The notes below the pieces were generated by a model. The model did no database searches. It saw only the letters and a program-made list of their open reading frames with translations, and was not told the origin of the DNA. A program made the position numbers and the translations under genes. From an uncultured Gammaproteobacteria bacterium (lineage in GTDB: Bacteria > Pseudomonadota > Gammaproteobacteria > Steroidobacterales > Woeseiaceae): a stretch of DNA of 64,000 bases. The DNA is taken from contig CALNXZ010000003.1 in the NCBI GenBank assembly GCA_942490655.1, forward strand, positions 39,441 through 103,440, given 5' to 3'. Below are positions 1 to 64,000 of the stretch, one piece after another; positions within the stretch are counted from its first letter, which is position 1, and each line of letters opens with the position of its first letter.

Positions 1-99
1 CAGGCGATAGAGCGTGCCGGCACCAAAGCCGGCAACAAAGGCGAAGAAGCGACTCTGGCCGTCATCGAGATGGTCAATTTGCTGCGTCGCATAGATTAA
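1..99 (+). CDS. ribH: 6,7-dimethyl-8-ribityllumazine synthase, 3' end (partial)
   Basis: Frame 1 reads [32 protein letters not shown] then TAA at 97-99, which resembles the RibH C-terminus. It lies directly upstream of nusB as in other Gammaproteobacteria. Confidence 0.8.
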
Positions 100-548
100 T
101 GAGTGAATCGAAATCAAAGGGTGCCGGGGCCCGGACGCGCGCGCGCGAGCTTATGGTTCAGGCTTTGTACCAAAAGCAAATAGCCGGCCATTCGACGTCG
201 GAGTTAGTGGCACAGTTTCACGAGCAAGCTGCCTATGAGCGAGTGGACAAGGCTTACTTTGATGAGCAGTTTCCCGCGATCAGCAAGTCTCAGGATGAAC
301 TCGAGAAGAAGATTGATGCGTTAATCGATCGACCGCTGGAGCAGCTGGATCCGGTTGAGCTCGCCATCCTGCTCATTGGTGTTTACGAACTTGAATCGCA
401 AATCGATATTCCGTATCGCGTCGTCATCAATGAAGCCGTGAATCTCGCCAAACGGTTCGCTTCAATCGAAGGTCACAAATACGTCAATGCCTGCCTTGAC
501 CTGGCCGCGAAGTCTTACCGAGAAACAGAGACCAGGGCGAAGCGTTAA
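99..548 (+). CDS. nusB: transcription antitermination factor NusB
   Basis: 149 aa. N-terminal ARTRARELMVQALYQ and central/C-terminal NusB-like helices. The ATG overlaps the ribH stop, and ribH-nusB-thiL synteny holds. Confidence 0.9.
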   Translation: MSESKSKGAGARTRARELMVQALYQKQIAGHSTSELVAQFHEQAAYERVDKAYFDEQFPAISKSQDELEKKIDALIDRPLEQLDPVELAILLIGVYELESQIDIPYRVVINEAVNLAKRFASIEGHKYVNACLDLAAKSYRETETRAKR

Positions 549-554
549 TCCCTC

Positions 555-1475
555 GTGGACGAGTTCGAGCTGATACGCCGATACTTTGACCGCCAACGAC
601 ACTCGTCAGGCGTCGAAGTTGGCATAGGCGATGACGGCGCAGTGCTCATCCCGAATCCCGAAAAACACCAGGTGCAGGTTATCGATACCCTGGTCGAAGG
701 CGTGCATTTCCCCCCCGACACGAACCCGGCTGATATCGCGTGGCGCGCCGTGGCCGTGAATCTGTCCGACATTGCCGCGATGGGTGCGAGGCCACGCTGG
801 ATGACCTTGGCACTAACGCTTCCGGATGCACGTATAGAATGGGTCGAATCATTTGCAGCGGGTCTATTCGCAGCCGCCGACGAGCACACGCTTGCGTTGG
901 TCGGCGGCGATACGACCAGCGGTCCGGTCATTACCGTGACAGTGTCCATAACCGGTGAAGTTGACGCGGGCACCGCGTTGTTGCGCAGCGGTGCGCAAGT
1001 GGGCAACGCAATTTTTGTAACCGGCACAGTAGGCGACGCGGCGGCCGGCTTGCGCTTATTGCAAGAGGGTGAACAGGATGTTTATTTGCGGCAGCGATTT
1101 CTGCGCCCGACTGCGCGCATTGAAACCGGCAAGCGGCTGTCAGGTCGGGCGAGTGCCGCCATAGACGTCTCCGACGGTCTGCTGGGTGACCTCCGGAAAC
1201 TGCTGACGGCCAGTGGCGTTGGTGGCGAGATTGACCTCGGCAAGCTGCCGGTTTCCAGTGCATTGCGCGAAAAATTCGATGCGGACGAATGTTTACGCTT
1301 CGCACTAACCGGCGGGGATGACTACGAACTTTGCTTTACAGCCGCCGCGGATGCGGTTGCAGGCATCGATGCAATTACCGCCATAGGGATAGTCACAGCG
1401 TCGACCGAACTCATCTGTCGGTTGAACAACGAGATTGTGCAAGTCGACGACAGCGGTTACCGTCACTTCCAATGA
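555..1475 (+). CDS. thiL: thiamine-monophosphate kinase
   Basis: 306 aa with a GTG start. EFELIRRYF and GIGDDGAV AIR-synthase-like motifs. Position between nusB and pgpA. Confidence 0.9.
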   Translation: MDEFELIRRYFDRQRHSSGVEVGIGDDGAVLIPNPEKHQVQVIDTLVEGVHFPPDTNPADIAWRAVAVNLSDIAAMGARPRWMTLALTLPDARIEWVESFAAGLFAAADEHTLALVGGDTTSGPVITVTVSITGEVDAGTALLRSGAQVGNAIFVTGTVGDAAAGLRLLQEGEQDVYLRQRFLRPTARIETGKRLSGRASAAIDVSDGLLGDLRKLLTASGVGGEIDLGKLPVSSALREKFDADECLRFALTGGDDYELCFTAAADAVAGIDAITAIGIVTASTELICRLNNEIVQVDDSGYRHFQ

Positions 1476-1960
1476 CTCAGGCGCCCGACAATCTGGCTCG
1501 AACCGTCCTCAAAGACCCGGTACACATCCTGGCTTTTGGCTTTGGTACGGGTCTTGCTCCTTTCGCGCCGGGCACTTTCGGTTCACTGCCGGGCGTATTG
1601 CTGTTCTGGCTGACCGTCGATTTCGGACTTTATGTTCAATTGGGTGTCGCCGTCGCGATGACACTCGCTGGAATCTGGATCTGCGGTGAAAGCGCAAAGC
1701 GCATCGGCGTCCATGATCACGGTGGCATCGTCTGGGATGAGATCGTCGGCATGTACCTTACCTTGTTGGCGGCGCCGTTTACTGTCGCAGGTTGGGTACT
1801 TGCATTTGTTCTTTTTCGCGTCATGGATATTGTAAAACCCTGGCCGATTAGAGACCTGGATCACAGAATGCGCGGTGGCGTCGGAATTATGCTGGATGAC
1901 CTCGCAGCCGCGTTGTACGCCGCAATTTTATTGGGTTTGTACGGGTGGCTGATGTCATAA
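1472..1960 (+). CDS. pgpA: phosphatidylglycerophosphatase A
   Basis: The internal ATG at 1472 overlaps the thiL stop (ATGA). FGFGTGLAPFAPGTFGS and VWDEIVG PgpA motifs in a hydrophobic membrane protein. Confidence 0.85.
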   Translation: MTQAPDNLARTVLKDPVHILAFGFGTGLAPFAPGTFGSLPGVLLFWLTVDFGLYVQLGVAVAMTLAGIWICGESAKRIGVHDHGGIVWDEIVGMYLTLLAAPFTVAGWVLAFVLFRVMDIVKPWPIRDLDHRMRGGVGIMLDDLAAALYAAILLGLYGWLMS

Positions 1961-1974
1961 ACGATTGAGACAAC

Positions 1975-3279
1975 ATGGCCAGCAACATCAGCAACATCAA
2001 GCGCGCCAAAGATGTGCCCGAGAAGATCGGTAAGTACGTCATTATCAACAAAATCGGTAAAGGCAGCACCGGGGTAGTCTACCTGTCTCATGACCCGTAT
2101 TACCGTCGCGACGTCGCGATCAAGGTTTACAACACCGAAGAAGATTCCGATGCCGAGCGCGCCCGCGTTGCTCGAAAAATGTTCTTTAACGAAGCGCACA
2201 TGGTCGGCATGCTGCAGCATCCGAACATCATGCCTATCTACGACGCTGGCGAAGAAGACGGCTCCTACTATGTCGTTACTGAGCACATACAGGGTGCTCG
2301 TACTTTAGCCGCTTATTGCCGACCGGATAATCTGCTACGTGTCGATGACGTTGTAGAAATCATTTACAAGTGCGCGAAGGCGCTGCATTACGCACACGGC
2401 CGGGGTGTCATACATCGCGATATCAAACCGTCCAACGTCATGCTGACGACAGACAACGATGTACGCATCATTGATTTCGGTATTGCGATAGTCAGTGATT
2501 CAGAAGTATCCCGCATTGAAGGTATTGCAGGCAGTCCGAGCTACATGTCGCCGGAGCAGGTGCAGTCAGAAGAGCTGACGCCGAGATCGGATCTGTATTC
2601 TCTGGGCGCTGTCATGTACGAGTTGTTGACGGGGTTCCGTCCTTTCCGTGCTGACAATCTTTCAAAGCTGTTGCACCAGATTGTCTATGCAACACCGCCG
2701 CCGATACACACCTACCGGGATGATCTGCCTGAGGAACTCGAACGCGTTGTCATGACGACGATGCAGAAAGAACCGAACAAGCGCCTTGTTACCGGAAATG
2801 CCATGGCCGCGGAACTAACGCGTGTCTATAAGGACCTGCGGCAGAAGTACGACAGCCTGGATAACCAGGAACATTTCGACCTGTTACGCACACTCACCTT
2901 CTTTCACGAGTTTTCACACGCTGAAATCTGGGAAGTACTGCGAGCGTCTGACTGGCACGAGTATCAGGACGGTGAAGACATTGTTCGCGAAGGTGAGGTC
3001 GATGATCGCTTCTACATTATCGTTGCCGGATCCGTGCTCGTGCAGGCCAATGGCAAGAGTCTTGGCAAGCTCGGCAACGGTGACTGCTTTGGTGAAACCA
3101 GTTACGTGCGCGGCGCGAGGCGCCAGGCATCCATCCAGGCCGATGGCCAGGTGACGATACTTCGCGTTAGTTCAACGCTCATGGAGCAGGTGTCCTCGGC
3201 CTGCCAGCTGCGATTCAATAAAGTCTTCCTGAGATCGCTGATTACACGATTGCAGGGTGCCGGCGGCGCGAACACCTGA
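1975..3279 (+). CDS. Hanks-type Ser/Thr protein kinase fused to a C-terminal cyclic-nucleotide-binding domain
   Basis: Kinase motifs: GKGSTGVVY glycine loop, VAIKV, HRDIKPSNVML, IDFG, SPSYMSPEQ. The C-terminal ~120 aa are cNMP-binding-like (DIVREGE..FYIIVAGS..GDCFGE..ARRQASI). Confidence 0.85.
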   Translation: MASNISNIKRAKDVPEKIGKYVIINKIGKGSTGVVYLSHDPYYRRDVAIKVYNTEEDSDAERARVARKMFFNEAHMVGMLQHPNIMPIYDAGEEDGSYYVVTEHIQGARTLAAYCRPDNLLRVDDVVEIIYKCAKALHYAHGRGVIHRDIKPSNVMLTTDNDVRIIDFGIAIVSDSEVSRIEGIAGSPSYMSPEQVQSEELTPRSDLYSLGAVMYELLTGFRPFRADNLSKLLHQIVYATPPPIHTYRDDLPEELERVVMTTMQKEPNKRLVTGNAMAAELTRVYKDLRQKYDSLDNQEHFDLLRTLTFFHEFSHAEIWEVLRASDWHEYQDGEDIVREGEVDDRFYIIVAGSVLVQANGKSLGKLGNGDCFGETSYVRGARRQASIQADGQVTILRVSSTLMEQVSSACQLRFNKVFLRSLITRLQGAGGANT

Positions 3280-3356
3280 GCCCTGATTCATTCACCCTAG
3301 GCAAGCTCCTCCAATAATCGCTACACTGGCCCACTGAATAATTCGAGGGGTCTCTC

Positions 3357-4673
3357 ATGTTGAAGCGAATACTCGGTCTGACAGCCATACTCATTTCCTG
3401 TTCCGCTTTCGGTAGCGAGCTTGGCGATGCCGTCAAGAAAGACTACGACGAATACCTCGCCGGTCTGTTCGACCACTTTCATCGTAATCCCGAGCTCTCG
3501 ACGATAGAAAACGAAACGGCGCGGCGCATGGCGCTGGAACTCAGCCTGGCTGGCTTCGAAGTCACTGAGGGTGTCGGTGGCACCGGCATCGTTGCGATCA
3601 TGAAGAACGGCGACGGACCGTTGGTGATGATGCGCGCCGATATGGATGGGCTGCCGGTGGAAGAAAAATCCGGACTCGAGAACGCCTCACGCGCACAACA
3701 GAAAGATCCCATCACCGGCAACATGGTTTACACCATGCATGCCTGCGGCCACGACGTGCATATTACGAGCCTCGTCGGCACTGCTCGGCATATGGTTGCG
3801 CATAAGGACAAATGGAATGGCACTCTGATGCTGGTTGTGCAACCCGCAGAAGAGCGCGTGCTGGGCGCTCAGGCGATGCGCGATGACGATATCTGGGGCC
3901 GTTTTGGCACACCCGACTATGCCCTGGCGTTTCATGTCTCGTCCAGCGACGTTGCCGGCAAAGTCAATATTTCGGAAGGAAGTCCCTACGCCGGGGCCGA
4001 TACAGTCGACATTATTATTCACGGCGTTGGTGCGCATGGGGCGAGTCCGCATCGCGGAAAAGATCCTATCGTGCTGGGCAGTCAGATTGTGCTTGCGCTG
4101 CAGACCCTGGTTGCGCGAGAGCTGTCACCGCGAGATCCGGGCGTTGTCACGGTCGGGTCTTTTCACGCCGGCACGAAACACAACATCATCTCGGACGAAG
4201 CTCACCTGCAACTGACAGTCAGAAATACGAGCGTCGAAACCCGCGAGCTCTTGCTGAGCGGTATCGAACGCATCGCTGTGAATATGGGCCGCGTTGCGGG
4301 ATTACCGGAAGACAAACTACCGGAAGTCATCGTCTCGAACGAAAGCGTGCCACCGACGATCAACGACCCGGTACTGGCGCGGCGCTTGAAGCAGGCCTGG
4401 AACGAGAATATGGGCGACACCCGGGTGGTCGACATCCCGACCAAAGGTATGGGTGCCGAAGACTTCCCTTTCTTCACCGTTGATCCGGCGATTACCAGCG
4501 TTTATTGGGCCGTTGGCGGAACACCCCAGGAAGCCTTTGACATTGAAGCGGCCGGCGGCGAGCTCGTGCCTAGCCATCATTCACCGTTATTCAAGATTTC
4601 GCCGGAACCTGCGGTAACCGCAGGCGTGGAATCAACTGTCATTGCGCTGATGGAATTGATGTCCGCGCAATAA
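3357..4673 (+). CDS. secreted M20D-family amidohydrolase (hippurate hydrolase / aminoacylase-like)
   Basis: 438 aa. N-terminal signal peptide MLKRILGLTAILISCSAFG. MRADMDGLP, HACGHD and EE metal-binding motifs typical of M20D amidohydrolases. Confidence 0.8.
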   Translation: MLKRILGLTAILISCSAFGSELGDAVKKDYDEYLAGLFDHFHRNPELSTIENETARRMALELSLAGFEVTEGVGGTGIVAIMKNGDGPLVMMRADMDGLPVEEKSGLENASRAQQKDPITGNMVYTMHACGHDVHITSLVGTARHMVAHKDKWNGTLMLVVQPAEERVLGAQAMRDDDIWGRFGTPDYALAFHVSSSDVAGKVNISEGSPYAGADTVDIIIHGVGAHGASPHRGKDPIVLGSQIVLALQTLVARELSPRDPGVVTVGSFHAGTKHNIISDEAHLQLTVRNTSVETRELLLSGIERIAVNMGRVAGLPEDKLPEVIVSNESVPPTINDPVLARRLKQAWNENMGDTRVVDIPTKGMGAEDFPFFTVDPAITSVYWAVGGTPQEAFDIEAAGGELVPSHHSPLFKISPEPAVTAGVESTVIALMELMSAQ

Positions 4674-4684
4674 CTGATTCTGCA

Positions 4685-4924
4685 TCACGCGTCGTCGTCG
4701 ATTTCAAAGCTGTCGAGTTCTTCGCCACCGGCACTCTTCAGCAGTATCTGAACTTTCTGTTCGGCTTCCTTGAGCGCAGTCTGACAACCGCGCGTGAGTT
4801 TGATGCCGTCTTCGAATTTCTTCATAGCGGTCTCGAGTGGCAGGTCGCCTGATTCGAGCTCTTCAACGAGTTCTTCGAGCTCAGCCAACGATTTTTCGAG
4901 ATCAATTTTCTTTGCGGCGGCCAT
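4685..4924 (-). CDS. xseB: exodeoxyribonuclease VII small subunit
   Basis: 79 aa. LEKSLAELEELVEELESGDLPLE..F..G..L...C...L..AEQKV is the XseB signature. Confidence 0.85.
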   Translation of the reverse strand: MAAAKKIDLEKSLAELEELVEELESGDLPLETAMKKFEDGIKLTRGCQTALKEAEQKVQILLKSAGGEELDSFEIDDDA

Positions 4925-4992
4925 GATTTCATCCTCGGATTAGCGCGTCGCTAAGCTACAGGCGGGCCTACCGGAGGTCAATATCCCCCCGG

Positions 4993-5021
4993 TTGACAGT
5001 GCCGGGAGTGCGCACTAGAGT
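4993..5021 (+). promoter_or_regulatory. sigma70-like promoter, TTGACA-17 nt-TAGAGT, upstream of the rubrerythrin gene
   Basis: TTGACA at 4993-4998, exactly 17 nt spacer, TAGAGT at 5016-5021, ~57 nt before the ATG at 5078. Confidence 0.5.
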
Positions 5022-5030
5022 TGCTACTTC

Positions 5031-5058
5031 TTAGAATCGTTCTAATTGGGAATGATTC
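5031..5058. promoter_or_regulatory. candidate operator: palindrome TTAGAATCGTTCTAA plus GAATGATTC
   Basis: 5031-5045 is a perfect 6-3-6 inverted repeat (TTAGAA-TCG-TTCTAA). Read as 7-1-7 it matches the Fur/PerR-type box TTATAAT-N-ATTATAA at 11 of 14 positions. A second GAAT-G-ATTC palindrome lies at 5050-5058. Both lie just downstream of the -10. Confidence 0.4.
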
Positions 5059-5077
5059 TCACCCGAGAGGACCAAAA

Positions 5078-5497
5078 ATGTCACTAAAAGACAGCAAGAC
5101 CGAACAGAACCTGAAAGATGCTTTCGCCGGCGAGTCGCAGGCGAACCGACGTTACCTGTATTTTGCGGCCAAAGCGGATGTCGAAGGCTACAACGATGTT
5201 GCCGCCGTTTTTCGTTCCACGGCCGAAGGCGAAACCGGGCACGCGCACGGTCACCTGGAGTACCTGGAAGAGACGGGTGATCCGGCGACGGGCCTGCCGA
5301 TAGGTCCGACCTCTGCCAATCTCAAAGCGGCGATCGCCGGCGAAACTCACGAGTACACGGATATGTACCCGGGCATGGCGAAAACCGCACGTAGCGAAGG
5401 CTTTGACGAGATCGCGGATTGGTTTGAGACGCTGGCGAAGGCGGAGCGTTCGCACGCCAACCGTTTCCAGAAAGCGCTCGACACGCTTGATAATTAA
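5078..5497 (+). CDS. rubrerythrin-family diiron protein (no rubredoxin domain)
   Basis: The ATG at 5078 is preceded by [25 protein letters not shown] and [19 protein letters not shown] are the two ferritin-like EX(n)EXXH halves. Confidence 0.85.
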
Positions 5498-5516
5498 TCA
5501 GCCCAAGTAGCGTTGT

Positions 5517-6854
5517 TTGTCTAAGGGAAGACGCGAGGGCAGTCTTGAGGCGCCAACCCGGCACCCACTCGACTGGCAGTCTGAAGAATTTTACGACGAA
5601 GCGCCTCTTTTTGAGGAGCTTGAGCGTGTCTTCGATATCTGTCATGGCTGCCGTCGCTGCTTCAATCTGTGCAATGCGTTTCCGACTTTGTTCGACGCGG
5701 TCGACGAATCGGAAACGATGGAGGTCGACGGCGTTCCCAAAAAGGTTTATTGGGAGGTGGTCGATCACTGCTACCTCTGCGACATGTGTTACATGTCAAA
5801 GTGTCCCTACGTGCCGCCGCACGAATGGAATGTCGACTTCCCGCATTTGATGCTGCGCGCAAAAGCAGCGCGATTCAGGAAAGAGGGCGCACCCGTTCGG
5901 GACAAAATTCTGAGCGCCACTGACACCGTCGGGAAACTTGCGGGCATCCCTGTCGTTGTCGACATTGTGAATGCCACAAACCGCAGCAAAGCGGGACGCA
6001 AGATACTCGAGGCGACTTTAGGCGTGCACCACAAGGCAGCTGTGCCTCCCTACTATTCGAAAACAGCTCGCAAGCGTCTTGGCCGACTCGAGAATGCGAA
6101 TCCTGTCGACATTCAGCCGACTGCCAATACACGCGGCAAAGTCGTGCTGTACACGACCTGTTACGGCAATCGCAATCACCCTGCCATCGATGAAGACCTG
6201 GTCGCGGTGTTCGAACACAACGGCATAGCGATGGCTTTGGCGGAGAAAGAAGTTTGCTGTGGCATGCCGAAACTCGAACTCGGCGATCTTGAAGCGGTGG
6301 CGAAAGCCAAGGAAACCAATATCCCCATCCTGGCCGCGATGGTCGACGACGGCTGGGATATCGTAACGCCGATCCCATCCTGCACGCTGATGTTCAAGCA
6401 GGAACTGCCGCTGATGTTCCCGGACGACCCGGATGTCGCCAAAGTTCGCGACGCGATGTACGACCCCTTCGAGTACCTGATGTTGCGACACAAAGACGGT
6501 GAACTGAATACCGAATTCGCGATCTCGCTGGGCAAGGTTTCTTACCAGGTGCCTTGCCACCTGCGCGTGCAGAATATCGGCCTCAAGACCCGCGATATCC
6601 TGCAGCTGGTACCGGATACCGAGGTCGAGGCTATCGAACGCTGTTCAGGGCACGACGGCACCTATGCTGTCAAAAAAGAATTTCACGAAATTTCCAAAAA
6701 GATTGCGTTGCCTGTCGCGAACAAAGTCAAACGCAGTGAGGCTGATCACTTTGTGAGCGATTGCCCGATGGCCGCAGAGCAGATAGCGGACGAAGTGCCT
6801 GATCACAAGGCGAACAATCCGATGAGCTTGCTGCGCATGGCATACGGGATCTGA
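5517..6854 (+). CDS. HdrD/GlpC-like (Fe-S)-binding oxidoreductase with CCG domains
   Basis: 445 aa with a TTG start. Two ferredoxin-type clusters (CHGCRRCFNLC, CYLCDMCYMSKCP) and a cysteine-rich CCG motif (EVCCGMP). Confidence 0.75.
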   Translation: MSKGRREGSLEAPTRHPLDWQSEEFYDEAPLFEELERVFDICHGCRRCFNLCNAFPTLFDAVDESETMEVDGVPKKVYWEVVDHCYLCDMCYMSKCPYVPPHEWNVDFPHLMLRAKAARFRKEGAPVRDKILSATDTVGKLAGIPVVVDIVNATNRSKAGRKILEATLGVHHKAAVPPYYSKTARKRLGRLENANPVDIQPTANTRGKVVLYTTCYGNRNHPAIDEDLVAVFEHNGIAMALAEKEVCCGMPKLELGDLEAVAKAKETNIPILAAMVDDGWDIVTPIPSCTLMFKQELPLMFPDDPDVAKVRDAMYDPFEYLMLRHKDGELNTEFAISLGKVSYQVPCHLRVQNIGLKTRDILQLVPDTEVEAIERCSGHDGTYAVKKEFHEISKKIALPVANKVKRSEADHFVSDCPMAAEQIADEVPDHKANNPMSLLRMAYGI

Positions 6855-6855
6855 T

Positions 6856-7440
6856 ATGCAGAAACTAGAGCGCAAAGACTTGATGAGCCTGGAGCGATAT
6901 GCGGAGGAGAGGCCTGCTTTCCGCGAGCGAGTCATGGCGCACAAGAAGAACCGTCGCCTCGATCTCGGCACCGATGCTGCGTTGTATTTCGAAGATCGAC
7001 TGACCATTCAATACCAGGTACAGGAAATGCTGCGCATCGAGCGCATTTTCGAGTCCGCAGGAATTAATGAGGAGCTCGACGCTTACAACCCGCTGATTCC
7101 GGATGGCTCAAACTGGAAAGCAACGTTTATGATCGAGTTCCCGGACGTTGACGAGCGTCAGCAGATGCTCGAGCGATTGGTGGGGGTCGAGAACAGGGTG
7201 TATGTCCAGGTCGAGGACTTCGACCGCATATACGCCATATCGGACGAAGATCTGGAGCGTTCCGACGCGCACAAGACATCAGCGGTGCATTTCATGCGTT
7301 TCGAGTTTCCGCCCGAGCAGTCGGCGGCATTAAAGTCGGGCGCGTCACTCATAGCCGGCATCGATCATGATAGCTATACAGTCGAAGTTTGCCCTGTTGC
7401 GGACAACATCCGCAGGTCGCTGATAAACGATCTTAAGTGA
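6856..7440 (+). CDS. DUF3501-like protein of unknown function
   Basis: 194 aa, starting 1 nt after the Fe-S gene. I recognise it as the family that travels with rubrerythrin and the HdrD-like protein. No catalytic motif identified. Confidence 0.6.
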   Translation: MQKLERKDLMSLERYAEERPAFRERVMAHKKNRRLDLGTDAALYFEDRLTIQYQVQEMLRIERIFESAGINEELDAYNPLIPDGSNWKATFMIEFPDVDERQQMLERLVGVENRVYVQVEDFDRIYAISDEDLERSDAHKTSAVHFMRFEFPPEQSAALKSGASLIAGIDHDSYTVEVCPVADNIRRSLINDLK

Positions 7441-7509
7441 CTCAATATTGCGAGTGCACGCAATAGTCATTCAGGCTAAACTGCCGCCGGGCAAACATCT
7501 GGTTAATCG

Positions 7510-9396
7510 ATGAGCAAACGATACGACGCTGCGGACATCGAAGTCCTAAGTGGGCTGGAGCCTGTGCGGCGCCGGCCGGGCATGTACACCGACACCACTC
7601 GGCCAAATCATCTGGCACATGAAGTCATCGATAACAGCATCGATGAAGCGCTCGCCGGACATTGCAAGAAACTTGAGGTCGTCATATTTAAAGATGGCTC
7701 GCTGCAGGTTTCTGACGATGGTCGGGGCATGCCTGTGGATAAACACCCGGTGGAGAAGATTCCGGGTGTGGAACTCATCCTCACTCGACTGCATGCCGGT
7801 GGAAAATTCTCAAACGAAAACTACCAGTATTCGGGTGGTCTGCACGGCGTTGGCGTTTCTGTCGTCAACGCGCTGTCGAAAAACCTCGAAGTCTGGATTC
7901 GACGCGGTGGCAAAGAATACAACATGAGTTTTGCCGGCGGCGAAAAGCGCGGCAAGCTGGAGGTTGTGGGGACGGTAGGCAAAGCCAATACGGGCACCAC
8001 AATTCGATTCTGGCCGGATGAGAAGTACTTCGATTCGGCCAAGTTTTCCATCAATAATCTGAAACATGCCTTGCGCGCGAAAGCCGTACTTTGTCCGGGA
8101 ATCACCGTTGCGCTGACGATCGAGCACCCCAAAGAGCAGATTGAGTGGCGCTATACCGGTGGACTGGAAGAATACCTGTTAGAGGAGATTGGTGGCGGCG
8201 AGACCCTACCTTCCACGCCATTCTCCGGCAGCGTCAAAGGCAACAATGAAACAGTGGACTGGGCGCTGGTCTGGACCACAGACGGCGGTCAGAGCGTTAC
8301 CGAAAGTTACGTAAATCTGATTCCGACGCCACAGGGCGGCACTCACGTAAACGGGTTGCGAACCGGTTTGACCAATGCGCTTCGCGAATTCTGTGAGTTC
8401 CGCAGTTTGTTGCCGCGTGCTGTTGCGATCGCACCGGAAGATGTCTGGGACGGGCTCAGTTTCGTACTTAGTGTCAAACTCGAGGATCCGCAATTCTCCG
8501 GGCAGACCAAAGAACGGCTGTCGTCCCGCGAGTCCGCGGCCTTCGTCGCTGGCATTATTAAGGACAATTTTTCGCTGTGGCTGAACCAACACCCGGAGAC
8601 GGGTGACCAGATCGCGTTGCTGGCGATTTCCAAAGCCCAGCGGCGGCTGAAGGCCGCGAAGACGGTCGTGCGCAAGAAAATTGTGTCCGGACCGGCGCTG
8701 CCGGGAAAACTCGCAGACTGTCGCTCGCAGGAACCGGAGTTGTGTGAACTGTTCCTGGTCGAGGGCGACTCGGCGGGCGGCTCGGCTAAACAGGCCCGAG
8801 ATCGCAACACGCAGGCGATCATGCCGCTGCGCGGAAAAATTCTGAATACCTGGGAAGTGGAAACAGGTGAAATCCTGGCGTCTGCGGAAGTCCACGATAT
8901 CTCTGTGGCGCTCGGGGTCGACCCGGGCAGTACCGATATCAGCGGCCTGAGATACCACAAGGTCTGCATACTTGCGGACGCCGACTCCGACGGTCTGCAC
9001 ATTGCGACCTTGTTGTGTGCGCTATTTCTGCGGCATTTCCGAGAGCTGATTCTGGCCGGCCATATTTACGTTGCTATGCCGCCGCTGTACCGCGTCGATG
9101 TGGGCAAAGAAGTCTATTACGCATTGGATGAAGGCGAGCGCAAGGGCATTTTGGACAGAATTGAGGCTGAGAAAAAGAAAGGCAAAGTCTCTGTTACACG
9201 CTTCAAGGGTCTTGGTGAAATGGATCCCGACCAGTTGCGCGAAACAACGATGCACCGCGACACGCGGCGCCTTGTACAGCTGACCGTCAACGCGCGCGAC
9301 AAGACGGATCAGATGATGGATATGCTGCTTGCGAAAAAGCGTGCCAAAGATCGCCGTGTTTGGCTGGAATCGAAAGGCAATCTCGCCGAGGTATGA
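7510..9396 (+). CDS. parE: DNA topoisomerase IV subunit B
   Basis: 628 aa. [21 protein letters not shown] ATPase and Toprim ([15 protein letters not shown]) motifs. Its ParE length and its position immediately upstream of parC support the call. Confidence 0.9.
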
Positions 9397-11645
9397 GTGA
9401 TATGCAAAACAGTCTGAACCTGGAAGGTGTCGAGCAACAGGCGCTCAAGGACTATACCGAACAGGCCTATCTCGATTATTCGATGTACGTGATACTGGAT
9501 CGCGCGTTGCCGCAGATTGGCGACGGACTGAAGCCCGTACAGCGGCGCATCATTTATGCGATGAGCGAACTGGGCTTGTCGGCTACGTCGAAACCTAAGA
9601 AGTCCGCAAGGACAGTAGGCGATGTGATCGGCAAGTTTCATCCGCACGGTGATTCCGCCTGTTATGAGGCAATGGTGCTCATGGCGCAGGATTTTTCGTA
9701 TCGCTACCCGATCGTTCTCGGCCAGGGCAACTGGGGTTCGACCGACGACCCGAAATCATTTGCGGCGATGCGATACACGGAGTCCCGGCTTACTCCGTAT
9801 GCGAAGAGCCTGTTGCAGGAACTCGACCAGGGAACGGTGGATTGGTCACCGAACTTCGATGGCACGCTCAAGGAACCGGTGGTTCTCCCGGCGCGCCTGC
9901 CGAATCTGCTGCTGAATGGAACGACGGGTATTGCTGTGGGCATGTCGACTGACGTTCCTCCTCACAATCTCAACGAAGTGGCCAGTGCGCTGGTACACCT
10001 GATCGACGAGCCGAAAGCGACCGTTAGCCAGCTGATGAAACACATCAAGGGACCGGACTATCCGACCGGTGGTGAGCTGGTTTCACCTGCGGCTGATATC
10101 AAGGAAATCTACGAGACCGGCGGCGGCACCCTGCGCCTGCGCGCGTCCTTCAAGTTGGAAGGCAGCGATATAGTCATTACGTCATTGCCGCACCAGATTT
10201 CCGGTGCGAAGTTGCTGGAACAGATCGCTACGCAAATGCGCGCCAAGAAACTGCCGCAGGTTGACGACTTGCGCGACGAATCCGATCACGAGGAGCCCGT
10301 GCGCCTCGTAATCAGCAAGAAACGTGGCGTCGATGTTGACCAGCTGATGTCACACCTGTTTTCCACGACTTCGCTGGAGCGCACCGTTCGCGTCAATATG
10401 AACGTCATTGGGCTCGATGGTCGCCCGCGCCTGTTCAATTTGCTCGAGATGCTCAAGGAATGGCTGAGCTTTCGCAAGGACACGGTCACCAATCGACTGC
10501 AGCATCGTTTGCAAATCGTTACCGATCGCTTGCACATCCTTGATGGCCTGTTGCTGGCCTACCTCAGTATTGATGAGGTCATCGCGATCATTCGTAAAGA
10601 GGACGAGCCGAAGCCTGTTCTGATGAAGTGCTTCAAGTTGTCGGACATCCAGGCAGAAGCGATTCTCAATCTGCGCTTACGTTTTCTCGCCAAACTGGAG
10701 GAAATGAAGATCCGGGGTGAGCAGGACGAACTGAATGAAGAGCGCAAGGTCCTGGAGAAGACGCTGGGCAGCGCGGCGAGACTCAAGACGCTGATCAAGA
10801 AGGAAATTCTTGAAGATGCACAAGCTTATGGTGACACACGGCGCACGCAGATAGTGCAACGCGAAGCTGCGCAGGCGCTGGACGAAACGCAGTTGGTCGT
10901 GAGTGAACCGGTTACGGTGGTGTTGTCGCAAGCCGGCTATGCCCGCGCCGCCAAAGGTCACGAAATAGATCCCGGAACGCTCAACTACCGTTCGGGCGAT
11001 ACTTACCTTGCCGCGGCAAAAGGCCGCAGCAATCAGCTCGCAATGTTTATCGATAGCACCGGCCGAATTTATAGTGTTGTTTCCGGCACGCTGCCGTCGG
11101 CGCGAGGGCAGGGTGAACCTCTGTCGAGCCGATTCAAGCCACCCGATGGCGCGGTTTTTTGCGGTGCGATGATCGGCGAGAGCGAGCAAAAATATTTACT
11201 TGCGAGCGATGCAGGATACGGATTTATCGCAAGCCTCGGTGATCTTGTCACTCGTAACCGCGCCGGCAAGGCGGTGCTGCGAGTGCCTGCCGGCGGCAGA
11301 GCCGTCGTTCCCTCGCCGGTACCGGCAGGTACGGAGTGTCTGATCGCTGCAGTGAGTTCGATCGGGCGCCTGCTGTTTTTCGAGATGGACGAGCTACCTG
11401 AACTTGCCAAAGGCAAGGGCAATAAGCTCATCAATATTCCGGGCAAAAAGTACAAGAGCGGTGGCGAGACGATGGTGGCGGCGGCGGTCGTTCCGGAAAA
11501 TGGCAGCTTGCAAGTGCACACAGGCACTCGTGTGATGACTATTAAGTGGAATGACGTTGACGACTATTACGGCGACCGCGCATTGCGTGGCAGCCTGTTA
11601 CCGCAAGGTTGGCGCAAGGTTGAACGGCTAACCAGCGCCGAATAG
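9393..11645 (+). CDS. parC: DNA topoisomerase IV subunit A
   Basis: The ATG at 9393 overlaps the parE stop. [21 protein letters not shown] and AAMRYTE (catalytic Tyr) motifs, ~750 aa. Confidence 0.9.
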
Positions 11646-13577
11646 TTACCTGGCCTTCTTTTTCTCGTAGGGCATTTCAACGGTTTCATCATCGGCCGCC
11701 GTATTGACGGTGATTTCTTCGTTGACGCCGGTATCGTCCAGATCGGAAATCTCGTCGTTTCGAGCCCGCATTTGTGCCGTGATATCGAGTTCGGTCACCG
11801 TTGCCAGCGGCAGCGCTTTGGTTTCATCGTCGTCTGCTTTGCCGTCGAGCCGCGCGGCGAGTTCAGCGGCAACCTTGGCGATTTCTGAATTCAACGCCTG
11901 CGTGGCGGTCAACTCATCTTCGTAGTCCTGCTCCAGCACCTCGTAGTCGACCTGTTTGTTGATAGTGTAGTGCGGTGTAATCATTGACTCATCATCAAGG
12001 TCCACTTCGACCGCTTTCAAGTCGCGCTCAGTAATTTCGTCCGTATGCGGAATCTTGGTTGCGTCAACGATCACGGACATGTCGTAGTCATCGTCATCCG
12101 GAAGGATTTCGCTGTCGAGTATCGAATGCTCATCCGTTCTTAGTGGCGGTAGCATGTCGGTTTTTTCATCAACGCTGGCAAGTGGCTCAAAGGGCAGTTC
12201 AATATCAAGATCGGTAGCCGCGGCGTACCCAAAGTCCTGAGAAATATCGGATTCGGACTCAGAGCCGGACGTGAGGCCCGTGCCGATGATGAGGTCCGCA
12301 TCAAGCACCAGATTTTCCTGAGTTGGTGACTCGTCGCTGATGTCGTAGTCGACTCCGATGGCGTCAATATTTTCGGTGTCTGTCGTTTGCGTATCACTGA
12401 ATCGACGTCGATTCAGCTGCTCGGTTGCGTCGGGCGCAGTTTCCGGTGTTGCTCGGAATCGGCGACCGAACATCATCAGTCCCAGGATCAGAGCGATACC
12501 GCTGCCGGCCAGCCAAGCGAGCCAGGACAGCGATGATTCATTTTCGGTCTCGACGCTGTTGCTGATAATGATTGCGGTTGGGACGTTTGGCGATGCGGAA
12601 GCCGTTGTTGGCGCCGGCAATTGCGTGTCGAGAATTATGTCGCCAGGTTGCAGGTCGTCGCCAACGAGGTCTGGCTCCGTCAAGTCATCAAGTATGACTT
12701 CGACAGGAGCAGCATCAACCAGGGCTTCGACAGCAACGGGCTCTGCGCTGGTGTAGGCTGCGTCGATCGTATCGGCCATCGACTCTACGGCTACAGACTC
12801 AAGCGACGAATCAACAATAGTCGCCGGTGCAACTTCGGTAGCGGGGCCGTTGAGATTCGGAATGGTCAGCCAGCTACCGGCTTTGAGTTGATTGGGATCA
12901 TTGTTGATAAAGGCGTCCGGATTTGCGGCGAAGATCGCGTTAACGGCAGGCCACAAACCGATCGAACGATTGTCGATACGTTGGGCGATTTCCGAAAGCG
13001 ACTCTCCGCGCTGTACCTGGTAACGCGATCCCTTGCTGATGTCCGTTTGTATCGGCTGGACAACGGTTTTCGCAGTGGGTCGGCTTACCGCGGCTGGAGT
13101 GGCAGCTACTGGGTCCATCATGGATTCGGCGAAAGCCTCGGCCTGCTGAGTAACACTCGTCTGTTCGTAGCTTGAATCCAACGGATCGATAAACGCCAGG
13201 TATTCGCGACTGAGGTTTGCGGAATAAGGGCAGTTGATAACTACGTGTGCGGAGACCATCGGTTCACGGACCGGCGTTCGACCGACCAGCATGATGACGC
13301 CGTTCGCAACGCTGATGCTTGCTTCACCGAATCCGGGCAAGCCACTAAGCGATGCGCCGGGTCGTAGCTTGACGCAATAGTCTGCAATCTGTTCCGTCGG
13401 CGCGAGCGCGTAAGCAATGCTGGCGCGCAAGGGTTGACCGAGGCGCGAGTGTACCGTGAGGTCCCCGAGTTCGAGTGCACCTGCAGGGATAGCGGCCAGG
13501 CTGCTGCCAACAGCGAATAGTGCTGGCAGGCTACGGTTGGCTCGAATGTTTCTGCTTGATCCGTTTTTCACTGTCAC
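11646..13577 (-). CDS. FimV/HubP-like protein (FimV N-domain, LysM, one TM, acidic cytoplasmic tail; no FimV C-terminal motif)
   Basis: 643 aa with a GTG start. Signal sequence, LGDLTVHSRLGQPLRASI FimV N-motif, LysM (YQVQRGESLSEIAQRI..AGSWLTIP), TM WLAWLAGSGIALILGLMMF, then a D/E-rich tail. Confidence 0.75.
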   Translation of the reverse strand: MTVKNGSSRNIRANRSLPALFAVGSSLAAIPAGALELGDLTVHSRLGQPLRASIAYALAPTEQIADYCVKLRPGASLSGLPGFGEASISVANGVIMLVGRTPVREPMVSAHVVINCPYSANLSREYLAFIDPLDSSYEQTSVTQQAEAFAESMMDPVAATPAAVSRPTAKTVVQPIQTDISKGSRYQVQRGESLSEIAQRIDNRSIGLWPAVNAIFAANPDAFINNDPNQLKAGSWLTIPNLNGPATEVAPATIVDSSLESVAVESMADTIDAAYTSAEPVAVEALVDAAPVEVILDDLTEPDLVGDDLQPGDIILDTQLPAPTTASASPNVPTAIIISNSVETENESSLSWLAWLAGSGIALILGLMMFGRRFRATPETAPDATEQLNRRRFSDTQTTDTENIDAIGVDYDISDESPTQENLVLDADLIIGTGLTSGSESESDISQDFGYAAATDLDIELPFEPLASVDEKTDMLPPLRTDEHSILDSEILPDDDDYDMSVIVDATKIPHTDEITERDLKAVEVDLDDESMITPHYTINKQVDYEVLEQDYEDELTATQALNSEIAKVAAELAARLDGKADDDETKALPLATVTELDITAQMRARNDEISDLDDTGVNEEITVNTAADDETVEMPYEKKKAR

Positions 13578-13661
13578 TCACTCCGCGATATTCGATTGTC
13601 GGATGGGTGTCTATTTTAGGTTTTGAGGCGTGTGGGGCGTTAGCGGGTAGTTCCTTAAACA

Positions 13662-13683
13662 GAGTGTGACCTGCGTCACACTT
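13662..13683. promoter_or_regulatory. CRP/Vfr-like site TGTGA-N6-TCACA (also a possible hairpin)
   Basis: gagTGTGAcctgcgTCACActt, with both half-sites perfect. The centre is ~95 nt upstream of the FimV-like start and 25 nt after the FimX-like stop. Confidence 0.45.
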
Positions 13684-13704
13684 TTGTTGCGCACGTAAAA
13701 TCGG

Positions 13705-15813
13705 CTATACCGCGTGCGCGGCCGTTAGCTGCGCCAAAGTGCTGCTTGCCACGACTTCGGCTTCCTCGAGGACGACTTCAGGTTCATGGACATAATGTCC
13801 TTGCATGAAGTCGAGGCCGAGTTGAAACAGTACGGCCATCGAATTTGCGCTCTCAACGCGCTCTGCGATTGTCTTTATCTTGCGCTCCTGCGCGGCCTTG
13901 ACGACGTTGCTCACAGCCGCCTGCAAACCCGAGTCCGTCATGAGCGTGTGCATTAATTCGCCATCGAGTTTGATGTAATCGGGTTTCAATATGTCCAGTA
14001 TCTGGAAACGATCCTGATCCACACCGTAATGTTCGAGTGCGAAGCCGATGCCGATCTTGCGTGCGTGTTTCACCAGTGCCTGGGTTTGTTTGATGTGTTT
14101 TGCGGCATCGCGCTCAGGAATCTGAATGACAAGCCGTGAGCAATCGAACTCGTGAGCATCGAGCTTTTGTTCCAACCATGCGGCAGTCGTGTTGTCGGTC
14201 ACAGACTGTCTCGACATACGCACGAATACTCGATCAGCGCTATTCTTGTTGCAGAATTCTACGGCGGATTGCAGCATCCAGCGGTCGATATTCTTCATCA
14301 TGTTGTTGCGTGCTGCGGCGGGCAGGAATTCCGATGGCAGGACCGATTTACCCTGTTCGTCGATCATGCGTACCAAGAGATCGTACATCTTCACTGAGTC
14401 GCTGCGCAGCCCGGCGATTGGCAGTTGCGCGAGGCGGAACCGACCTTCCATCAATGCGGCCTTCAGGTGTTTCACCCAGATTGCATCAAACTCGCGCTGC
14501 TTGGTGTCTTCGTCGGCGCTCTCGTCGAGGAACGAGGTATTTCCGCCGGAGTCCTTGCCGAGTTTGTGCGCGGCAATGGTGGCCGCAATGAATTCTTCAA
14601 GACTGCCGAACACCTCACTCACGGCGCAGGCGCCGACCGTACAGGTCATGTTTGCTGATCGATCCTCAACCTCGAATGTATGTTTCGCGATCAGGTCGCA
14701 GATTTGCTTGCCCCATACCTGAGCATCGCGCGCAGAACCGCGCTCCAGCAGAACCATTAACGATGTACCTTCAAAGCGTCCGGCAATATCGCGAGGGTGC
14801 AGACGCTTGCGGACCAGTTCGGCAAGCTGCGCTAGCACTTCTTCAGAATTCAGGGTGCCGATCTTCTTGTGCACTTCGGTGAACCTGTCCGGCTTGATAT
14901 ATACCAGGCAATGCGTTCCTTGCGACGGTTTGCTTTTTAATCGCTTGGAAATTCTTTCGATGAATTGTGCACGGTGAAACAACAAGGTTGTCGGGTCGCG
15001 TTTTAAGGCGTCGTGAACCAGCTTGGTTGGCTCTTCTGCCACCTTGAGCTGTGGTGCTATGCGAATCTGAACGCAAGGTCCGTCGTCCAGATCGAACCGT
15101 CGAAATTCCAGATGCACCTCGTTACTGTCACCGACGTCAACTCGCGACTTGACGATCAGCTTTTCATTCTTTGCCCATTTGCCTTCAATGGTTGCGATCA
15201 AGGCGCCTTTTAGCGCGGCCTGACTCTCCGCCTCGAAAGTATCCATGACCGGAATACCGACGAGCTCGTCCCTGTCTTTGGCTTTGAATTTCTTCATCCA
15301 GGCATCGTTGACGTCCATAAAGATGCCTTCCTGAATCAGAGCGATCGAGCTGCTCGATGATTCCATATGATCTTTTAGCTGACGTTTGTATGCCGTTGCT
15401 GATTGCAATGTCGAGTTCAGAGCGCGTTCGACTCGGAGTGCCCGAAGTTCGCGTGTGACCACAGACTGCAAGCGTTTCTTTAATGAGATCGAGACCAGAT
15501 CGCAGGCGCCTGCCTGCATAGCATCCTGAATGCTGGATTCATCTGCGGTTTCCTGCATTGCGATGAGAGGAACTTCGGGGTTGTAACAGTCCTTCTGCTT
15601 AATGACCTGGCGGATGGAGTCTTTGTAGCGGTCGCAATTCAGAATTAATAGTTCAACGTTCTCGGCGGCCAGAGTATTGGCAAGCTTGTCGGGATTGGAA
15701 ATCCAATGGCAGCGCGCCGCATGACCCGCGTCGCGCAAGGTGCCGTTAATGATTTCGACATCGTCCTGATTATCCGTCAGAACGGCAATGGAGATGCTTT
15801 GGTGCCCGTTCAA
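13705..15813 (-). CDS. FimX-like c-di-GMP signalling protein: pseudo-REC, PAS, degenerate GGDEF, degenerate EAL
   Basis: 702 aa with a TTG start. The REC-like N-terminus has N where the phospho-Asp should be (LLILNCD). The GGDEF position reads EGTSL, the EAL motif reads DLL, and DFG(T)GYSS reads EHYGVDQ. The KLD and QG motifs are kept. Confidence 0.75.
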   Translation of the reverse strand: MNGHQSISIAVLTDNQDDVEIINGTLRDAGHAARCHWISNPDKLANTLAAENVELLILNCDRYKDSIRQVIKQKDCYNPEVPLIAMQETADESSIQDAMQAGACDLVSISLKKRLQSVVTRELRALRVERALNSTLQSATAYKRQLKDHMESSSSSIALIQEGIFMDVNDAWMKKFKAKDRDELVGIPVMDTFEAESQAALKGALIATIEGKWAKNEKLIVKSRVDVGDSNEVHLEFRRFDLDDGPCVQIRIAPQLKVAEEPTKLVHDALKRDPTTLLFHRAQFIERISKRLKSKPSQGTHCLVYIKPDRFTEVHKKIGTLNSEEVLAQLAELVRKRLHPRDIAGRFEGTSLMVLLERGSARDAQVWGKQICDLIAKHTFEVEDRSANMTCTVGACAVSEVFGSLEEFIAATIAAHKLGKDSGGNTSFLDESADEDTKQREFDAIWVKHLKAALMEGRFRLAQLPIAGLRSDSVKMYDLLVRMIDEQGKSVLPSEFLPAAARNNMMKNIDRWMLQSAVEFCNKNSADRVFVRMSRQSVTDNTTAAWLEQKLDAHEFDCSRLVIQIPERDAAKHIKQTQALVKHARKIGIGFALEHYGVDQDRFQILDILKPDYIKLDGELMHTLMTDSGLQAAVSNVVKAAQERKIKTIAERVESANSMAVLFQLGLDFMQGHYVHEPEVVLEEAEVVASSTLAQLTAAHAV

Positions 15814-15916
15814 ATCCTTGATCCTGGCAACGCGGTCTTCCGCTGATTTCCGTATTTTGTAAACCGTGCAAGCAGTCTAAGCACTGTGCGAGCCGGCGTC
15901 GCCGTCGGGACCTCAA

Positions 15917-15938
15917 AACCGTGACCTGCATCAAATTT
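15917..15938. promoter_or_regulatory. second CRP/Vfr-like site sharing the core GTGACCTGCrTCA
   Basis: aacCGTGAcctgcaTCAAAttt, 4 of 5 matches in each half-site. The centre is ~114 nt upstream of the FimX-like start. It has the same spacer and T-rich flank as the site at 13662. Confidence 0.35.
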
Positions 15939-16049
15939 TAGTCTCATTTGGCCGCTATCAGGGCCGAAAATACGTCTGGTTTAGCCGCCAGAGTCTAGTA
16001 TGATTGCGCCTCGCCGCCATCCGGCGGAACCCAGAACAGAGCGAAAATT

Positions 16050-16616
16050 ATGGCCAGTTACAACACCAGCGAATTCAAATCGGGACTGCGTATTATCCTC
16101 GACGGCAATCCTTTCCTGATCGTTGAGAATGAATTCGTAAAACCGGGCAAGGGTCAGGCATTCAACCGAGTGCGTATTAAGAACCTTAAGACCGGCAAGA
16201 CGATCGACAAGACCTTCAAGTCCGGAGACACTGTCGAAGCAGCGGACGTGAGAGACACCGATATGCAATACCTGTATGCGGACGGTGAGTTCTGGCATTT
16301 CATGTTGCCCGATACGTTTGAGCAATATGCGGCGGACCAATCCGCTATGGGCGATGCCGTAGACTGGATCTCGGACGGTGATGTTTGCATGGTTACGTTG
16401 TGGAACGATTCACCCTTGCTTGTCGCGCCGCCAAACTTTGTCGAGCTCGAGATTGTTGAAACGGATCCAGGGCTAAAGGGCGATACTTCGGGCGGTGGCG
16501 TCAAACCGGCGACTCTGTCTACCGGCGCTGTGGTGCGAGTACCTTTGTTCGTTGATCAAAATGAAGTCATTCGCGTTGATACACGATCGAGAGAATACGT
16601 TTCTCGCGTCAAATAA
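16050..16616 (+). CDS. efp: elongation factor P
   Basis: 188 aa. [14 protein letters not shown] loop with the modifiable Lys. Full EF-P domain order. Confidence 0.95.
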
Positions 16617-17082
16617 ACTGTTTGCGTTGACTTTGCAATTCACAAAACGTCGCGCACAAACGTTCAATACCCTGTTGGTCGATCTCGCTAAAACGATCGG
16701 CAATCGGGCTGTCTATATCGAGCACTCCGATCAGTTTGCCGTTGGTAATAAGCGGCACAACAATCTCGGATCGTGATTCAGCATCGCAGACTATGTGACC
16801 TTCGAATTCGTGTACGTCCGCAATGCGTTGAGTGCTGCGACTTGCGGCGGCCGTTCCACAAACGCCGGCGCCGAGCGGAATATGTACACATGCCGGTTTA
16901 CCCTGGAAGGGCCCGAGCACAAGTTCCTCGCCGCGCAGCACATAGATGCCCAGCCAGTTGACACTTTCCATGTCGTTCTTCAGCAGCGCGACAAAGTTGC
17001 TGGCGCTGGCGAGCGCATCGGATTCACCGTCGAGCAAAGCTCGCAGTTGTGAATCAAGCATGGCGTAGTCGGGATTAGTCAT
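16609..17082 (-). CDS. GAF-domain protein, free methionine-(R)-sulfoxide reductase-like (MsrC/YebR type)
   Basis: The internal ATG at 17082 overlaps the epmA stop. [43 protein letters not shown] resembles the YebR family. Confidence 0.7.
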
Positions 17083-18046
17083 TTCGGTCCTCAAACAGGA
17101 AAGGGATAACATCGCGAATATCATCGGTTTTGTCATGCACCATTTGCAGGCGCTCAAGTCCCATAGCGACACCTGCGGACGGCGGTAAGCCGCTCTGCAA
17201 TGCGGCGATCAGGTTTTTGTCGTGCGGCCGAACGCGCTGACCCCGCTGCGCCCGTGTGGCAAGGTCATCTGTCATGCGCGCCGATTGGACAGTGGCATCG
17301 GTCAGCTCCACATAGCCATTGGCGATTTCCAGCGGCCCGATGAATACCTCAAAGCGATCGGCGACGCTCGCATCGGTCGGGCAGATCCGCGCAAGCGCGG
17401 ACTGTGAAGCAGGGTAATGACGAATGACTGTCGGTCGATCTCGCGAAAATTGTGGCGCTATTCGCGTGCTTAACAGGAGGTCGAGCCAGCCATCTCGTTC
17501 ATTCCCTAGAGCCGCACGCAGGTCGCTGTCGGCATTGGCAGCATCGGCAAGCTCTTCGATGGTTGCCGTCATGGGGTCAAGTTCCAGTGCACGAGTAAAT
17601 ACTTCGCGATAGTCGCTAACGACCGCCTTGGTTGCAATTGCCGGGTCGTGCAGCGCTACGGCGATTGTCTGCAAAGCATCTTTGATAATAGCGTCGAGTT
17701 GAAAATCCAGCCGATACCACTCGACCATCGTAAATTCTGGTTGGTGCCGGCGGCCGGCTTCGCCATCGCGATACACACGGCAGATGGAGTAGATGTCCGG
17801 ATAGCCGGATGCCAAAAGCCGTTTCATGCAGAACTCGGGTGAGGTATGCAGGAATAGCGGCGCACGAGTGAGTTCGCTGCGGACTTCCAGGCTTTCGATC
17901 TGAACATCACTCGCCGCGGCAGGACTCAACGCGGGTGTGGCAACTTCCAGTACGGCGCTGTGCTCGAAATGCTCGCGCAGGCGCCGCAGCATGGCTGCTC
18001 GACGTCGTGCGGATTCGGGTCCTGAAGTCGGCCGCCAGCTGGTCAC
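17075..18046 (-). CDS. epmA: EF-P (R)-beta-lysine ligase
   Basis: 323 aa with a GTG start overlapping the psd stop. Truncated class II LysRS-like sequence (LHTSPEF..KRLLA, FTMVEWY, GVAMGLERL). Confidence 0.85.
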   Translation of the reverse strand: MTSWRPTSGPESARRRAAMLRRLREHFEHSAVLEVATPALSPAAASDVQIESLEVRSELTRAPLFLHTSPEFCMKRLLASGYPDIYSICRVYRDGEAGRRHQPEFTMVEWYRLDFQLDAIIKDALQTIAVALHDPAIATKAVVSDYREVFTRALELDPMTATIEELADAANADSDLRAALGNERDGWLDLLLSTRIAPQFSRDRPTVIRHYPASQSALARICPTDASVADRFEVFIGPLEIANGYVELTDATVQSARMTDDLATRAQRGQRVRPHDKNLIAALQSGLPPSAGVAMGLERLQMVHDKTDDIRDVIPFLFEDRND

Positions 18047-18903
18047 GGCTGTGATTTGCTATGACCGATAGCCTCGCCAACACGAACGGTTGCGCCCGTG
18101 CGCAAAGTGTCATCCCACGCGTAGACGCCAGGGGGTGACAACAGGATGACCGTCGAACCCATGTTGAACCAGCCGAGCAGATCACCCTTCTTTACAGTAG
18201 TCGGGTAACGCGTGAGGTCGAGCGCATCGACGACGCCGCGTTTGCGTGGGCGCAGTTCGCCGCACCACGGAGTAGAAATGCTGCCCACGTTGAGCGCACC
18301 AACAAAAATCAGACACGCCGGACCGCGCGAGGTTTGGAAGTGCATGACAAGTCGTTCGTTACGCCGGAACAGGCCGGGCACGCGTGCAACCGTGGCATCG
18401 TTAACGCTAAAAAGATCGCCAGGCACATATCGAGCGGCAACCAGTTCGCCATCCAACGGTGCATGTACGCGGTGGTAATTGTAAGGAGCGAGATAGATAG
18501 TCGCGAAATTGCCATCGATGTAGGCATTGCCTTGCTCAGTGTCCGTCGCCAATAAATCCGTCAGCGAGTACTCGATTCCCTTTGCCTGGATAATGCTGTC
18601 ATGTCGAATGGCAGAGGCAATGCTGACGGTTCCATCGACAGGCGACACGACGCTGTGTTTATCAACATCTATCGGCCGCGCATCCGCCTGAAGCTCGCGT
18701 ACGAAGAAGTCGTTAAAAGTAGCAAAATCGTCGGGCACCGTCAGTGCCACCTCATCAACCGCGACGTTATACAAGCCAACAAATCGCGTGATCAGAAAAT
18801 TCTTGATCGAAACCTGGCGAATTCGAGCTATGTGCCAGATCAGCGTTGTCAGCAGGTGTTGTGGCAACAGGTACTGCAATCCGACAAACAAGGCAGCCAG
18901 CAT
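18043..18903 (-). CDS. psd: phosphatidylserine decarboxylase proenzyme
   Basis: 286 aa. YHRVH and the LGWFNMGSTV self-cleavage (GST) motif. Confidence 0.9.
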   Translation of the reverse strand: MLAALFVGLQYLLPQHLLTTLIWHIARIRQVSIKNFLITRFVGLYNVAVDEVALTVPDDFATFNDFFVRELQADARPIDVDKHSVVSPVDGTVSIASAIRHDSIIQAKGIEYSLTDLLATDTEQGNAYIDGNFATIYLAPYNYHRVHAPLDGELVAARYVPGDLFSVNDATVARVPGLFRRNERLVMHFQTSRGPACLIFVGALNVGSISTPWCGELRPRKRGVVDALDLTRYPTTVKKGDLLGWFNMGSTVILLSPPGVYAWDDTLRTGATVRVGEAIGHSKSQP

Positions 18904-19334
18904 CAGTTGTTCCTCTGTTTAATTGACGCTTGCACGCTAAGTAGCAATGTTTCGTCGTTGTAGAAGTTTAATGAGACACTCTTTGCTGCCCCAATCGGAC
19001 GCATCAGCATCAGGTGTTTGCCGCCCGGCTGTAACGAGACTCCTGATTTTGCCGCAATCGATAATTCCGCAACGCGTTGCATGCTGGCTATGCCGTCTCG
19101 CAGTAAGGATTCGTGTATCTCAACAGCCTCAAACTGCGGGCTCGTAACGCGGGTGACTCGGACCGGGTCGCTGGACAGATTGCTGAGTGTCAGGTAGCCC
19201 GCACTCATCGCGTGACCGGGGAGCGGCTCATTGATGACGATGTCGCTCGCAACCAGCGAGGGGCCGGAAGCGTTGTTGCAGGCTGAAAGCAGAATGAGCG
19301 TCATGCAAAGTAGCCATAAGCGCAAATATTGCAT
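18903..19334 (-). CDS. periplasmic copper chaperone PCu(A)C (DUF461)
   Basis: 143 aa. Signal or lipoprotein-like N-terminus. AGYLTL.N, VEIHES and GGKHLMLM motifs. The stop overlaps the psd start. Confidence 0.8.
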   Translation of the reverse strand: MQYLRLWLLCMTLILLSACNNASGPSLVASDIVINEPLPGHAMSAGYLTLSNLSSDPVRVTRVTSPQFEAVEIHESLLRDGIASMQRVAELSIAAKSGVSLQPGGKHLMLMRPIGAAKSVSLNFYNDETLLLSVQASIKQRNN

Positions 19335-19945
19335 CAGTGTCCGCCCATCAGTATTGGCATGTCATGTACGAAGTTTGCTGCCTCGTGCGGGGCGCTGAAC
19401 AACGCAGAGAACTCGCCGTCGGGATTCACAATCAGAACGGCTGCAGTATGGTTGACGTTGTAGTTGTCGTCGTCCGTTGGGATCTTCTCGAAATATATTC
19501 CCAGCGCCGTCGTGAGCTTTGCAAGTTCGTCGGGATCCCCGCGGACGCCAAGATTCCCTGCACCAAAGTAGTCCACGTACCGCCCCATGAGCGCTTGCGT
19601 GTCGCGCTCCGGATCGACACTGACCAGCACGATGCGTGGCACAGACTCCACTTCGGCGTTCTCAAGTTCGCGTTTCGCATTCGCCAGAATTTGTAGCGTC
19701 GTAGGGCAAACATCGGGGCAGTGGGTAAAGCCAAAGAAGAGCATGTCCCACTGGCCACGAAAGGAGTCCGCAGTGACTGTGTTGCCGTGTTGGTCGTATA
19801 GCGTGAAATCGGGCAATGCCTGCGGGCTTGGTACGGCAAACGCGGATCGCAACTCAGCGGGTTTGCTTAGCGTCGCGGCGACGAATATGCCAGCCGCTAG
19901 CGCGCTACCGAGCACAATGGCGATGAAGATATTTTTGAAACTCAT
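19334..19945 (-). CDS. SCO1/SenC family copper-binding thioredoxin-fold protein
   Basis: 203 aa. N-terminal TM helix. FGFTHCPDVCPTTL CxxxC motif and a downstream conserved His. Confidence 0.9.
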   Translation of the reverse strand: MSFKNIFIAIVLGSALAAGIFVAATLSKPAELRSAFAVPSPQALPDFTLYDQHGNTVTADSFRGQWDMLFFGFTHCPDVCPTTLQILANAKRELENAEVESVPRIVLVSVDPERDTQALMGRYVDYFGAGNLGVRGDPDELAKLTTALGIYFEKIPTDDDNYNVNHTAAVLIVNPDGEFSALFSAPHEAANFVHDMPILMGGH

Positions 19946-20010
19946 AGTATTCGTTATCTGGTCGTAATCGATGAGGAAGCGGCAATTCTACAGGCAGTTG
20001 GTGCGGCAGC

Positions 20011-20901
20011 GTGATAGATTCGCCGTCGCCTATGAATGTTGAGCAACTTATACAGACTATCGCAGAGCGCTTTGATGGCGCTTCGCTGTGGTATGGCCAC
20101 GGCACAGACAATCCCTTCGACGAAGCGGCCTGGCTGGTATTTGCCGGCCTGGAGCTTTCGCATGACGCGGCACCTGGCGTTTACGCCAATACTGTCGACG
20201 ACGCAGCAGCTGCTGAAATCCTGCAACTGGCACAGCGACGCATCGAGGAGCGGGTGCCACTCGCCTATCTCATCAGGCAGGCCTTCTTCGCCGGGCATGA
20301 ATTCTATGTCGATGAGCGCGTACTCGTGCCGCGGAGTCCAATTGCCGAATTGATCAATGCGCGTTTTTCGCCCTGGCTCGATGCCGACTCGGTCGAGGCG
20401 GCCGTGGACCTGGGAACGGGCAGTGGCTGTATCGCAATTGCGATCGCGCATGCATTTCCGCATGCGAGCGTCGACGCTGTCGATATTTCTCAGGATGCGT
20501 TACAGGTGGCCGTTATTAATATAGAGCGCCATGGTCTGCAACATCGCGTTACGCCGGTGCAGTCAGATTTCTTCGCCGCGTTGGGTGGCAAGAAGTACGA
20601 CCTGATCGTGAGTAACCCCCCGTATGTTGACCAGCCGGACCTCGAGTCGATGCCTGGCGAGTATCATCACGAGCCCAAACTGGGCTTGGCAGCGGGCGAT
20701 GACGGACTGGAATCGGTGCACAAGATTTTGCAAGATGCCTCGCGATTCCTTACAGACAGTGGAATACTCGTCTGTGAGGTAGGGAACAGTCAGGCCGCAC
20801 TCGAAAAAGCGTACCCCGAGGTGGCGTTTGTCTGGCTCGAATTTTCCGAGGGTGGGGCCGGCGTGTTTTTGCTGACCAAAGACGACTTACAAGGGTATTA
20901 G
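20011..20901 (+). CDS. prmB: 50S ribosomal protein L3 glutamine N5-methyltransferase
   Basis: [30 protein letters not shown] and NPPY motifs. It lies upstream of aroC as in E. coli. The start is GTG 20011 or ATG 20032. Confidence 0.85.
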
Positions 20902-20903
20902 CG

Positions 20904-21989
20904 GTGTCTGGTAATACATTTGGGCTGATTTTTACGGTTACAACTTTCGGCGAAAGCCATGGGCCGGCGCTGGGCTGTGTTGTTGACGGCTGCCCACCCG
21001 GAATGGAATTGTCGGAAGCGGACATTCAGGGCGACCTGGATCGCCGCCGCCCTGGCCGCAATCGCCATACAACACAGCGTAACGAGCCGGACCAGGTGAA
21101 GATTCTGTCGGGTGTTTTCGAAGGCAGGACAACCGGGACACCGATAGGCCTCCTGATCGAAAATACCGACCAGCGGTCGAAAGACTACGGTGATATCAAA
21201 GACAAGTTCAGGCCTGGGCACGCGGATTACACGTATCAACAGAAATACGGAATCCGGGATTATCGCGGTGGCGGCCGATCGTCAGCGCGCGAAACCGCCA
21301 TGCGCGTCGCAGCGGGCGCTATCGCGAAAAAGTACCTGAAAGAGCGTCTCGGTGTTGAAGTTCGCGGCTACCTGTCGCAGCTCGGCCCGATCAAGCTCGA
21401 GGCCAGAGATTTCGAGGGCATTGATGACAATGCCTTCTTTTGTGCCGATCCCGCCCGCATCGATGAACTCGACACCTTCATGGACGAACTCAGGGCCGAG
21501 GGCGATTCAATCGGTGCCAAGATCAGTGTCCTGGCCACAAATGTACCGCCGGGACTTGGCGAACCGGTCTTCGATAAACTCGAGGCTGATATCGCCCATG
21601 CATTGATGAGTATCAATGCGGTGAAAGGCGTCGAGTTGGGCGCAGGTTTTGCGGCCGTTAGCCAGCGAGGCAGCGAGCACCGCGATGAAATGTCGGCGAG
21701 TGGCTTCAGCAAGAACGATGCCGGTGGCACGCTCGGCGGAATTTCATCCGGACAGGACCTACTCGCAAGCCTTGCGTTGAAACCGACATCGAGTATTTCA
21801 AAGCCGGGCAAAACCATTGATCGCTCGGGCAAGGATACCGAGATCGTCACCACCGGACGGCACGACCCCTGCGTTGGATTGCGTGCGACACCGATAGCCG
21901 AGGCGATGGTTGCCCTGGTTATCATCGATCACTACCTGCGCAATCGCGCACAAAATGCCGATGTAAAATCGGCTACACCGGAGATTTAA
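20904..21989 (+). CDS. aroC: chorismate synthase
   Basis: 361 aa with a GTG start. [17 protein letters not shown] and RPGHAD..KYG motifs. Confidence 0.95.
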
Positions 21990-21990
21990 G

Positions 21991-23013
21991 TTGGCAGACC
22001 GTTTTGATGTTGCTGTCGTAGGAGCGACTGGTGCTGTAGGCGAGGCGTTGCTCGATATCCTCAGCACGCGAAAATTCCCCTATGGAAAAGTGTATGCACT
22101 GGCGAGCGACCGCTCGGCGGGCAATCAGGTGTCGTTTGCGAACGGACACCTGCAGGTACAGGACCTCGCTGATTTCGATTTTTCGAAAGTGCAGATTGGC
22201 CTGTTTTCCGCAGGGGGTTCGGTTTCCGAGGAGTATGCGCCAAAGGCAGCGGCCGCCGGCTGCGTGGTGGTCGACAATACTTCGCATTTTCGTTATGACG
22301 ACGATATTCCGCTGGTGGTGCCTGAGGTTAATCCGGAAGCCATTGCCGAATACAAGAATCGCGGCATAATCGCGAACCCGAATTGCTCAACGATACAAAT
22401 GGTCGTGGCCCTCAAGCCGATCTACGACGCGGTCGGCATTACGCGCATCAACGTGTGTACTTACCAGGCAGTTTCCGGCGCAGGTCGCCGCGCTGTGGAA
22501 GAGCTGGTGCGGCAGACCAGTGCATTGCTTAACGGACGCCCGCTCGAGCTCAAAGATGGCGTCAAACAGATCGCGTTCAATGCAATTCCGCACATCGACG
22601 TGTTTCAGGACAACCGCTACACCAAAGAAGAAATGAAGATGGTGTGGGAAACGCGAAAGATTCTTGATGATGCCGAAATACTGGTCAATCCGACTGCGGT
22701 GCGGATTCCGGCGTTTTTTGGTCACTCAGAAGCTGTCCATATTGAGACACGCGACAAGATTTCTGCGGCCGAAGCGTGCAAATTATTGTCAAAATCGCCC
22801 GGCGTCGAAGTACTGGACGGAGTGCAACCGGGAATGTATCCGACGGCGGTCACAGAGAGCTCCGGTCGGGATCCGGTTTTTGTTGGTCGGATCCGGGAGG
22901 ACATCTCTCACCCACGCGGATTAAACCTCTGGGTGGTGGCTGATAACATACGTAAGGGCGCGGCGCTAAATAGTGTCCAAATTGCTGAAATATTGGCAAA
23001 AAAGTATCTATAA
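21991..23013 (+). CDS. asd: aspartate-semialdehyde dehydrogenase family protein (short Asd/USG-1 type)
   Basis: 340 aa. TTG start with GGAG upstream. VGATGAVG Rossmann motif and NPNCSTIQM active-site Cys. It sits upstream of fimV-truA. Confidence 0.8.
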   Translation: MADRFDVAVVGATGAVGEALLDILSTRKFPYGKVYALASDRSAGNQVSFANGHLQVQDLADFDFSKVQIGLFSAGGSVSEEYAPKAAAAGCVVVDNTSHFRYDDDIPLVVPEVNPEAIAEYKNRGIIANPNCSTIQMVVALKPIYDAVGITRINVCTYQAVSGAGRRAVEELVRQTSALLNGRPLELKDGVKQIAFNAIPHIDVFQDNRYTKEEMKMVWETRKILDDAEILVNPTAVRIPAFFGHSEAVHIETRDKISAAEACKLLSKSPGVEVLDGVQPGMYPTAVTESSGRDPVFVGRIREDISHPRGLNLWVVADNIRKGAALNSVQIAEILAKKYL

Positions 23014-23090
23014 GCTATAGTCCAGTGGCAGTGAACGGCCCCAGACTGGATGTCGAATACGGGGCTTTTTGGGGTTTGGAGAAATACATT

Positions 23091-26000
23091 ATGTCGCGAC
23101 GCTTCACTCATCTCTTTCTATGGATGGTTTGCCTGCTGTGGAGCGAGGTTTGGGCTATCGGGCTCGGCGACATCAAACTGGACTCGGTGCTGAATGAACC
23201 ATTGCGTGCGGAAATCGTGTTGTTGTCCGCCAGCCCCGAGGAACTCAACGACCTCAAAGTGGCACTGGCTTCCGCCGAGACCTTTACTCGTTACGGAATT
23301 GATCGTCCTTTCTACTTACAGGGCATTGAATTTAATGTAGTGAACGGCGGCGCTGGCGGCAGTGTCGTGCAGATCCGGTCGCGATCACCCATTACAGAAC
23401 CCTTCCTGACCTTCCTTGTTGAAGCAACCTGGTCCAGCGGTCGTTTATTGCGTGAATACACTGTGTTGCTGGATCCGCCGACCTATGCCGCGCCAACCAC
23501 GCAACCAGCGCCGGCGATCGCAGCCCCCACACGCAGCACGCCCAGCGATGGTGGCACTATCGAGCGTCAGCCCAGCCAGCCCAGTCAACCCAGCCAGGCT
23601 TCGGCGCCGCAACAAGCTCGAACCACACCGCTGCCGTCGCAGCCCGCTCGCAGCAGTAATGCCGGCGAAACGGAATCGAATTACGAATCGGCCCCGCGCT
23701 CCGAGCCGCAGGTACCTGCCGACGACGCGCAATACGGCACGACCAGCGGCGGTGATGTCGAGGTACGAAAGGGTGACACCTTGTGGGGACTTGCGTCGCG
23801 ATTGCGTCCCGACACACGGCTGACCATGAGTCAGACCATGCTCGCCATTTTCGAAGCGAATCGAGAGGCATTTGGCGGCAATATCAACGTGTTACGTGCG
23901 GGTGCGAGCCTGCGAATTCCCAGTGCAGACGAAGTTTTCCGGATCGACCGCGGTACCGCAATCGGTGAGGTACAGCGTCAGCACAGCGCCTGGGGTGGTG
24001 CTGCCGGCTACACAGCCCCCGAAGCGCCGAGCACTCGTCCCAGCCTGACGCTGGTTCCGCCGGATGACGAAGACGCTAGCGGTGATTACGCGGACGACGC
24101 GTCCAGCTTCGAGCCTTTATCGCGCGAGCAGGAAGTTCAAAACCGCATCGCCGAACTTGAAGCGGCCGATGTCCCGAATCGGCAATCTCTGATTGAGGTT
24201 CGAGATAACGAGCTCGCTGCCCTGCGGCAGGAACTCGCGAACATCCGGGGTGAGGTTTACGAACCGCCGGTAGTTGAGCAGCCGGATAGCGTGTTTGTCG
24301 ATGAGGTGGTCGGTGACGATACGGTGGTCGACGATGTCATCTCAGGTGACGGTGAAGACCTTATAGCTGATGACGTTGATGACACTGCTGATACAACGGT
24401 GGATACGACGACCACCGTGCCAACGAATATAGTGACGACATCCTCGTCTAGCGACAAAGGATTTGTAGATAAGGCAATCGATTTTCTGGCGGCATGGGGC
24501 ATCATAATTGGCGCCCTGATTCTGGTCGCCGGTGGCTTGATCTGGTTCATGAAGCGCGGTCGCGATGCCGACGACGGCGATGACCTCGAGCGCCCCTGGG
24601 ACAGGCTGGACTCTGACGAGCCGGCGGTCGGTGCGATTTCGGCCACTTCGACCATGCAGGCGCCGAGCCCGGAAGAGGCGTTTGTAGTTGTTGAGCAGGA
24701 CTCGGGTGTACATCCCATCCTCGAAGACACAATCGAAGCGCCGGCGTCCAGTTTCAGCGAATCGTCAGGCGCATTCGGGTCGCTTGAAGATACCTTCAGC
24801 AGCGAAACGGCGGTCAATCTTGACCAGACCGACCCGATTGCTGAAGCGGATTTTCATATGGCCTACGGCTTGTACGACCAGGCTGCGGATCTGATCAGTG
24901 GTGCCCTGGAAACGGATCCCGGCGACAAATCGCTGATGTCCAAAATGTGCGAAATCTATTTCGTATGGGGTAACCGGGATGCATTCGTAGACTCTGCGGC
25001 GCGCCTCAAATCGGCCATTGGTGACTCGGACAGCGCCGATTGGGACAAGATTGTCATTATGGGACAGCAGATTGCTGCGGATGACGAGATGTTCGCGGGC
25101 GCTGAAGTCGTTGGGGCAACCAAAGCGGTTGACCTCTCATTTGATGAGGCCGGCGACGACGCCGGTGCGCTTGATATGGACTTCGGCGCCGATGCGACGG
25201 GCGAGTCGGAGGTTATCGATCTCGGCTCAGACGATGATTCGGAAGACGGCGTCGACTTCGATTTCGACGAGTCGAACGAGCAAAGCGACATAGATTTCGA
25301 CGTCACCGCGGAAACGCCCACTCTGGAATCGTCAATGACCGAAGCGACTGCGGAAATGCCGTCGCCGACGATATCGACGCCGACTATAGAAGAACAATTT
25401 GCCGGATTTGGGGACAGTACGTCTGAACTGCCTTCACTGGACGACTCGCTATTCGATGCGCTCTCGGACAGCGGACACGATGGCGACGAGACTTCTGAGA
25501 TCAATCTGGATGACCTTGATCTGGATATCACCGGCCAGAATGAAGAACTGTCAGATGATACCGGCATTAACGAGGCGCTCGCTGATCTTGCGGATGTGAC
25601 TGGCCGTAACCCTCAGATTGATCCGGATGCCACAGGTGTTCAACGCGGTCTGGACCCCGATTCCACGGGCTACCTCGAAGGACTGGACCTGAGCGACCTG
25701 GAAGACTCGGGGATGCGACTCGCTGCTGATGAAACCGGCCAAAACCCGATGGTGAACGCCGAGCACGAGATCGATCCGGACGAACTGAATGTCGATGAAG
25801 ATCTGCTGGACGCTACCGGGCACACGCAGGTGCTCAGCGGCGATATGGCTGTCGACACCGCGACAGGCTTACTCAATGAACTGGACGACCTTGATGCCAC
25901 AATGCTGGCACCGGATTCTGATGATGCCGAAACCCTGTTGGCGCCGCTGGATGATGACGACAATTTCGATTTTGCAAAGACAGAAGCGCTGCCGCCGGAA

Positions 26001-26408
26001 GCCTTCTCGGGCGATTTGGATCTCGACTCGACCGCGGAAGCACCGGCACTTGCGAGAACGGATGTTGACCTGGATCTTGACGATCTGACGGCGGCATTGC
26101 AGGTAAGCGAAATCGGCGACACGGTCGAGCAACGCCGTGACGACGCAACCGTGGAACAGCCGCGTCCGAAATTGCGCGACGAAACGGCGGAAGTGCCAAC
26201 CATGTCATTGGGCCCCGACGACATGAGCAGCGATTTACACGAAGCACGTACCATGACCGAAGTGGGCACCAAGCTGGATCTGGCGCGCGCTTACGTCGAT
26301 ATGGGCGACCCGGCAGGTGCGCGCAGTATTCTCGAAGAAGTTCTGGACGAGGGCGACAACGCGCAGAAGCAACAGGCTCAGCGGCTGCTGGATTCTCTTC
26401 CCAGCTAA
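23091..26408 (+). CDS. fimV: type IV pilus assembly / polar hub protein FimV
   Basis: The ATG at 23091 follows GGAG. LGDIKLDSVLNEPLRAEI N-motif, LysM (VEVRKGDTLWGLA..ASLRIP), one TM, a long acidic region and the FimV C-terminal motif TKLDLARAYVDMGDPAGARSILEEVL. asd-fimV-truA synteny holds. Confidence 0.9.
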   Translation: MSRRFTHLFLWMVCLLWSEVWAIGLGDIKLDSVLNEPLRAEIVLLSASPEELNDLKVALASAETFTRYGIDRPFYLQGIEFNVVNGGAGGSVVQIRSRSPITEPFLTFLVEATWSSGRLLREYTVLLDPPTYAAPTTQPAPAIAAPTRSTPSDGGTIERQPSQPSQPSQASAPQQARTTPLPSQPARSSNAGETESNYESAPRSEPQVPADDAQYGTTSGGDVEVRKGDTLWGLASRLRPDTRLTMSQTMLAIFEANREAFGGNINVLRAGASLRIPSADEVFRIDRGTAIGEVQRQHSAWGGAAGYTAPEAPSTRPSLTLVPPDDEDASGDYADDASSFEPLSREQEVQNRIAELEAADVPNRQSLIEVRDNELAALRQELANIRGEVYEPPVVEQPDSVFVDEVVGDDTVVDDVISGDGEDLIADDVDDTADTTVDTTTTVPTNIVTTSSSSDKGFVDKAIDFLAAWGIIIGALILVAGGLIWFMKRGRDADDGDDLERPWDRLDSDEPAVGAISATSTMQAPSPEEAFVVVEQDSGVHPILEDTIEAPASSFSESSGAFGSLEDTFSSETAVNLDQTDPIAEADFHMAYGLYDQAADLISGALETDPGDKSLMSKMCEIYFVWGNRDAFVDSAARLKSAIGDSDSADWDKIVIMGQQIAADDEMFAGAEVVGATKAVDLSFDEAGDDAGALDMDFGADATGESEVIDLGSDDDSEDGVDFDFDESNEQSDIDFDVTAETPTLESSMTEATAEMPSPTISTPTIEEQFAGFGDSTSELPSLDDSLFDALSDSGHDGDETSEINLDDLDLDITGQNEELSDDTGINEALADLADVTGRNPQIDPDATGVQRGLDPDSTGYLEGLDLSDLEDSGMRLAADETGQNPMVNAEHEIDPDELNVDEDLLDATGHTQVLSGDMAVDTATGLLNELDDLDATMLAPDSDDAETLLAPLDDDDNFDFAKTEALPPEAFSGDLDLDSTAEAPALARTDVDLDLDDLTAALQVSEIGDTVEQRRDDATVEQPRPKLRDETAEVPTMSLGPDDMSSDLHEARTMTEVGTKLDLARAYVDMGDPAGARSILEEVLDEGDNAQKQQAQRLLDSLPS
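23568..23594 (+). repeat. 9-bp in-frame tandem repeat x3 encoding (QPS)3
   Basis: cagcccagc cagcccagt caacccagc, read directly from the sequence inside fimV. Confidence 0.8.
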
Positions 26409-26414
26409 TTCAAG

Positions 26415-27173
26415 ATGCGCATTGCGCTAGGCATCGAGTACGACGGCACCGCGTACAATGGCTGGCAACGCCAGAACAGTGGTCTCGGCGTGCAACAACG
26501 CGTCGAAGAAGCACTCAGCCGTGTCGCCGATCATGCGGTCGAAGTCACCTGCGCCGGGCGCACCGATACCGGCGTCCATGCTACCGGCCAGGTCGTTCAT
26601 TTCGATACACCCAGTGTGCGTGACAATCGTGGCTGGCTGCTTGGCGCCAACAGCAATTTGCCGGACGATGTCAGCGTCATGTGGGCTCGCCATGTTGACG
26701 ATGACTTTCACGCACGATTCTCGGCGACTGCCAGAAACTACCGCTACCGCATACTCAATCGCCTGGAGCGATCAGCTTTGCATCGGCACCGAGCCTGGTG
26801 GGTGTATCAGCCCCTGGACGCCGCGCGCATGCACGAGGCCGCCCAATTGTTGCTGGGCGAACACGATTTTTCGGCATTTCGAGCGGCGGGCTGTCGCGCA
26901 AATACGGCACAACGTGAGGTCACGAAATCCATCGTTGAGCGTCATGGAGATTGGATCACGCTGGAGATATCGGCCAATGCTTTCCTGCAACACATGGTCC
27001 GCAACATAACCGGCGCGCTGGTCGCGGTGGGTGAGGGCGAGCGACCTGTACGTTGGATAGCCGACATACTCGAGAGCAGGGACCGAAAAAAAGGCGGGAT
27101 TGCTGCGCCGCCGCATGGGCTGACACTGGTGTCAGTTGACTATCCCGAAGCAGCTGACATACCGCAGCCCTAG
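26415..27173 (+). CDS. truA: tRNA pseudouridine(38-40) synthase
   Basis: 252 aa. IEYDGT.Y.GWQRQ and [10 protein letters not shown] catalytic Asp motif. Confidence 0.95.
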
Positions 27174-27205
27174 CTGTCCCCAGGCTATACGGATATCATG
27201 GCATC

Positions 27206-28075
27206 ATGAGCTGGTTCGAAAAATTGATGCCGTCGCGCATCAGCACCGAAAACCGAACAAAGTCCGTGCCGGAAGGCGTGTGGATTAAGTGCGCGCGTTG
27301 TGACGCGCAGCTGTATCGCAACGAACTGGAGCGCAATCTTCAGGTGTGTCCGAAATGCGATCACCACATGCGTATCGGCGCGCGCAAGCGCCTCGAGTAT
27401 TTTCTGGATCGCGATTCGCAGACGGAATTGTCGGCCAATCTTGAGCCGGAAGATCCGCTAAAGTTCAAAGACAGCAAGCGTTACCGGGACCGCATCGTTG
27501 CTGCGCAGAAGAGCACCGGTGAGAAAGACGCGCTCGTGAGTGTCACGGGTACTTTGCACGGCAGGCCTGTTGTTGTCTGCGCTTTCGAATTCTCCTTCAT
27601 GGGTGGCTCCATGGGCTCGGTCGTCGGCGAACGATTCGCTCGCGCTGCGAATCACGCGGCCGAAAATAAAATGCCCTTGATTTCGTTTTCTGCCAGCGGC
27701 GGCGCACGTATGCAGGAGGCGTTGTTCTCATTGCTGCAGATGGCGAAGACGTCTGCAGCATTGGCCTTGCTCGGCGGCAAGAAAGTCCCTTACGTTTCAG
27801 TACTCACTGACCCGACCACAGGTGGCGTTTCGGCAAGTCTCGCGATGCTGGGTGATGTCAATATTGCGGAGCCTAACGCGCTGATCGGATTCGCAGGCCC
27901 GCGGGTCATCGAACAGACTGTCAGAGAACGACTGCCCGAAGGGTTCCAGCGCAGCGAGTTTCTATTGGATCACGGCGCGATCGACATGATCATTGATCGT
28001 CGTCAATTGCGCGACGAAATCGGCGAATTGCTTGCCAAGTTCGACGGTCGCCCGAGCCCTCTGCCAGCGCAGTAG
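27206..28075 (+). CDS. accD: acetyl-CoA carboxylase carboxyltransferase subunit beta
   Basis: 289 aa. Zn ribbon [16 protein letters not shown] and FSFMGGSMG motif. Confidence 0.95.
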
Positions 28076-28083
28076 CCTCAATC

Positions 28084-29361
28084 ATGCTTCCTTCCGGTGC
28101 GCCTTTGTCCCAGTGGCTGGCATGGCTCGAGACACTGTCGCCGAGTGAAATCAACCTGGGCCTCGATCGTGTACTGGATGTACTGAGCCGGCTCAATCTG
28201 CCGCGCCCCGATAAGGTCCTGATCATTGCCGGAACCAACGGCAAAGGATCCAGCGTTGCTATGGCAGATGCGCTCTTGCGTTCGAGCGGTAAACGCACGG
28301 GAGCTTACACTTCACCGCATATCATCAAGTACAACGAGCGTATTGTCGTCAACGGCGTTGCGGCGAGTGATGCCGAGATCATTGCGTCCTTCAAGCGGGT
28401 TGAAGCAGCACGTGGCGATGTCGAACTAACGTACTTCGAATTTGGCACGCTCGCTGCGGTGGATATTTTTGCCGCCGCGGAACTTGATGTATGGATACTG
28501 GAGGTAGGCATGGGAGGCCGGCTGGATGCGACCAATGCCATCGAGCCCGACGCCTGTCTGATTACCAATGTCTCACTGGACCACTGTGATTGGCTGGGGC
28601 ACGACGTTGAGACCATTGCGGTCGAGAAAGCCGGCGTCATGCGCGCGGGCATTCCGGCTGTGTTTGCTGGCCACAAAGCCCCGCAAGCGATATCCCGGAT
28701 TGCCAGCGAGATTGGCGCGGAGCTCCTGCTCGCCGGGCAGCATTTTGAGGTCTTCGGTATCGGTAGCAGTGAGTGGACCTGGCGCGGGCCGAACAGAGAG
28801 CTTCGCGCGTTACGAAAACCTGGCCTGCTCGGCGACTTCCAGGTACACAACGCGGCGGCTGTATTGGCGCTGCTGGACACCGCGGGTCTGGGGGATGGTC
28901 TGGATTCGGAACGGGTGAACCGGGTTCTGCCCGGATTGTCCGTACCCGGGCGCCTGCAGAAGCTGTCCGTCGATGGCAAAACGTGGTTATTCGATGTCGC
29001 TCACAACCCGGCAGCGGCGGGCGTGCTGGCGGCTACCTTGCAGACCATGGAGTCGCCGGCGGAGTTGATCGCGATCGCAGGAATCCTGAAGGACAAGGAT
29101 GTCGCCGGCGTGATCGAACCATTGACGCAATGGGTTGACCGCTGGATTGCGATTACCGCCGACAGTCCCCGCGCGCTGCCAGCGGATGAGCTCGGACGGC
29201 AGATTGCCACTTTGAGCGGCAAAGCCTGCCTCGTGGCCGAAACGCCCGGCGCAGCGATCGAATTTGCCCGGCGCTTTGCCGCAGAAAATGACAGAATACT
29301 GGTTACCGGGTCGTTCTTTACTGTGGGCCCGGTAATCAAGCAACTGACAGCGGATTCCTAA
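28084..29361 (+). CDS. folC: bifunctional dihydrofolate synthase / folylpolyglutamate synthase
   Basis: 425 aa. GTNGKGS P-loop and Mur-ligase-like layout. accD-folC synteny holds. Confidence 0.9.
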   Translation: MLPSGAPLSQWLAWLETLSPSEINLGLDRVLDVLSRLNLPRPDKVLIIAGTNGKGSSVAMADALLRSSGKRTGAYTSPHIIKYNERIVVNGVAASDAEIIASFKRVEAARGDVELTYFEFGTLAAVDIFAAAELDVWILEVGMGGRLDATNAIEPDACLITNVSLDHCDWLGHDVETIAVEKAGVMRAGIPAVFAGHKAPQAISRIASEIGAELLLAGQHFEVFGIGSSEWTWRGPNRELRALRKPGLLGDFQVHNAAAVLALLDTAGLGDGLDSERVNRVLPGLSVPGRLQKLSVDGKTWLFDVAHNPAAAGVLAATLQTMESPAELIAIAGILKDKDVAGVIEPLTQWVDRWIAITADSPRALPADELGRQIATLSGKACLVAETPGAAIEFARRFAAENDRILVTGSFFTVGPVIKQLTADS

Positions 29362-29369
29362 CCTAAACC

Positions 29370-29993
29370 ATGATGGAAAGAGCATTGAAAGAACGCATTA
29401 TTGGCGCCTGTGTACTGGTCGTTTTCGTAGTATTGGTCGTCCCCATTTTCCTGGATGGCCCGTCTGAGAGTAGCGAAACCGTGTCAGAGCGAGTGTTACT
29501 GCCTGGTCAGGAAGGGCAGGACATCAAGACCGTAGTTCTGGAGCGGGAACGATCGGAGCCAGTGCCGGTTGCCAGCAATGCCGCTACTAATGACAGCCCT
29601 AAAGCCGCGGTTATTAAGGAGCCAGAGACGAGCGCGCCGGAGACTGTGAAAATTCAGCCGGAGCCGGCTCCCGTCCGTGTTGAACAGGAGCAGGCGCAAG
29701 CCGAGGTTACGGCTGCCCCGCCAGAGGTCAAAACCACGCCGCCACCCAGCGCCTCGAGCACGGGGATGTGGGCCGTGCAGCTGGGCAGTTTTTCGAACAA
29801 GGAGAATGCCGAAAAACTCGCTGCAGACCTGAGAAAGCAGGGCTACGCTGCGTTCCTGAGTCAATTGAAAACCGACACCGGTGCTTTGCATCGCGTACGG
29901 ATTGGCCCGCAAAAGGACCGTGAAAGCGCGGAAGCGATGGCAGCGCGATTACTGAAAGTAGGTCATAAGGGACAAGTGGTACCGCATCCCTGA
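29370..29993 (+). CDS. dedD: SPOR-domain cell division protein (DedD-like)
   Basis: 207 aa. N-terminal TM, a Pro/Ala-rich linker and a C-terminal SPOR domain (WAVQLGSFSNKENAEKL..LHRVRIGP). It lies between folC and cvpA. Confidence 0.75.
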   Translation: MMERALKERIIGACVLVVFVVLVVPIFLDGPSESSETVSERVLLPGQEGQDIKTVVLERERSEPVPVASNAATNDSPKAAVIKEPETSAPETVKIQPEPAPVRVEQEQAQAEVTAAPPEVKTTPPPSASSTGMWAVQLGSFSNKENAEKLAADLRKQGYAAFLSQLKTDTGALHRVRIGPQKDRESAEAMAARLLKVGHKGQVVPHP

Positions 29994-30049
29994 TGATCTG
30001 CTAGAATCCGGTTCCATTCTTGTCCCTGGCGAACTGAGACGACAGCCGG

Positions 30050-30580
30050 ATGCCGATAATCGACATCATTATTGCCACAGCGCTGGTGGCGTCCATCGTG
30101 ATGGGATTCGTGCGGGGCTTCATCAAAGAGGCTTTCTCGATCGCGACGCTCATCGTCGCCATCTGGGGCGCATTGTATTTTGGTCCTGTCGCCGGCGGAG
30201 TGTCCGAAAAGTGGTTGAGCTCAGTGGAACTGCAGACATGGTTTGGCCGTGTGCTGGTTTTCACACTGATCCTGTCTGTCGGCGGACTACTGGGATGGGG
30301 CCTTTCAAAGCTTGTGCGCCTGTCAGTGCTCAGTGGTCTTGACCGCTTTCTGGGTTCGGTTTTCGGTATCGTTCGGGGTGTACTGCTGGTCGCGGTGTTT
30401 GTCATCGCCGGACAGTTTTCCGGATTTAGTAATGATGGATGGTGGCAGAAGTCTCGGTTGCTGCCGCATTTCGAAGTGGTTGCGGACTGGATCAAGGTCT
30501 TTGCGCCTAAGGGCTATGAACTGATAATCCCGGACGAAGTTGCGGACGAGTTGCCCGTCGACCTTCCGATAGGACTGTAG
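30050..30580 (+). CDS. cvpA: CvpA family membrane protein
   Basis: 176 aa with four hydrophobic segments and a GF.RGFIKE motif. It lies upstream of purF. Confidence 0.85.
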   Translation: MPIIDIIIATALVASIVMGFVRGFIKEAFSIATLIVAIWGALYFGPVAGGVSEKWLSSVELQTWFGRVLVFTLILSVGGLLGWGLSKLVRLSVLSGLDRFLGSVFGIVRGVLLVAVFVIAGQFSGFSNDGWWQKSRLLPHFEVVADWIKVFAPKGYELIIPDEVADELPVDLPIGL

Positions 30581-30589
30581 AGAGAAACT

Positions 30590-32101
30590 ATGTGCGGTGT
30601 GGTAGGAATTGTTAGCGCTGAACCTGTTAATCAGGCTTTGTACGATGCCCTGACTGTGCTGCAGCATCGCGGACAGGACGCGGCCGGCATCGTTACCTGG
30701 AGCGACGAGCTCGGACTAAAACAGCGCAAAGGCAACGGTCTCGTCAGAGACGTGTTTCACAGCCGCCACATGATGAGCCTGGCAGGCCAGGTCGGTATCG
30801 GCCACGTCCGCTACCCGACGGCCGGAGGATCGCGATCGTCAGAGGCGCAGCCCTTCTATGTGAATTCGCCTTATGGAATTTGCCTTGCCCACAACGGCAA
30901 CCTGACCAACTATGCCGAACTCGCGGCGCTCCTGATCGGTGAAGATCGCCGCCATTTGAGTACGAACTCGGATTCCGAGGTATTGCTGAATGTCTTCGCG
31001 CATGAACTGCAGGTGCGAGTGAAAGGCCAGCTGACAACAGCAAATGTCTTCGATGCAATTGATGCACTGCATGCCCGCTGTAAAGGCGGATATGCTGTCG
31101 TTGCGTTGATCGTCGGTTTCGGCGTGGTTGCGTTCCGGGATCCACACGGTATTCGTCCACTGGTACTGGGCGAGAAGCAAGGCCTTGGTCGCAAGAATTA
31201 CATGGTTGCCTCCGAAAGCGTTGCGCTCGATATTCTGCAGTACTCGCGAGTGCGCGACCTTAACCCGGGCGAATGCGTCATCATCGAAAATAGCGGTGCG
31301 ATTCATTGCCACGAGTATCCGCAGCGGGCAGAGCACACGCCGTGCATATTTGAGTACGTGTACTTCGCGCGGCCGGATTCGATATTGGACAATCTGTCAG
31401 TCTACAAAGCGCGCTTGCGCATGGGTGAAGAACTCGCTGGAAAAATTGTTCGCGAATTTCCTGACCATGACATCGATGTTGTTATCCCGATCCCCGATAC
31501 CAGTAGAACCTCTGCTTTGCAGGTTGCGTATCACCTGGGCGTGAAGTATCGCGAAGGATTTATCAAGAACCGCTATATCGGTCGCACCTTCATCATGCCC
31601 GGTCAGGAGGAGCGCAAAAAATCAGTGCGTCGCAAGCTCAACGCAATTGACCTCGAATTTCGTAACAAGAATGTGCTGCTCGTCGACGACTCAATAGTGC
31701 GAGGCACGACTTCCAAACAGATCATCAAGCTGGCCCGAGAAGCGGGTGCGAGGAAGGTATACTTCGCGTCGGCCGCGCCACCTGTTCGCTATCCGAACGT
31801 TTACGGCATTGACATGCCGGCCGCCAGCGAGCTGGTCGCCAATGGCCACACCATAGACGAGATTCAGGAAATTATCGGCGCTGATCGCCTGATCTATCAG
31901 GATCTGCACGGCCTGATTCGATCCGTCCGCCACGACAACTCGGATATCACACAATTTGATACTTCCTGTTTCTCGGGAGAATATGTGACCGGAGATGTCA
32001 CCGATGGCTATTTGCTGGACCTCGAAGAACGTCGCAATGATGCCGCCAAACAAAAGCGTGAGACTCCGCACGAGCAGGAGTCCAACGTCGTCGCTTTTTA
32101 A
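30590..32101 (+). CDS. purF: amidophosphoribosyltransferase
   Basis: 503 aa. MCGVVGI Ntn Cys, [11 protein letters not shown] and a PRPP-binding loop [13 protein letters not shown]. Confidence 0.95.
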
Positions 32102-32125
32102 ACGCTGCTGTTGGGGCGACTCGTT

Positions 32126-33334
32126 ATGAGCATCCGCTTCATGATAATTGACGAGCAGGCAGATTTTCGCAGCTTGCTCATGCACCACGTTACTACCCAC
32201 TGGCCCGATGCCATCATCTCCGCGTACGATCCGACCGCGGCAGGACACTTGCCCGATGAATTTGGTGGCGCCGGCAACGATGTCATTCTGCTGGGCAGCC
32301 AACATGGCGAGGACCGTGATGGTGTTGAGGTCCTGGCCAGGTTTGTGCAGCGCAAGAATTTCCCGCCTGTTATTTACTTCGGGACCGAGGATGATGAACA
32401 AGCGGCGGCGGATCTGCATCCGGACGCGCACTTCATGCGTGAACACATCAGCCACGATTCGCTGATCGTCAGTGTCAGCGATGTGCTGGCAGCCAATCAA
32501 CGCATCGCATCGACGTCCTCCCTTTTTGTCGGCGACATGCGCACGGGTATCCACCCCTTGATAAAAGGTTATCGATTCCTGCGGCGGCTGGGTTCAACAG
32601 AACACTCGGGTGTGTATCTTGCAGAGCGTGAGTCGACGCACATGAAGGTCGTGTTGAAAGTGCTTCGTCAGACTCAGGAGCACGTCGACGGAGTTGGTGT
32701 GTTTGACCGATTCCTGCAGGAATACGAAACCATCGCCGATATGGATCATCCGAACATCGTGAAGATCTACGACCTCGGCGTTAGTGACACGCATGCGCAT
32801 ATCGCGATGGAGTATCTCGATGGTGGTGACCTCCGGCAGAAGATGGAGAACGATCTGAGTGAACGGGAGGCGGTTGATTATCTGCGCCAGATTTCGAGCG
32901 CCCTGGCGGCGGTGCATCAGAAACGCGTGCTGCACCGCGATCTGAAGCCAGGAAATATCATGTTGCGCAAAGACGGTTCAATTGCGCTGATCGACTTTGG
33001 TCTGGCGAAAGGCGCCAAGTTGGAAATGGCGATCACGGACAAAGGGGAAATTTTCGGTACCCCTTATTACATGAGTCCGGAGCAAGGGCACGGCAGCGAT
33101 GTCGATGAGCGCAGCGACATCTACAGTTTGGGCATAATCTTTTTCGAGATGCTGACGGGTGATAAGCCGTTCAAAGCGGGTTCGGCGATGGGGATAATCT
33201 ATAAACACGCTCGTGCGCCTGTGCCATTGCTGCCGCCAAGACTGTCGAAGTACCAGTCATTGATTAATATGATGTTGGCAAAACTGCCTCGCGACCGCCT
33301 GCAATCGGCAACGGAGGTCGAAGAGTGGCTGTAG
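32126..33334 (+). CDS. Ser/Thr protein kinase with an N-terminal pseudo-receiver domain
   Basis: The N-terminal ~120 aa are CheY-like (FMIIDEQ..DVILLGSQ) with Gly at the phospho-acceptor position. The kinase part shows VLKVL, HRDLKPGNIML, IDFGLAK and GTPYYMSPEQ. Confidence 0.8.
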   Translation: MSIRFMIIDEQADFRSLLMHHVTTHWPDAIISAYDPTAAGHLPDEFGGAGNDVILLGSQHGEDRDGVEVLARFVQRKNFPPVIYFGTEDDEQAAADLHPDAHFMREHISHDSLIVSVSDVLAANQRIASTSSLFVGDMRTGIHPLIKGYRFLRRLGSTEHSGVYLAERESTHMKVVLKVLRQTQEHVDGVGVFDRFLQEYETIADMDHPNIVKIYDLGVSDTHAHIAMEYLDGGDLRQKMENDLSEREAVDYLRQISSALAAVHQKRVLHRDLKPGNIMLRKDGSIALIDFGLAKGAKLEMAITDKGEIFGTPYYMSPEQGHGSDVDERSDIYSLGIIFFEMLTGDKPFKAGSAMGIIYKHARAPVPLLPPRLSKYQSLINMMLAKLPRDRLQSATEVEEWL

Positions 33335-33948
33335 CTGTGCATGTTCCGGAGAGCATAGTAACGTTTCTCGATACGGCGACTCCGGAGGCCTGGCTAGAGA
33401 CGGCCAGTCAACGGCTACCGGAAATGTTGCTGGATCATGCGAACTGCGAACTGAAAGCGGCATCAACTGCGCTTGGCTTTCTGTATCGGTACCCGGATCG
33501 CAGCAAGCTGGCGCAACGGATGTCACGCCTGGCACGCGAAGAATTGCGACATTTCGAGCAAGTTCGCTCGATCATGGATGACATGAACATTCCATTTCAA
33601 CGCCTCACGGCCTCACGTTATGCCGGTGGATTGCGCGACGCTGCGAGGCCGGATGAACCGCATAAGCTGTTGGACCTGTTGCTTATCGGTGCATTGATCG
33701 AGGCGCGTTCCTGCGAGCGATTCGCAAGAATCGCACCGCGACTCCCGGATAATTTGGCGAAATTCTACAACGGGTTGTTAGCGTCGGAAGCGCGACACTT
33801 TGAACACTACATAGCCTTTGCCAAATCCGAATGCGCAGCAGGCGAGCAGGAAATTGAGCAGCGACTGGATGAACTCAAAGTGCTGGAAGCCAGGTTGATT
33901 ACAGAACCTGACACCGATTTTCGCTTCCATTCAGGACCGCCACCTTAA
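33325..33948 (+). CDS. miaE: tRNA-(ms2io6A)-hydroxylase
   Basis: 207 aa with a GTG start overlapping the kinase 3' end. Diiron motifs HANCELKAA, EELRHF, IEARSCERF and SEARHFEHY. Confidence 0.8.
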   Translation: MAVAVHVPESIVTFLDTATPEAWLETASQRLPEMLLDHANCELKAASTALGFLYRYPDRSKLAQRMSRLAREELRHFEQVRSIMDDMNIPFQRLTASRYAGGLRDAARPDEPHKLLDLLLIGALIEARSCERFARIAPRLPDNLAKFYNGLLASEARHFEHYIAFAKSECAAGEQEIEQRLDELKVLEARLITEPDTDFRFHSGPPP

Positions 33949-34670
33949 TGGCGGGGCAGGGTCTCAAGCCTTGGGCCGTCGACATTCCAGCGCACCACAC
34001 TGCCTTGCTCGTACCAGTCACCGAGCACGATTCGCGTGGCTTTGCGATCGCCCAGATCCACCGTGTGCACGGCGGGTCTGTGCGTGTGTCCGTGTAGCAG
34101 CGTGCTGACGCCGTACTCGCGGAGCAGTGCGATTACAGCGGCCTGATTGACATCCATGATCTCATCGCTCAGAGATTCGCCACGCGCTTTGCTTTCTTCC
34201 CGTGCCTGCACAGCAAAAGCAATGCGTTCCTGCAGCGATTTTGCCAGCATCATGGCCAACCATTCCGGGTTGCGTGTCATCGCACGTATCTGCTGGTATT
34301 GCACATCGTCGGTGCACAGGGCGTCGCCATGACTCAGAAGCACGGGCTCGCCATATAGATCAACCACAGTGGGATCATTGAGTATCGTAACGCCGGTCTC
34401 GGTGGCGAAGTCCTGGGCGATTGTGAAATCGCGATTGCCGTGCATGAAGTACACCGGCACACCGGTATCAGCCAATGCTCGCAACCCAAGCTTCATTGCG
34501 TGGTAGTAGGGATTGGGGTCGTCGTCACCCAGCCACGCGTCGAACAGATCGCCCAGTATGTAGAGTGATTCTGATTCACGCGCTTCGCCGCTGAGGAAAC
34601 TCAGGAATTGCTCACCGATTTCAGGATGGTCCGCCGCGAGGTGCAGATCTGAAATGAACAGCGTTGTCAT
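33945..34670 (-). CDS. lpxH: UDP-2,3-diacylglucosamine diphosphatase
   Basis: 241 aa. LFISDLHL, LYILGDLFD.W.GDD, GNRDF and HGHTH metallophosphoesterase motifs. Confidence 0.9.
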   Translation of the reverse strand: MTTLFISDLHLAADHPEIGEQFLSFLSGEARESESLYILGDLFDAWLGDDDPNPYYHAMKLGLRALADTGVPVYFMHGNRDFTIAQDFATETGVTILNDPTVVDLYGEPVLLSHGDALCTDDVQYQQIRAMTRNPEWLAMMLAKSLQERIAFAVQAREESKARGESLSDEIMDVNQAAVIALLREYGVSTLLHGHTHRPAVHTVDLGDRKATRIVLGDWYEQGSVVRWNVDGPRLETLPRH

Positions 34671-34671
34671 G

Positions 34672-35280
34672 CTAGTTATAGGTGACGCGCGACATTTTCT
34701 TGATCACGATGGGGATAACCGGCGCTGGAGCGCCGCTCGGGCCATTGGTCGCAGAGGGCGCATTCACAATCTTGTCGACGACGTCCATCCCTTCGAAGAC
34801 AAAACCGAATACAGCGTAACCCCAGCGTCCTCGCACCGTATTCTTTTGTGGATCCAGATTTGGTGAGTTCGCGTCCTGACCGACGTTGTTGGCGACGTTG
34901 ATAAAGAACTGTGAATTCGCAGAGTGTGGATCGCTGGTACGGGCCATCGCAATCGAACCGCGCAAATTACTCAGGCCGTTGCCGGATTCATTGGGGATTG
35001 TTTCGCCGCTTTCCTTGAGCTTGAAGCCTGGGGTGTAGCCCCCGCCCTGAGCCATGAAGCCCGGAATGATGCGATGAAAGACTGTACCGTCGTAGAATCC
35101 CGCGTCGACCAGTTCGAGAAAATGCGCAACAGTCAAAGGCGCTGCAGCGCCGTCGAGTTCGAGTTTGAAGTTACCTTCCGTCGTTTCGACCAGGACATGG
35201 GGATGGGCAGGTACCTTGTCCTCGGCACAGGCAAGCGTTGAGGACAGTGCGATCAGCAGCAGTAGCAGAGTCTTTTTCAT
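34672..35280 (-). CDS. periplasmic cyclophilin-type peptidyl-prolyl cis-trans isomerase
   Basis: Internal ATG at 35280. Signal peptide MKKTLLLLLIALSSTLACA. FHRIIPGFMAQGGG and SANSQFFI motifs. It is adjacent to lpxH, as ppiB is in E. coli. Confidence 0.9.
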   Translation of the reverse strand: MKKTLLLLLIALSSTLACAEDKVPAHPHVLVETTEGNFKLELDGAAAPLTVAHFLELVDAGFYDGTVFHRIIPGFMAQGGGYTPGFKLKESGETIPNESGNGLSNLRGSIAMARTSDPHSANSQFFINVANNVGQDANSPNLDPQKNTVRGRWGYAVFGFVFEGMDVVDKIVNAPSATNGPSGAPAPVIPIVIKKMSRVTYN

Positions 35281-35336
35281 CAGTTTTCCGGAACTTATGA
35301 CAGAGTAGGAGTGGGGAATATACCTTGCCCAAACGC

Positions 35337-35365
35337 TTGATTGCCATTCCACGCAGCCGTATGAT
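35337..35365 (+). promoter_or_regulatory. sigma70-like promoter for the tRNA cluster, TTGATT-17 nt-TATGAT, with a GC-rich discriminator
   Basis: TTGATT at 35337-35342, 17 nt spacer, TATGAT at 35360-35365, followed by CGCACCCCGCG. It lies ~55 nt before tRNA-Pro. Confidence 0.45.
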
Positions 35366-35421
35366 CGCACCCCGCGTAAAGTCTGGCTCCGGCGAGACTC
35401 GCGTGGCGGAAAATCCAATGT

Positions 35422-35498
35422 CGGGGCATGGCGCAGCCTGGTAGCGCATCTGCTTTGGGAGCAGAGGGTCGGGTGTTCGAATCACCCTGCCCCGACCA
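35422..35498 (+). tRNA. tRNA-Pro (anticodon TGG)
   Basis: Cloverleaf folded by eye: CGGGGCA/TGCCCCG acceptor, anticodon loop TTTGGGA, GGTTCGAAT T-arm region, encoded CCA. Confidence 0.9.
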
Positions 35499-35535
35499 TC
35501 CGATTTTCCTGCTTGGCAGAACGGCCGTTTTGACT

Positions 35536-35612
35536 GCGCCCGTAGCTCAATCGGATAGAGCACCGGATTTCTAATCCGGTTGTTGCAGGTTCGAGTCCTG
35601 CCGGGCGCGCCA
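35536..35612 (+). tRNA. tRNA-Arg (anticodon TCT)
   Basis: GCGCCCG/CGGGCGC acceptor, anticodon stem CCGGA/TCCGG with loop TTTCTAA, encoded CCA. It resembles E. coli argU. Confidence 0.9.
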
Positions 35613-35644
35613 TATGGCGTATAGTTGGAAATTGAAAATACAGT

Positions 35645-35721
35645 GGTGGGCGTAGCTCAGTTGGTAGAGCCCCGGCTTGTGATGCCGGTCGTCGTGGGTT
35701 CGAGCCCCATCGTCCACCCCA
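35645..35721 (+). tRNA. tRNA-His (anticodon GTG)
   Basis: Extra 5' G(-1), anticodon loop TTGTGAT, T-loop TTCGAGC, encoded CCA. Confidence 0.9.
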
Positions 35722-35733
35722 TTTTCTTCTAGT

Positions 35734-35809
35734 GGGCCTTTAGCTCAGTTGGTAGAGCAGGAGACTCTTAATCTCTTGGTCCGGGGTTCGAGCCCCCGAG
35801 GGCCCACCA
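35734..35809 (+). tRNA. tRNA-Lys (anticodon CTT)
   Basis: GGGCCTT/AGGGCCC acceptor, anticodon loop CTCTTAA, T-loop TTCGAGC, encoded CCA. Confidence 0.9.
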
Positions 35810-35816
35810 CTTTCCG

Positions 35817-38378
35817 CTACAAACAGCCTGTCAGGCCATTCACCCAGTTCGTCAGCAGGTTCACGCCGTCAGTGTCGACAATGGTCGATCCCAACGGTGG
35901 CATGCCAATACTCATTGTGTCGCGCTGGTTAACCCGTTCGACCAGCACTGAACTTGCCGCAGCGCCGGGTGCGATAATGCGCGCGTTCACGAGGCCAAGA
36001 TCTCCTGCCTGCGGCGCAACATCGCACGCGCTTGTCGCCTGCAAACTCGTCGCATAACGCAGATCGATATCCACCGGCGTTCCACCACCGGGACGATGAC
36101 AGTTGGCACAGTTTGTGTGCAGGTAAGCGCGCGCACGATCGTTGAGGTCAGCGCCCGTGTCCATGGGATCGGCAAGCGCTGGAAGGGTGGCTGGCGTTCC
36201 AGCTAACGGCGCCGAGAACATCATGATGTGATCCAGTGTCGTCAGCTGGTTGTCAGTACGACCGGTACTTGGATACGTGAAATCCCGATTCAACTGTGCC
36301 GTCTCCGGCCCGAGTGCGGCACCCGCAGCGCTGGTATGACACTGCTCGCATTGCGCTTCGCTGGGGAACACCCAATCCTGGCCGGATATACTGACTGTCT
36401 TACCGCCAACCACTCGGGTCGCTTCGGTTTGCGCTGGATTCCATTCGTAGGTGTAACCCGCCCAAACGCCGTCCGGATGACGCATCAGGTGGCGAGTTTC
36501 GACGAGGTTGCCATTCAAGAGGAAGTTTTTGACGATTACGGTGCCCGGCGGCAGCTGCCAGTCGTTTTCGCCATTGATCGACAGGGTCGTGCCATTGGGC
36601 AGTCCGAGGAAACGCGACTTGCTGGCGCCGTCAGACCAGAAACTCGCATTGATGTCGTAAGGAAGCAGGCCTGCGTACGGTTGGGTAACGTCCGCTGGAT
36701 CGACGCAACCGGTATTCGAAAGCAGGTCGGGAATCGTGTTGCCAGCCCCACCGCCGGCGCCGGGTACCAGCTGGTAGATTCGCCCATTGTCTATGTTCGC
36801 GTAGTAGATCTCGCCGTCGGCATCGGCGGCGAAAGCAACCGGACCGCCAGTTTCGTCCGACAACAGTTCGTTGGTATAGCCGCCAGAACCATCGGAGCGC
36901 AGCGCCCAGATACGCCCTGAACCGTAATCCGCGTAGATGTATTCGCCGACGCGACCGCCAATGGCCGAGCCGCGATACACCATGCCACCCGTAACGGAGT
37001 AACCCTCGCTGCGCGGATAGTCGTACACCGGATCGGTGTAAGTTGCGTTGCAGCCGGTGGCGGGGAAGGCAATAAAGCCTTCACGACAACTCCAGCCATA
37101 GTTATTGCCGCGTACGATGATATCGATTTCTTCCCTTGCGCTTTGGCCAACATCACCCGCCCACAGTAGCCCGGTGGCAGAGTCAAATGACCAGCGCCAG
37201 GGGTTGCGTACGCCCCAGGCGAAAATTTCGGGGCAGTTGTTCGGGTTATTGAGTGTCGGGCCGCACTTGGGCTGGCCGGCAAAGGGATTGCCAGTAGCGC
37301 CGCCCGGAATCACATAGGCATTGCCGGGATAGGTAATCGCCGCGTTCGTTGCATCCACGCGCAGGAACGAGCCCAGCAAGTTCGTCGTGTTCTGCCCGGT
37401 CTCTTGCGGATCTCCGCCACCACCACCGTCGCCGAGCCCGATGTACAACAATCCATCTGCGCCGAAAGCAATATCGCCGCCGTTGTGGTTACTGGCGAAC
37501 TGATGGATGGTTATAACTTCGTTCTCAACGGACCCTGCGCTGATGGGGCTGGGTGTCGTGACATTGTTCAATACCACACGAGTAATCACAGATCGCATTG
37601 GCGATGTGTCGCGTGTGTAAGAAAGAAAGATTTCCGGTGTCGCAGGATAGTTCGGATGGAACGCCATGCCGAGCAGTCCACCTTCGCCGGATGCGTTCAC
37701 GACACCTGAAATGTCCAAATAGGTCGTCACGCTGCTGGGCGCATTGTCCGGATCGAAAACGCGGACTTGCCCTGATTTTTGCAATACGAACCAGCGTGGA
37801 TTGGCGACCGGCTCCAGAAGCAGTTTGGTTGGCGAGCTGAACGACAGCCCCGGAAACGCTTCTTGTACGGCAACGCTGGTTGCTGCGCCTGGTCGTGGCG
37901 GTGCCACGCAGGTCTGGTTGTCCGGTCTTGCGTCAAGTCCGTACACGACCGCCGCGTCATCGTTTTGTATCGTGCCAACGGCGCCACCATCAACGACGGT
38001 TGCGCCGTTAGCGCCGCTCAGCGCAACGTTCAGCGTTTCATCGGGTTCTGCGCTGGTGTCGCCGAGGACGGTGATCGAAATCGTGCCGGAGGTATTCGGG
38101 GGAGTAATGGTCAGCGTACCGTTGGCCGCTGTGTAGTCGCTGCCCGCGATCGCGCTTGCGTTGCTCGTCGCCCAGGAAACGCTGACATTTGACGTACTGC
38201 TGCCGGAAAGTGTGACTCGAAAGTCCAGCGAAGTTGTGCCGCTATTGCCTTCAATGACGACGGCATCGGCAATCGATAATGTTGGCACCGGCGGCTGTGT
38301 CGGAGCGGTGTCACTGCCGCCGCTCGTACAGGCCGACGCGGCAGTCGCTACCAGAAGAGTTAGCGTCAGAATTCGCAT
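35817..38378 (-). CDS. lipoprotein fusing Calx-beta, a PQQ-dependent sugar dehydrogenase-like beta-propeller and a diheme c-type cytochrome module
   Basis: Lipobox-like MRILTLTLLVATAASAC. Calx-beta (GSDYTAANGTLTI..EPDETLNVAL). GSDH motifs HNGGDIAFGADGLLYIGLGDGG, WGVRNPWR and GNNYGWS. The C-terminal ~330 aa carry CEQCH and CANCH, which I recognise from memory as SO2930-like. An alternative start lies at 38408. Confidence 0.75.
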   Translation of the reverse strand: MRILTLTLLVATAASACTSGGSDTAPTQPPVPTLSIADAVVIEGNSGTTSLDFRVTLSGSSTSNVSVSWATSNASAIAGSDYTAANGTLTITPPNTSGTISITVLGDTSAEPDETLNVALSGANGATVVDGGAVGTIQNDDAAVVYGLDARPDNQTCVAPPRPGAATSVAVQEAFPGLSFSSPTKLLLEPVANPRWFVLQKSGQVRVFDPDNAPSSVTTYLDISGVVNASGEGGLLGMAFHPNYPATPEIFLSYTRDTSPMRSVITRVVLNNVTTPSPISAGSVENEVITIHQFASNHNGGDIAFGADGLLYIGLGDGGGGGDPQETGQNTTNLLGSFLRVDATNAAITYPGNAYVIPGGATGNPFAGQPKCGPTLNNPNNCPEIFAWGVRNPWRWSFDSATGLLWAGDVGQSAREEIDIIVRGNNYGWSCREGFIAFPATGCNATYTDPVYDYPRSEGYSVTGGMVYRGSAIGGRVGEYIYADYGSGRIWALRSDGSGGYTNELLSDETGGPVAFAADADGEIYYANIDNGRIYQLVPGAGGGAGNTIPDLLSNTGCVDPADVTQPYAGLLPYDINASFWSDGASKSRFLGLPNGTTLSINGENDWQLPPGTVIVKNFLLNGNLVETRHLMRHPDGVWAGYTYEWNPAQTEATRVVGGKTVSISGQDWVFPSEAQCEQCHTSAAGAALGPETAQLNRDFTYPSTGRTDNQLTTLDHIMMFSAPLAGTPATLPALADPMDTGADLNDRARAYLHTNCANCHRPGGGTPVDIDLRYATSLQATSACDVAPQAGDLGLVNARIIAPGAAASSVLVERVNQRDTMSIGMPPLGSTIVDTDGVNLLTNWVNGLTGCL

Positions 38379-38492
38379 GCATGAACTATACGATGAGACC
38401 GTCGGCATTAGGCAATCGACTTCACATTAAGTCCGGGATTGCATCTAAGTACTTGACCGAATACAGAAAAACACCCAGATCGTGGGAGCGAG

Positions 38493-38507
38493 TTCCACAT
38501 TGTGGAA
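38493..38507. promoter_or_regulatory. perfect 7-1-7 palindrome TTCCACA-T-TGTGGAA in the divergent intergenic region
   Basis: Read directly from the sequence. It lies 75 nt upstream of the first MttB gene and ~115 nt upstream of the lipoprotein gene. No T-run follows, so it is not a terminator. Confidence 0.35.
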
Positions 38508-38581
38508 TCGGGGCTGGCTGAGACGGGATGTGATCAAGTAAAATTCCTTTTAATTCAATAGTTAATAACCCCAGAGCCGAT

Positions 38582-40147
38582 ATGCGAAAACGAGCTACTC
38601 GCACACGACGAGGCGGCAGCGCTGCACGCAGGGCCGTCAAAGCGACGTCCTCTGCTGCGAGTGCCGTTCGCCCGGGGCAGAGCGGCGGACAGTATCGCCC
38701 GCTCAGTGACGCCGACATCCAGCGTATCTATGCGACGGCTCTGGATATTCTTGAAAACATCGGCATCGGTGAGCCGATACCCGAGATACTGCACTACGCA
38801 TTGCCGAAAGGCTGCCTGCTCAACGACAAGGGTCGACTGTGTTTTCCGCGTGCGCTGGTCGAAGACCTGATCGCAATTTCTCCTAAAGAATATCCGCTGT
38901 ATGCACCGAACTCTGCCAATGACCTCACCGTCGGCGCCGAGAAGGTCTTGTTCTGCACGTCCGGGGAAGCGGTTACGGTGCTTGATTACGAAACGCAGAA
39001 ATTTCGGCCGACAAAGCTGACCGATCTTTATGATGCGGCGCGGCTCGCCGATCAACTCGAGCACATACACAACTTCGGCCAGCCTTTCATCGCTGCGGAA
39101 TACAGCGGTGATGTGTATGTGCATGACCTCAATATTGCCTATGCCGAACTCGCCGGCACGAACAAGTCTTTCGCACTCGGCATCGCGGTTGTGGACCACA
39201 TCGAACCGATCATCTCGCTGTTCGATATGTACCTCGGCAAAGAAGGCGCGTTTCTTGAGAGACCGTTTTGCACCTTCGGCGGATGTCCTATCGTCTCGCC
39301 GTTGCGATTTGGCGAGGAGAACGCTGAAGTGCTGGTGAAAGTTGCCGAATTGGGCCTTGTCGCCGATATCGCGGTCGCGCCACAGGCGGGAGCCACCTCG
39401 CCGGCGGCGCTGGCCGGAACGCTGGCGCAGTGTTTTGCCGAAACGCTCGCTTGCATGTGCGTCGTCAATCTCGTGCGTCCCGGTACACCGATCAATTTCG
39501 GTATGTGGCCGTTTATTTCCGATCTCCGGACGGGCGCGTTTTCAGGTGGTAGCGGCGAAGAAGCTCTGATAACAGCCGCGACGGCGCAACTCTGCAACCA
39601 CTTCGGTTTCACAACCAGCGTCGGTGCCGGCATGACGGACTCCAAGACCGTCGACGTGCAGGCGGGTTACGAAAAAGGACTCACAATGTTGTCCGCCGCG
39701 CTTTCAGGTGCGAACCTCATTGCGGCCTACCCGGGTATCGTTGGCAGCCTGATCGGTCAGTCATTCGAAGGCATGATCATCGACAATGACATGCTCGGCA
39801 ATGTGCAACGGATACTGCGAGGCATCGAGGTCAACGACGAAACATTGTCTTACGACGTCATCAAGAACACGGTCGAGGGGGCAGGGCATTATCTCGGCAG
39901 CGCGCAGACCCTGGAACTGATGAACACCGAATTCCTGTACCCGGAAGTTGCTGATCGCCTGACGCCGGGCGCCTGGGTGGATGCAGGATGCAAGACCTTG
40001 TATGAGCAGGCGCATGTGCGTGTTCGTGACATGCTCAAAGACTACTATCCAAGTTATATTCATCCTGATGCAGACAAACGCATTCGGGATAACTTCCCCA
40101 TCCGGTTGCGACCGGAGGACATGAAGGCCGGAAACGGCCGTTGGTAA
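38582..40147 (+). CDS. MttB-superfamily (non-pyrrolysine) methyltransferase, paralog 1
   Basis: 521 aa, uninterrupted with no internal TAG. The Arg-rich N-terminus RKRATRTRRGGSAARRA is followed by LSDADIQRIY..ALDILENIGI. The TIM-barrel-length body is homologous to the ORFs at 45569 and 47097. Confidence 0.8.
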   Translation: MRKRATRTRRGGSAARRAVKATSSAASAVRPGQSGGQYRPLSDADIQRIYATALDILENIGIGEPIPEILHYALPKGCLLNDKGRLCFPRALVEDLIAISPKEYPLYAPNSANDLTVGAEKVLFCTSGEAVTVLDYETQKFRPTKLTDLYDAARLADQLEHIHNFGQPFIAAEYSGDVYVHDLNIAYAELAGTNKSFALGIAVVDHIEPIISLFDMYLGKEGAFLERPFCTFGGCPIVSPLRFGEENAEVLVKVAELGLVADIAVAPQAGATSPAALAGTLAQCFAETLACMCVVNLVRPGTPINFGMWPFISDLRTGAFSGGSGEEALITAATAQLCNHFGFTTSVGAGMTDSKTVDVQAGYEKGLTMLSAALSGANLIAAYPGIVGSLIGQSFEGMIIDNDMLGNVQRILRGIEVNDETLSYDVIKNTVEGAGHYLGSAQTLELMNTEFLYPEVADRLTPGAWVDAGCKTLYEQAHVRVRDMLKDYYPSYIHPDADKRIRDNFPIRLRPEDMKAGNGRW

Positions 40148-40171
40148 TCACTAACCCGGTAGCGCAAAACT

Positions 40172-40867
40172 ATGTCGCAAGATAATAACGATGAAATCAT
40201 TCTGTCCGAGCTTTCTGACGAAGAGCTGGTCGAGCAAATGTTTGACGATCTTTACGATGGGTTGGCCGAAGAGATCGCCGAAGGTACACAGATACTTCTC
40301 GATCGCGGCTGGGAAGCCAAGAAAGTGCTGGATGAAGCATTGGTCGCCGGCATGACTATCGTTGGCATCGATTTTCGTGACGGCATACTGTTTGTGCCCG
40401 AGGTCCTGCTGGCTGCCAATTCCATGAAAGCCGGTATGGCGCTATTGAAACCGATACTCACTTCAACGGGTGCCGAGCCGGTTGGCAAACTCGTCATCGG
40501 CACGGTCAAAGGCGACATTCATGATATCGGCAAAAACCTTGTCGGTATGATGATGGAAGGCGCCGGATTCGAAGTCGTTGATCTCGGCATCAATACCGAC
40601 GTTGACACCTACCTCGCAGCGCTCAAAGAGCATCGCCCGAACATACTCGGCATGTCTGCGCTGCTCACGACGACCATGCCGTATATGAAGGTGGTTGTTG
40701 ATGCGCTGATCGAGCAGGGTATTCGCGACGATTACATCGTCATGGTCGGGGGCGCGCCCTTGAATGAAGAGTTTGGCCAGGCTGTAGGTGCGGACGCCTA
40801 TTGCCGGGATGCGGCCACAGCCGTGGAAGTCGCCAAGAAACTCGTACTCAAACAGCGCGCCTCCTGA
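40172..40867 (+). CDS. cobalamin-binding corrinoid protein (MtbC/MtgC-like)
   Basis: 231 aa. Helical cap followed by a Rossmann B12 domain with the DxHxxG motif (GDIHDIGKN), MSALLTTT and GGAP. Confidence 0.85.
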   Translation: MSQDNNDEIILSELSDEELVEQMFDDLYDGLAEEIAEGTQILLDRGWEAKKVLDEALVAGMTIVGIDFRDGILFVPEVLLAANSMKAGMALLKPILTSTGAEPVGKLVIGTVKGDIHDIGKNLVGMMMEGAGFEVVDLGINTDVDTYLAALKEHRPNILGMSALLTTTMPYMKVVVDALIEQGIRDDYIVMVGGAPLNEEFGQAVGADAYCRDAATAVEVAKKLVLKQRAS

Positions 40868-40898
40868 TAGTTGCTGTGGCGCTCACGGCGACAGGTTG

Positions 40899-41501
40899 AT
40901 GCAAGAAAGCGTACTTCTAATCGCCTGCGGCGCGCTCGCCAAAGAGCTGGTCGAAATCAAGCGGCTGAACGCCTGGCAGCACATTCGCATCCAGTGCCTG
41001 CCTGCGGAGCTGCACAATCGACCGGAGAAAATTCCTGCGGCGGTCAGGGACGAAATCAGGAAATACCAGTCCGAGTATGAGGTGATATTTGTGGCGTACG
41101 CCGATTGCGGTACGGGTGGATTGCTGGACAAGACCCTGGCCGAGTTCGGAATTGAGCGTTTGCCGGGCGCACATTGCTATGAATTCTTCAGTGGCACGAA
41201 AACGTTTATGGATCTCGCGGACGAAGAGCCCGGGACCTTTTACCTTACAGACTTTCTGACGCGACATTTCGATCGTCTGGTGAAGGTTGGCCTGGGTCTC
41301 GACAAACATCCGGAATTGATGTCAGCCTATTTTGGTAACTACCGTCGCCTGGTCTATTTGTCGCAATCAGCGTCGCCGGAACTTGCGGCGGCCGCGCAAA
41401 CGCATGCTGAGTTTCTTGGGCTCGAGTATGTTCACAAACACACAGGGCTGGGTCCTGTGACAGGAAAATTGAAGGAGCAGTCTGTGCTATGGCGAAGTTG
41501 A
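40899..41501 (+). CDS. DUF1638-like protein
   Basis: Internal ATG at 40899. LLIACGALAKEL...LPAELHNRPEKIP..VAYADCGTGG resembles DUF1638, a family seen in corrinoid methyltransferase clusters. Function unknown. Confidence 0.6.
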   Translation: MQESVLLIACGALAKELVEIKRLNAWQHIRIQCLPAELHNRPEKIPAAVRDEIRKYQSEYEVIFVAYADCGTGGLLDKTLAEFGIERLPGAHCYEFFSGTKTFMDLADEEPGTFYLTDFLTRHFDRLVKVGLGLDKHPELMSAYFGNYRRLVYLSQSASPELAAAAQTHAEFLGLEYVHKHTGLGPVTGKLKEQSVLWRS

Positions 41502-41827
41502 TCTGTATTTATTGGCGGGACATTCCTGCCCAGGTGCTTGGCCGCGCGGGTCGCACGAACAGTTTCAAGAAAGAATTGGCGCCACGATTTGCCAAGGCGA
41601 TTGATCGCGCGGCGATGCGTGCCGGGCGCGGATCGAGTGACGCCTATCTTGAGGACTGGCGAAGAGTGGCGGAGGAACTCGACGGTGATCTGGAAGCGGC
41701 TGTCATCGCGCGGGTCGCGGATCTGGAAGCGCAGTTTGATGAAGAATTTCTCGAGGCTGTCGTTAAGGCAGGCGGTTTAATCGATGTCGCGAAGCAACGC
41801 GCACAGGAAAAAGGCACCGCAACATGA
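41489..41827 (+). CDS. small conserved protein, PF13769 ('virulence factor' domain)-like
   Basis: 112 aa. YWRDIPAQV...FAKAIDRAAM..G..SSDAYLEDWRR. It overlaps both neighbours. The family assignment is from memory only. Confidence 0.45.
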   Translation: MAKLICIYWRDIPAQVLGRAGRTNSFKKELAPRFAKAIDRAAMRAGRGSSDAYLEDWRRVAEELDGDLEAAVIARVADLEAQFDEEFLEAVVKAGGLIDVAKQRAQEKGTAT

Positions 41828-42726
41828 CCAATACGGTAATCAGTTCTCGGACGAAAGAGGTTGTGATCGGTTTTGAGCAACCGTTCAGAGTCATCGGTGA
41901 GCGCATCAATCCGACCGGCCGCAAATTATTGGCGGAGGAAATGAAAAACGGTGACTACAGCCGCGTCGAGGCCGATGCACTGGCCCAGGTAGCCGCGGGT
42001 GCGCATATCCTTGATGTCAACGCCGGCATTCCGCTGGCTGACGAACCCGCGATACTCGCGAAATCCATCCAGTTGGTGCAGTCCATTACTGATGTGCCGC
42101 TGTGTATCGATTCGTCCATCGTTGCGGCGCTTGAGGCCGGTCTCGCTGTTTACGAAGGCAAGGCACTGCTGAACTCCGTGACCGGCGAGGAAGAGCGCCT
42201 CGAAGCTGTGTTGCCGCTGGTCAAGAAATACGGCTGTGCAGTGATCGCCATATCAAATGATGACAGTGGCATCTCTGAAGACATCAACGTGCGCTTCAAT
42301 GTGGCGAAGAAGATCGTCGAGCGCGCACAGGATTACGGCATACCCGCCAGCGACGTCGTAGTCGATCCGCTGGTCATGCCGATCGGCGCGATCAATACGG
42401 CGGGTCGGCAGGTGATGGCGCTCGTGCAGCGCTTGCGCGACGAGCTAAAGGTCAACACGACCTGCGGCGCGTCAAACCTGAGCTTCGGCCTGCCCAATCG
42501 CAATGGCCTGAACACAGCGTTCATTAGCATGGCCATCTCGAGCGGCATGACTTCGGCGATAACGAACCCACTGCATGCGGAAATCATGCAATCCGTGCGC
42601 GGCGCTGATGTCGTTATGGGTCACGATCCCGAATGTGCAAACTGGATTTCCGTCAACCGCGATCCGAATGCCGAGACCCGTGAGCGACGGGGTCGTCGCG
42701 GTGGTCGCAGTCGTGGCCGCAGCTGA
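41824..42726 (+). CDS. methyltetrahydrofolate:corrinoid methyltransferase (pterin-binding, MtrH/AcsE-like)
   Basis: 300 aa. IGERINPTGRK, LDVNAG, LNSV and SNLSFGLPNR motifs of the pterin-binding barrel. Arg-rich C-tail RERRGRRGGRSRGRS. Confidence 0.8.
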   Translation: MTNTVISSRTKEVVIGFEQPFRVIGERINPTGRKLLAEEMKNGDYSRVEADALAQVAAGAHILDVNAGIPLADEPAILAKSIQLVQSITDVPLCIDSSIVAALEAGLAVYEGKALLNSVTGEEERLEAVLPLVKKYGCAVIAISNDDSGISEDINVRFNVAKKIVERAQDYGIPASDVVVDPLVMPIGAINTAGRQVMALVQRLRDELKVNTTCGASNLSFGLPNRNGLNTAFISMAISSGMTSAITNPLHAEIMQSVRGADVVMGHDPECANWISVNRDPNAETRERRGRRGGRSRGRS

Positions 42727-42734
42727 CACAGTCG

Positions 42735-44711
42735 ATGGGCGATAAAACTCAACAAGATGCATTGGTCGTGTTTATGCCGTCAGGCAAGCGTGGCCGGTTT
42801 CCGTTGTTGACGCCGGTTTTGAGCGCAGCGCGCAGTTTGGGTGTTGATATCGATTCGGTGTGCGGTGGGCGCGCAATTTGTGGACGCTGCCAGATCGAAG
42901 TCGCCGAAGGTGAGTTCTCCAAGCACGGTATTTCCTCGACCGAGGCCAGCGTGACGCCAGCTGCAGAATCGGAGCAGCGCTTCGATACTCGTCGTGGTCT
43001 CGCCAGCGGGCGGCGGTTGAGTTGCCAGGCCTTGTTGCAGAGCGACGTCGTGATTGACGTTCCGGCAAGCTCACAAGTCCATCAGCAGGTTGTACGCAAA
43101 CCGCACGAAGCGCACGACATCACGATTGACCCCGTCGTGCACGCCTACTTTGTTGACGTTGCCGAGCCTGATATGCACGCGGCAATGGGTGATCAGGAAC
43201 GATTGCTGCAAGCACTCGACGAACAATGGCAGATGTCGAATCTGTCCACGGAATTGTGCGCATCGCAGGATTTACAGGCGGCTTTGAAGGCGGGCAAGCG
43301 GCAGGTGACAGTCGCGGTTAGACATGGCGAACGCGTCATCGCCGTCTGGCCGGGGCTTAAGGAAAAATTGCTCGGCATGGCCGTCGATGTGGGCTCGACA
43401 ACCATCGCTGCGCATCTGTGCGACCTGACCAGTGGTGAGGTGTTGGCGAGCGCCGGTGTGATGAATCCGCAAATTCGTTATGGCGAAGATCTCATGAGTC
43501 GAGTCTCATACATCATGATGAACGCGGGCGGCGAGAAAGACCTGATTTCCTCCGTACGCAAAGCGATTAACGAACTGGTGCTCGACGTTGCGGCAGCGGC
43601 AGAAGTCGAAACGACGGATATCGTGGAAATGACAGTGGTTGGCAATCCGATCATGCAACACCTGGTGCTGGGACTAAACCCTGTCGAACTGGGTACAGCA
43701 CCGTTCGCGTTGGTGACCGACAACAGCGTTGACGTTCTGGCATCGATGATCGCCATCAATATTAATCCAGGCGGGCACGTTTACGCGCTGCCGTGTATCG
43801 CGGGCCACGTTGGTGCCGATGCGGCGGGCGTGTTGCTGGCCGAAGCGCCGTTTGAACGCGATGACGTGTCGTTGATCGTCGACGTTGGTACGAATGCCGA
43901 GCTACTGCTCGGTAACAAGAAACGTATGCTGGCCGCATCGAGTCCTACTGGCCCCGCGTTTGAGGGTGCGCAGATCAGTTCGGGCCAGCGTGCAGCCCCC
44001 GGAGCAATCGAACGCGTTCGAATCGACAGGAAGACCCTGGAACCGAGGTTCAAAGTGATCGGCTGTGATTTGTGGTCGGACGATCCGGCGTTCGAAGCAG
44101 CAACGCAAAAAACGGGCGTCACGGGAATTTGTGGCTCCGGCATTATTGAAGTCGTCGCAGAGATGGTACTGGCGGGTGTACTGAGCCACGACGGCAAAAT
44201 ACGAAATCATGAGAGCACCGTATCGTCGCGTGTTGTCCCGGATGGGCGAACCTTTGCTTACGTATTGCATGCAGGTCAGCAGGATATCCGTGTAACCCAA
44301 AACGATGTGCGCGCCATTCAGCTTGCGAAAGCGGCGTTGCATGCCGGTGCCAAGCTGCTGATGGAGCGTTACGGAGTGGAGCGCGTGGATCGAATACGTC
44401 TGGCCGGCGCGTTTGGCGCGCATATTGATGTTAAGTACGCGATGGTGCTGGGACTGATACCGGAGTGCGACCTTTTGCAGGTTTCATCGGCCGGCAATGG
44501 CGCGGGGACCGGCGCGAGAATCGCGTTGCTAGACAGGCAGTCAAGAGCGTTGGTTGAATCTGAGGTGCGTAAGGTCGAGAAGATCGAAACTGCGATCGAA
44601 GCTCGCTTCCAGGAGCACTTCGTTGCGTCGATGGCGATTCCGGGCGGCGCCTCGGAGTCGAGTCCACGCCCGATACGACGCGGTCGACGCGGAGCGCGCA
44701 AAGCGAAATGA
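42735..44711 (+). CDS. corrinoid reductive activase (2Fe-2S ferredoxin domain plus ASKHA ATPase, RACE/DUF4445 type)
   Basis: 658 aa. Plant-type ferredoxin CGGRAICGRCQ..C. Later VDVGSTT and DVGTNAE ASKHA phosphate motifs. Arg-rich C-tail RRGRRGARKAK. Confidence 0.8.
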   Translation: MGDKTQQDALVVFMPSGKRGRFPLLTPVLSAARSLGVDIDSVCGGRAICGRCQIEVAEGEFSKHGISSTEASVTPAAESEQRFDTRRGLASGRRLSCQALLQSDVVIDVPASSQVHQQVVRKPHEAHDITIDPVVHAYFVDVAEPDMHAAMGDQERLLQALDEQWQMSNLSTELCASQDLQAALKAGKRQVTVAVRHGERVIAVWPGLKEKLLGMAVDVGSTTIAAHLCDLTSGEVLASAGVMNPQIRYGEDLMSRVSYIMMNAGGEKDLISSVRKAINELVLDVAAAAEVETTDIVEMTVVGNPIMQHLVLGLNPVELGTAPFALVTDNSVDVLASMIAININPGGHVYALPCIAGHVGADAAGVLLAEAPFERDDVSLIVDVGTNAELLLGNKKRMLAASSPTGPAFEGAQISSGQRAAPGAIERVRIDRKTLEPRFKVIGCDLWSDDPAFEAATQKTGVTGICGSGIIEVVAEMVLAGVLSHDGKIRNHESTVSSRVVPDGRTFAYVLHAGQQDIRVTQNDVRAIQLAKAALHAGAKLLMERYGVERVDRIRLAGAFGAHIDVKYAMVLGLIPECDLLQVSSAGNGAGTGARIALLDRQSRALVESEVRKVEKIETAIEARFQEHFVASMAIPGGASESSPRPIRRGRRGARKAK

Positions 44712-45559
44712 AACTACCGTTGTCCGAAGCGGAACGGCTGGCGCTGGCCAAATCGGTCCACGATGCCTACATGGAAATATTTCCAACCGACACGATTGAA
44801 GAGAAGCTCGATGTGCTTGAGCCGGGTTCTTATGTTGCGGTTACCTGTTCTCCAAGCAAGGGGATCGATGTCACTCTGGACATGTCGCAGCGTATCGCCG
44901 CTCGAGGATTCAGGGTCGTGCCACATATCGCGGCAAAAATGGTCAGAGACGAGGCACACCTGCGCGAAATTCTGGCGCGCCTCAACGACATGCCTATCGT
45001 CAGCCTTTTCGTACCGGGTGGCGATGCGACCAGGCCGGCAGGCAAGTACGGAAAGGCACTCGATCTGTTGCGCGACATAGCCGAGTTCGAGCATCGTTTC
45101 GATGACATTGGCGTGGCCGCACATCCGGAAGGACATCCCGCGGTGAGCAAGGAGTTGTTGCTCGAAGAGCTAGCTGGAAAGCAAGAGTTTTCCAACTACA
45201 TCGTCACACAAATGTGTTTCGATGCCACGATCATTAGTTCCTGGGTTCGTGAGGTACGCGAAGCAGGCATTACCCTCCCGGTCTGGCTGGGTCTGCCGAG
45301 TGTCTCGGACCGGGGTACACTAATGACAACGTCGCTCAGAATCGGAGTGGGTAACTCTCTGCGCTATCTGAAGAACCACGGCAAGATCGCAGCGCGGATG
45401 CTGCGTAACAAAGAGTACAGGCCGGATGACCTGCTGTACGATCTTGCGCCGACTCTCGCCGATGCCAAGCTCAATATTCAGGGCCACCATATCTATTGCT
45501 TCAACCAGGTTGAAAAGGCGGAGCAATGGCGGCGGCAATTTTTGACGGACCTGCAGTGA
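44708..45559 (+). CDS. metF: methylenetetrahydrofolate reductase family protein
   Basis: 283 aa with an ATGA overlap with the upstream gene. The MTHFR-like barrel sequence (EIFP..VTCSP.., VPHIAA.., FVPGGD, AAHPEGHP) was recognised by eye. Confidence 0.65.
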   Translation: MKLPLSEAERLALAKSVHDAYMEIFPTDTIEEKLDVLEPGSYVAVTCSPSKGIDVTLDMSQRIAARGFRVVPHIAAKMVRDEAHLREILARLNDMPIVSLFVPGGDATRPAGKYGKALDLLRDIAEFEHRFDDIGVAAHPEGHPAVSKELLLEELAGKQEFSNYIVTQMCFDATIISSWVREVREAGITLPVWLGLPSVSDRGTLMTTSLRIGVGNSLRYLKNHGKIAARMLRNKEYRPDDLLYDLAPTLADAKLNIQGHHIYCFNQVEKAEQWRRQFLTDLQ

Positions 45560-45568
45560 CGATACGAC

Positions 45569-47083
45569 ATGACGCGACGTAGCCACAGAGAAAAACGAGT
45601 TGCCAATACGATTCAGCAGCTGCCCTGGCGCGAGATCGTCAATCCCTATGGCGCTACCGATGTCATTGCCGACGATCAGGTCGAGCGCATCATAGATAGT
45701 GCTTTTACTGTGCTCGAGAATCAGGGCATGCGATTTCTCGAACCCGGTAGTCGCGAGCAGTTGGTCCGCGGTGGTGCGGATGTCAATGACGACACCATGA
45801 TGGTTCGCTTCGATCGCAACCTGGTTCGGGAGAAGCTGGCATTGGCGCCGTCGGCGTTCGGATTGCAGGCGAGAAACCCGGATCGAAATCTGCATATCGG
45901 TGGCAATAATGTCGTTTTTGTTTCTGTCGGTGGGCCGGCATTTTGCAGCGATCTCGACAAAGGGCGACGGCCCGGTACCTACGCGGAAATGTGCGACTAT
46001 CTCAGATTGATACAGAGCCTGAATATCGTTCACCAGGAAGGCGGCGGAGCCTTCGAGTCCATGGACCTGCCGGCAGAAACACGGCACCTCGATCTGTATC
46101 TTGCGCAACACCGACTGACCGACAAGAATTGCCAGTCCTATGCGCTGGGCAGGCAACGCACGATCGATTCCATCGAGATGGCGTGCATTGCGCTGGCAAC
46201 CACTCGGGCAGAACTGATGCGCAACCCGGCACTGCTCGCCATCATCAATACGAATTCGCCGATGCAGCTCGACATCCCGATGACTGAAGCCGTGCAGGAG
46301 CTCGCGGGAGCGGGCCAAGTGTGTTGTATCACGCCGTTCACACTGGCAGGTTCCATGAGTCCGGCAACGATCGCGGGCACGCTCGTGCAACAGACGGCGG
46401 AGGTGCTGGCCGTCGTCACGTACGCGCAAATGGTGCGACCTGGCGCGCCCGTGATGTACGGATGTTTCGCATCCAACGTTGACATGCGCAGTGGCTCGCC
46501 GGCGCTCGGCACGCCGGAGTACACGAAGGCGGCACAGGCGAGCGGGCAGATTGCGCGGCGCCTCGGTCTGCCGTATCGCTCGAGCAATACCACGGTATCC
46601 AATTGCGTGGATGCGCAATCCGCCTACGAAAGCCAGATGTCTTTGTGGGGAGCGATTATGGGCGGCGCCCATCTCGTCAACCATGCGGCCGGCTGGCTAG
46701 AAGGCGGACTGACAGCGTCGTTCGAGAAACTAATCATCGACGCCGAAATGTTGCAGATGATGGCCGAGTATTTGCGGCCTATTGTTATGAATGATGATGA
46801 GCTTGCGTTGGATGCGATTGCAGAAGTCGGGCCGGGCGGTCATCACTTCGGGACGAGCCACACTCTGGCGCGATACGAATCTGCGTTCTATACACCGATC
46901 GTCTCGAACCGACAGAATTTCGAAGCCTGGCAAGAGGCGGGCAGCATAGACGCCGCCAAACGTGCCAACTTTATATGGAAACAACTCCTAACAGAGTACC
47001 AGCAGCCCGCGCTTGATGCGGCGATTGACGAAGCCCTGGCCGACTACGTAGCAAGGCGAAAACTGGAACTCGGTAACAACTAG
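45569..47083 (+). CDS. MttB-superfamily (non-pyrrolysine) methyltransferase, paralog 2
   Basis: 504 aa, uninterrupted. The basic N-terminus TRRSHREKR is followed by QQLPW. Homologous blocks are shared with the other two paralogs (e.g. [19 protein letters not shown]). Confidence 0.8.
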
Positions 47084-47096
47084 AGCGATAAGAATT

Positions 47097-48620
47097 ATGC
47101 GACCAAAACTCAGTGTTTTATCCGACGAACTCGTGCAGGAAATCCTGACTGAAGCGAAGCGCATCATGTCCGAGACGGGCATGGAAATTCGCGGCGCAGG
47201 CATGCGCGAGCGATTGTTAGCCAGTGGGCTGAAGCTCGATGCCAGCGGCAAGCGTATATTGTTTACGCCCGATGTTGTTGATGCGGCTATTGCCAGCACA
47301 CCGAAGACTTTTACCTTATTCAATCGAGATGGCGACCCGCATGCGGAGATTGGCGGTAACAATGTTCACTACGTGCCAGGTTCAAGTGGACTGAAAATTC
47401 TCGATCACCGCACAGGTGTTACGCGTCTCAGCAACTCAACCGACTTCATCGAGTACGCGCGTCTCTGCGACGGGCTGGAAAACATCGCCTACCTCGCGAC
47501 TGCGTTTTCCACCAACAAGGACATTGAATCGCAGGTTTCAGATGCCTGGCGTTTGTACATGACGCTGACCACATCGAAGAAACCGGTCGTGTCGGGCGCA
47601 TTCAGCGAGCACGGTGTGTCGCGCATGGTTCAGATGATGCAAATGTTTCGCAGTGATCGCGCCGATTTGATCAAGAAACCTATGTCGATTTTTACCATCA
47701 CGGCGACCGGCAATTTTCGCTACGGTGAAGACTCCTGCCAAAACCTGCTCGATTGCGCGGATGCCGGTATCCCTGTCGAAATCGTGCCGGTTACGCTCAT
47801 GGGCCTCATCGCACCGGTCACACTGGTGGGTGCACTCGTGTTTCATTGCGTTGACGTACTGACCGGACTGACGATGGCGCAGATTGCGCGGCCGGGAACA
47901 CCGGTATTGTTTGGGGGTGCGCCAGCGACGTTCCACATGAAGGCGGCAAGTTCACCGATGGCCGCCATTGAAGCGCAGCACCTCAATGTTGCCTATGTGC
48001 AGATCGCGAAGTCTTTGAATCTGCCGACGCAAGCCTATATGGCACTGAGCGACGGCAAATTGCTCGATGCACAGGCGGGCGGCGAAACGTTCAGCAGTGC
48101 GCTACTCGCAGCGATCGCAGGTGTGAATTCGGTTTCCGGGCCGGGCATGCTCGATTTTGTATTGACCTTCAGCTTGCCGAAACTCGTATTTGACAACGAG
48201 GTTTGCGGCCAGGCTTTGCATTTCGTGAAAGAGATCAAGCCGCTCGATGATTTGCCCACACAGGATCTCGTCGACCAGCTGATGCGCGAAGACCATCTCA
48301 TTACTTCGCCGCATACGCTTAAGCATTGGCCCAATGAGCTGTATCTCACGCAGCCGGTAATTGACCGATTAAATCGCGAGACCTGGCAGGAGGGCGGTTC
48401 GATGGAGCTCCACGAACGCGCTTGTGCCGAAGTCGAAACCCGCCTTGCGAAATACGAGCCTATTGAAACCGATCCGGCGATCGACGCGGCGATGCGTGAT
48501 TTGGTGAAAGCCGGATTCGTCGAACAGGCGGAGCTACCCGAACTGCCGCCTGTGCCGGATAAGCCGGCGCCGGTAGTTATTGCGGGTCGTCGGGGTCGGG
48601 CTGGCAGGCGTCGGCGTTAA
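47097..48620 (+). CDS. MttB-superfamily (non-pyrrolysine) methyltransferase, paralog 3
   Basis: 507 aa, uninterrupted. There is no N-terminal basic extension; instead a Pro-rich linker and the C-tail [11 protein letters not shown]. Confidence 0.8.
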
Positions 48621-48634
48621 TGAAACCCTGCTAA

Positions 48635-49312
48635 CTATGGCGCCAGTCTGGCTATCGCCCAGCTGCCGTCGTCCTGCTTCGTGTATTGAAAGCGGTCGTG
48701 CAGTCGGTTGCGACGGCCTTGCCAGAATTCAACTTCTTCAGGCACGACACGATAGCCGCCCCAGAATGACGGCAGTGGTATTTCTTTGTTACTGAACTTG
48801 TCTTTCATTTCCTGAAACTTGCTTTCAAGCAATGAACGAGACGAGATCACACTGCTTTGCGCCGACACCCAGGCGCCGATCTGGCTGCCTCGAGGCCGTG
48901 AAACAAAATACTTGAGTGTTTCGCTGCCCGGGATTCGTACCGCCTGGCCACGGATCCTTACCTGCCGTGCGGCGTCCGACCAGAAAAACAGCAGCGCAAC
49001 GTTGGGATTGGCCTCAATATGTACGGCCTTCTTGCTGTCGTAGTTGGTAAAGAAGACAAAACCCTTTTCGTCGAAGTACTTCAATAACACGGTGCGGCTC
49101 GTTGGCCGATTCCGGCTATCTATGGTCGACAGGGACACCGCGTTCGGGTCCATCGGGACAGTGTCGCAGGCATGACGAAACCAGCCTTCAAATTGAACAA
49201 TCGGATCATCGGCCAAATCCTCCCGATCCAGCACAAAGCCTGTCGCAGAACGGCGCAGGCTCGATACGTTCATGCCGTGGTGCTCGGGGAGATCTTTCGT
49301 ATCATCGGTCAT
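48635..49312 (-). CDS. pdxH: pyridoxamine 5'-phosphate oxidase
   Basis: 225 aa. RTVLLK..D..GFVFFTNY.S.K and WGGYRV.PE.VEFWQGR.NRLHDR motifs. Confidence 0.9.
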   Translation of the reverse strand: MTDDTKDLPEHHGMNVSSLRRSATGFVLDREDLADDPIVQFEGWFRHACDTVPMDPNAVSLSTIDSRNRPTSRTVLLKYFDEKGFVFFTNYDSKKAVHIEANPNVALLFFWSDAARQVRIRGQAVRIPGSETLKYFVSRPRGSQIGAWVSAQSSVISSRSLLESKFQEMKDKFSNKEIPLPSFWGGYRVVPEEVEFWQGRRNRLHDRFQYTKQDDGSWAIARLAP

Positions 49313-49408
49313 GGCCCCATAGTAAGCATCGACGGCTGATTAGCCAATGGGGAAATTGCAGCAACCACTGTATGATTCCAGTATTGAGCAGCCAACGGGA
49401 GGACGTTG

Positions 49409-49888
49409 ATGTCCAGCCTTAACGAATTCACTACCAAGAAAGTCGTGCATCATTGGCCGATAACCTTGCTGCGTGTTTACACAGGCGTGTTCTTTGTCCA
49501 ATACGGCTATGGCAAGGTCACCAACCCGAATTTTGCCCAGGGATTGACCGGATTCGTCACCGGTAATCTCGAAAAGTGTTATGGCTTCATGCGGCCGTTC
49601 CTCGAGTCGGTGGTGCTGCCGAATACGGGTATTTTCGCGTTTCTGGTTTCCTGGGGGGAATTCCTGATCGGGGCAGCGCTGATCGTCGGTCTGGCGACCC
49701 GCTATGCGGCGGCGGCCGGAGCCCTGATGGTTGCTGCGTTCTGGTTCACGAAGGGGCAGGGCTTTTTCGACGCACAGAATCACGATTCGATCTGGTTCAT
49801 GATTTTCATCGTATTGGCGGCCGTTCACGCAGGGCGCAAACATAGCCTGGACGCCAAACTGGCCGATCGCTTCCGCTTTTTGGCCTGA
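49409..49888 (+). CDS. DoxX family membrane protein
   Basis: The ATG at 49409 lies 6 nt after GGAGGA. Four hydrophobic helices, LLRVYTGVFF..G..K and GEFLIGAALIVGL resemble DoxX. Confidence 0.6.
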   Translation: MSSLNEFTTKKVVHHWPITLLRVYTGVFFVQYGYGKVTNPNFAQGLTGFVTGNLEKCYGFMRPFLESVVLPNTGIFAFLVSWGEFLIGAALIVGLATRYAAAAGALMVAAFWFTKGQGFFDAQNHDSIWFMIFIVLAAVHAGRKHSLDAKLADRFRFLA

Positions 49889-49900
49889 TATCGGCGCGGC

Positions 49901-49930
49901 TTCCAATCGCGAACTTTGTCCCTGTATAAT
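49901..49930 (+). promoter_or_regulatory. possible promoter for tRNA-Leu (TTCCAA-18 nt-TATAAT, GC-rich discriminator)
   Basis: Perfect TATAAT at 49925-49930 followed by GCCCGGC. The -35 element is weak. Confidence 0.35.
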
Positions 49931-49974
49931 GCCCGGCTGGGCAGGTTGTGCGGGTGTTATGAGTCGCACGTTCG

Positions 49975-50060
49975 TGCGAATGTGGCGGAATTGGTAGACG
50001 CGCTGGTTTTAGGTACCAGTGGGGTAACCCGTGAGAGTTCGAGTCTCTCCTTTCGCACCA
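49975..50060 (+). tRNA. tRNA-Leu (anticodon TAG)
   Basis: Type II tRNA with a long variable arm, anticodon loop TTTAGGT, T-loop TTCGAGT, encoded CCA. One acceptor-stem mismatch. Confidence 0.85.
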
Positions 50061-50103
50061 AGTCCAAATCAACCAAGTCATTAATTGATAGAGAATAAAT
50101 AGT

Positions 50104-51399
50104 ATGGATGTCACTGTCGAAACGACAGGTACTCTGGAGCGCCGCATGCGCGTTGAGTTACCTATCGCGCCAATCGAACAACAAGTAGATACGCGCCTGA
50201 AGTCCGTCGGTCGAACCGCCAAGATCAAGGGGTTTCGCCCGGGCAAAGTGCCGCCCAAAGTCGTAAGGCAGCGTTACGGTAAGCAGGTCCGGGAAGAGGT
50301 GCTCAACGAGGTTCTGCAAAAGAGCTATTCAGAAGCCGTCACCCGTGAAAAGCTGAATCCCGCCGGCGGGCCGAAGATCGAAACCGAAAACGAGAACGGC
50401 AAGACCTTCGCGTACGTTGCAACCTTTGAAATCATGCCTGTGGTTACGCTCAAGGATCTCGAAAAGATCAAGATCGAGAAACCCGAAGTCACGATCGGTG
50501 ATGATGACATCGACGATATGCTGACCAAACTGCGCAAGCAGAAAGCGAGTTGGCAAAAAGTTGATCGCAAGAGCACAGACGGTGATCGCGTCACTATCGA
50601 TTTCGAAGGCAGCCTTAAGGGCGAGCTTTTTCCAGGCGGCGAAGCCAAGAATTACCCGGTTGAACTGGGGGCAGGACAGATGCTGCCTGATTTCGAAAAG
50701 GGCCTGTCCGGTGTCAAGGCGGGAGAGGAAACGACATTCAAGGTCAAGTTCCCGAAGGAATATCACGCGGAGGATCTTGCTGGTAAAAAGGCAGACTTCA
50801 AAGTCACCGTGCACAGCGTCGAGGCAGAGGTTCTGCCTGAGTTGAACGATGAGTTTGCTGAATCCTTTGGCGTAACCGAAGGCGGCCTGCAGGGATTTAT
50901 GGCGGATGTTCGCGAGAACATGGAGCGCGAAGCGGCGCAGAAAGTGAAGTCGAGTTTGCGGGAGCAGGTGATGGATGCACTGCTCGCAGCCAATCCGCTG
51001 GAGATCCCGCACACGCTCAAACATCAGGAAATGCATACGCTGCAGCGCGAGGCAATGCGCCGTATGGGCATCGAAGATGAAGGCCAGGCACCACCGCTGG
51101 CCAACTTTGCCAAGCCGGCCGAGAAGCGCGTGGCGCTGGGCCTGCTACTCCGGCAGGTCATCGTCGACAAGGAGCTCAAAGTCGATGAGACCATGATGCG
51201 GGCTCGCGTTGAGGAACTTTGCGCCGGCTACGAAGAAGCTGACGACATGATCAACATGTACATGAGCAACCCGCAGGTCTTGCAGCAACTCGAGCCCATG
51301 GTAGTCGAGCAACAGGCGATCGACTGGATCGCCGAACACGGCACGACCAAAGCAAAAAAGATCGCGTTCAAGGAGTTCATGAAGGTAGCGGCTTCGTGA
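50104..51399 (+). CDS. tig: trigger factor
   Basis: 431 aa. GFRPGKVP ribosome-binding motif and a central FKBP-like domain. tig-clpP-clpX-lon synteny holds. Confidence 0.95.
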
Positions 51400-51449
51400 G
51401 ACACTTGGGAAACCACGATAAACAACGACAGACGACGGAAAGTAACACT

Positions 51450-52073
51450 ATGAGCCCAACCGCACTGAACCTGGTACCTATGGTCGTCGAGCAAACGGCT
51501 CGCGGCGAACGCGCCTACGACATCTATTCCAGGCTGTTGAAGGACCGACTCATATTCATCGTCGGACCGGTAGAAGACCATATGGCGAATCTGGTCGTCG
51601 CGCAGCTGCTGTACCTTGAGTCCGAGAATCCGAACAAAGATATCCATGTGTATATCAACTCACCGGGTGGTGTGGTGTCTTCGGGTCTTGCGGTCTATGA
51701 CACGATGCAGTTCATCAACTGCGACGTTTCAACGATTTGTATCGGCCAGGCGGCCAGTATGGGCGCCCTGTTGTTGGCCGGTGGCACCAAGGGAAAACGT
51801 TACGCATTGCCGCATTCACGGATTATGGTGCATCAGCCGAGTGCTGGATATCAGGGTCAGGTAACCGATATCAGCATCCACGCTGAAGAGGTCATCGCCC
51901 TGAAACGCCGCTTGAATGAAATCATGGCCAAACACACCGGTCAGGACGTCAAGAAGGTCGAACGGGATCTGGAGCGTGACAACTTCATGGGCGCCGAAGC
52001 GGCCGTGGAATACGGGCTAATCGATACGGTACTGGCCTCGCGCCAGGCTTTGGGCGACAAATCCGAGAGTTGA
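51450..52073 (+). CDS. clpP: ATP-dependent Clp protease proteolytic subunit
   Basis: Internal ATG at 51450. [28 protein letters not shown] (Ser) and MVHQP (His) motifs. Confidence 0.95.
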
Positions 52074-52171
52074 TCGCTTAAATATCAAGAGCTTACAAGG
52101 TCATTGTCGACTTATGTGACCTGTGACTTTGAACCTTGATAGCGCCCATGTAAACTACTCCCCCAACGTTA

Positions 52172-52200
52172 CAGGCAGTTTGATTTGCCTGGTATTTTCG
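52172..52200 (+). terminator. hairpin CAGGCA-8 nt-TGCCTG followed by GTATTTT in the clpP-clpX spacer (possible partial terminator or leader structure)
   Basis: 6-bp stem read by eye and a short interrupted T tract. It lies 18-45 nt upstream of the clpX ATG. Confidence 0.25.
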
Positions 52201-52217
52201 TCACTAAGGCAATCAGT

Positions 52218-53534
52218 ATGAGCGATGAATCCCGCGGTAAGAACGAGGACGGCAAACTCCTTTATTGTTCTTTTTGCGGCAAATCCCAGCACGAAGTTCG
52301 TAAGCTCATCGCGGGCCCGTCCGTCTTTATTTGTGACGAGTGCGTAGAACTTTGCAATGACATTATCCGCGAGGAACTCGAGGATACCGGTGAGACCAGC
52401 CACGACAAGCTGCCAAAACCTCATGAAATCAATGCCGTACTCGATGAGTACGTTATCGGGCAGGCGCGGGCAAAACGAGTACTCGCGGTCGCGGTCTACA
52501 ACCATTACAAACGCCTCAACAGTCGCCAGAACGAACGTTCCAAGGACGACATCGAACTCGCGAAGAGCAATATTCTCCTGATTGGCCCGACTGGTTGTGG
52601 CAAGACACTGCTGGCCGAGACACTTGCCCGCTTATTGAATGTGCCCTTTACGATCGCTGATGCGACGACCCTTACGGAAGCCGGTTACGTCGGTGAGGAT
52701 GTCGAGAACATCATTCAGAAGTTGCTGCAAAAGTGCGACTACGATGTCGAAAAAGCGCAGACCGGTATCGTCTACATCGACGAAATCGACAAGATCTCAC
52801 GCAAATCCGATAACCCGTCAATCACGCGGGACGTGTCGGGCGAAGGTGTACAGCAGGCGCTCCTCAAACTGATCGAAGGCACGATCGCTTCCGTACCGCC
52901 GCAGGGCGGACGCAAGCATCCGCAGCAGGAGTTCCTGCAGGTCGATACCGGCAACATACTGTTTATTTGCGGTGGCGCGTTTGCCGGCCTTGAAAAAATC
53001 ATTCAAAACCGCTCGTCGAAGTCCGGCATCGGATTCGTGGCGGACGTCAAGTCGAAGGACCAGGAAAAGAATATTGGCGAGTTGCTGCACGACGTGGAAC
53101 CGGAAGATCTGATTCGCTTCGGGCTGATTCCGGAATTCGTCGGCCGCCTGCCGGTTGTGGCGACGCTTGAAGAACTGGATGAGGAGGCCCTCATTCAAAT
53201 TCTGCTCGAGCCGAAGAACGCGCTGACCAAGCAGTACCGGAAGTTGTTCGAGATGGAAGGCGTGGATCTGGAGTTTCGTGACGACGCGTTGCGGGCAGTG
53301 GCCACGAGGGCGATGGAACGCAAGACAGGCGCTCGCGGTTTGCGCACCATTCTTGAGAACGTACTGCTCGATACGATGTATGACCTGCCGTCGGCCGAGA
53401 ATGCGAAGAAGGTTGTCGTTGACGAGGCTGTGGTCTCCGGCGAGAACCCACCTTACGTCATTTACGAGTCAGACGAATCGCCAACGGTAAATATTGAGCA
53501 TCCGCCGAGACCCACAGGATCGGACGGCGCATAA
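52218..53534 (+). CDS. clpX: ATP-dependent Clp protease ATP-binding subunit ClpX
   Basis: Internal ATG at 52218. Zn-binding CSFCGK..CDEC, Walker A GPTGCGKT and IVYIDEIDK. Confidence 0.95.
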
Positions 53535-53553
53535 AAGACATCGAATACCGAAG

Positions 53554-53581
53554 CTTGAATTGCGACGAATTGGCCGCACAA
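53554..53581 (+). promoter_or_regulatory. possible sigma32-type heat-shock promoter for lon
   Basis: CTTGAAT at 53554-53560, 13 nt spacer, CCGCACAA at 53574-53581. The comparison is with the consensus CTTGAA-N13-17-CCCCATnT; the match in the -10 element is only partial. Confidence 0.3.
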
Positions 53582-53628
53582 CACTACCAGTTTGTCGTAT
53601 TGTTAATTCTTACTAGAGGTTATCCACG

Positions 53629-56100
53629 GTGTCTGAAAACGACCTGCCAGAAAAAGACCTGATCTCATCTATGGACCTGGCGGAGGACGAGTCTGTAATC
53701 GATGATTCATCCGGCGTGCCTGTGCTGCCCCTGCGCGACGTTGTTGTCTACCCGCACATGGTTATCCCGCTGTTCGTTGGGCGCCAGAAATCGATCGTGG
53801 CGCTCGACAAGGCCATGCAGTTCGGCAAACGCATACTGCTGGTAGCGCAAAAAACGGCCGACACGGATGATCCGCAACCTTCTGATTTATATGAAGTTGG
53901 TACACTGGCCACGATACTGCAGCTGCTCAAGCTCCCGGATGGCACGGTCAAAGTACTGGTCGAGGGCGGTGAACGGGCGCTGGTTGATCGCATCAACGTC
54001 GAAGACCATTTTTCGGCCGAAATCACCTTGCTGAATGAAGATGATCGTCACGACGAACGCGAGATTGATGTACTCGTGCGCTCGATCATTTCTCAGTTCG
54101 AAGCCTATGTGAAACTGAACAAGAAAGTGCCACCCGAGGTGTTGACCTCACTGAGCGGCATCGACGAGCCAGGGCGCCTTGCTGACACGGTAGCGGCGCA
54201 TATGGCCCTGAAACTGTCGGAGAAGCAGCGCATCCTCGAAATTCAGGATGTGAAGAGCCGCCTTGAGCAGGTGCTCGGCATTATCGAAGGCGAGATCGAT
54301 GTGCTACAGATCGAGAAGCGCATACGCGGCCGCGTCAAGAACCAGATGGAAAAGAGCCAGCGCGAGTACTACCTGAATGAGCAAATGAAAGCGATTCAGA
54401 AAGAACTCGGCGAAATGGATGATGTCCCCAACGAGCTGGCCGACCTTGAAGCGAAAATCGACAAGGCAGGCATGACGGACGAGGCCCGCGACAAGGCCGT
54501 CTCCGAACTCAACAAACTGAAACTAATGTCGCCGATGTCCGCCGAAGCAACGGTGGTCCGCAACTACATAGACTGGTTGCTCAAGGCGCCCTGGAAGAAA
54601 CGCAGCAAGGTGTTCAAGAACCTTAAGAAGGCCGAGGAGGTCCTCGAGGCTGATCATTATGGTCTGGAGAAGGTTAAGGAACGCATCCTTGAGTATTTGG
54701 CGGTACAGCAGCGAGTGAAGCGTCTCAAAGGTCCGATACTTTGTCTGGTGGGTCCCCCCGGTGTCGGCAAGACCTCCCTCGGCCAAAGCATCGCTCGATC
54801 GACCAATCGCAAATTCGTCCGTATGTCGCTGGGCGGTGTACGTGACGAGGCTGAAATTCGTGGCCATCGCCGTACTTACATTGGCTCGATGCCTGGCAAG
54901 ATCGTGCAAAACCTGTCCAAGACGGGTGTGCGCAATCCGTTGTTCCTGCTTGATGAAGTCGACAAGATGGCGATGGATTTTCGCGGTGATCCGTCGTCAG
55001 CGCTGTTGGAAGTGCTCGATCCGGAGCAGAACTCCACGTTTGCCGATCACTACCTGGAGGTCGATTTTGATCTCTCGGATGTCATGTTCGTCTGTACAGC
55101 GAACAGCCTGAATATTCCGGCGCCATTGCTGGATCGCATGGAAGTCATTCGAATTCCCGGCTACACCGAGGATGAAAAGACCAACATTGCGCTCAAATAC
55201 CTGGTGCCGAAGCAGCTCAAGGAAAACGGTTTAAAGAAAAAGGAGCTCACCATCACGGAAGGCTCGGTACGCGACATTATCCAGCATTACACCCGTGAAG
55301 CCGGTGTTCGTAACCTCGAGCGCGAGATTTCCAAGATTTGCCGCAAGGTTGTGAAGTCCCTGCTATTGAAACCGCGTAAGGAGCGTGTCCTGGTCACGCC
55401 GAGAAGTATGGAAAAGTACCTCGGAGTGCGTCGACATCGCTTCGGCAAGGCTGAAGAGAAAGATCAGGTCGGGCAGGTGACAGGTCTGGCCTGGACCGAG
55501 GTTGGCGGCGAGCTGCTGACGATCGAGGCGGCCGTTGTGCCCGGTAAGGGCAAGCTGACACACACCGGCCAATTGGGTGAAGTGATGACGGAGTCCATTC
55601 AGGCGGCGATGACGGTAGTCCGCAGTCGGGCAGCCATATTGGGCATCGCAGAGGATTTCCATCAGAAGGTGGATGTGCACATTCACGTGCCTGAAGGAGC
55701 TACGCCCAAGGACGGACCGAGTGCGGGAGTTGGCATGTGTACTGCGCTGGTGTCGGCTTTGACCAAGGTCCCGGTCAGGAGCGACGTAGCCATGACCGGA
55801 GAGATCACGCTGCGCGGCGAGGTTCTGCCCATTGGAGGGCTGAAAGAGAAGCTGCTTGCGGCACACAGAGGGGGCATAGAGAGGGTCCTGATCCCCGAAG
55901 AGAACGAAAAAGACCTTGCCGAAATACCGAAGAACATCAAAGACAAGCTGACGATAGTTCCAGTGAAGTGGATCGACCAGGTCATGGAGCATGCGCTGGT
56001 CCGGATGCCCTTGCCGGAGACGCCGAATAGCGAGCCGAAAACCGAAGCCAAAACACCGGCTGAAGAGCAAAAAACGGACGATACGGTGCGCCCGCACTAA
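53629..56100 (+). CDS. lon: Lon protease
   Basis: 823 aa. The GTG start lies 9 nt after [27 protein letters not shown], Walker A GPPGVGKT and catalytic PKDGPSAG. Confidence 0.95.
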
Positions 56101-56130
56101 GGCGCTGGAAGCCGCGTGGTTAAAGGATAT

Positions 56131-56159
56131 TTGACGCTCTATATGTCAGTTGGTATAAG
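56131..56159 (+). promoter_or_regulatory. sigma70-like promoter for hupB, TTGACG-17 nt-TATAAG
   Basis: TTGACG at 56131-56136, 17 nt spacer, TATAAG at 56154-56159, ~118 nt upstream of the ATG. Confidence 0.45.
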
Positions 56160-56276
56160 CCCCGTAGTTGTTAGTGGGTGCACGGAGCCACTTTCGACGG
56201 TTCAGCGGATTGCGCCGATACGGACACTCGCTGGGCAGACGGCCATTTCATTAATCAATCTGCAAGGGTGAATAGT

Positions 56277-56549
56277 ATGAATAAAGGCGAACTCATAGAC
56301 TCGGTTGCGGGTGCAGCAGGATTGTCACGCGCTGATGCAACCAAGGCGGTTGACGCGGTACTCGATAGCATCCAGGGCACGCTTGCCAACGGCGGTTCAG
56401 TATCACTCGTTGGATTCGGAACGTTCTCGGTCAAAGCTCGTGCGGCACGCTCGGGACGCAACCCGCGGACCGGTGAAACCATCCAAATCAAGGCGAGCAA
56501 TGTCCCGGGATTTAAGGCTGGCAAAGGCCTGAAGGATGCCGTAAACTAG
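56277..56549 (+). CDS. hupB: DNA-binding protein HU-beta
   Basis: Internal ATG at 56277, 90 aa. MNKGELID..., GFGTF and RNPRTGE..I motifs. It lies between lon and ppiD. Confidence 0.95.
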   Translation: MNKGELIDSVAGAAGLSRADATKAVDAVLDSIQGTLANGGSVSLVGFGTFSVKARAARSGRNPRTGETIQIKASNVPGFKAGKGLKDAVN

Positions 56550-56579
56550 CGCGCCCCACGGGGGTACAGGGTACGGAAG

Positions 56580-56601
56580 AGCCCGTTCTTACGGGCTTTT
56601 T
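56580..56601 (+). terminator. rho-independent terminator after hupB
   Basis: 7-bp stem AGCCCGT/ACGGGCT, loop TCTT, followed by TTTTT. Confidence 0.75.
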
Positions 56602-56642
56602 CATGTCCTGTTTTTTTAATCCAGTATCTTTGATCCAGAACT

Positions 56643-56718
56643 GGGTGCTTAGCTCAGCTGGTAGAGCATCGCCCTTACAAGGCGAGGGTCGGCGGTTCGA
56701 TCCCGTCAGCACCCACCA
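56643..56718 (+). tRNA. tRNA-Val (anticodon TAC)
   Basis: GGGTGCT/AGCACCC acceptor, anticodon loop CTTACAA, T-loop TTCGATC, encoded CCA. Confidence 0.9.
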
Positions 56719-56724
56719 AAATTT

Positions 56725-56801
56725 GGAGCGGTAGTTCAGTTGGTTAGAATACCGGCCTGTCACGCCGGGGGTCGCGGGTTCGAGTCCCGTCCGCTCCGCC
56801 A
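56725..56801 (+). tRNA. tRNA-Asp (anticodon GTC)
   Basis: Close to E. coli tRNA-Asp. Anticodon loop CTGTCAC, encoded CCA. Confidence 0.9.
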
Positions 56802-56806
56802 ACATT

Positions 56807-56847
56807 AAAATCCCGGGTCCCTGTAGCGGGGGCACGGGATTTTTTTT
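56807..56847 (+). terminator. rho-independent terminator after the tRNA-Val/Asp pair
   Basis: AAAATCCCG ... CGGGATTTT stem followed by a 7-T run (56841-56847). Confidence 0.7.
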
Positions 56848-56895
56848 AGAATTTCGAGTCTTCGACGCTTCGCTAACACACAAGACACTTAAATT

Positions 56896-58794
56896 ATGCT
56901 GCAAAATATTCGCGACAACTTAACGGGCAAGGTTGCACTTGTGGTGCTTGGTACAATCGCACTGTCCTTCGTATTCGTTGGTGGTGCCAACTTCACCACG
57001 ATCGGCTCCAGCTATGCTGCCAAAGTCGACGGCACTGATATCGGTATCAACCAGTTTGAATTGGCGTATCGTGACGCGGTTCAGGAAAACCCACAGTACG
57101 CCGCGCTGCCCGACGAATACCGCTTGCAACTGCGCAGCAATATTCTTGAGCAAATGATTCAGCAGCAGGTCATTGATAACTACCTCGACGAAGCGGGGTT
57201 CAAGATTTCTGATCAGCAACTCACCGAAATCGTGCACCAGTTTCCGGAGTTTCAGCTAGACGGTCGTTTCGATCGTGCGACCTACATCGCGGTTCTGGAG
57301 GGCGTGGGCATGACGCCGGCGCAGTTCGAAGCATCACAGCGGCAGTCCCTGCGTCGTGCACAATTGCAGCGAGCCATACGTGGCTCTGCGGTATTGCCGC
57401 CGTCGAGTTACCGTCGCTTCCTGAACCTGGCATTCGAAAACCGGGTCGTTACGACGGCCACCATCAGTCCGGATCTGGTCGCGGCTGAGATCGTCGTAAG
57501 TGATGAGATGGTTAGCGCTTTTTATGACGAGAACCCGACGATGTACAGCCTGCCCGAGACGGCTGACGTTGACTATGTCGAAATTCGCCGCGATTCAGTT
57601 GCGGCCGAGGTCAGCGTGACGGATGAAGAGCTGCGCGAATACTACGAACTTAACAAAGATCGTTACCAGCAGGACGAACAGCGGCAGGCACGGCACATCC
57701 TTATTCTTTTTGACGGTGATGAAGCAGGCGCCAAAGTTGTCGCAGACGAGATGATCACCCGAGTGAACTCCGGTGAAATGTTCGCAGACCTTGCGCGTCA
57801 GTTTTCAAAAGACAGCATGTCGTCCGATATTGGCGGCGATCTTGGAGCACTGACACGCGCGCAGTTGCCGGATGCACTCGCCGATGTCGTTTTTTCAATG
57901 AACGAGGGCGAAGTTCGTGGTCCGGTCAAAGGTGATTTCGGTTATCACATCGTTCGTCTCGACAAGATTCTGGAATCGGGCCCATTACCTTATGAGCAAG
58001 TTCAGGCATCTCTGTTGACGGAATTGCAGGAACAGGAAGCAGAGGGCCTTTTTCTGGCACTTGAGAGAAAGCTTTCGGATGCTCTGTTTGACGCGACTGA
58101 CATTCGCACTGTTGCCGATGCAATCGGTGTCGATGTTCAGAGCGCCCCTGGGTTCGCACGCGATAGTGCGGAGCCCTTCGGCGGCATCGCGACCGCGGTT
58201 GACGCGATTTTCGATCCGGTCGTATTGAGCGGCGCACGTTTGTCAGAAATTGTTGAGCTCGACGCGAATCGCACGCTGGTATTTTCGGTGTCCGGTCATC
58301 AACCGGCGACTCGCGACACGCTAGTCAACGTTCGTGCTCAGATCGTCGAAACACTGACGAACCAGCAGTCTGAAAACCTGATGGCGAGTCGTGCGCAGCA
58401 GATGCTGGATGCAATTGAAGCCGGTGCTGCGTTCGCGGCTGCGGCCGAATCGGTAGGAGCCGACGCGCCCGTCACGTCGATGATGACGCGCAATGCGGAA
58501 GATTCGGATCAGTTTCTGGCGATCGAAGTGTTTACGGCAATCAAGCCGATGCAGGGCAAACCGACCCTGGGCAGTGCCCGCAACGAGGCAGGCGGTTACA
58601 CAGTCTATAGCCTGGATGCCGTTATTCCAGGGGCGCCTGAGAGTATACCGCTCGCTGAACGCGATGCGGGTCGGACGCAGTTGGTTGACCAGTACGGGGT
58701 CGGCGATTTTGTTGCCTTTGTACAGGAGTTGCGGGCCAATGCGGAAGTCATCATCAACGAGGACGCGCTAGCCGCACAAGACCTGTTCCAGTAA
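56896..58794 (+). CDS. ppiD: periplasmic chaperone / peptidyl-prolyl isomerase PpiD
   Basis: 632 aa. N-terminal MLQNIRDN..KVALVVLG TM anchor and a central parvulin-like domain (ARHILI...GGDLG..., GYHIVRL). Confidence 0.85.
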   Translation: MLQNIRDNLTGKVALVVLGTIALSFVFVGGANFTTIGSSYAAKVDGTDIGINQFELAYRDAVQENPQYAALPDEYRLQLRSNILEQMIQQQVIDNYLDEAGFKISDQQLTEIVHQFPEFQLDGRFDRATYIAVLEGVGMTPAQFEASQRQSLRRAQLQRAIRGSAVLPPSSYRRFLNLAFENRVVTTATISPDLVAAEIVVSDEMVSAFYDENPTMYSLPETADVDYVEIRRDSVAAEVSVTDEELREYYELNKDRYQQDEQRQARHILILFDGDEAGAKVVADEMITRVNSGEMFADLARQFSKDSMSSDIGGDLGALTRAQLPDALADVVFSMNEGEVRGPVKGDFGYHIVRLDKILESGPLPYEQVQASLLTELQEQEAEGLFLALERKLSDALFDATDIRTVADAIGVDVQSAPGFARDSAEPFGGIATAVDAIFDPVVLSGARLSEIVELDANRTLVFSVSGHQPATRDTLVNVRAQIVETLTNQQSENLMASRAQQMLDAIEAGAAFAAAAESVGADAPVTSMMTRNAEDSDQFLAIEVFTAIKPMQGKPTLGSARNEAGGYTVYSLDAVIPGAPESIPLAERDAGRTQLVDQYGVGDFVAFVQELRANAEVIINEDALAAQDLFQ

Positions 58795-58846
58795 GCTTGC
58801 CTGAATAAGAAAAACACGACTACGGCTCAGCCGTAACGGGGGATTC

Positions 58847-60139
58847 ATGCGCAAGCTGGCATTGCACTGGCAAATACTGATCGCAATTATTCTGGCGGGT
58901 ATCGCTGGATCGGTCATTTTCGAATATCGCAGTAGCAGCAATATCGAGCCCGGAATTTTCGGTGTCGATTACATCGTGATATTTGGCTACATCGGTAAGC
59001 TGTTCCTGAACGCGCTGAAGATGATCATCGTGCCGCTGATTACGTCGTCAATTATCGTCGGCGTTGCCGGCATAGGGTCCGGCGGAAACCTCGGTGCGCT
59101 CGGTGGCAAGACGCTGATCTTTTACGCGGCGACGACGCTTGCCGCCATTCTTGTCGGTCTGTTCGTCATCAATGCGATCGGACCCGGATACAACGCGGAT
59201 GGCGAACCCGCACGCGAAGAACTGGCCTTCACCGCAACTGCCGAGGAAGTGGCGGCGAAGGTTGGCGACAAAGACGCCGGCGACGTGGCCGAAATATTCC
59301 TGCGCATGATCCCTGAGAACGTCGTTCTTGCTGCTGCGGAAGGGCAGATGCTGGGCCTGATCTTCTTCGCGATCCTGTTTGGCTATTTCATGACGCATCT
59401 GCCGCATGATTTTGCGGAACCCTTGTTCAAATTCTGGAATGGCGTTTTTCACGTCATGATGAAGATGACCGAGTGGATCATGAAATTCGCTCCAATTGGC
59501 GTATTCGGCCTGGTGGGTGGTGTGATTGCCGAAGCGGGGCTCAAGGCCGCGGGGCCGTTGGCGGTGTTCGCCATTGCTGTACTGGTTGCCCTGGCGCTGC
59601 ATGCACTCGTGACTTTGCCGTTGCTGCTGCGATTCGTGGGTCGTGTAAACCCGGTTAAGACGATTATAGGTGCGTCCCAGGCGATGCTGACAGCGTTCTC
59701 GACCGCCTCATCATCCGCCACACTGCCGGTGACGATTGAATGCGTTGAGGACAAGATCGGTGTCTCCAACAAGATATCGAGTTTCGTGCTGCCATTGGGT
59801 GCGACGGTCAATATGAACGGCACTGCCTTGTACGAATGCGCGGCGGCATTGTTCCTGGCGCAAGCCTACGGGCTGGAACTGACTTTCGGTGTGCAATTCA
59901 CGATCGTGACGATCGCCTTGATGACGTCCATCGGCGTTGCCGGGGTTCCATCTGCGTCGCTGGTGGCTATCGCCATCATCCTCGGCGCGATTGGTTTGCC
60001 GGTAGAGGCCATCGGCGTGTTGATGGTCTTCGATCGCATCCTCGATATGTGCCGTACGAGCATCAATATCTGGGGCGATATCTGTTGCGCAACGATCATT
60101 GCCCGCCTGGAAGGTGAGGAAACCAAGGTCGCGGCTTAG
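58847..60139 (+). CDS. dicarboxylate/amino acid:cation symporter (DAACS family)
   Basis: 430 aa polytopic protein. [12 protein letters not shown] and NMNGTALYE motifs of the GltP/SstT family. Confidence 0.85.
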
Positions 60140-60930
60140 TCTTCGTCGAAGACCATGCCCATGATGTTGGCGCCGGCGTCCACGAAGGTGGTCTCGCCCG
60201 TAATACCGCTTGCGAGGTCGGAGCACAGGAATGCCGCCGTATTCCCGACTTCCTCGATGGATACCGTGCGGCGCAAAGGTGATGCCTTCTCAGCGTAGTT
60301 CAGCATCTTGCGAAAGCCGGAAATGCCAGCCGCGGCCAGCGTCTTGATGGCGCCTGCAGAGATCGCATTGACCCGTATGCCCTTGGGCCCGAGATCGGCA
60401 GCGAGGAAGCGCACACAGGACTCGAGGCTGGCCTTGGCGAGGCCCATGACGTTGTAATTCGGTACAACCTGGGTCGCAGCATTGTAGGTTAGCGTCAAAA
60501 TCGAGCCATTACGCCCCTGCATCATCGGTAGTCCGGCTTTCGCCAGTGCTGCGAGGCTGTAGGCCGAAATATCATGAGAGATGGCGAAACCTTCGCGGGT
60601 GATGGATTCGACAAAGCCGCCCTCAAGCTGCTCGCGCGGCGCAAAACCGACGGAATGGACGAGGATGTCGAGTCCGTCCCAATGCTTGCCGAGGCTCGCG
60701 AAAACCGCGGCGATTTCGTCGTCCGAGGTCACGTCGCAAGGGAACAGCAGGTCTGAATTCTGGCCGAGGCGCTCGGCCAGCTTTTGCACGCGGCTGAGCA
60801 GCTTCTCGTTCTGATAGGTAAATGCGATCTCGCAGCCTTCGCGGGCAAATGCCTCGGCGATACCGGTGGCGATAGAACGATCACTTGCGACACCCACAAT
60901 CAGTGCCTTCTTGCCGGCCATGAAGCCCAT
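60136..60930 (-). CDS. fabI: enoyl-[acyl-carrier-protein] reductase (NADH)
   Basis: 264 aa. [22 protein letters not shown] and Y..MG.AKA.LE motifs. Confidence 0.95.
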
Positions 60931-60986
60931 ATGCTTGTCCCGTATTGATTGGTGGCGGGTATTCTAACCCACGAAGTCGCCAAGGT

Positions 60987-62654
60987 TTAGCTGGATTGTG
61001 CGGTCACGTCCACGTACATCGTGAGCTTCTGTCCCGGCCGCAAGAGCTTGTCCTTGTCGATATTGTTCCAGCGCGCGATCTGATCGATACCGACGCGGAA
61101 TTTGCGGGCGATCAGATACAGGGAATCTCCGCTGCGCACCGTGTAATTCAGTTTGCGGGTGGTGTTGCCCGGTGCCTGCGTTGGCGAGGTCCTCGGTGCC
61201 GCGATTGATGCACTCGTCGCATCCGTCCAAACCACCAGCTTCTTGCCCACTGACAGTGTGTCGCGTGGTGCCATGCCGTTCCACGCGGCGAGTTCGCGTG
61301 TCGTAACTTTGTAGCGCTGACCGATAGACCAGAAAGACTCGCCATTCGCCACGATATGTTCGACCTTGTTGCCGTCGCGGGTTCGATTCTGTGTGACGGC
61401 CAGTCGCGCATCCGCGCTTTTGCTGTAGGCACTGAGTGGTTTGGTGGCAACCGGGATCAGCAGGTAGTCCCCGGCGCGTATCGTGTTGCTCTTGAGATTG
61501 TTTGCCGAGCGTATCGTTGCCACGGTCGTGTTGTATTTTTCTGCAATCTGCGAAATTGCCTGACCATTGGCCACTTTATGCCGTTGCCAGCGCACGCGCT
61601 CCGACTTGGGCACTTCGTCCAGAGCGGCAATAAACTGCTCAGCGACGGCGACTGGCATCACCAGGCTGTGCGGCCCGGTCGGGTCCGTGGACCAGCGGTT
61701 ATAACCTGGGTTGTACTGATAAACCGTATCGACATCGACGCCAGCCAGCTCTGCCGCCAACGCGAGGTCCAATTGGCCTCCGATGTCAGTTACGACAAAC
61801 TGCGGCTCATCCACGACCAACGGCAGTGTCACGTTGTATTTCTCGGGATCTGCGACGATCTCGACCAGTGCCAGCAACTTCGGCACGTACATGCTCGTCT
61901 CTGTCGGTAGGCGCAGATTCCAGAAATCGATCGGCTTGTTCGCTTTCGTGTTGTTGCGCACGGCGCGACGTACGTTGCCTTCGCCCGAGTTGTAGGACGC
62001 GATCGCGTTCAGCCAGTCACCGTCATTAAATTCATACAGGTATTCCAGGTAGTCGAGCGCCGCGCGTGTCGAATCCACTACGTCACGACGGCCGTCGTAC
62101 CACCAGTTCTGCTTAACGCCAAATCGTTTTGCGGTACCCGGGATCATTTGCCAGAGGCCGGCCGCGCGACCGTGCGAGTAAGCGAACGGGTCGTAGGCGC
62201 TCTCGACGATCGGCAACAACGCCAGCTCCAGCGGCAGGTCGCGACGCTCGAGTTCTGCGACGATATACGGCAGGTAACGTTGCGCTCGCGTGAACACGCG
62301 CTCGAGATAGTCCGGATGCCGCGCAAACCAGTTCTTCTCGGCCTCGGTGCGATGATTATCTACGTATTGCAGCCGAAATCCGCGCTGCAGCCGGGCAATG
62401 ACATCGTCAACTCCGACCGGAGACGACGCGAGATTGATACCCTCGACGGGCGAAATCAGCGTCAATTCCGGAGCCGTCACTGCCAGCCGATCCGGGTCAA
62501 CATAGGTCGAAGGGCCCGTCAACAGTAAGGGGGCCGCGAGAGCGGGGGCGTAGCCGAATAGCAAAAAGGTGACAGAGAGGGCACCGAGGGCCGAGATTCT
62601 CTGCCAGACTATCTGTAATAATGGCGCCCGTAGCGCTGTGTTTGGATCGGACAT
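60987..62654 (-). CDS. mltD: membrane-bound lytic murein transglycosylase D with C-terminal LysM repeats
   Basis: Internal ATG at 62654. SLT motif ESAYDPFAYSHGRAAGLWQM. Several LysM units (HKVANGQAISQIAEKY, HIVANGESFWSIGQRY, YTVRSGDSLYLIARKF). Confidence 0.85.
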   Translation of the reverse strand: MSDPNTALRAPLLQIVWQRISALGALSVTFLLFGYAPALAAPLLLTGPSTYVDPDRLAVTAPELTLISPVEGINLASSPVGVDDVIARLQRGFRLQYVDNHRTEAEKNWFARHPDYLERVFTRAQRYLPYIVAELERRDLPLELALLPIVESAYDPFAYSHGRAAGLWQMIPGTAKRFGVKQNWWYDGRRDVVDSTRAALDYLEYLYEFNDGDWLNAIASYNSGEGNVRRAVRNNTKANKPIDFWNLRLPTETSMYVPKLLALVEIVADPEKYNVTLPLVVDEPQFVVTDIGGQLDLALAAELAGVDVDTVYQYNPGYNRWSTDPTGPHSLVMPVAVAEQFIAALDEVPKSERVRWQRHKVANGQAISQIAEKYNTTVATIRSANNLKSNTIRAGDYLLIPVATKPLSAYSKSADARLAVTQNRTRDGNKVEHIVANGESFWSIGQRYKVTTRELAAWNGMAPRDTLSVGKKLVVWTDATSASIAAPRTSPTQAPGNTTRKLNYTVRSGDSLYLIARKFRVGIDQIARWNNIDKDKLLRPGQKLTMYVDVTAQSS

Positions 62655-62682
62655 CGGGCAATCGTACTGAGGCAGAAAACTT

Positions 62683-63435
62683 GTGCAAGTAGATCGTTCA
62701 CGAATCACCCAGGACTGGCTGCAGACGCCCCTCGGCAATGCGCTCTTGCGGCAGGAAATCCGGGTCGTCGAGGAGGCGCTGGACGGCGTTTTCGGCGAAC
62801 ACTGCCTGCAACTCGGCCTGTGGGGCGAAAACCGCACGTTCACGCGTTTCACGCGTACTCAGCGCTGCCTGTTAATCGATGAGACGCAGTTTGGCGAGCC
62901 GTCGGCCATTGGTAATTTGCATCAGCTGCCAATTGAGACCGATTCGATCGACGCTATCCTGATGCCGCACACACTGGATTACAGCGATCGGCCACACGCG
63001 ATACTGCGCGAAGTTGACCGAGTGTTGCGACGCGACGGGCGGGTGATCATCCTGGGGTTCAAGCCCGGCGGTTTGTGGGGATTGCGCAGATTGATCCCGG
63101 GCGCGGGTATTCCGCCAGGCGCTGATCACCTGATTTCCGAGCGGCGACTCAAAGACTGGCTGCAGCTGCTCGATATGCGTATTCAGGGCTCGATGCGGTA
63201 TTTTTTTCGTTGGCCGCTGCCGCGCAGTAAAGTGGCCGATTCGGGTCCTTGGGAGATGCGCGGACAGGCCTGGTGGCCGGAGCTGTCAGCTTGCTATATG
63301 CTCTCGGCGCAGAAACGAGTCAATACTCTGACCCCGGTTCGACCGCTCTGGCGACGTCAACCGAAGGTCGTTGGCGGGCTCGCCGAACCTTCAACCCGAG
63401 TCTCCCGAATCCGTTTTGACCAAGACCTCCGTTAA
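62683..63435 (+). CDS. class I SAM-dependent methyltransferase, YafS-like
   Basis: 250 aa with a GTG start. LP...[11 protein letters not shown]....[24 protein letters not shown] resembles E. coli YafS. It lies upstream of rnhA-dnaQ. Confidence 0.65.
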
Positions 63436-63877
63436 TTCCATACACATCTACACTGACGGCGCTTGCAGGGGGAATCCCGGTCCGGGCGGCTGGGGCGTGC
63501 TGCTGATCGCCGGCAAGCATGAGAAAACGATGCACGGCGGCGATCCCGAAACCACCAACAATCGCATGGAGCTGACTGCGGCCATCGAGGCGTTGAACGC
63601 GCTCAAGAGCCACAGCCGGGTCGTGCTGCACACCGACTCCAAATACGTCATGGATGGCATCCGGGAATGGATGCCCAACTGGAAGAAGCGCGGCTGGAAA
63701 ACGGCGGCCAGGAAGCCCGTGAAAAACCAGGACCTCTGGCAGGCGCTTGATGTAGCGGTTGGTCACCATGAGGTAGAATGGCGCTGGGTGAAAGGCCATG
63801 ACGGAAATCCGGGTAACGAGGCGGCCGACGCCCTGGCGAACCAGGGTATCGACGAGATGCAGGGCAAGCATTCATGA
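63416..63877 (+). CDS. rnhA: ribonuclease HI
   Basis: [30 protein letters not shown] and [12 protein letters not shown] motifs. A TTG at 63416 gives an E. coli-like N-terminus. The ORF is open from TTG 63371, so the start is uncertain. Confidence 0.9.
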
Positions 63878-64000
63878 GACAGGTCGTACTGGACACAGAA
63901 ACTACAGGCCTCTCTGCGGCCCAGGGTCACCGCGTCATCGAAATTGGTTGTCTCGAGCTGGTCAACCGTCGCCTCACAGGCCGCGAATTTCACCGTTTTC
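63874..64000 (+). CDS. dnaQ: DNA polymerase III subunit epsilon, 5' end (partial)
   Basis: The ATG overlaps the rnhA stop. [13 protein letters not shown] Exo I motif. It runs off the window. Confidence 0.85.

Follow-up and report, generated by a model that had tools for sequence, protein, structure and literature searches.

A putative nine-gene MtgBCD-type demethylation operon with three MttB paralogues in a Woeseiaceae-like gammaproteobacterium

Described systems and the layout of the locus

Cob(I)alamin chemistry has precedents in aerobic bacteria, among them MetH and CmuAB. For glycine betaine (GB), MtgBCD together with RamA, DUF1638 and MetF2 has been demonstrated genetically in the aerobes Ruegeria pomeroyi (PMC12478193) and Phaeobacter inhibens, where this component set is required for, or induced in, growth on GB (PMC12478193; bioRxiv 10.64898/2025.12.19.695462; PMC5764234). 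Gammaproteobacteria have also been reported to carry the system, organised in operons and with as many as seven pfam06253 paralogues (PMC12478193; bioRxiv 10.64898/2025.12.19.695462). In the anaerobe Desulfitobacterium hafniense, the MtgB/MtgC/MtgA system consists of a TIM-barrel methyltransferase of the MttB fold (MT1), a corrinoid partner and a folate-side MT2 (PDB 2QNE, 9YCE; PMC13080624). The strict anaerobe Eubacterium limosum uses substrate-specific MT1s (MtpB, MtcB, MtyB, MthB) with a common corrinoid protein and MT2, and feeds the Wood–Ljungdahl pathway. Among aerobes, CmuAB/MetF2 of Methylorubrum extorquens CM4 and LigM/S6MTHFR of Sphingobium lignivorans SYK-6 (a type 4 MTHFR) combine a demethylase that makes CH3-THF with an oxidative MTHFR that ignores NADH (PMC11868366).

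We analysed a 64-kb stretch of DNA (the window) in which nine co-directional ORFs occupy positions 38582-48620 of the + strand. In order, they encode MttB-1 (B1), a corrinoid protein with a DxHxxG motif, a DUF1638 protein, a PF13769 protein, a MeTr-like pterin methyltransferase, a RACo-type activase with 2Fe-2S and ASKHA domains, an MTHFR-like protein, MttB-2 (B2) and MttB-3 (B3). A first-pass annotation had described nine same-strand ORFs spaced by -13 to +31 nt, three of them overlapping; all were found at the coordinates it claimed, and the recomputed intergenic distances (24, 31, -13, -4, 8, -4, 9 and 13 nt; three overlaps) agreed exactly. These distances take the DUF1638 gene to begin at the ATG at 40899, as does the gene call on an identical Logan contig (L001). 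Its domain identities were likewise borne out by the Pfam and NCBIfam profile matches from which we assigned the ORFs, with the exception of one label discussed below. Inside the operon, promoter-like and terminator-like sites did not exceed chance frequency, and the nine genes are probably transcribed as one unit.

[quoted passage not shown] Those hosts are also O2-respiring Proteobacteria with multiple MttB paralogues, and operons have been reported in Gammaproteobacteria. We estimate a probability of about 0.8 that the locus would constitute a complete MtgBCD-type cobalamin-dependent demethylation system. It differs from that of R. pomeroyi, whose parts are scattered, in that a single nine-gene operon contains every component, the activase and three MT1 genes included. 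Furthermore, no mtgE is linked here, the PF13769 gene is not discussed in those papers, and the benthic Woeseiaceae host belongs to a family that was not named in the R. pomeroyi and P. inhibens study (PMC12478193).

Upstream of B1, a perfect palindrome, TTCCACATTGTGGAA, at 38493-38507 (no strand assigned) might serve as the operator of a regulator encoded elsewhere. The window contains a single copy; since shuffling yielded one or more matches with up to one mismatch in 13 cases out of 100, this count is not significant by itself. A pattern search of related loci placed an identical or near-identical box 80-160 nt 5' of B1 or mtgC, whichever opens the operon, in eight cases, and by eye it was seen in about 17 of 26 aligned upstream regions. 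A -10-like hexamer, TAAAAT, at 38539-38544 (+ strand) lies within a conserved block (GATC..GTAAAATT) and may be a promoter element, although a generic sigma-70 scan made no call there. In the alignment, most related loci share the block 'GATCCGsTAgAATT' 5' of the operon. The earlier remark that the operon holds no regulator is thus correct for its coding content, but a conserved operator-like palindrome and -10 box precede it.

Carrier, activation and folate-side genes

The corrinoid protein (40172-40867, +) has a B12 cap and a Rossmann domain (PF02607 and PF02310) and carries the motifs D115-I-H-D-I-G120 and SxL...GG. Its best NCBIfam match was MtgC_2, at 204 bits under the cutoff of 370, and it is 77-97% identical among related loci. 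We propose this MtgC-type protein as the common methyl carrier. The activase (42735-44711, +) is RACo/RamA-like, with an N-terminal 2Fe-2S ferredoxin domain and an ASKHA ATPase (Fer2, RACo_linker, Raco_middle and RACo_C_ter). It contains Cys43, Cys49, Cys52 and Cys97 and matched AcsV at 360 bits, under the cutoff of 800. In some relatives (e.g. L082) it is encoded away from the operon.

The DUF1638 protein (40899-41501, +; PF07796, 101 bits) may assist in reactivating B12. Mutation of DUF1638 makes P. inhibens a methionine auxotroph, and the gene is found together with a RamA-like gene (PMC5764234); the R. pomeroyi protein is induced on N-osmolytes (PMC12478193). The small PF13769 ('virulence factor') protein (41489-41827, +; 62 bits) is a conserved module member; its AF2 model is of low confidence (pLDDT 57). 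Its best homologues among the matches listed were stand-alone proteins of 74-88% identity. In Azoarcus pAZKH its gene holds the same position, after DUF1638 and before folate-side genes; in S. meliloti it directly precedes the folate-side genes but is separated from DUF1638, some 2.3 kb upstream, by other genes.

The predicted MT2 (41824-42726, +; PF00809, 101 bits) is a methylcobalamin:tetrahydrofolate methyltransferase of the MtgD/MeTr type. It scored 370 bits with NF005719 (methyl-THF:corrinoid methyltransferase; cutoff 259) and also matched the pterin module of MetH. The first-pass label 'MtrH-like' was imprecise: the MtrH match (19 bits) was below its gathering threshold of 22.8, and the protein belongs with MeTr, AcsE and MtgD.

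For MetF2 (44708-45559, +; PF02219, 45 bits) the best solved relative was S6MTHFR of strain SYK-6 (7XG9; 119 bits, E 2e-33, full length), and canonical MTHFRs reached at most 39 bits. Only two of the six S6MTHFR signature residues are kept (P49, F269), which counts against this assignment. S6MTHFR oxidises CH3-THF and makes no use of NADH (PMC11868366); MetF2 is predicted to oxidise 5-methyl-THF to 5,10-methylene-THF. The MT1 families of the CmuAB and LigM systems are different (CmuA; B12-independent LigM), and D. hafniense does not use an S6MTHFR-type MetF.

From these parts we infer the following flux. B1, B2 and B3 would each bind a different methylated onium or amine compound and pass one methyl group on to a common MtgC in its Co(I) state. 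The MeTr-like MtgD would move the methyl group from CH3-Co(III)-MtgC to tetrahydrofolate, and the S6MTHFR-like MetF2 would oxidise 5-methyl-THF to 5,10-methylene-THF, which could enter C1 oxidation and assimilation. Whenever MtgC is adventitiously oxidised to Co(II), the RACo-type activase, helped by DUF1638, would restore Co(I) with the aid of ATP and a low-potential electron, and the PF13769 protein may be a conserved accessory on the folate side. The first-pass annotation had proposed this architecture, in which several MT1s converge on a single corrinoid protein and folate-side MT2, with an ATP-dependent activase and an oxidative MetF; it is supported by the match to the validated MtgBCD/RamA/DUF1638/MetF2 content and by the affinity of MetF2 to S6MTHFR. 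Its view that non-pyrrolysine MttB systems are characterised only in strict anaerobes is outdated, and with it the surprise at such a pathway in an aerobe: an aerobic version, including Gammaproteobacteria, was published in 2025 (PMC12478193; bioRxiv 10.64898/2025.12.19.695462).

A survey of gene order, as the first-pass annotation had suggested, showed that at least 24 of 80 related loci (Woeseiaceae, Steroidobacteraceae and other Gammaproteobacteria) share the arrangement C-DUF1638-PF13769-D-RACo-MetF2-B2-B3. With the order repeated in dozens of independent genomes, the operon is far beyond chance. The equivalent Azoarcus module (C-DUF1638-PF13769-MetVF-D-RACo) lies among proVWX, a GlxA/GbdR-like regulator, purU, ETF genes and an FAD oxidoreductase. 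On a 3.49 Mb contig, too, the operon lies at the same chromosomal position; it is chromosomal, and the host is a Woeseiaceae-like sediment (benthic) gammaproteobacterium. PdxH, MiaE, Sco and PCuAC, reported earlier from the window, were all confirmed. They support the use of O2 by the host, which had been called an aerobe, but a window of this kind cannot show strict aerobiosis. No transporter and no DMG- or sarcosine-catabolic gene was found in the 64-kb window, which counts against the proposed system.

The three MttB paralogues and their substrates

B1 (38582-40147, +; 521 aa, with an Arg-rich N-terminal extension), B2 (45569-47083, +; 504 aa) and B3 (47097-48620, +; 507 aa) belong to the MttB superfamily and matched PF06253 (gathering score 25) at 328, 623 and 256 bits, respectively. 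Each aligns with the family over its full length, and where pyrrolysine would stand B1 encodes Met (ATG), B2 Thr and B3 Leu (CTG), all by sense codons, in agreement with the earlier observation that none contains an internal TAG. Rfam PYLIS_3 scored above its gathering threshold in B1 and B3, which we attribute to strong coding homology around the pyrrolysine site. Unlike Pyl-MttB of the same superfamily (PDB 7XCL; TIGR02369), the three genes have no in-frame UAG; they reached 285-335 bits with TIGR02369 (cutoff 525) and are 24-30% identical to Pyl-MttB.

B2 is 37% identical to D. hafniense MtgB (DhMtgB) and 40% to S. meliloti 4YYC, an MttB that adjoins mtgC. It retains R312 and H348, the carboxylate ligands of DhMtgB as taken from the GB-bound structure (PMC13080624), and has Trp at the I352 position; all three are invariant in 72 orthologues. 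Both positions of the DhMtgB aromatic cage, Y97 and F356, are Gly in B2. This aromatic pair is absent from B1, B2 and B3, and the proteobacterial type has 'HAAGWLEGG' with Trp instead. The GB assignment therefore rests on two of four ligands and on context. The neighbours of B2 orthologues are soxBDAG with a DMGDH-like gene, a GbdR-like regulator with soxGADB, or a DgcA-like gene. Because of the retained ligands and these neighbours, B2 is probably the functional MtgB, a GB:corrinoid methyltransferase that would convert GB to dimethylglycine (DMG). The earlier statement that the substrates of all three paralogues are unknown was thus too strong for B2.

B1 and B3 lack all four MtgB betaine ligands, R312 among them. 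The residues at Y97, R312, H348 and F356 are G, S, A and L in B1 and S, Q, S (or a gap) and V in B3; the B3 pattern, with Leu at the pyrrolysine position, is invariant in 46 sequences. Both belong to MttB subfamilies without a characterised member, and we suggest that they act on substrates other than GB. B1, whose presence varies among related loci, is 24-30% identical to B2, B3, DhMtgB and Pyl-MttB. B3 forms an isolated and tightly conserved subfamily (74-94% identical among relatives) that lies always directly 3' of B2. Its full-length members make up one 50%-identity cluster, with the next full-length relatives at 40% identity or less; a plasmid search found no B3 homologue above 28.5% identity.

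Alternative readings and implications

The first-pass annotation took B1 and B3 for MT1s of other quaternary amines of known kind (proline or hydroxyproline betaine, carnitine, gamma-butyrobetaine or choline derivatives), a proposal that we hold tentatively, at somewhat below even odds. A B1 homologue on a Leisingera plasmid (49-50% identical) adjoins genes for a Rieske oxygenase, a DgcA-like flavoprotein, a mandelate-racemase-family enzyme and an ABC transporter; the oxygenase, the racemase-family enzyme and the transporter form a set that resembles hydroxyproline-betaine/proline-betaine catabolic loci. Several MttB paralogues sharing one corrinoid protein is also the pattern of E. limosum (PMC12478193, PMC13080624). 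However, all E. limosum enzymes of that set are reported to keep the R312 equivalent, as are the other characterised non-pyrrolysine members acting on acidic quaternary amines (PMC13080624), and it is invariantly Ser in B1 and Gln in B3; no substrate-specific transporter is linked to either gene here. Since both lack every known GB ligand, 'quaternary amine' is only a default guess. B3 might instead perform a second demethylation, from DMG to sarcosine, on the same corrinoid protein, so that B2 and B3 would replace DMG dehydrogenase/DgcAB and pass sarcosine to SoxBDAG. This would fit the strict position of B3 and four loci in which B2-B3 abuts a GbdR-like regulator and soxGADB (L010, with metF2 upstream, L012 and L021) or shares that neighbourhood as B2-B3 - MFS - GbdR-like - sox (L015); an MFS transporter lies between in L010 and L012 also. 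Three of the four are without DMGDH or DgcA within 10 kb, five Pseudomonadales loci with B2 but no B3 have a DgcA-like gene directly upstream, and corrinoid-dependent DMG demethylation is known in anaerobes, its enzyme yet to be assigned (PMC9768040). We nevertheless consider it unlikely: B3 lacks the carboxylate-binding Arg and His expected for DMG, and a tertiary amine may need activation chemistry as from pyrrolysine, none of which is evident in B3. Moreover, B3 coexists with a DgcA-like gene in L076 and with a weak DMGDH-like match (35%) in L021, and 18 loci have B2 alone with no DMG enzyme within flanks of about 10 kb. Least probable, and very unlikely in our view, is a heteromeric MT1 with B3 as a non-catalytic or specificity-modifying partner of B2. 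The strict adjacency and very strong conservation of B3 would suit it, and in both MtgB and MttB a monomer's active-site rim is formed in part by the C-terminal extension of its neighbour (PMC13080624). Against this, B3 is absent beside B2 in 23 of the 73 loci with enough sequence downstream of B2, and the two are only 27% identical. We know of no heteromeric MttB.

A different reading concerns the whole core: MtgC, MtgD, RACo and DUF1638 could mainly or additionally be a split cobalamin-dependent methionine synthase, with MtgD reversed (CH3-THF to Co), MtgE (PF02574) encoded elsewhere and the MttBs supplying methyl groups for methionine rather than catabolism. The mtgC and mtgD mutants of R. 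pomeroyi and P. inhibens are methionine auxotrophs (PMC12478193, PMC5764234, bioRxiv 10.64898/2025.12.19.695462), about 70% of marine genomes with mtgBCD are reported to be without metH, and a distant B3 relative, P0365 (40% identical), lies in a corrinoid - PF02574 - MttB triad. Against this reading, the 64-kb window contains no PF02574 or MetH gene; mtgE is reported to be usually not near mtgBCD in marine Alpha-, Gamma- and Deltaproteobacteria (PMC12478193). The oxidative-type MetF2 and three MT1 genes in the operon are a catabolic signature, and we regard the methionine synthase role as doubtful.

The preferred reading is a catabolic MtgBCD-type system, of a kind already described in 2025 in O2-respiring marine bacteria. 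What this locus adds is a Woeseiaceae-like host, a recurrent gene order, the ligand retention and genomic context of B2, the loss of these ligands in B1 and B3, and a MetF2 nearest to S6MTHFR.

Organization and chromosomal setting of the operon

Nine ORFs on the plus strand encode, in order, the MttB-family MT1 protein B1 (38582-40147), the corrinoid protein MtgC (40172-40867), a DUF1638 protein (40899-41501), a PF13769 protein (41489-41827), the folate-side methyltransferase (MT2) MtgD (41824-42726), the reductive activase RACo (42735-44711), the MTHFR-like protein MetF2 (44708-45559) and two further MttB-family proteins, B2 (45569-47083) and B3 (47097-48620). All nine had been described in the first-pass annotation, and all were recovered with successive gaps of 24, 31, −13, −4, 8, −4, 9 and 13 nt. 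The DUF1638 gene was taken to start at the ATG at 40899, as in the gene call for a public contig that is identical; the longest ORF begins with a GTG at 40788.

The profile searches agreed with these assignments. B1, B2 and B3 matched PF06253 in Pfam with 328, 623 and 256 bits (gathering score 25) over profile positions 1-490, 4-500 and 29-493 of 500, which establishes them as full-length members of the MttB superfamily. MtgC contains the B12 cap and B12-binding domains (Pfam), and the DxHxxG motif previously noted in it is DIHDIG (residues 115-120). The DUF1638 and PF13769 families were both matched by their ORFs (Pfam/NCBIfam). MtgD exceeded the NCBIfam cutoff for methyl-THF:corrinoid methyltransferases (NF005719, 370 bits; cutoff 259) and matched the pterin-binding domain (PF00809, 101 bits), and it thus belongs with MeTr, AcsE, MtgA and MtgD. 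It had been called MtrH-like; the pterin-binding part of that description stands, but the MtrH label is imprecise, as the corresponding match was below threshold. The activase has the RACo/RamA architecture of an N-terminal Fe-S domain (Fer2, 26 bits), a linker (RACo_linker, 82 bits), a middle domain (Raco_middle, 160 bits) and a C-terminal ASKHA ATPase domain (RACo_C_ter, 284 bits; all Pfam), with four cysteines at positions 43, 49, 52 and 97. An AcsV equivalog was ruled out (360 bits; cutoff 800). The MTHFR match of MetF2 was weak (45 bits, Pfam).

No regulator or transporter gene was found within the operon, in agreement with the first-pass annotation. A perfect 15-bp palindrome, TTCCACATTGTGGAA, with an inner T-N11-A, lies at 38493-38507, 75 nt ahead of the start codon of B1. 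It is followed ~30 nt downstream by a conserved GATC..GTAAAATT block that holds TAAAAT/TAGAAT (38539-38544). Palindrome and block are found again ahead of whichever gene opens the operon (B1 or mtgC) in many related loci, including L005, L006, L008, L023, L024, L031 and L066, and we infer that they are candidates for a promoter and for the operator of a regulator whose gene lies elsewhere. Between 38500 and 48700 there was no Rfam match to a cobalamin or other riboswitch at the gathering score or at E≤1. Promoter and terminator counts inside the operon were not above shuffled expectation and are uninformative on whether the operon is split.

The operon is set in core gammaproteobacterial synteny. 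Upstream lie accD-folC-dedD-cvpA-purF, a Ser/Thr kinase gene, miaE, genes for a metallophosphatase and a PPIase, and then four tRNA genes (Pro-TGG, Arg-TCT, His-GTG and Lys-CTT; 35422-35809). Downstream follow a convergent pdxH, tRNA-Leu(TAG) (49976-50060) and tig-clpP-clpX-lon-hupB-ppiD. The segment bracketed by the tRNA genes comprises the operon, pdxH, a 209-aa ORF without Pfam match (49340-49969, minus strand) and a gene divergent from the operon (35817-38408, minus strand) for an 863-aa secreted protein with Calx-beta and glucose/sorbosone dehydrogenase (GSDH) beta-propeller domains. The GSDH/Calx-beta gene is missing at the syntenic position in L082, a 3.49 Mb contig of a relative. Elsewhere in the window, two eukaryotic-type Ser/Thr protein kinases are encoded on the plus strand (1975-3279 and 32111-33334), one of them fused to a cyclic-nucleotide-binding domain, as are two FimV-N-domain proteins of 643 aa (11646-13577, minus strand) and 1127 aa (23025-26408, plus strand).

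Flanking tRNA genes would be compatible with a recent horizontal island. This origin was rejected, as the GC content is uniform with the surroundings and L082, which belongs to a distinct genome, shares the flanks and, apart from the activase gene, the operon. The matching GC content and the conserved insertion site argue for vertical inheritance of the locus within the family. The best matching genomes were Woeseiaceae, Steroidobacteraceae and unclassified Gammaproteobacteria MAGs. We used tblastn to survey the nine proteins in 80 loci fetched with B2. The order mtgC-DUF1638-PF13769-mtgD-RACo-metF2-B2-B3 was intact in 21 of them, near-intact variants adding several more, and MetF2-B2-B3 or B2-B3 alone occurred in ~18/80. 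The presence of B1 upstream varied among the loci. B3 always directly followed B2, and its conservation (74-94% identity) equalled or exceeded that of any other operon gene.

Specificity of the three MttB paralogs

With identities of 24-27%, B1, B2 and B3 diverge from one another as much as any of them diverges from the pyrrolysine MttB. A Pyl-type trimethylamine methyltransferase identity was ruled out for all three (TIGR02369: 335, 285 and 293 bits; equivalog cutoff 525). The absence of an internal TAG, reported earlier, was borne out: there is no in-frame UAG, and the codon at the Pyl position is ATG in B1, a Thr codon in B2 and CTG in B3. The Rfam model PYLIS_3 nevertheless scored above its gathering score of 38 inside B1 (39632-39734, plus strand; 44.2 bits) and B3 (48045-48144, plus strand; 40.6 bits). 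Both matches start exactly at the ATG or CTG homologous to the UAG, which indicates that the model picks up conserved coding sequence, and we rejected a regulatory RNA or read-through element. This may lead annotation pipelines to place spurious PYLIS elements within non-Pyl MttB genes.

The glycine betaine (GB) ligands of the Desulfitobacterium hafniense enzyme (DhMtgB) have been defined experimentally as Y97, R312, H348 and F356 (PMC13080624). We mapped them through alignments to DhMtgB (2QNE/9YCE), the Sinorhizobium meliloti MttB (4YYC) and the pyrrolysine MttB (7XCL). At these four positions B1 has G/S/A/L, B2 has G/R/H/G and B3 has S/Q/S (or a gap)/V. B1 and B3 hence keep none of the four ligands and B2 keeps two, both of them carboxylate ligands; none of the paralogs has the full motif of a D. 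hafniense-type MtgB. At the I352 position B2 has a Trp, within a motif (HAAGWLEGG) in common with 4YYC, which is encoded beside mtgC in S. meliloti. The mapped residues were invariant within each orthogroup (72 B2, 46 B3 and 6 B1 sequences). B1, B2 and 4YYC also carry Arg-rich N-terminal extensions of ~30-35 residues with no hydrophobic segment (encoded at 38582-38690 in B1 and 45569-45660 in B2); B3 has none.

The neighbourhoods of B2 orthologs point to betaine catabolism. On a Parasedimentitalea plasmid, B2 homologs adjoin soxBDAG, a DMGDH-like gene and a LysR gene, and in Pseudomonadales they adjoin a gene for a DgcA-like flavoprotein. At four Woeseiaceae loci (L010, 13208-20567; L012; L015; L021), B2 is neighboured by genes for an MFS transporter and a GbdR-like AraC/DJ-1 regulator and by soxGADB, which in some Woeseiaceae follow metF2-B2-B3. 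Within ~10 kb, three of these four sox-linked loci had no dimethylglycine (DMG) dehydrogenase or DgcAB, and L021 had a weak DMGDH-like match (35%). From the retained carboxylate ligands and these sox, DMGDH-like, DgcA-like and GbdR-like neighbours, we predict that B2 is probably a GB enzyme. The first-pass annotation had considered the substrates of all three paralogs unknown, a statement too sweeping for B2.

According to PMC13080624, every non-Pyl member characterised acts on acidic quaternary amines and retains R312. By the alignments, B1 and B3 break this rule. B1 homologs (49-50% identical) occur on Leisingera plasmids next to genes for a Rieske oxygenase, a DgcA-like protein, a mandelate-racemase-family enzyme and an ABC transporter; no plasmid-borne B3 homolog exceeded 28.5% identity. 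In a library of 1.84 billion proteins, B3 formed one full-length cluster at 50% identity. Full-length relatives beyond this cluster reach at most 40% identity and have the motif 'LPTQ/HAY..SD.K' in common with B3. One such relative (40% identical, PTQAY motif) belongs to a three-gene unit (L088, 6279-9467; L089, 4672-7860) in the order corrinoid protein, PF02574 homocysteine-type S-methyltransferase, MttB. This triad suggests a direct route from substrate through corrinoid to a thiol or methionine in an unrelated lineage. WD40 matches at B3 residues ~49-87 were taken as compositional noise, as no single stretch passed the threshold.

Corrinoid-dependent DMG demethylation is known physiologically, with the enzyme unassigned (PMC9768040). 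We give a probability of roughly one in five to the reading that B3, and possibly B1, is the founding member of a new MttB subfamily acting on a substrate class unassigned to non-Pyl MttB enzymes, either DMG or a non-carboxylate methylated amine. This tentative reading proceeds by guilt by association, and an MT1 specific for either kind of substrate would be new. If B3 takes DMG, GB would be converted to sarcosine, ahead of SoxBDAG, in two steps that both depend on cobalamin. B1 and B3 are clean, testable candidates for new MT1 specificities.

Folate side and accessory proteins

The best solved relative of MetF2 is S6MTHFR (7XG9; 119 bits, E 2e-33), canonical MTHFRs scoring ≤39 bits. S6MTHFR acts on CH3-THF oxidatively without binding NADH. 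It defines the 'type 4' MTHFR family, which is coupled to THF-dependent demethylases including CmuAB and has a signature in three motifs (Leu48-Pro49, Arg78, Cys219 and Pro268-Phe269; PMC11868366). When mapped by hand from the alignment, MetF2 has S/P, M, I and C/F at these sites and keeps two of the six residues (P49 and F269). The best-supported reading would be that MetF2 runs oxidatively.

We infer a route in which B1, B2 or B3 would move a substrate methyl group onto MtgC, shared among these MT1 proteins, to give CH3-Co(III)-MtgC. MtgD would pass the methyl group to THF, and MetF2 would oxidise the resulting CH3-THF to CH2-THF. Cobalamin in the Co(II) state would be repaired by RACo together with DUF1638 at the expense of ATP. 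MtgC and MtgD may also serve in a split methionine synthase together with MtgE (PF02574); within the 64-kb window there is no PF02574 gene and no MetH gene.

Alpha- and betaproteobacterial modules carry a MetV/MetF-type reductase in place of the MetF2 type, and MetF2 had no significant similarity to the MetF of Azoarcus. The Azoarcus sp. KH32C order is corrinoid protein, DUF1638, PF13769, MetV-like, MetF, pterin methyltransferase, ASKHA protein, surrounded by proVWX, a GlxA-family regulator gene, purU, ETF genes and an FAD oxidoreductase gene. The S. meliloti order is PF13769, MetV-like, MetF, MT2, hypothetical protein, ASKHA protein, near mtgC, DUF1638 and the 4YYC gene. The corrinoid proteins of both modules share 73-74% identity with MtgC. 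The PF13769 gene adjoins folate-side genes (MetV/MetF or MtgD) in each case (window, 41489-41827; loci L086, 9001-9336, and L087, 9001-9303). PF13769 is conserved within the B12 methyl-transfer module of Alpha- through Gammaproteobacteria. Its name, 'virulence factor', is probably a misnomer for an accessory protein of C1/B12 metabolism. An AF2 model of the protein (26-sequence alignment; pLDDT 57, pTM 0.42) was too poor for a fold search.

Relation to the aerobic MtgBCD system

The first-pass annotation found it surprising that an O2-sensitive cob(I)alamin pathway should occur in an aerobe. The O2-linked genes on which it drew (miaE, pdxH and those for Sco1 and PCuAC) are indeed present in the window. 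A three-gene set on the plus strand (5021-7440), for rubrerythrin, DUF3501 and a protein with a CCG domain (heterodisulfide-reductase-like), gives a hint of microaerobic or oxidative-stress physiology in addition to these O2-dependent enzymes. The central surprise is no longer new, since such demethylation has been published for aerobic Ruegeria pomeroyi, in which GB, choline and carnitine induce DUF1638, MetF2, a RamA-like protein and two members of pfam06253 (PMC12478193, Mausz et al., PNAS 2025). The same study reports mtgC homologs, often within operons, in Alpha-, Delta- and Gammaproteobacteria, and up to seven pfam06253 paralogs per genome, suggesting additional substrates (PMC12478193). 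A 2025 preprint on Phaeobacter inhibens describes the deletion of mtgB1 and refers to mtgB2-4 as 'related uncharacterized methyltransferases' (bioRxiv 10.64898/2025.12.19.695462). The Woeseiaceae operon has the component set of this aerobic system (PMC12478193) and is unusually complete, uniting all six component types: pfam06253, pfam02310/02607, pfam00809, RamA-like, DUF1638 and MetF2. The original observation is thus confirmed and its interpretation supported in part; the concept is not new, and the operon adds a Woeseiaceae member to the known MtgBCD type.

Two dedicated metabolic surveys of Woeseiales/Woeseiaceae make no mention of betaine, cobalamin or methyltransferases, and their silence makes the extension to abundant benthic bacteria modestly new. 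GB and related methylated amines are major osmolytes, and in sediments methylotrophic methanogens have in them their main 'non-competitive' substrates. According to PMC7082342, Woeseiaceae/Steroidobacteraceae lineages account for a substantial 1-22% of marine-sediment 16S rRNA gene sequences. Woeseiaceae and Steroidobacteraceae keep a complete operon for B12-dependent demethylation at one and the same place in the chromosome. The recently described aerobic MtgBCD pathway of pelagic Alphaproteobacteria is thereby extended to the benthos, with an implied demand for cobalamin and an implied sink for methyl groups in competition with methanogenesis. If B3, and possibly B1, does found a new subfamily, methylated amines would have a large B12-dependent, non-methanogenic sink in the Woeseiaceae, which rank among the most abundant bacterial families of marine sediments.

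Follow-up and report, generated by a model that had tools for sequence, protein, structure and literature searches.

The closest described relatives of the locus considered here are the MtgBCD(E) systems of Ruegeria pomeroyi (Mausz et al. 2025, PMC12478193) and Phaeobacter inhibens (Price et al. 2018, PMC5764234), in which a glycine-betaine demethylase or split B12-dependent methionine synthase is accompanied by a RamA-like activase, a DUF1638 protein and MetF2. The same folds and chemistry are found in anaerobic three-component systems (MtgB/MtgC/MtgA of D. hafniense, MttB/MttC with RamA of Methanosarcina, and MeTr/CoFeSP/RACo of Moorella and Carboxydothermus), where MT1 transfers a methyl group to Co(I) on the carrier, MT2 takes it off again, and Co(II) is repaired by an ATP-dependent activase. 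The anaerobic MttB-MttC complex is held by the cap and a dimerisation loop rather than by tails, and the cap domain provides the main contacts (PMC9842639). In MtaB-MtaC (PDB 2I2X) the corrinoid protein has an extra N-terminal element, a folded domain that lies in the groove of one dedicated partner and stabilises the complex (PMC9842639).

Judged from the proteins it encodes, the operon described here is a split corrinoid-dependent methyl-transfer system of the MtgBCD/RamA/DUF1638/MetF2 type, with three non-Pyl MttB proteins and one common corrinoid carrier protein (CoP). It lies in a 64,000-nucleotide stretch of DNA from an uncultured Gammaproteobacteria bacterium (GCA_942490655.1 CALNXZ010000003.1:39441-103440), referred to below as the window (Table 1). 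Like the MtgBCD(E) systems it has an MttB-family MT1, a corrinoid protein with cap and Rossmann domains, a Pterin_bind MT2, a Fer2-ASKHA activase, a DUF1638 protein and a MetF paralog. It differs from them in that all parts are encoded in one operon of nine genes, three of them MttB paralogs, and that the organism is a Woeseiaceae-like gammaproteobacterium; no MtgE, the homocysteine-binding subunit, was seen among the window ORFs. The elements of the aerobic-type MtgBCD/RamA/DUF1638 system are found together: non-Pyl MttB, separate CoP, stand-alone MtgD, RamA/RACo with DUF1638, and a linked MetF2 (PF02219). The three MttB ORFs match PF06253 and are uninterrupted, with no in-frame amber codon. 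The CoP is assigned to the MtgC clade by pairwise identities, which are 71-74% to the CoPs of S. meliloti and Paracoccus methylovorus and about 36-42% to those of a sister clade; MT2 is 61-63% identical to its counterparts in the same two organisms, and in the PDB it is closest to MetH pterin modules, MtgA and MeTr. The CoP ORF is in frame with MttB-1, downstream of its stop codon. The protein names given in an earlier reading of the sequence without database searches (the sequence-only reading) agree with the Pfam assignments.

Table 1. Genes of the operon and the charged terminal segments of their products (positions in the window)
Feature	Position	Strand	Description
MttB-1	38582..40147	+	non-Pyl MttB-family substrate:corrinoid methyltransferase, 521 aa; Pfam PF06253, E 7e-98
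MttB-1 N-tail	38585-38689		Arg-rich, residues 2-36; core tail 38585-38641
Corrinoid carrier protein (CoP)	40172..40867	+	MtgC-like, 231 aa; Pfam B12-binding_2 (cap, PF02607) and B12-binding (PF02310)
CoP acidic N-terminus	40172-40285		residues 1-38
DUF1638 protein	40899..41501	+	Pfam PF07796; without Arg tail
PF13769 ('Virulence_fact') small protein	41489..41827	+	Pfam PF13769; without Arg tail; C-terminal half acidic
Methyl-THF:corrinoid methyltransferase (MT2)	41824..42726	+	MtgD-like; Pterin_bind/MtrH-like, 300 aa; PF00809, E 1.2e-28
MT2 C-tail	42673-42723		Arg/Gly tail
RamA/RACo-type reductive activase	42735..44711	+	Fer2 + ASKHA, 658 aa; Pfam RACo_C_ter, Raco_middle, RACo_linker, Fer2
Activase C-tail	44667-44708		basic tail
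MetF2-like methylene-THF reductase	44708..45559	+	Pfam PF02219; without tail, no docking on carrier
MttB-2	45569..47083	+	504 aa; Pfam PF06253, E 3.5e-187
MttB-2 N-tail	45572-45598		short, basic
MttB-3	47097..48620	+	507 aa; Pfam PF06253, E 3.8e-76
MttB-3 Pro-rich linker	48528-48584		precedes the C-tail
MttB-3 C-tail	48585-48617		no N-tail in this paralog

Five enzymes of the operon end or begin in Arg-rich tails, and all five are present where the sequence-only reading had placed them. The N-terminus of MttB-1 reads MRKRATRTRRGGSAARRAVK, and the C-termini of MT2 and the activase read ETRERRGRRGGRSRGRS and RPIRRGRRGARKAK. The tails are 9-19 codons long, with a charge of about +5 to +9, and the proteins that bear them are all metabolic enzymes by Pfam. 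Two observations support the start codons of MttB-1 and MttB-2: the Pfam MTTB profile begins to match at residue 9 of the former and residue 2 of the latter, and orthologs share the tails. AlphaFold2 gives pLDDT below 50 for residues 1-35 of MttB-1 and about 90 or more for its core, so that this N-tail, the one of the five that was folded, is predicted to be disordered and not packed on its own core; the composition of the tails also fits a disordered Arg/Gly-rich segment of the kind seen in RGG/RG-motif tails. Recent duplication of tail DNA is ruled out, as had been claimed, since no repeat family connects the tails. A Tat or Sec signal is ruled out as well: three of the five tails are C-terminal, and the N-tails run into polar or Gly/Ser-rich residues ahead of the conserved core, with no hydrophobic region.

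The abundance of such termini in the operon exceeds chance against a background of 55 ORFs from the window and some 940 from related loci. At least six Arg in the last 15 residues are found in three of 55 gene-like window ORFs, all three inside the operon; Arg-rich C-termini are thus encoded by 3/9 operon ORFs and 0/46 other window ORFs (hypergeometric p about 0.003).

Conservation was followed through 80 related loci from Woeseiaceae, Steroidobacteraceae, Dongiaceae, Comamonadaceae and other lineages. Tailed MT2 and RACo orthologs span Gamma-, Alpha- and Betaproteobacteria as well as Terriglobia and Binatia MAG contigs, and every ortholog of either protein listed from these loci, at 57-94% identity, has its tail. 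MT2 has an Arg-rich tail (5-9 K/R) in 75/75 orthologs listed, in most of them with a motif of the RGRRxGGxRRR type, and the activase orthologs listed all show an Arg cluster at the terminus. At least five Arg in the last 15 residues occur in 40/44 MT2, 54/57 gene-like RACo and 13/13 MttB-3 proteins, against 24/725 other ORFs of the same loci, mostly apparent Arg-rich shadow ORFs, and in no MetF, DUF1638, PF13769 or CoP. The few MT2 and RACo proteins below this threshold that were inspected carry the Arg cluster followed by extra residues and are not losses. All DUF1638 orthologs have at most three Arg in the C-terminal 15 residues and all MetF orthologs at most two in the last 15. Among the MttB proteins, N-tails of the RRxRGGGRxAKRAARxAR type are found in the MttB-1 ortholog of locus L008 and in a commoner MttB clade, the MttB-2 start M[TS]RRxHRxKR is kept in 14/14 orthologs, and the MttB-3 ending LPELPPxP...GRRGRxGRRRR is kept in 15/15. 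The sequence-only reading had taken the differing tail positions of the paralogs as a sign of selection and had proposed an alignment of orthologous operons. The comparison of loci bears it out: tails are conserved in presence, their position is fixed within each MttB paralog clade and differs between paralogs, and no true loss on MT2, the RamA/RACo activase or the MttB paralogs was seen in the 80 loci. By this conservation pattern, the tails are under selection and not drifting.

The tail bearers, namely the three MttB proteins, MT2 and the activase, must all dock on the CoP, and the restriction of tails to such enzymes holds in the operon, where MetF, DUF1638 and PF13769 are without one. Other genomes add a fourth tailed class, the homocysteine methyltransferase MtgE/Bmt (PF02574). 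Members encoded beside the operon or in its vicinity have the endings RGRGGRTRR (Comamonadaceae), RERSRRRG (Shinella) and RERRRRA (S. meliloti Bmt); the S. meliloti bmt gene lies apart from the operon and its product is still tailed. No tail is found on a PF02574 homolog of Paracoccus pantotrophus (49% identity), encoded on a replicon whose host may or may not use this CoP system.

The carrier itself is strongly acidic (net charge -21, pI 4.3). Its first 38 residues contain 14 D/E and no K/R, as first noticed from the sequence, for a net charge of -14. Residues 1-20 form an extension missing from anaerobe and sister-clade CoPs, and the PDB CoPs 1y80, 4jgi, 7xcn_M and 3ezx align only from about residue 21. 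The acidic motif DLxLxxLxDEELxEQxHDDLYxGL is kept in the CoP of 52 loci, with invariant acidic positions at D/E8, D16, E18, E21, D25, D26 and E34. The sequence-only reading had set this N-terminus opposite the tails. It is no floppy counterpart of them: AlphaFold2 predicts disorder for residues 1-6 alone and places residues 11-50 (pLDDT around 95) within the helical cap, and the model together with conservation puts invariant acidic positions on a helix at residues 16-28. The caveat attached to the same reading, that the acidic stretch may be the start of the helical cap domain, was therefore right.

Tail-less relatives serve as controls. Two sister operons (L081 and L084) have the same core gene set, MttB-CoP-MT2-RACo-DUF1638, with no tail on any enzyme; their CoPs, of 217-220 aa, are without the extension, and the N region has a net charge of -4 versus -14 here. 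At least five Arg in the last 20 residues are found in 119/120 close MT2 homologs versus 4/118 in the sister clade, and the Arg cluster is missing from stand-alone MT2 homologs with no more than 55% identity. Three MT2 representatives (P0143, P0161 and P0238) are weakly basic intermediates. A natural CoP-MT2 fusion (P0142) has neither tail nor acidic extension. Unlike the enzymes of the operon, the anaerobic-system homologs end 4-11 residues from the core, with MtgB, MeTr and MtgA in the PDB having too few residues past it for such a tail, and start without an N-tail, and their CoPs are without the acidic extension of roughly 20 residues. Enzyme cores are about equally acidic in tailed and tail-less clades, and carrier acidity alone is clade-specific. 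The tails and the acidic CoP N-terminus thus appear and disappear jointly, over a small set of independent negative lineages comprising the two sister operons and the PDB anaerobes.

With moderate confidence, the likeliest role of the tails is electrostatic tethering of the partner enzymes to the CoP cap, as these sequence comparisons suggest. The Arg tails would form a common electrostatic leash or 'address tag' for carrier partners, catching the acidic cap by fly-casting and making separately encoded proteins meet more often and at higher local concentration. They would thereby stand in for the covalent linkers of single-chain MetH, and may also keep the cap off cobalamin during docking of the catalytic barrel. 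Tail-cap binding and any kinetic effect are the parts that we infer. Small, very acidic shuttles that visit several enzymes and have their encounters steered by electrostatics are familiar from acyl carrier protein, ferredoxin and flavodoxin, whose partners present folded basic patches, not disordered poly-Arg tails at either chain end. In contrast to the folded domain of MtaC, a short acidic cap extension would here be shared by several unrelated partners, each reaching it by a disordered basic tail.

The tails could instead bind another polyanion (RNA, DNA, polyphosphate or acidic membrane lipids) and so co-localise or condense the pathway enzymes, with carrier acidity incidental. Composition speaks for this, the tails being RG/RGG-like (RGRRGGRSRGRS) and that of MttB-1 predicted disordered. 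Such composition is typical of nucleic-acid-binding tails, which commonly bind RNA or other polyanions. MttB proteins are moreover oligomeric, which would provide multivalency (PMC9842639). We nevertheless regard it as unlikely: MetF2, DUF1638 and PF13769 of the same operon are tail-less, a polyanionic scaffold would repel the CoP that must meet every tailed enzyme, and the co-occurring acidic cap extension is left unexplained. The sequence-only reading had also raised metabolons, condensates and binding to nucleic acid or membranes; these fit less well because the acidic carrier is without a basic tail and the non-docking MetF without any.

An equally improbable possibility is that the tails act within their own enzymes, neutralising or binding acidic cores, stabilising oligomers, aiding solubility or auto-inhibiting the docking face, with no carrier contact. 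The enzyme cores in the operon are all acidic (net -10 to -25) and could themselves be tail targets, and in Methanosarcina the N- and C-terminal regions of MttB mediate oligomerisation (PMC9842639). However, the tail-less sister enzymes have cores just as acidic, and therefore core charge does not demand tails; four unrelated folds gained them at either terminus, in one clade and alongside the change in the carrier cap; and the low pLDDT of the MttB-1 tail argues against packing on its core.

Less probable still is docking of the tails on a clade-specific accessory protein, PF13769 or DUF1638, that organises a complex or a reactivation step. PF13769 occurs in 65/80 tail-clade loci but not in the tail-less operons L081 and L084, its C-terminal half is acidic, and genetics in Phaeobacter shows DUF1638 to be required with RamA (PMC5764234). 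Yet the net charge of PF13769 is only -1 to -4, the 20-kb Paracoccus methylovorus locus has all tails and no PF13769, DUF1638 also occurs in the tail-less operons, and neither is known to partner MttB or MtgE. Already strongly disfavoured is the view that the tails are neutral, drifting low-complexity sequence, or side effects of translation signals such as ribosome-binding sites or polybasic stretches that stall ribosomes for translational coupling. Though low in complexity and in two cases followed by a closely spaced gene, the tails show no true loss over the 80 loci, several classes and phyla. Their length and mostly CGN Arg codons rule out a purine-rich Shine-Dalgarno or codon artefact. 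A coupling stall is ruled out because some tails are N-terminal, because MttB-3, the last gene of the operon, encodes one, and because S. meliloti Bmt, whose gene is encoded separately, has one too.

Tethering to the carrier cap can be extended to a shared 'address code', a doubtful version in which the tail would grip the CoP cap helix and pull the cap off cobalamin (tail-assisted uncapping). Partners would compete for one acidic handle, and tail charge and length would set visit order and partitioning among MttB loading, MtgD unloading, methionine synthesis by MtgE and repair by RamA. Such a code would do without covalent linkage what domain choreography does in single-chain MetH, and dilute components with frequent oxidation of Co(I) may have been the conditions in which it arose.

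No description of arginine-rich tails in MttB or corrinoid systems was found in literature searches: the word 'arginine' does not occur in the full text of Mausz et al. (PMC12478193), and text searches of Price et al. (PMC5764234) found no mention of terminal tails. By its sequence relationships, the operon belongs to the known MtgBCD/RamA/DUF1638 system, and its tails look like an undescribed electrostatic docking tag.

In abundant bacteria of the sea and the soil, split B12 methyltransferases of this kind remove methyl groups from glycine betaine and synthesise methionine, which raises the question of how their separate parts locate a common carrier and use it in turn. If the proposed role is true, a conserved charge-complementary tag would provide a simple, testable docking rule and explain how a split enzyme offsets the loss of covalent linkers. 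It would also flag the clients of a given corrinoid carrier in a genome, helping to annotate the many MttB paralogs, and would be of use in reconstituting or engineering pathways of this kind.

The nine genes listed below (ORF listing and Pfam scans of the window) form one operon of the MtgBCD/RamA/DUF1638/MetF2 type, a known system that serves aerobic bacteria as a split methionine synthase and glycine-betaine demethylase (PMC12478193; PMC5764234). The window's version is distinguished by its host, a Woeseiaceae-like gammaproteobacterium (the family is apparently Woeseiaceae), and by its three MttB paralogs. Five of the enzymes carry an arginine-rich terminal tail, at the N-terminus of MttB-1 and MttB-2 and at the C-terminus of MttB-3, of the methyl-THF:corrinoid methyltransferase MT2 (MtgD-like) and of the RamA/RACo-type activase (RACo). 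The ORF listing returns all five with the sequences given by the sequence-only reading.

Genes of the operon, in window coordinates
Gene	Coordinates	Strand	Pfam or domain assignment
MttB-1	38582-40147	+	PF06253
CoP	40172-40867	+	PF02607 + PF02310
DUF1638 protein	40899-41501	+	PF07796
PF13769 protein	41489-41827	+	PF13769
MT2 (methyl-THF methyltransferase)	41824-42726	+	PF00809 (Pterin_bind)
RamA/RACo-type activase	42735-44711	+	Fer2 + RACo domains
MetF-like reductase	44708-45559	+	PF02219
MttB-2	45569-47083	+	PF06253
MttB-3	47097-48620	+	PF06253

MT2, RACo and MttB-3 alone among the window's 55 gene-like ORFs have at least six arginines within the last 15 residues, that is, 3/9 operon genes versus 0/46 other ORFs (p ~0.003 by our own arithmetic). 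Repeat analysis finds no DNA repeats common to the tails, which excludes a recent duplication, as had been argued before. Since their arginine codons are mostly CGN, the tails are not by-products of ribosome-binding sites either.

The corrinoid carrier protein CoP (MtgC-like) is strongly acidic, with a net charge of -21 and a pI of 4.3. Its first 38 residues contain 14 D/E and no K/R, exactly as first reported, which gives them a net charge of -14. The N-terminal motif DLxLxxLxDEEL[VT]EQ[MV][HF]DDLY[DN]GLxxE is kept in 52 loci, where positions 8, 16, 18, 21, 25, 26, 34 and 37 are acidic and invariant or nearly so, and basic residues are almost absent ahead of position 32. Alignment with the anaerobe carrier structures 1Y80, 4JGI, 7XCN_M (MttC) and 3EZX (MtmC) begins at about residue 21, and therefore some 20 residues of CoP are an extension. 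An AlphaFold2 model built on a 43-sequence alignment (mean pLDDT 85) predicts disorder only for residues 1-6; residues 11-50, where a short helix spans 11-13 and another helix 16-28, reach a pLDDT of ~95. The acidic stretch is thus modelled as an ordered face of the cap and not as a floppy tail, which bears out the earlier caveat that it might belong to the helical cap. By contrast, residues 1-35 of MttB-1 are predicted to be disordered (pLDDT 34-42) ahead of a confident core.

We infer that the disordered polycationic tails of all client enzymes bind this ordered acidic face, a reading that we hold to be somewhat probable. The tails would be a shared electrostatic leash to CoP that raises encounter rates, and might also aid cobalamin uncapping. 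There is precedent in the N-terminal element of the corrinoid protein MtaC, which stabilises the MtaB-MtaC complex, and in the main MttB-MttC contacts, which are made by the cap (PMC9842639).

Conservation of the tails was followed in 80 loci gathered with the activase as query, one genome per species, from Woeseiaceae, Steroidobacteraceae, Competibacteraceae, Dongiaceae and other Rhodospirillales, Comamonadaceae, and MAG contigs of Terriglobia and Binatia. All the MT2 orthologs listed (57-94% identity) have a terminal arginine cluster with 5-9 K/R, in most cases an RGRRxGGxRRR-type motif behind a Pro/Ala/Gly-rich linker, and the RACo orthologs listed have one too, usually a GRRRRRRG-type run. 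The MttB-3 clade keeps LPELPPxP...GRRGRxGRRRR in 15/15 orthologs and lacks an N-tail. MttB-2 clade orthologs keep the start M[TS]RRxHRxKR, and the commonest MttB clade of the 80 loci begins with RRxRGGGRxAKRAARxAR, which the MttB-1 tail resembles; the Pfam MTTB profile itself starts inside the MttB tails. Many RACo tails (L003-L080) have a short conserved motif upstream, ...PHKTAPYPxLxxxVxLPxPK..., as the MttB-3 tails have LPELPPxP just upstream; these may represent a second linear motif, which the window's RACo lacks.

A count of C-terminal arginines (last 15 residues) across ~940 gene-like ORFs from the related loci found at least five in 40/44 MT2, 54/57 RACo and 13/13 MttB-3 proteins. The same holds for 24/725 unrelated ORFs, mostly resembling arginine-rich shadow ORFs, and for no MetF, DUF1638, PF13769 or CoP ortholog; the tails are restricted to the enzymes that dock on the carrier. 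No true tail loss was seen, because the few MT2 and RACo proteins inspected below the threshold have the arginine cluster with extra residues after it. The sequence of the tails varies while charge and position stay, which in these comparisons reads as a signature of selection on composition. Tails that bound RNA, polyphosphate or membrane could also co-localise the enzymes, but this is unlikely given that MetF is tail-less and the carrier is acidic.

Tail-less relatives were sought with a profile-free search for MT2 homologs among 1.84 billion representatives. At least five arginines occur in the last 20 residues of 119/120 close homologs (median 8) and of 4/118 members of the nearest tail-less clade (median 3); stand-alone homologs with no more than 55% identity stop 0-10 residues past the core and have no arginine cluster. 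Two MT2 proteins of the tail-less clade sit in sister operons (L081, L084) with the core set MttB-CoP-MT2-RACo-DUF1638(-MttB). None of the enzymes in these two operons has a basic tail, the C-terminal residues of RACo are acidic, and CoP (217-220 aa) begins directly at the cap helix, with an N region of net charge -4 by our own count. Tails and acidic cap therefore co-occur, and because the enzyme cores are equally acidic in the sister operons and in the window, only the charge of the CoP cap is clade-specific. An intramolecular role, or one within an oligomer, is accordingly improbable, as the cores of tail-less relatives are just as acidic. Among anaerobe PDB homologs, D. hafniense MtgB and MtgA and the Moorella and Carboxydothermus MeTr have too few residues for tails, and Carboxydothermus RACo (3ZYY), compared by length alone, has 11 residues past the aligned core versus 22 in the window RACo. 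The protein representative P0142 (525 aa), a natural fusion of CoP (cap and B12-binding domain) with a Pterin_bind methyltransferase, lacks both the basic tail and the acidic N-extension.

A search for the small PF13769 ('Virulence_fact') protein detects it in 65/80 tail-clade loci, whereas both tail-less operons and the 20-kb locus of Paracoccus methylovorus (L088) are without it. Docking of the tails on PF13769 or DUF1638 could account for their distribution in that PF13769 is likewise clade-specific, but PF13769 is weakly charged and missing from P. methylovorus, and we regard this as quite doubtful. Drift or a translation artefact is highly improbable, as no true loss was seen over 80 loci. 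The alphaproteobacterial loci encode a strongly basic protein (L087:8204-8791, L088:8216-8806; net +13 to +16), annotated 'methylenetetrahydrofolate reductase C-terminal domain' and adjoining a long MTHFR, whereas the window has a single 283-aa MetF-like gene behind the activase. Between its MT2 and activase genes S. meliloti encodes a basic hypothetical protein of 112 aa (L087:10966-11304) that lacks a window counterpart.

The whole tail/cap pattern is present in the cultured Sinorhizobium meliloti and Paracoccus methylovorus: the MttB N-tail is GGGRRARGEGRGAAARRASR, CoP starts with MADDEIILEDLSDEELVQQMHDDLYDGL, MT2 ends in ...GGRRGGRAARAG and RACo in ...GRRRRRSRE. Judged from its length and a C-terminal sequence that matches, this MttB appears to be the one in PDB 4YYC. 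Since the homocysteine methyltransferase MtgE/Bmt (PF02574) of the split methionine synthase has to visit the carrier too, binding to CoP predicts a tail on it, and MtgE-class tails are found in three lineages. Four Comamonadaceae loci (L048:16422-17661, L033, L042, L061) encode, close to the operon, PF02574 proteins that end in ...RGRGGRTRR; a Shinella homolog (L085:5995-7008) ends in RERSRRRG and S. meliloti Bmt (L089:8157-9170) in PARERRRRA, the Sinorhizobium bmt gene lying ~14 kb away from the CoP operon. One Paracoccus pantotrophus PF02574 homolog (49% identity), which may or may not serve such a carrier, has no tail. The arginine-tailed Bmt fits what Mausz et al. (PMC12478193) propose, namely that the corrinoid carrier has the rhizobial 'betaine-homocysteine methyltransferase' among its clients. 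Several DNA-similarity hits filed as plasmids (H1, H2, H42-H46; 3.5-4.6 Mb), such as Shinella sp. PSBB067 'plasmid unnamed1' and S. meliloti Ak57 'pSymB' (3.7 Mb), resemble whole chromosomes or chromids, and some are nearly unannotated in that collection.

Full-text searches find no occurrence of 'arginine' in Mausz et al. (PMC12478193) and no mention of terminal tails in Price et al. (PMC5764234); searching the MtgB active-site paper (PMC13080624) by term returned nothing relevant, and further literature searches nothing on arginine-rich tails in these systems. The observation made by the sequence-only reading holds, and its interpretation is partly supported. The arginine tails are a conserved and apparently undescribed feature of a known system, in which the proposed leash would stand in for the covalent linkers of MetH.
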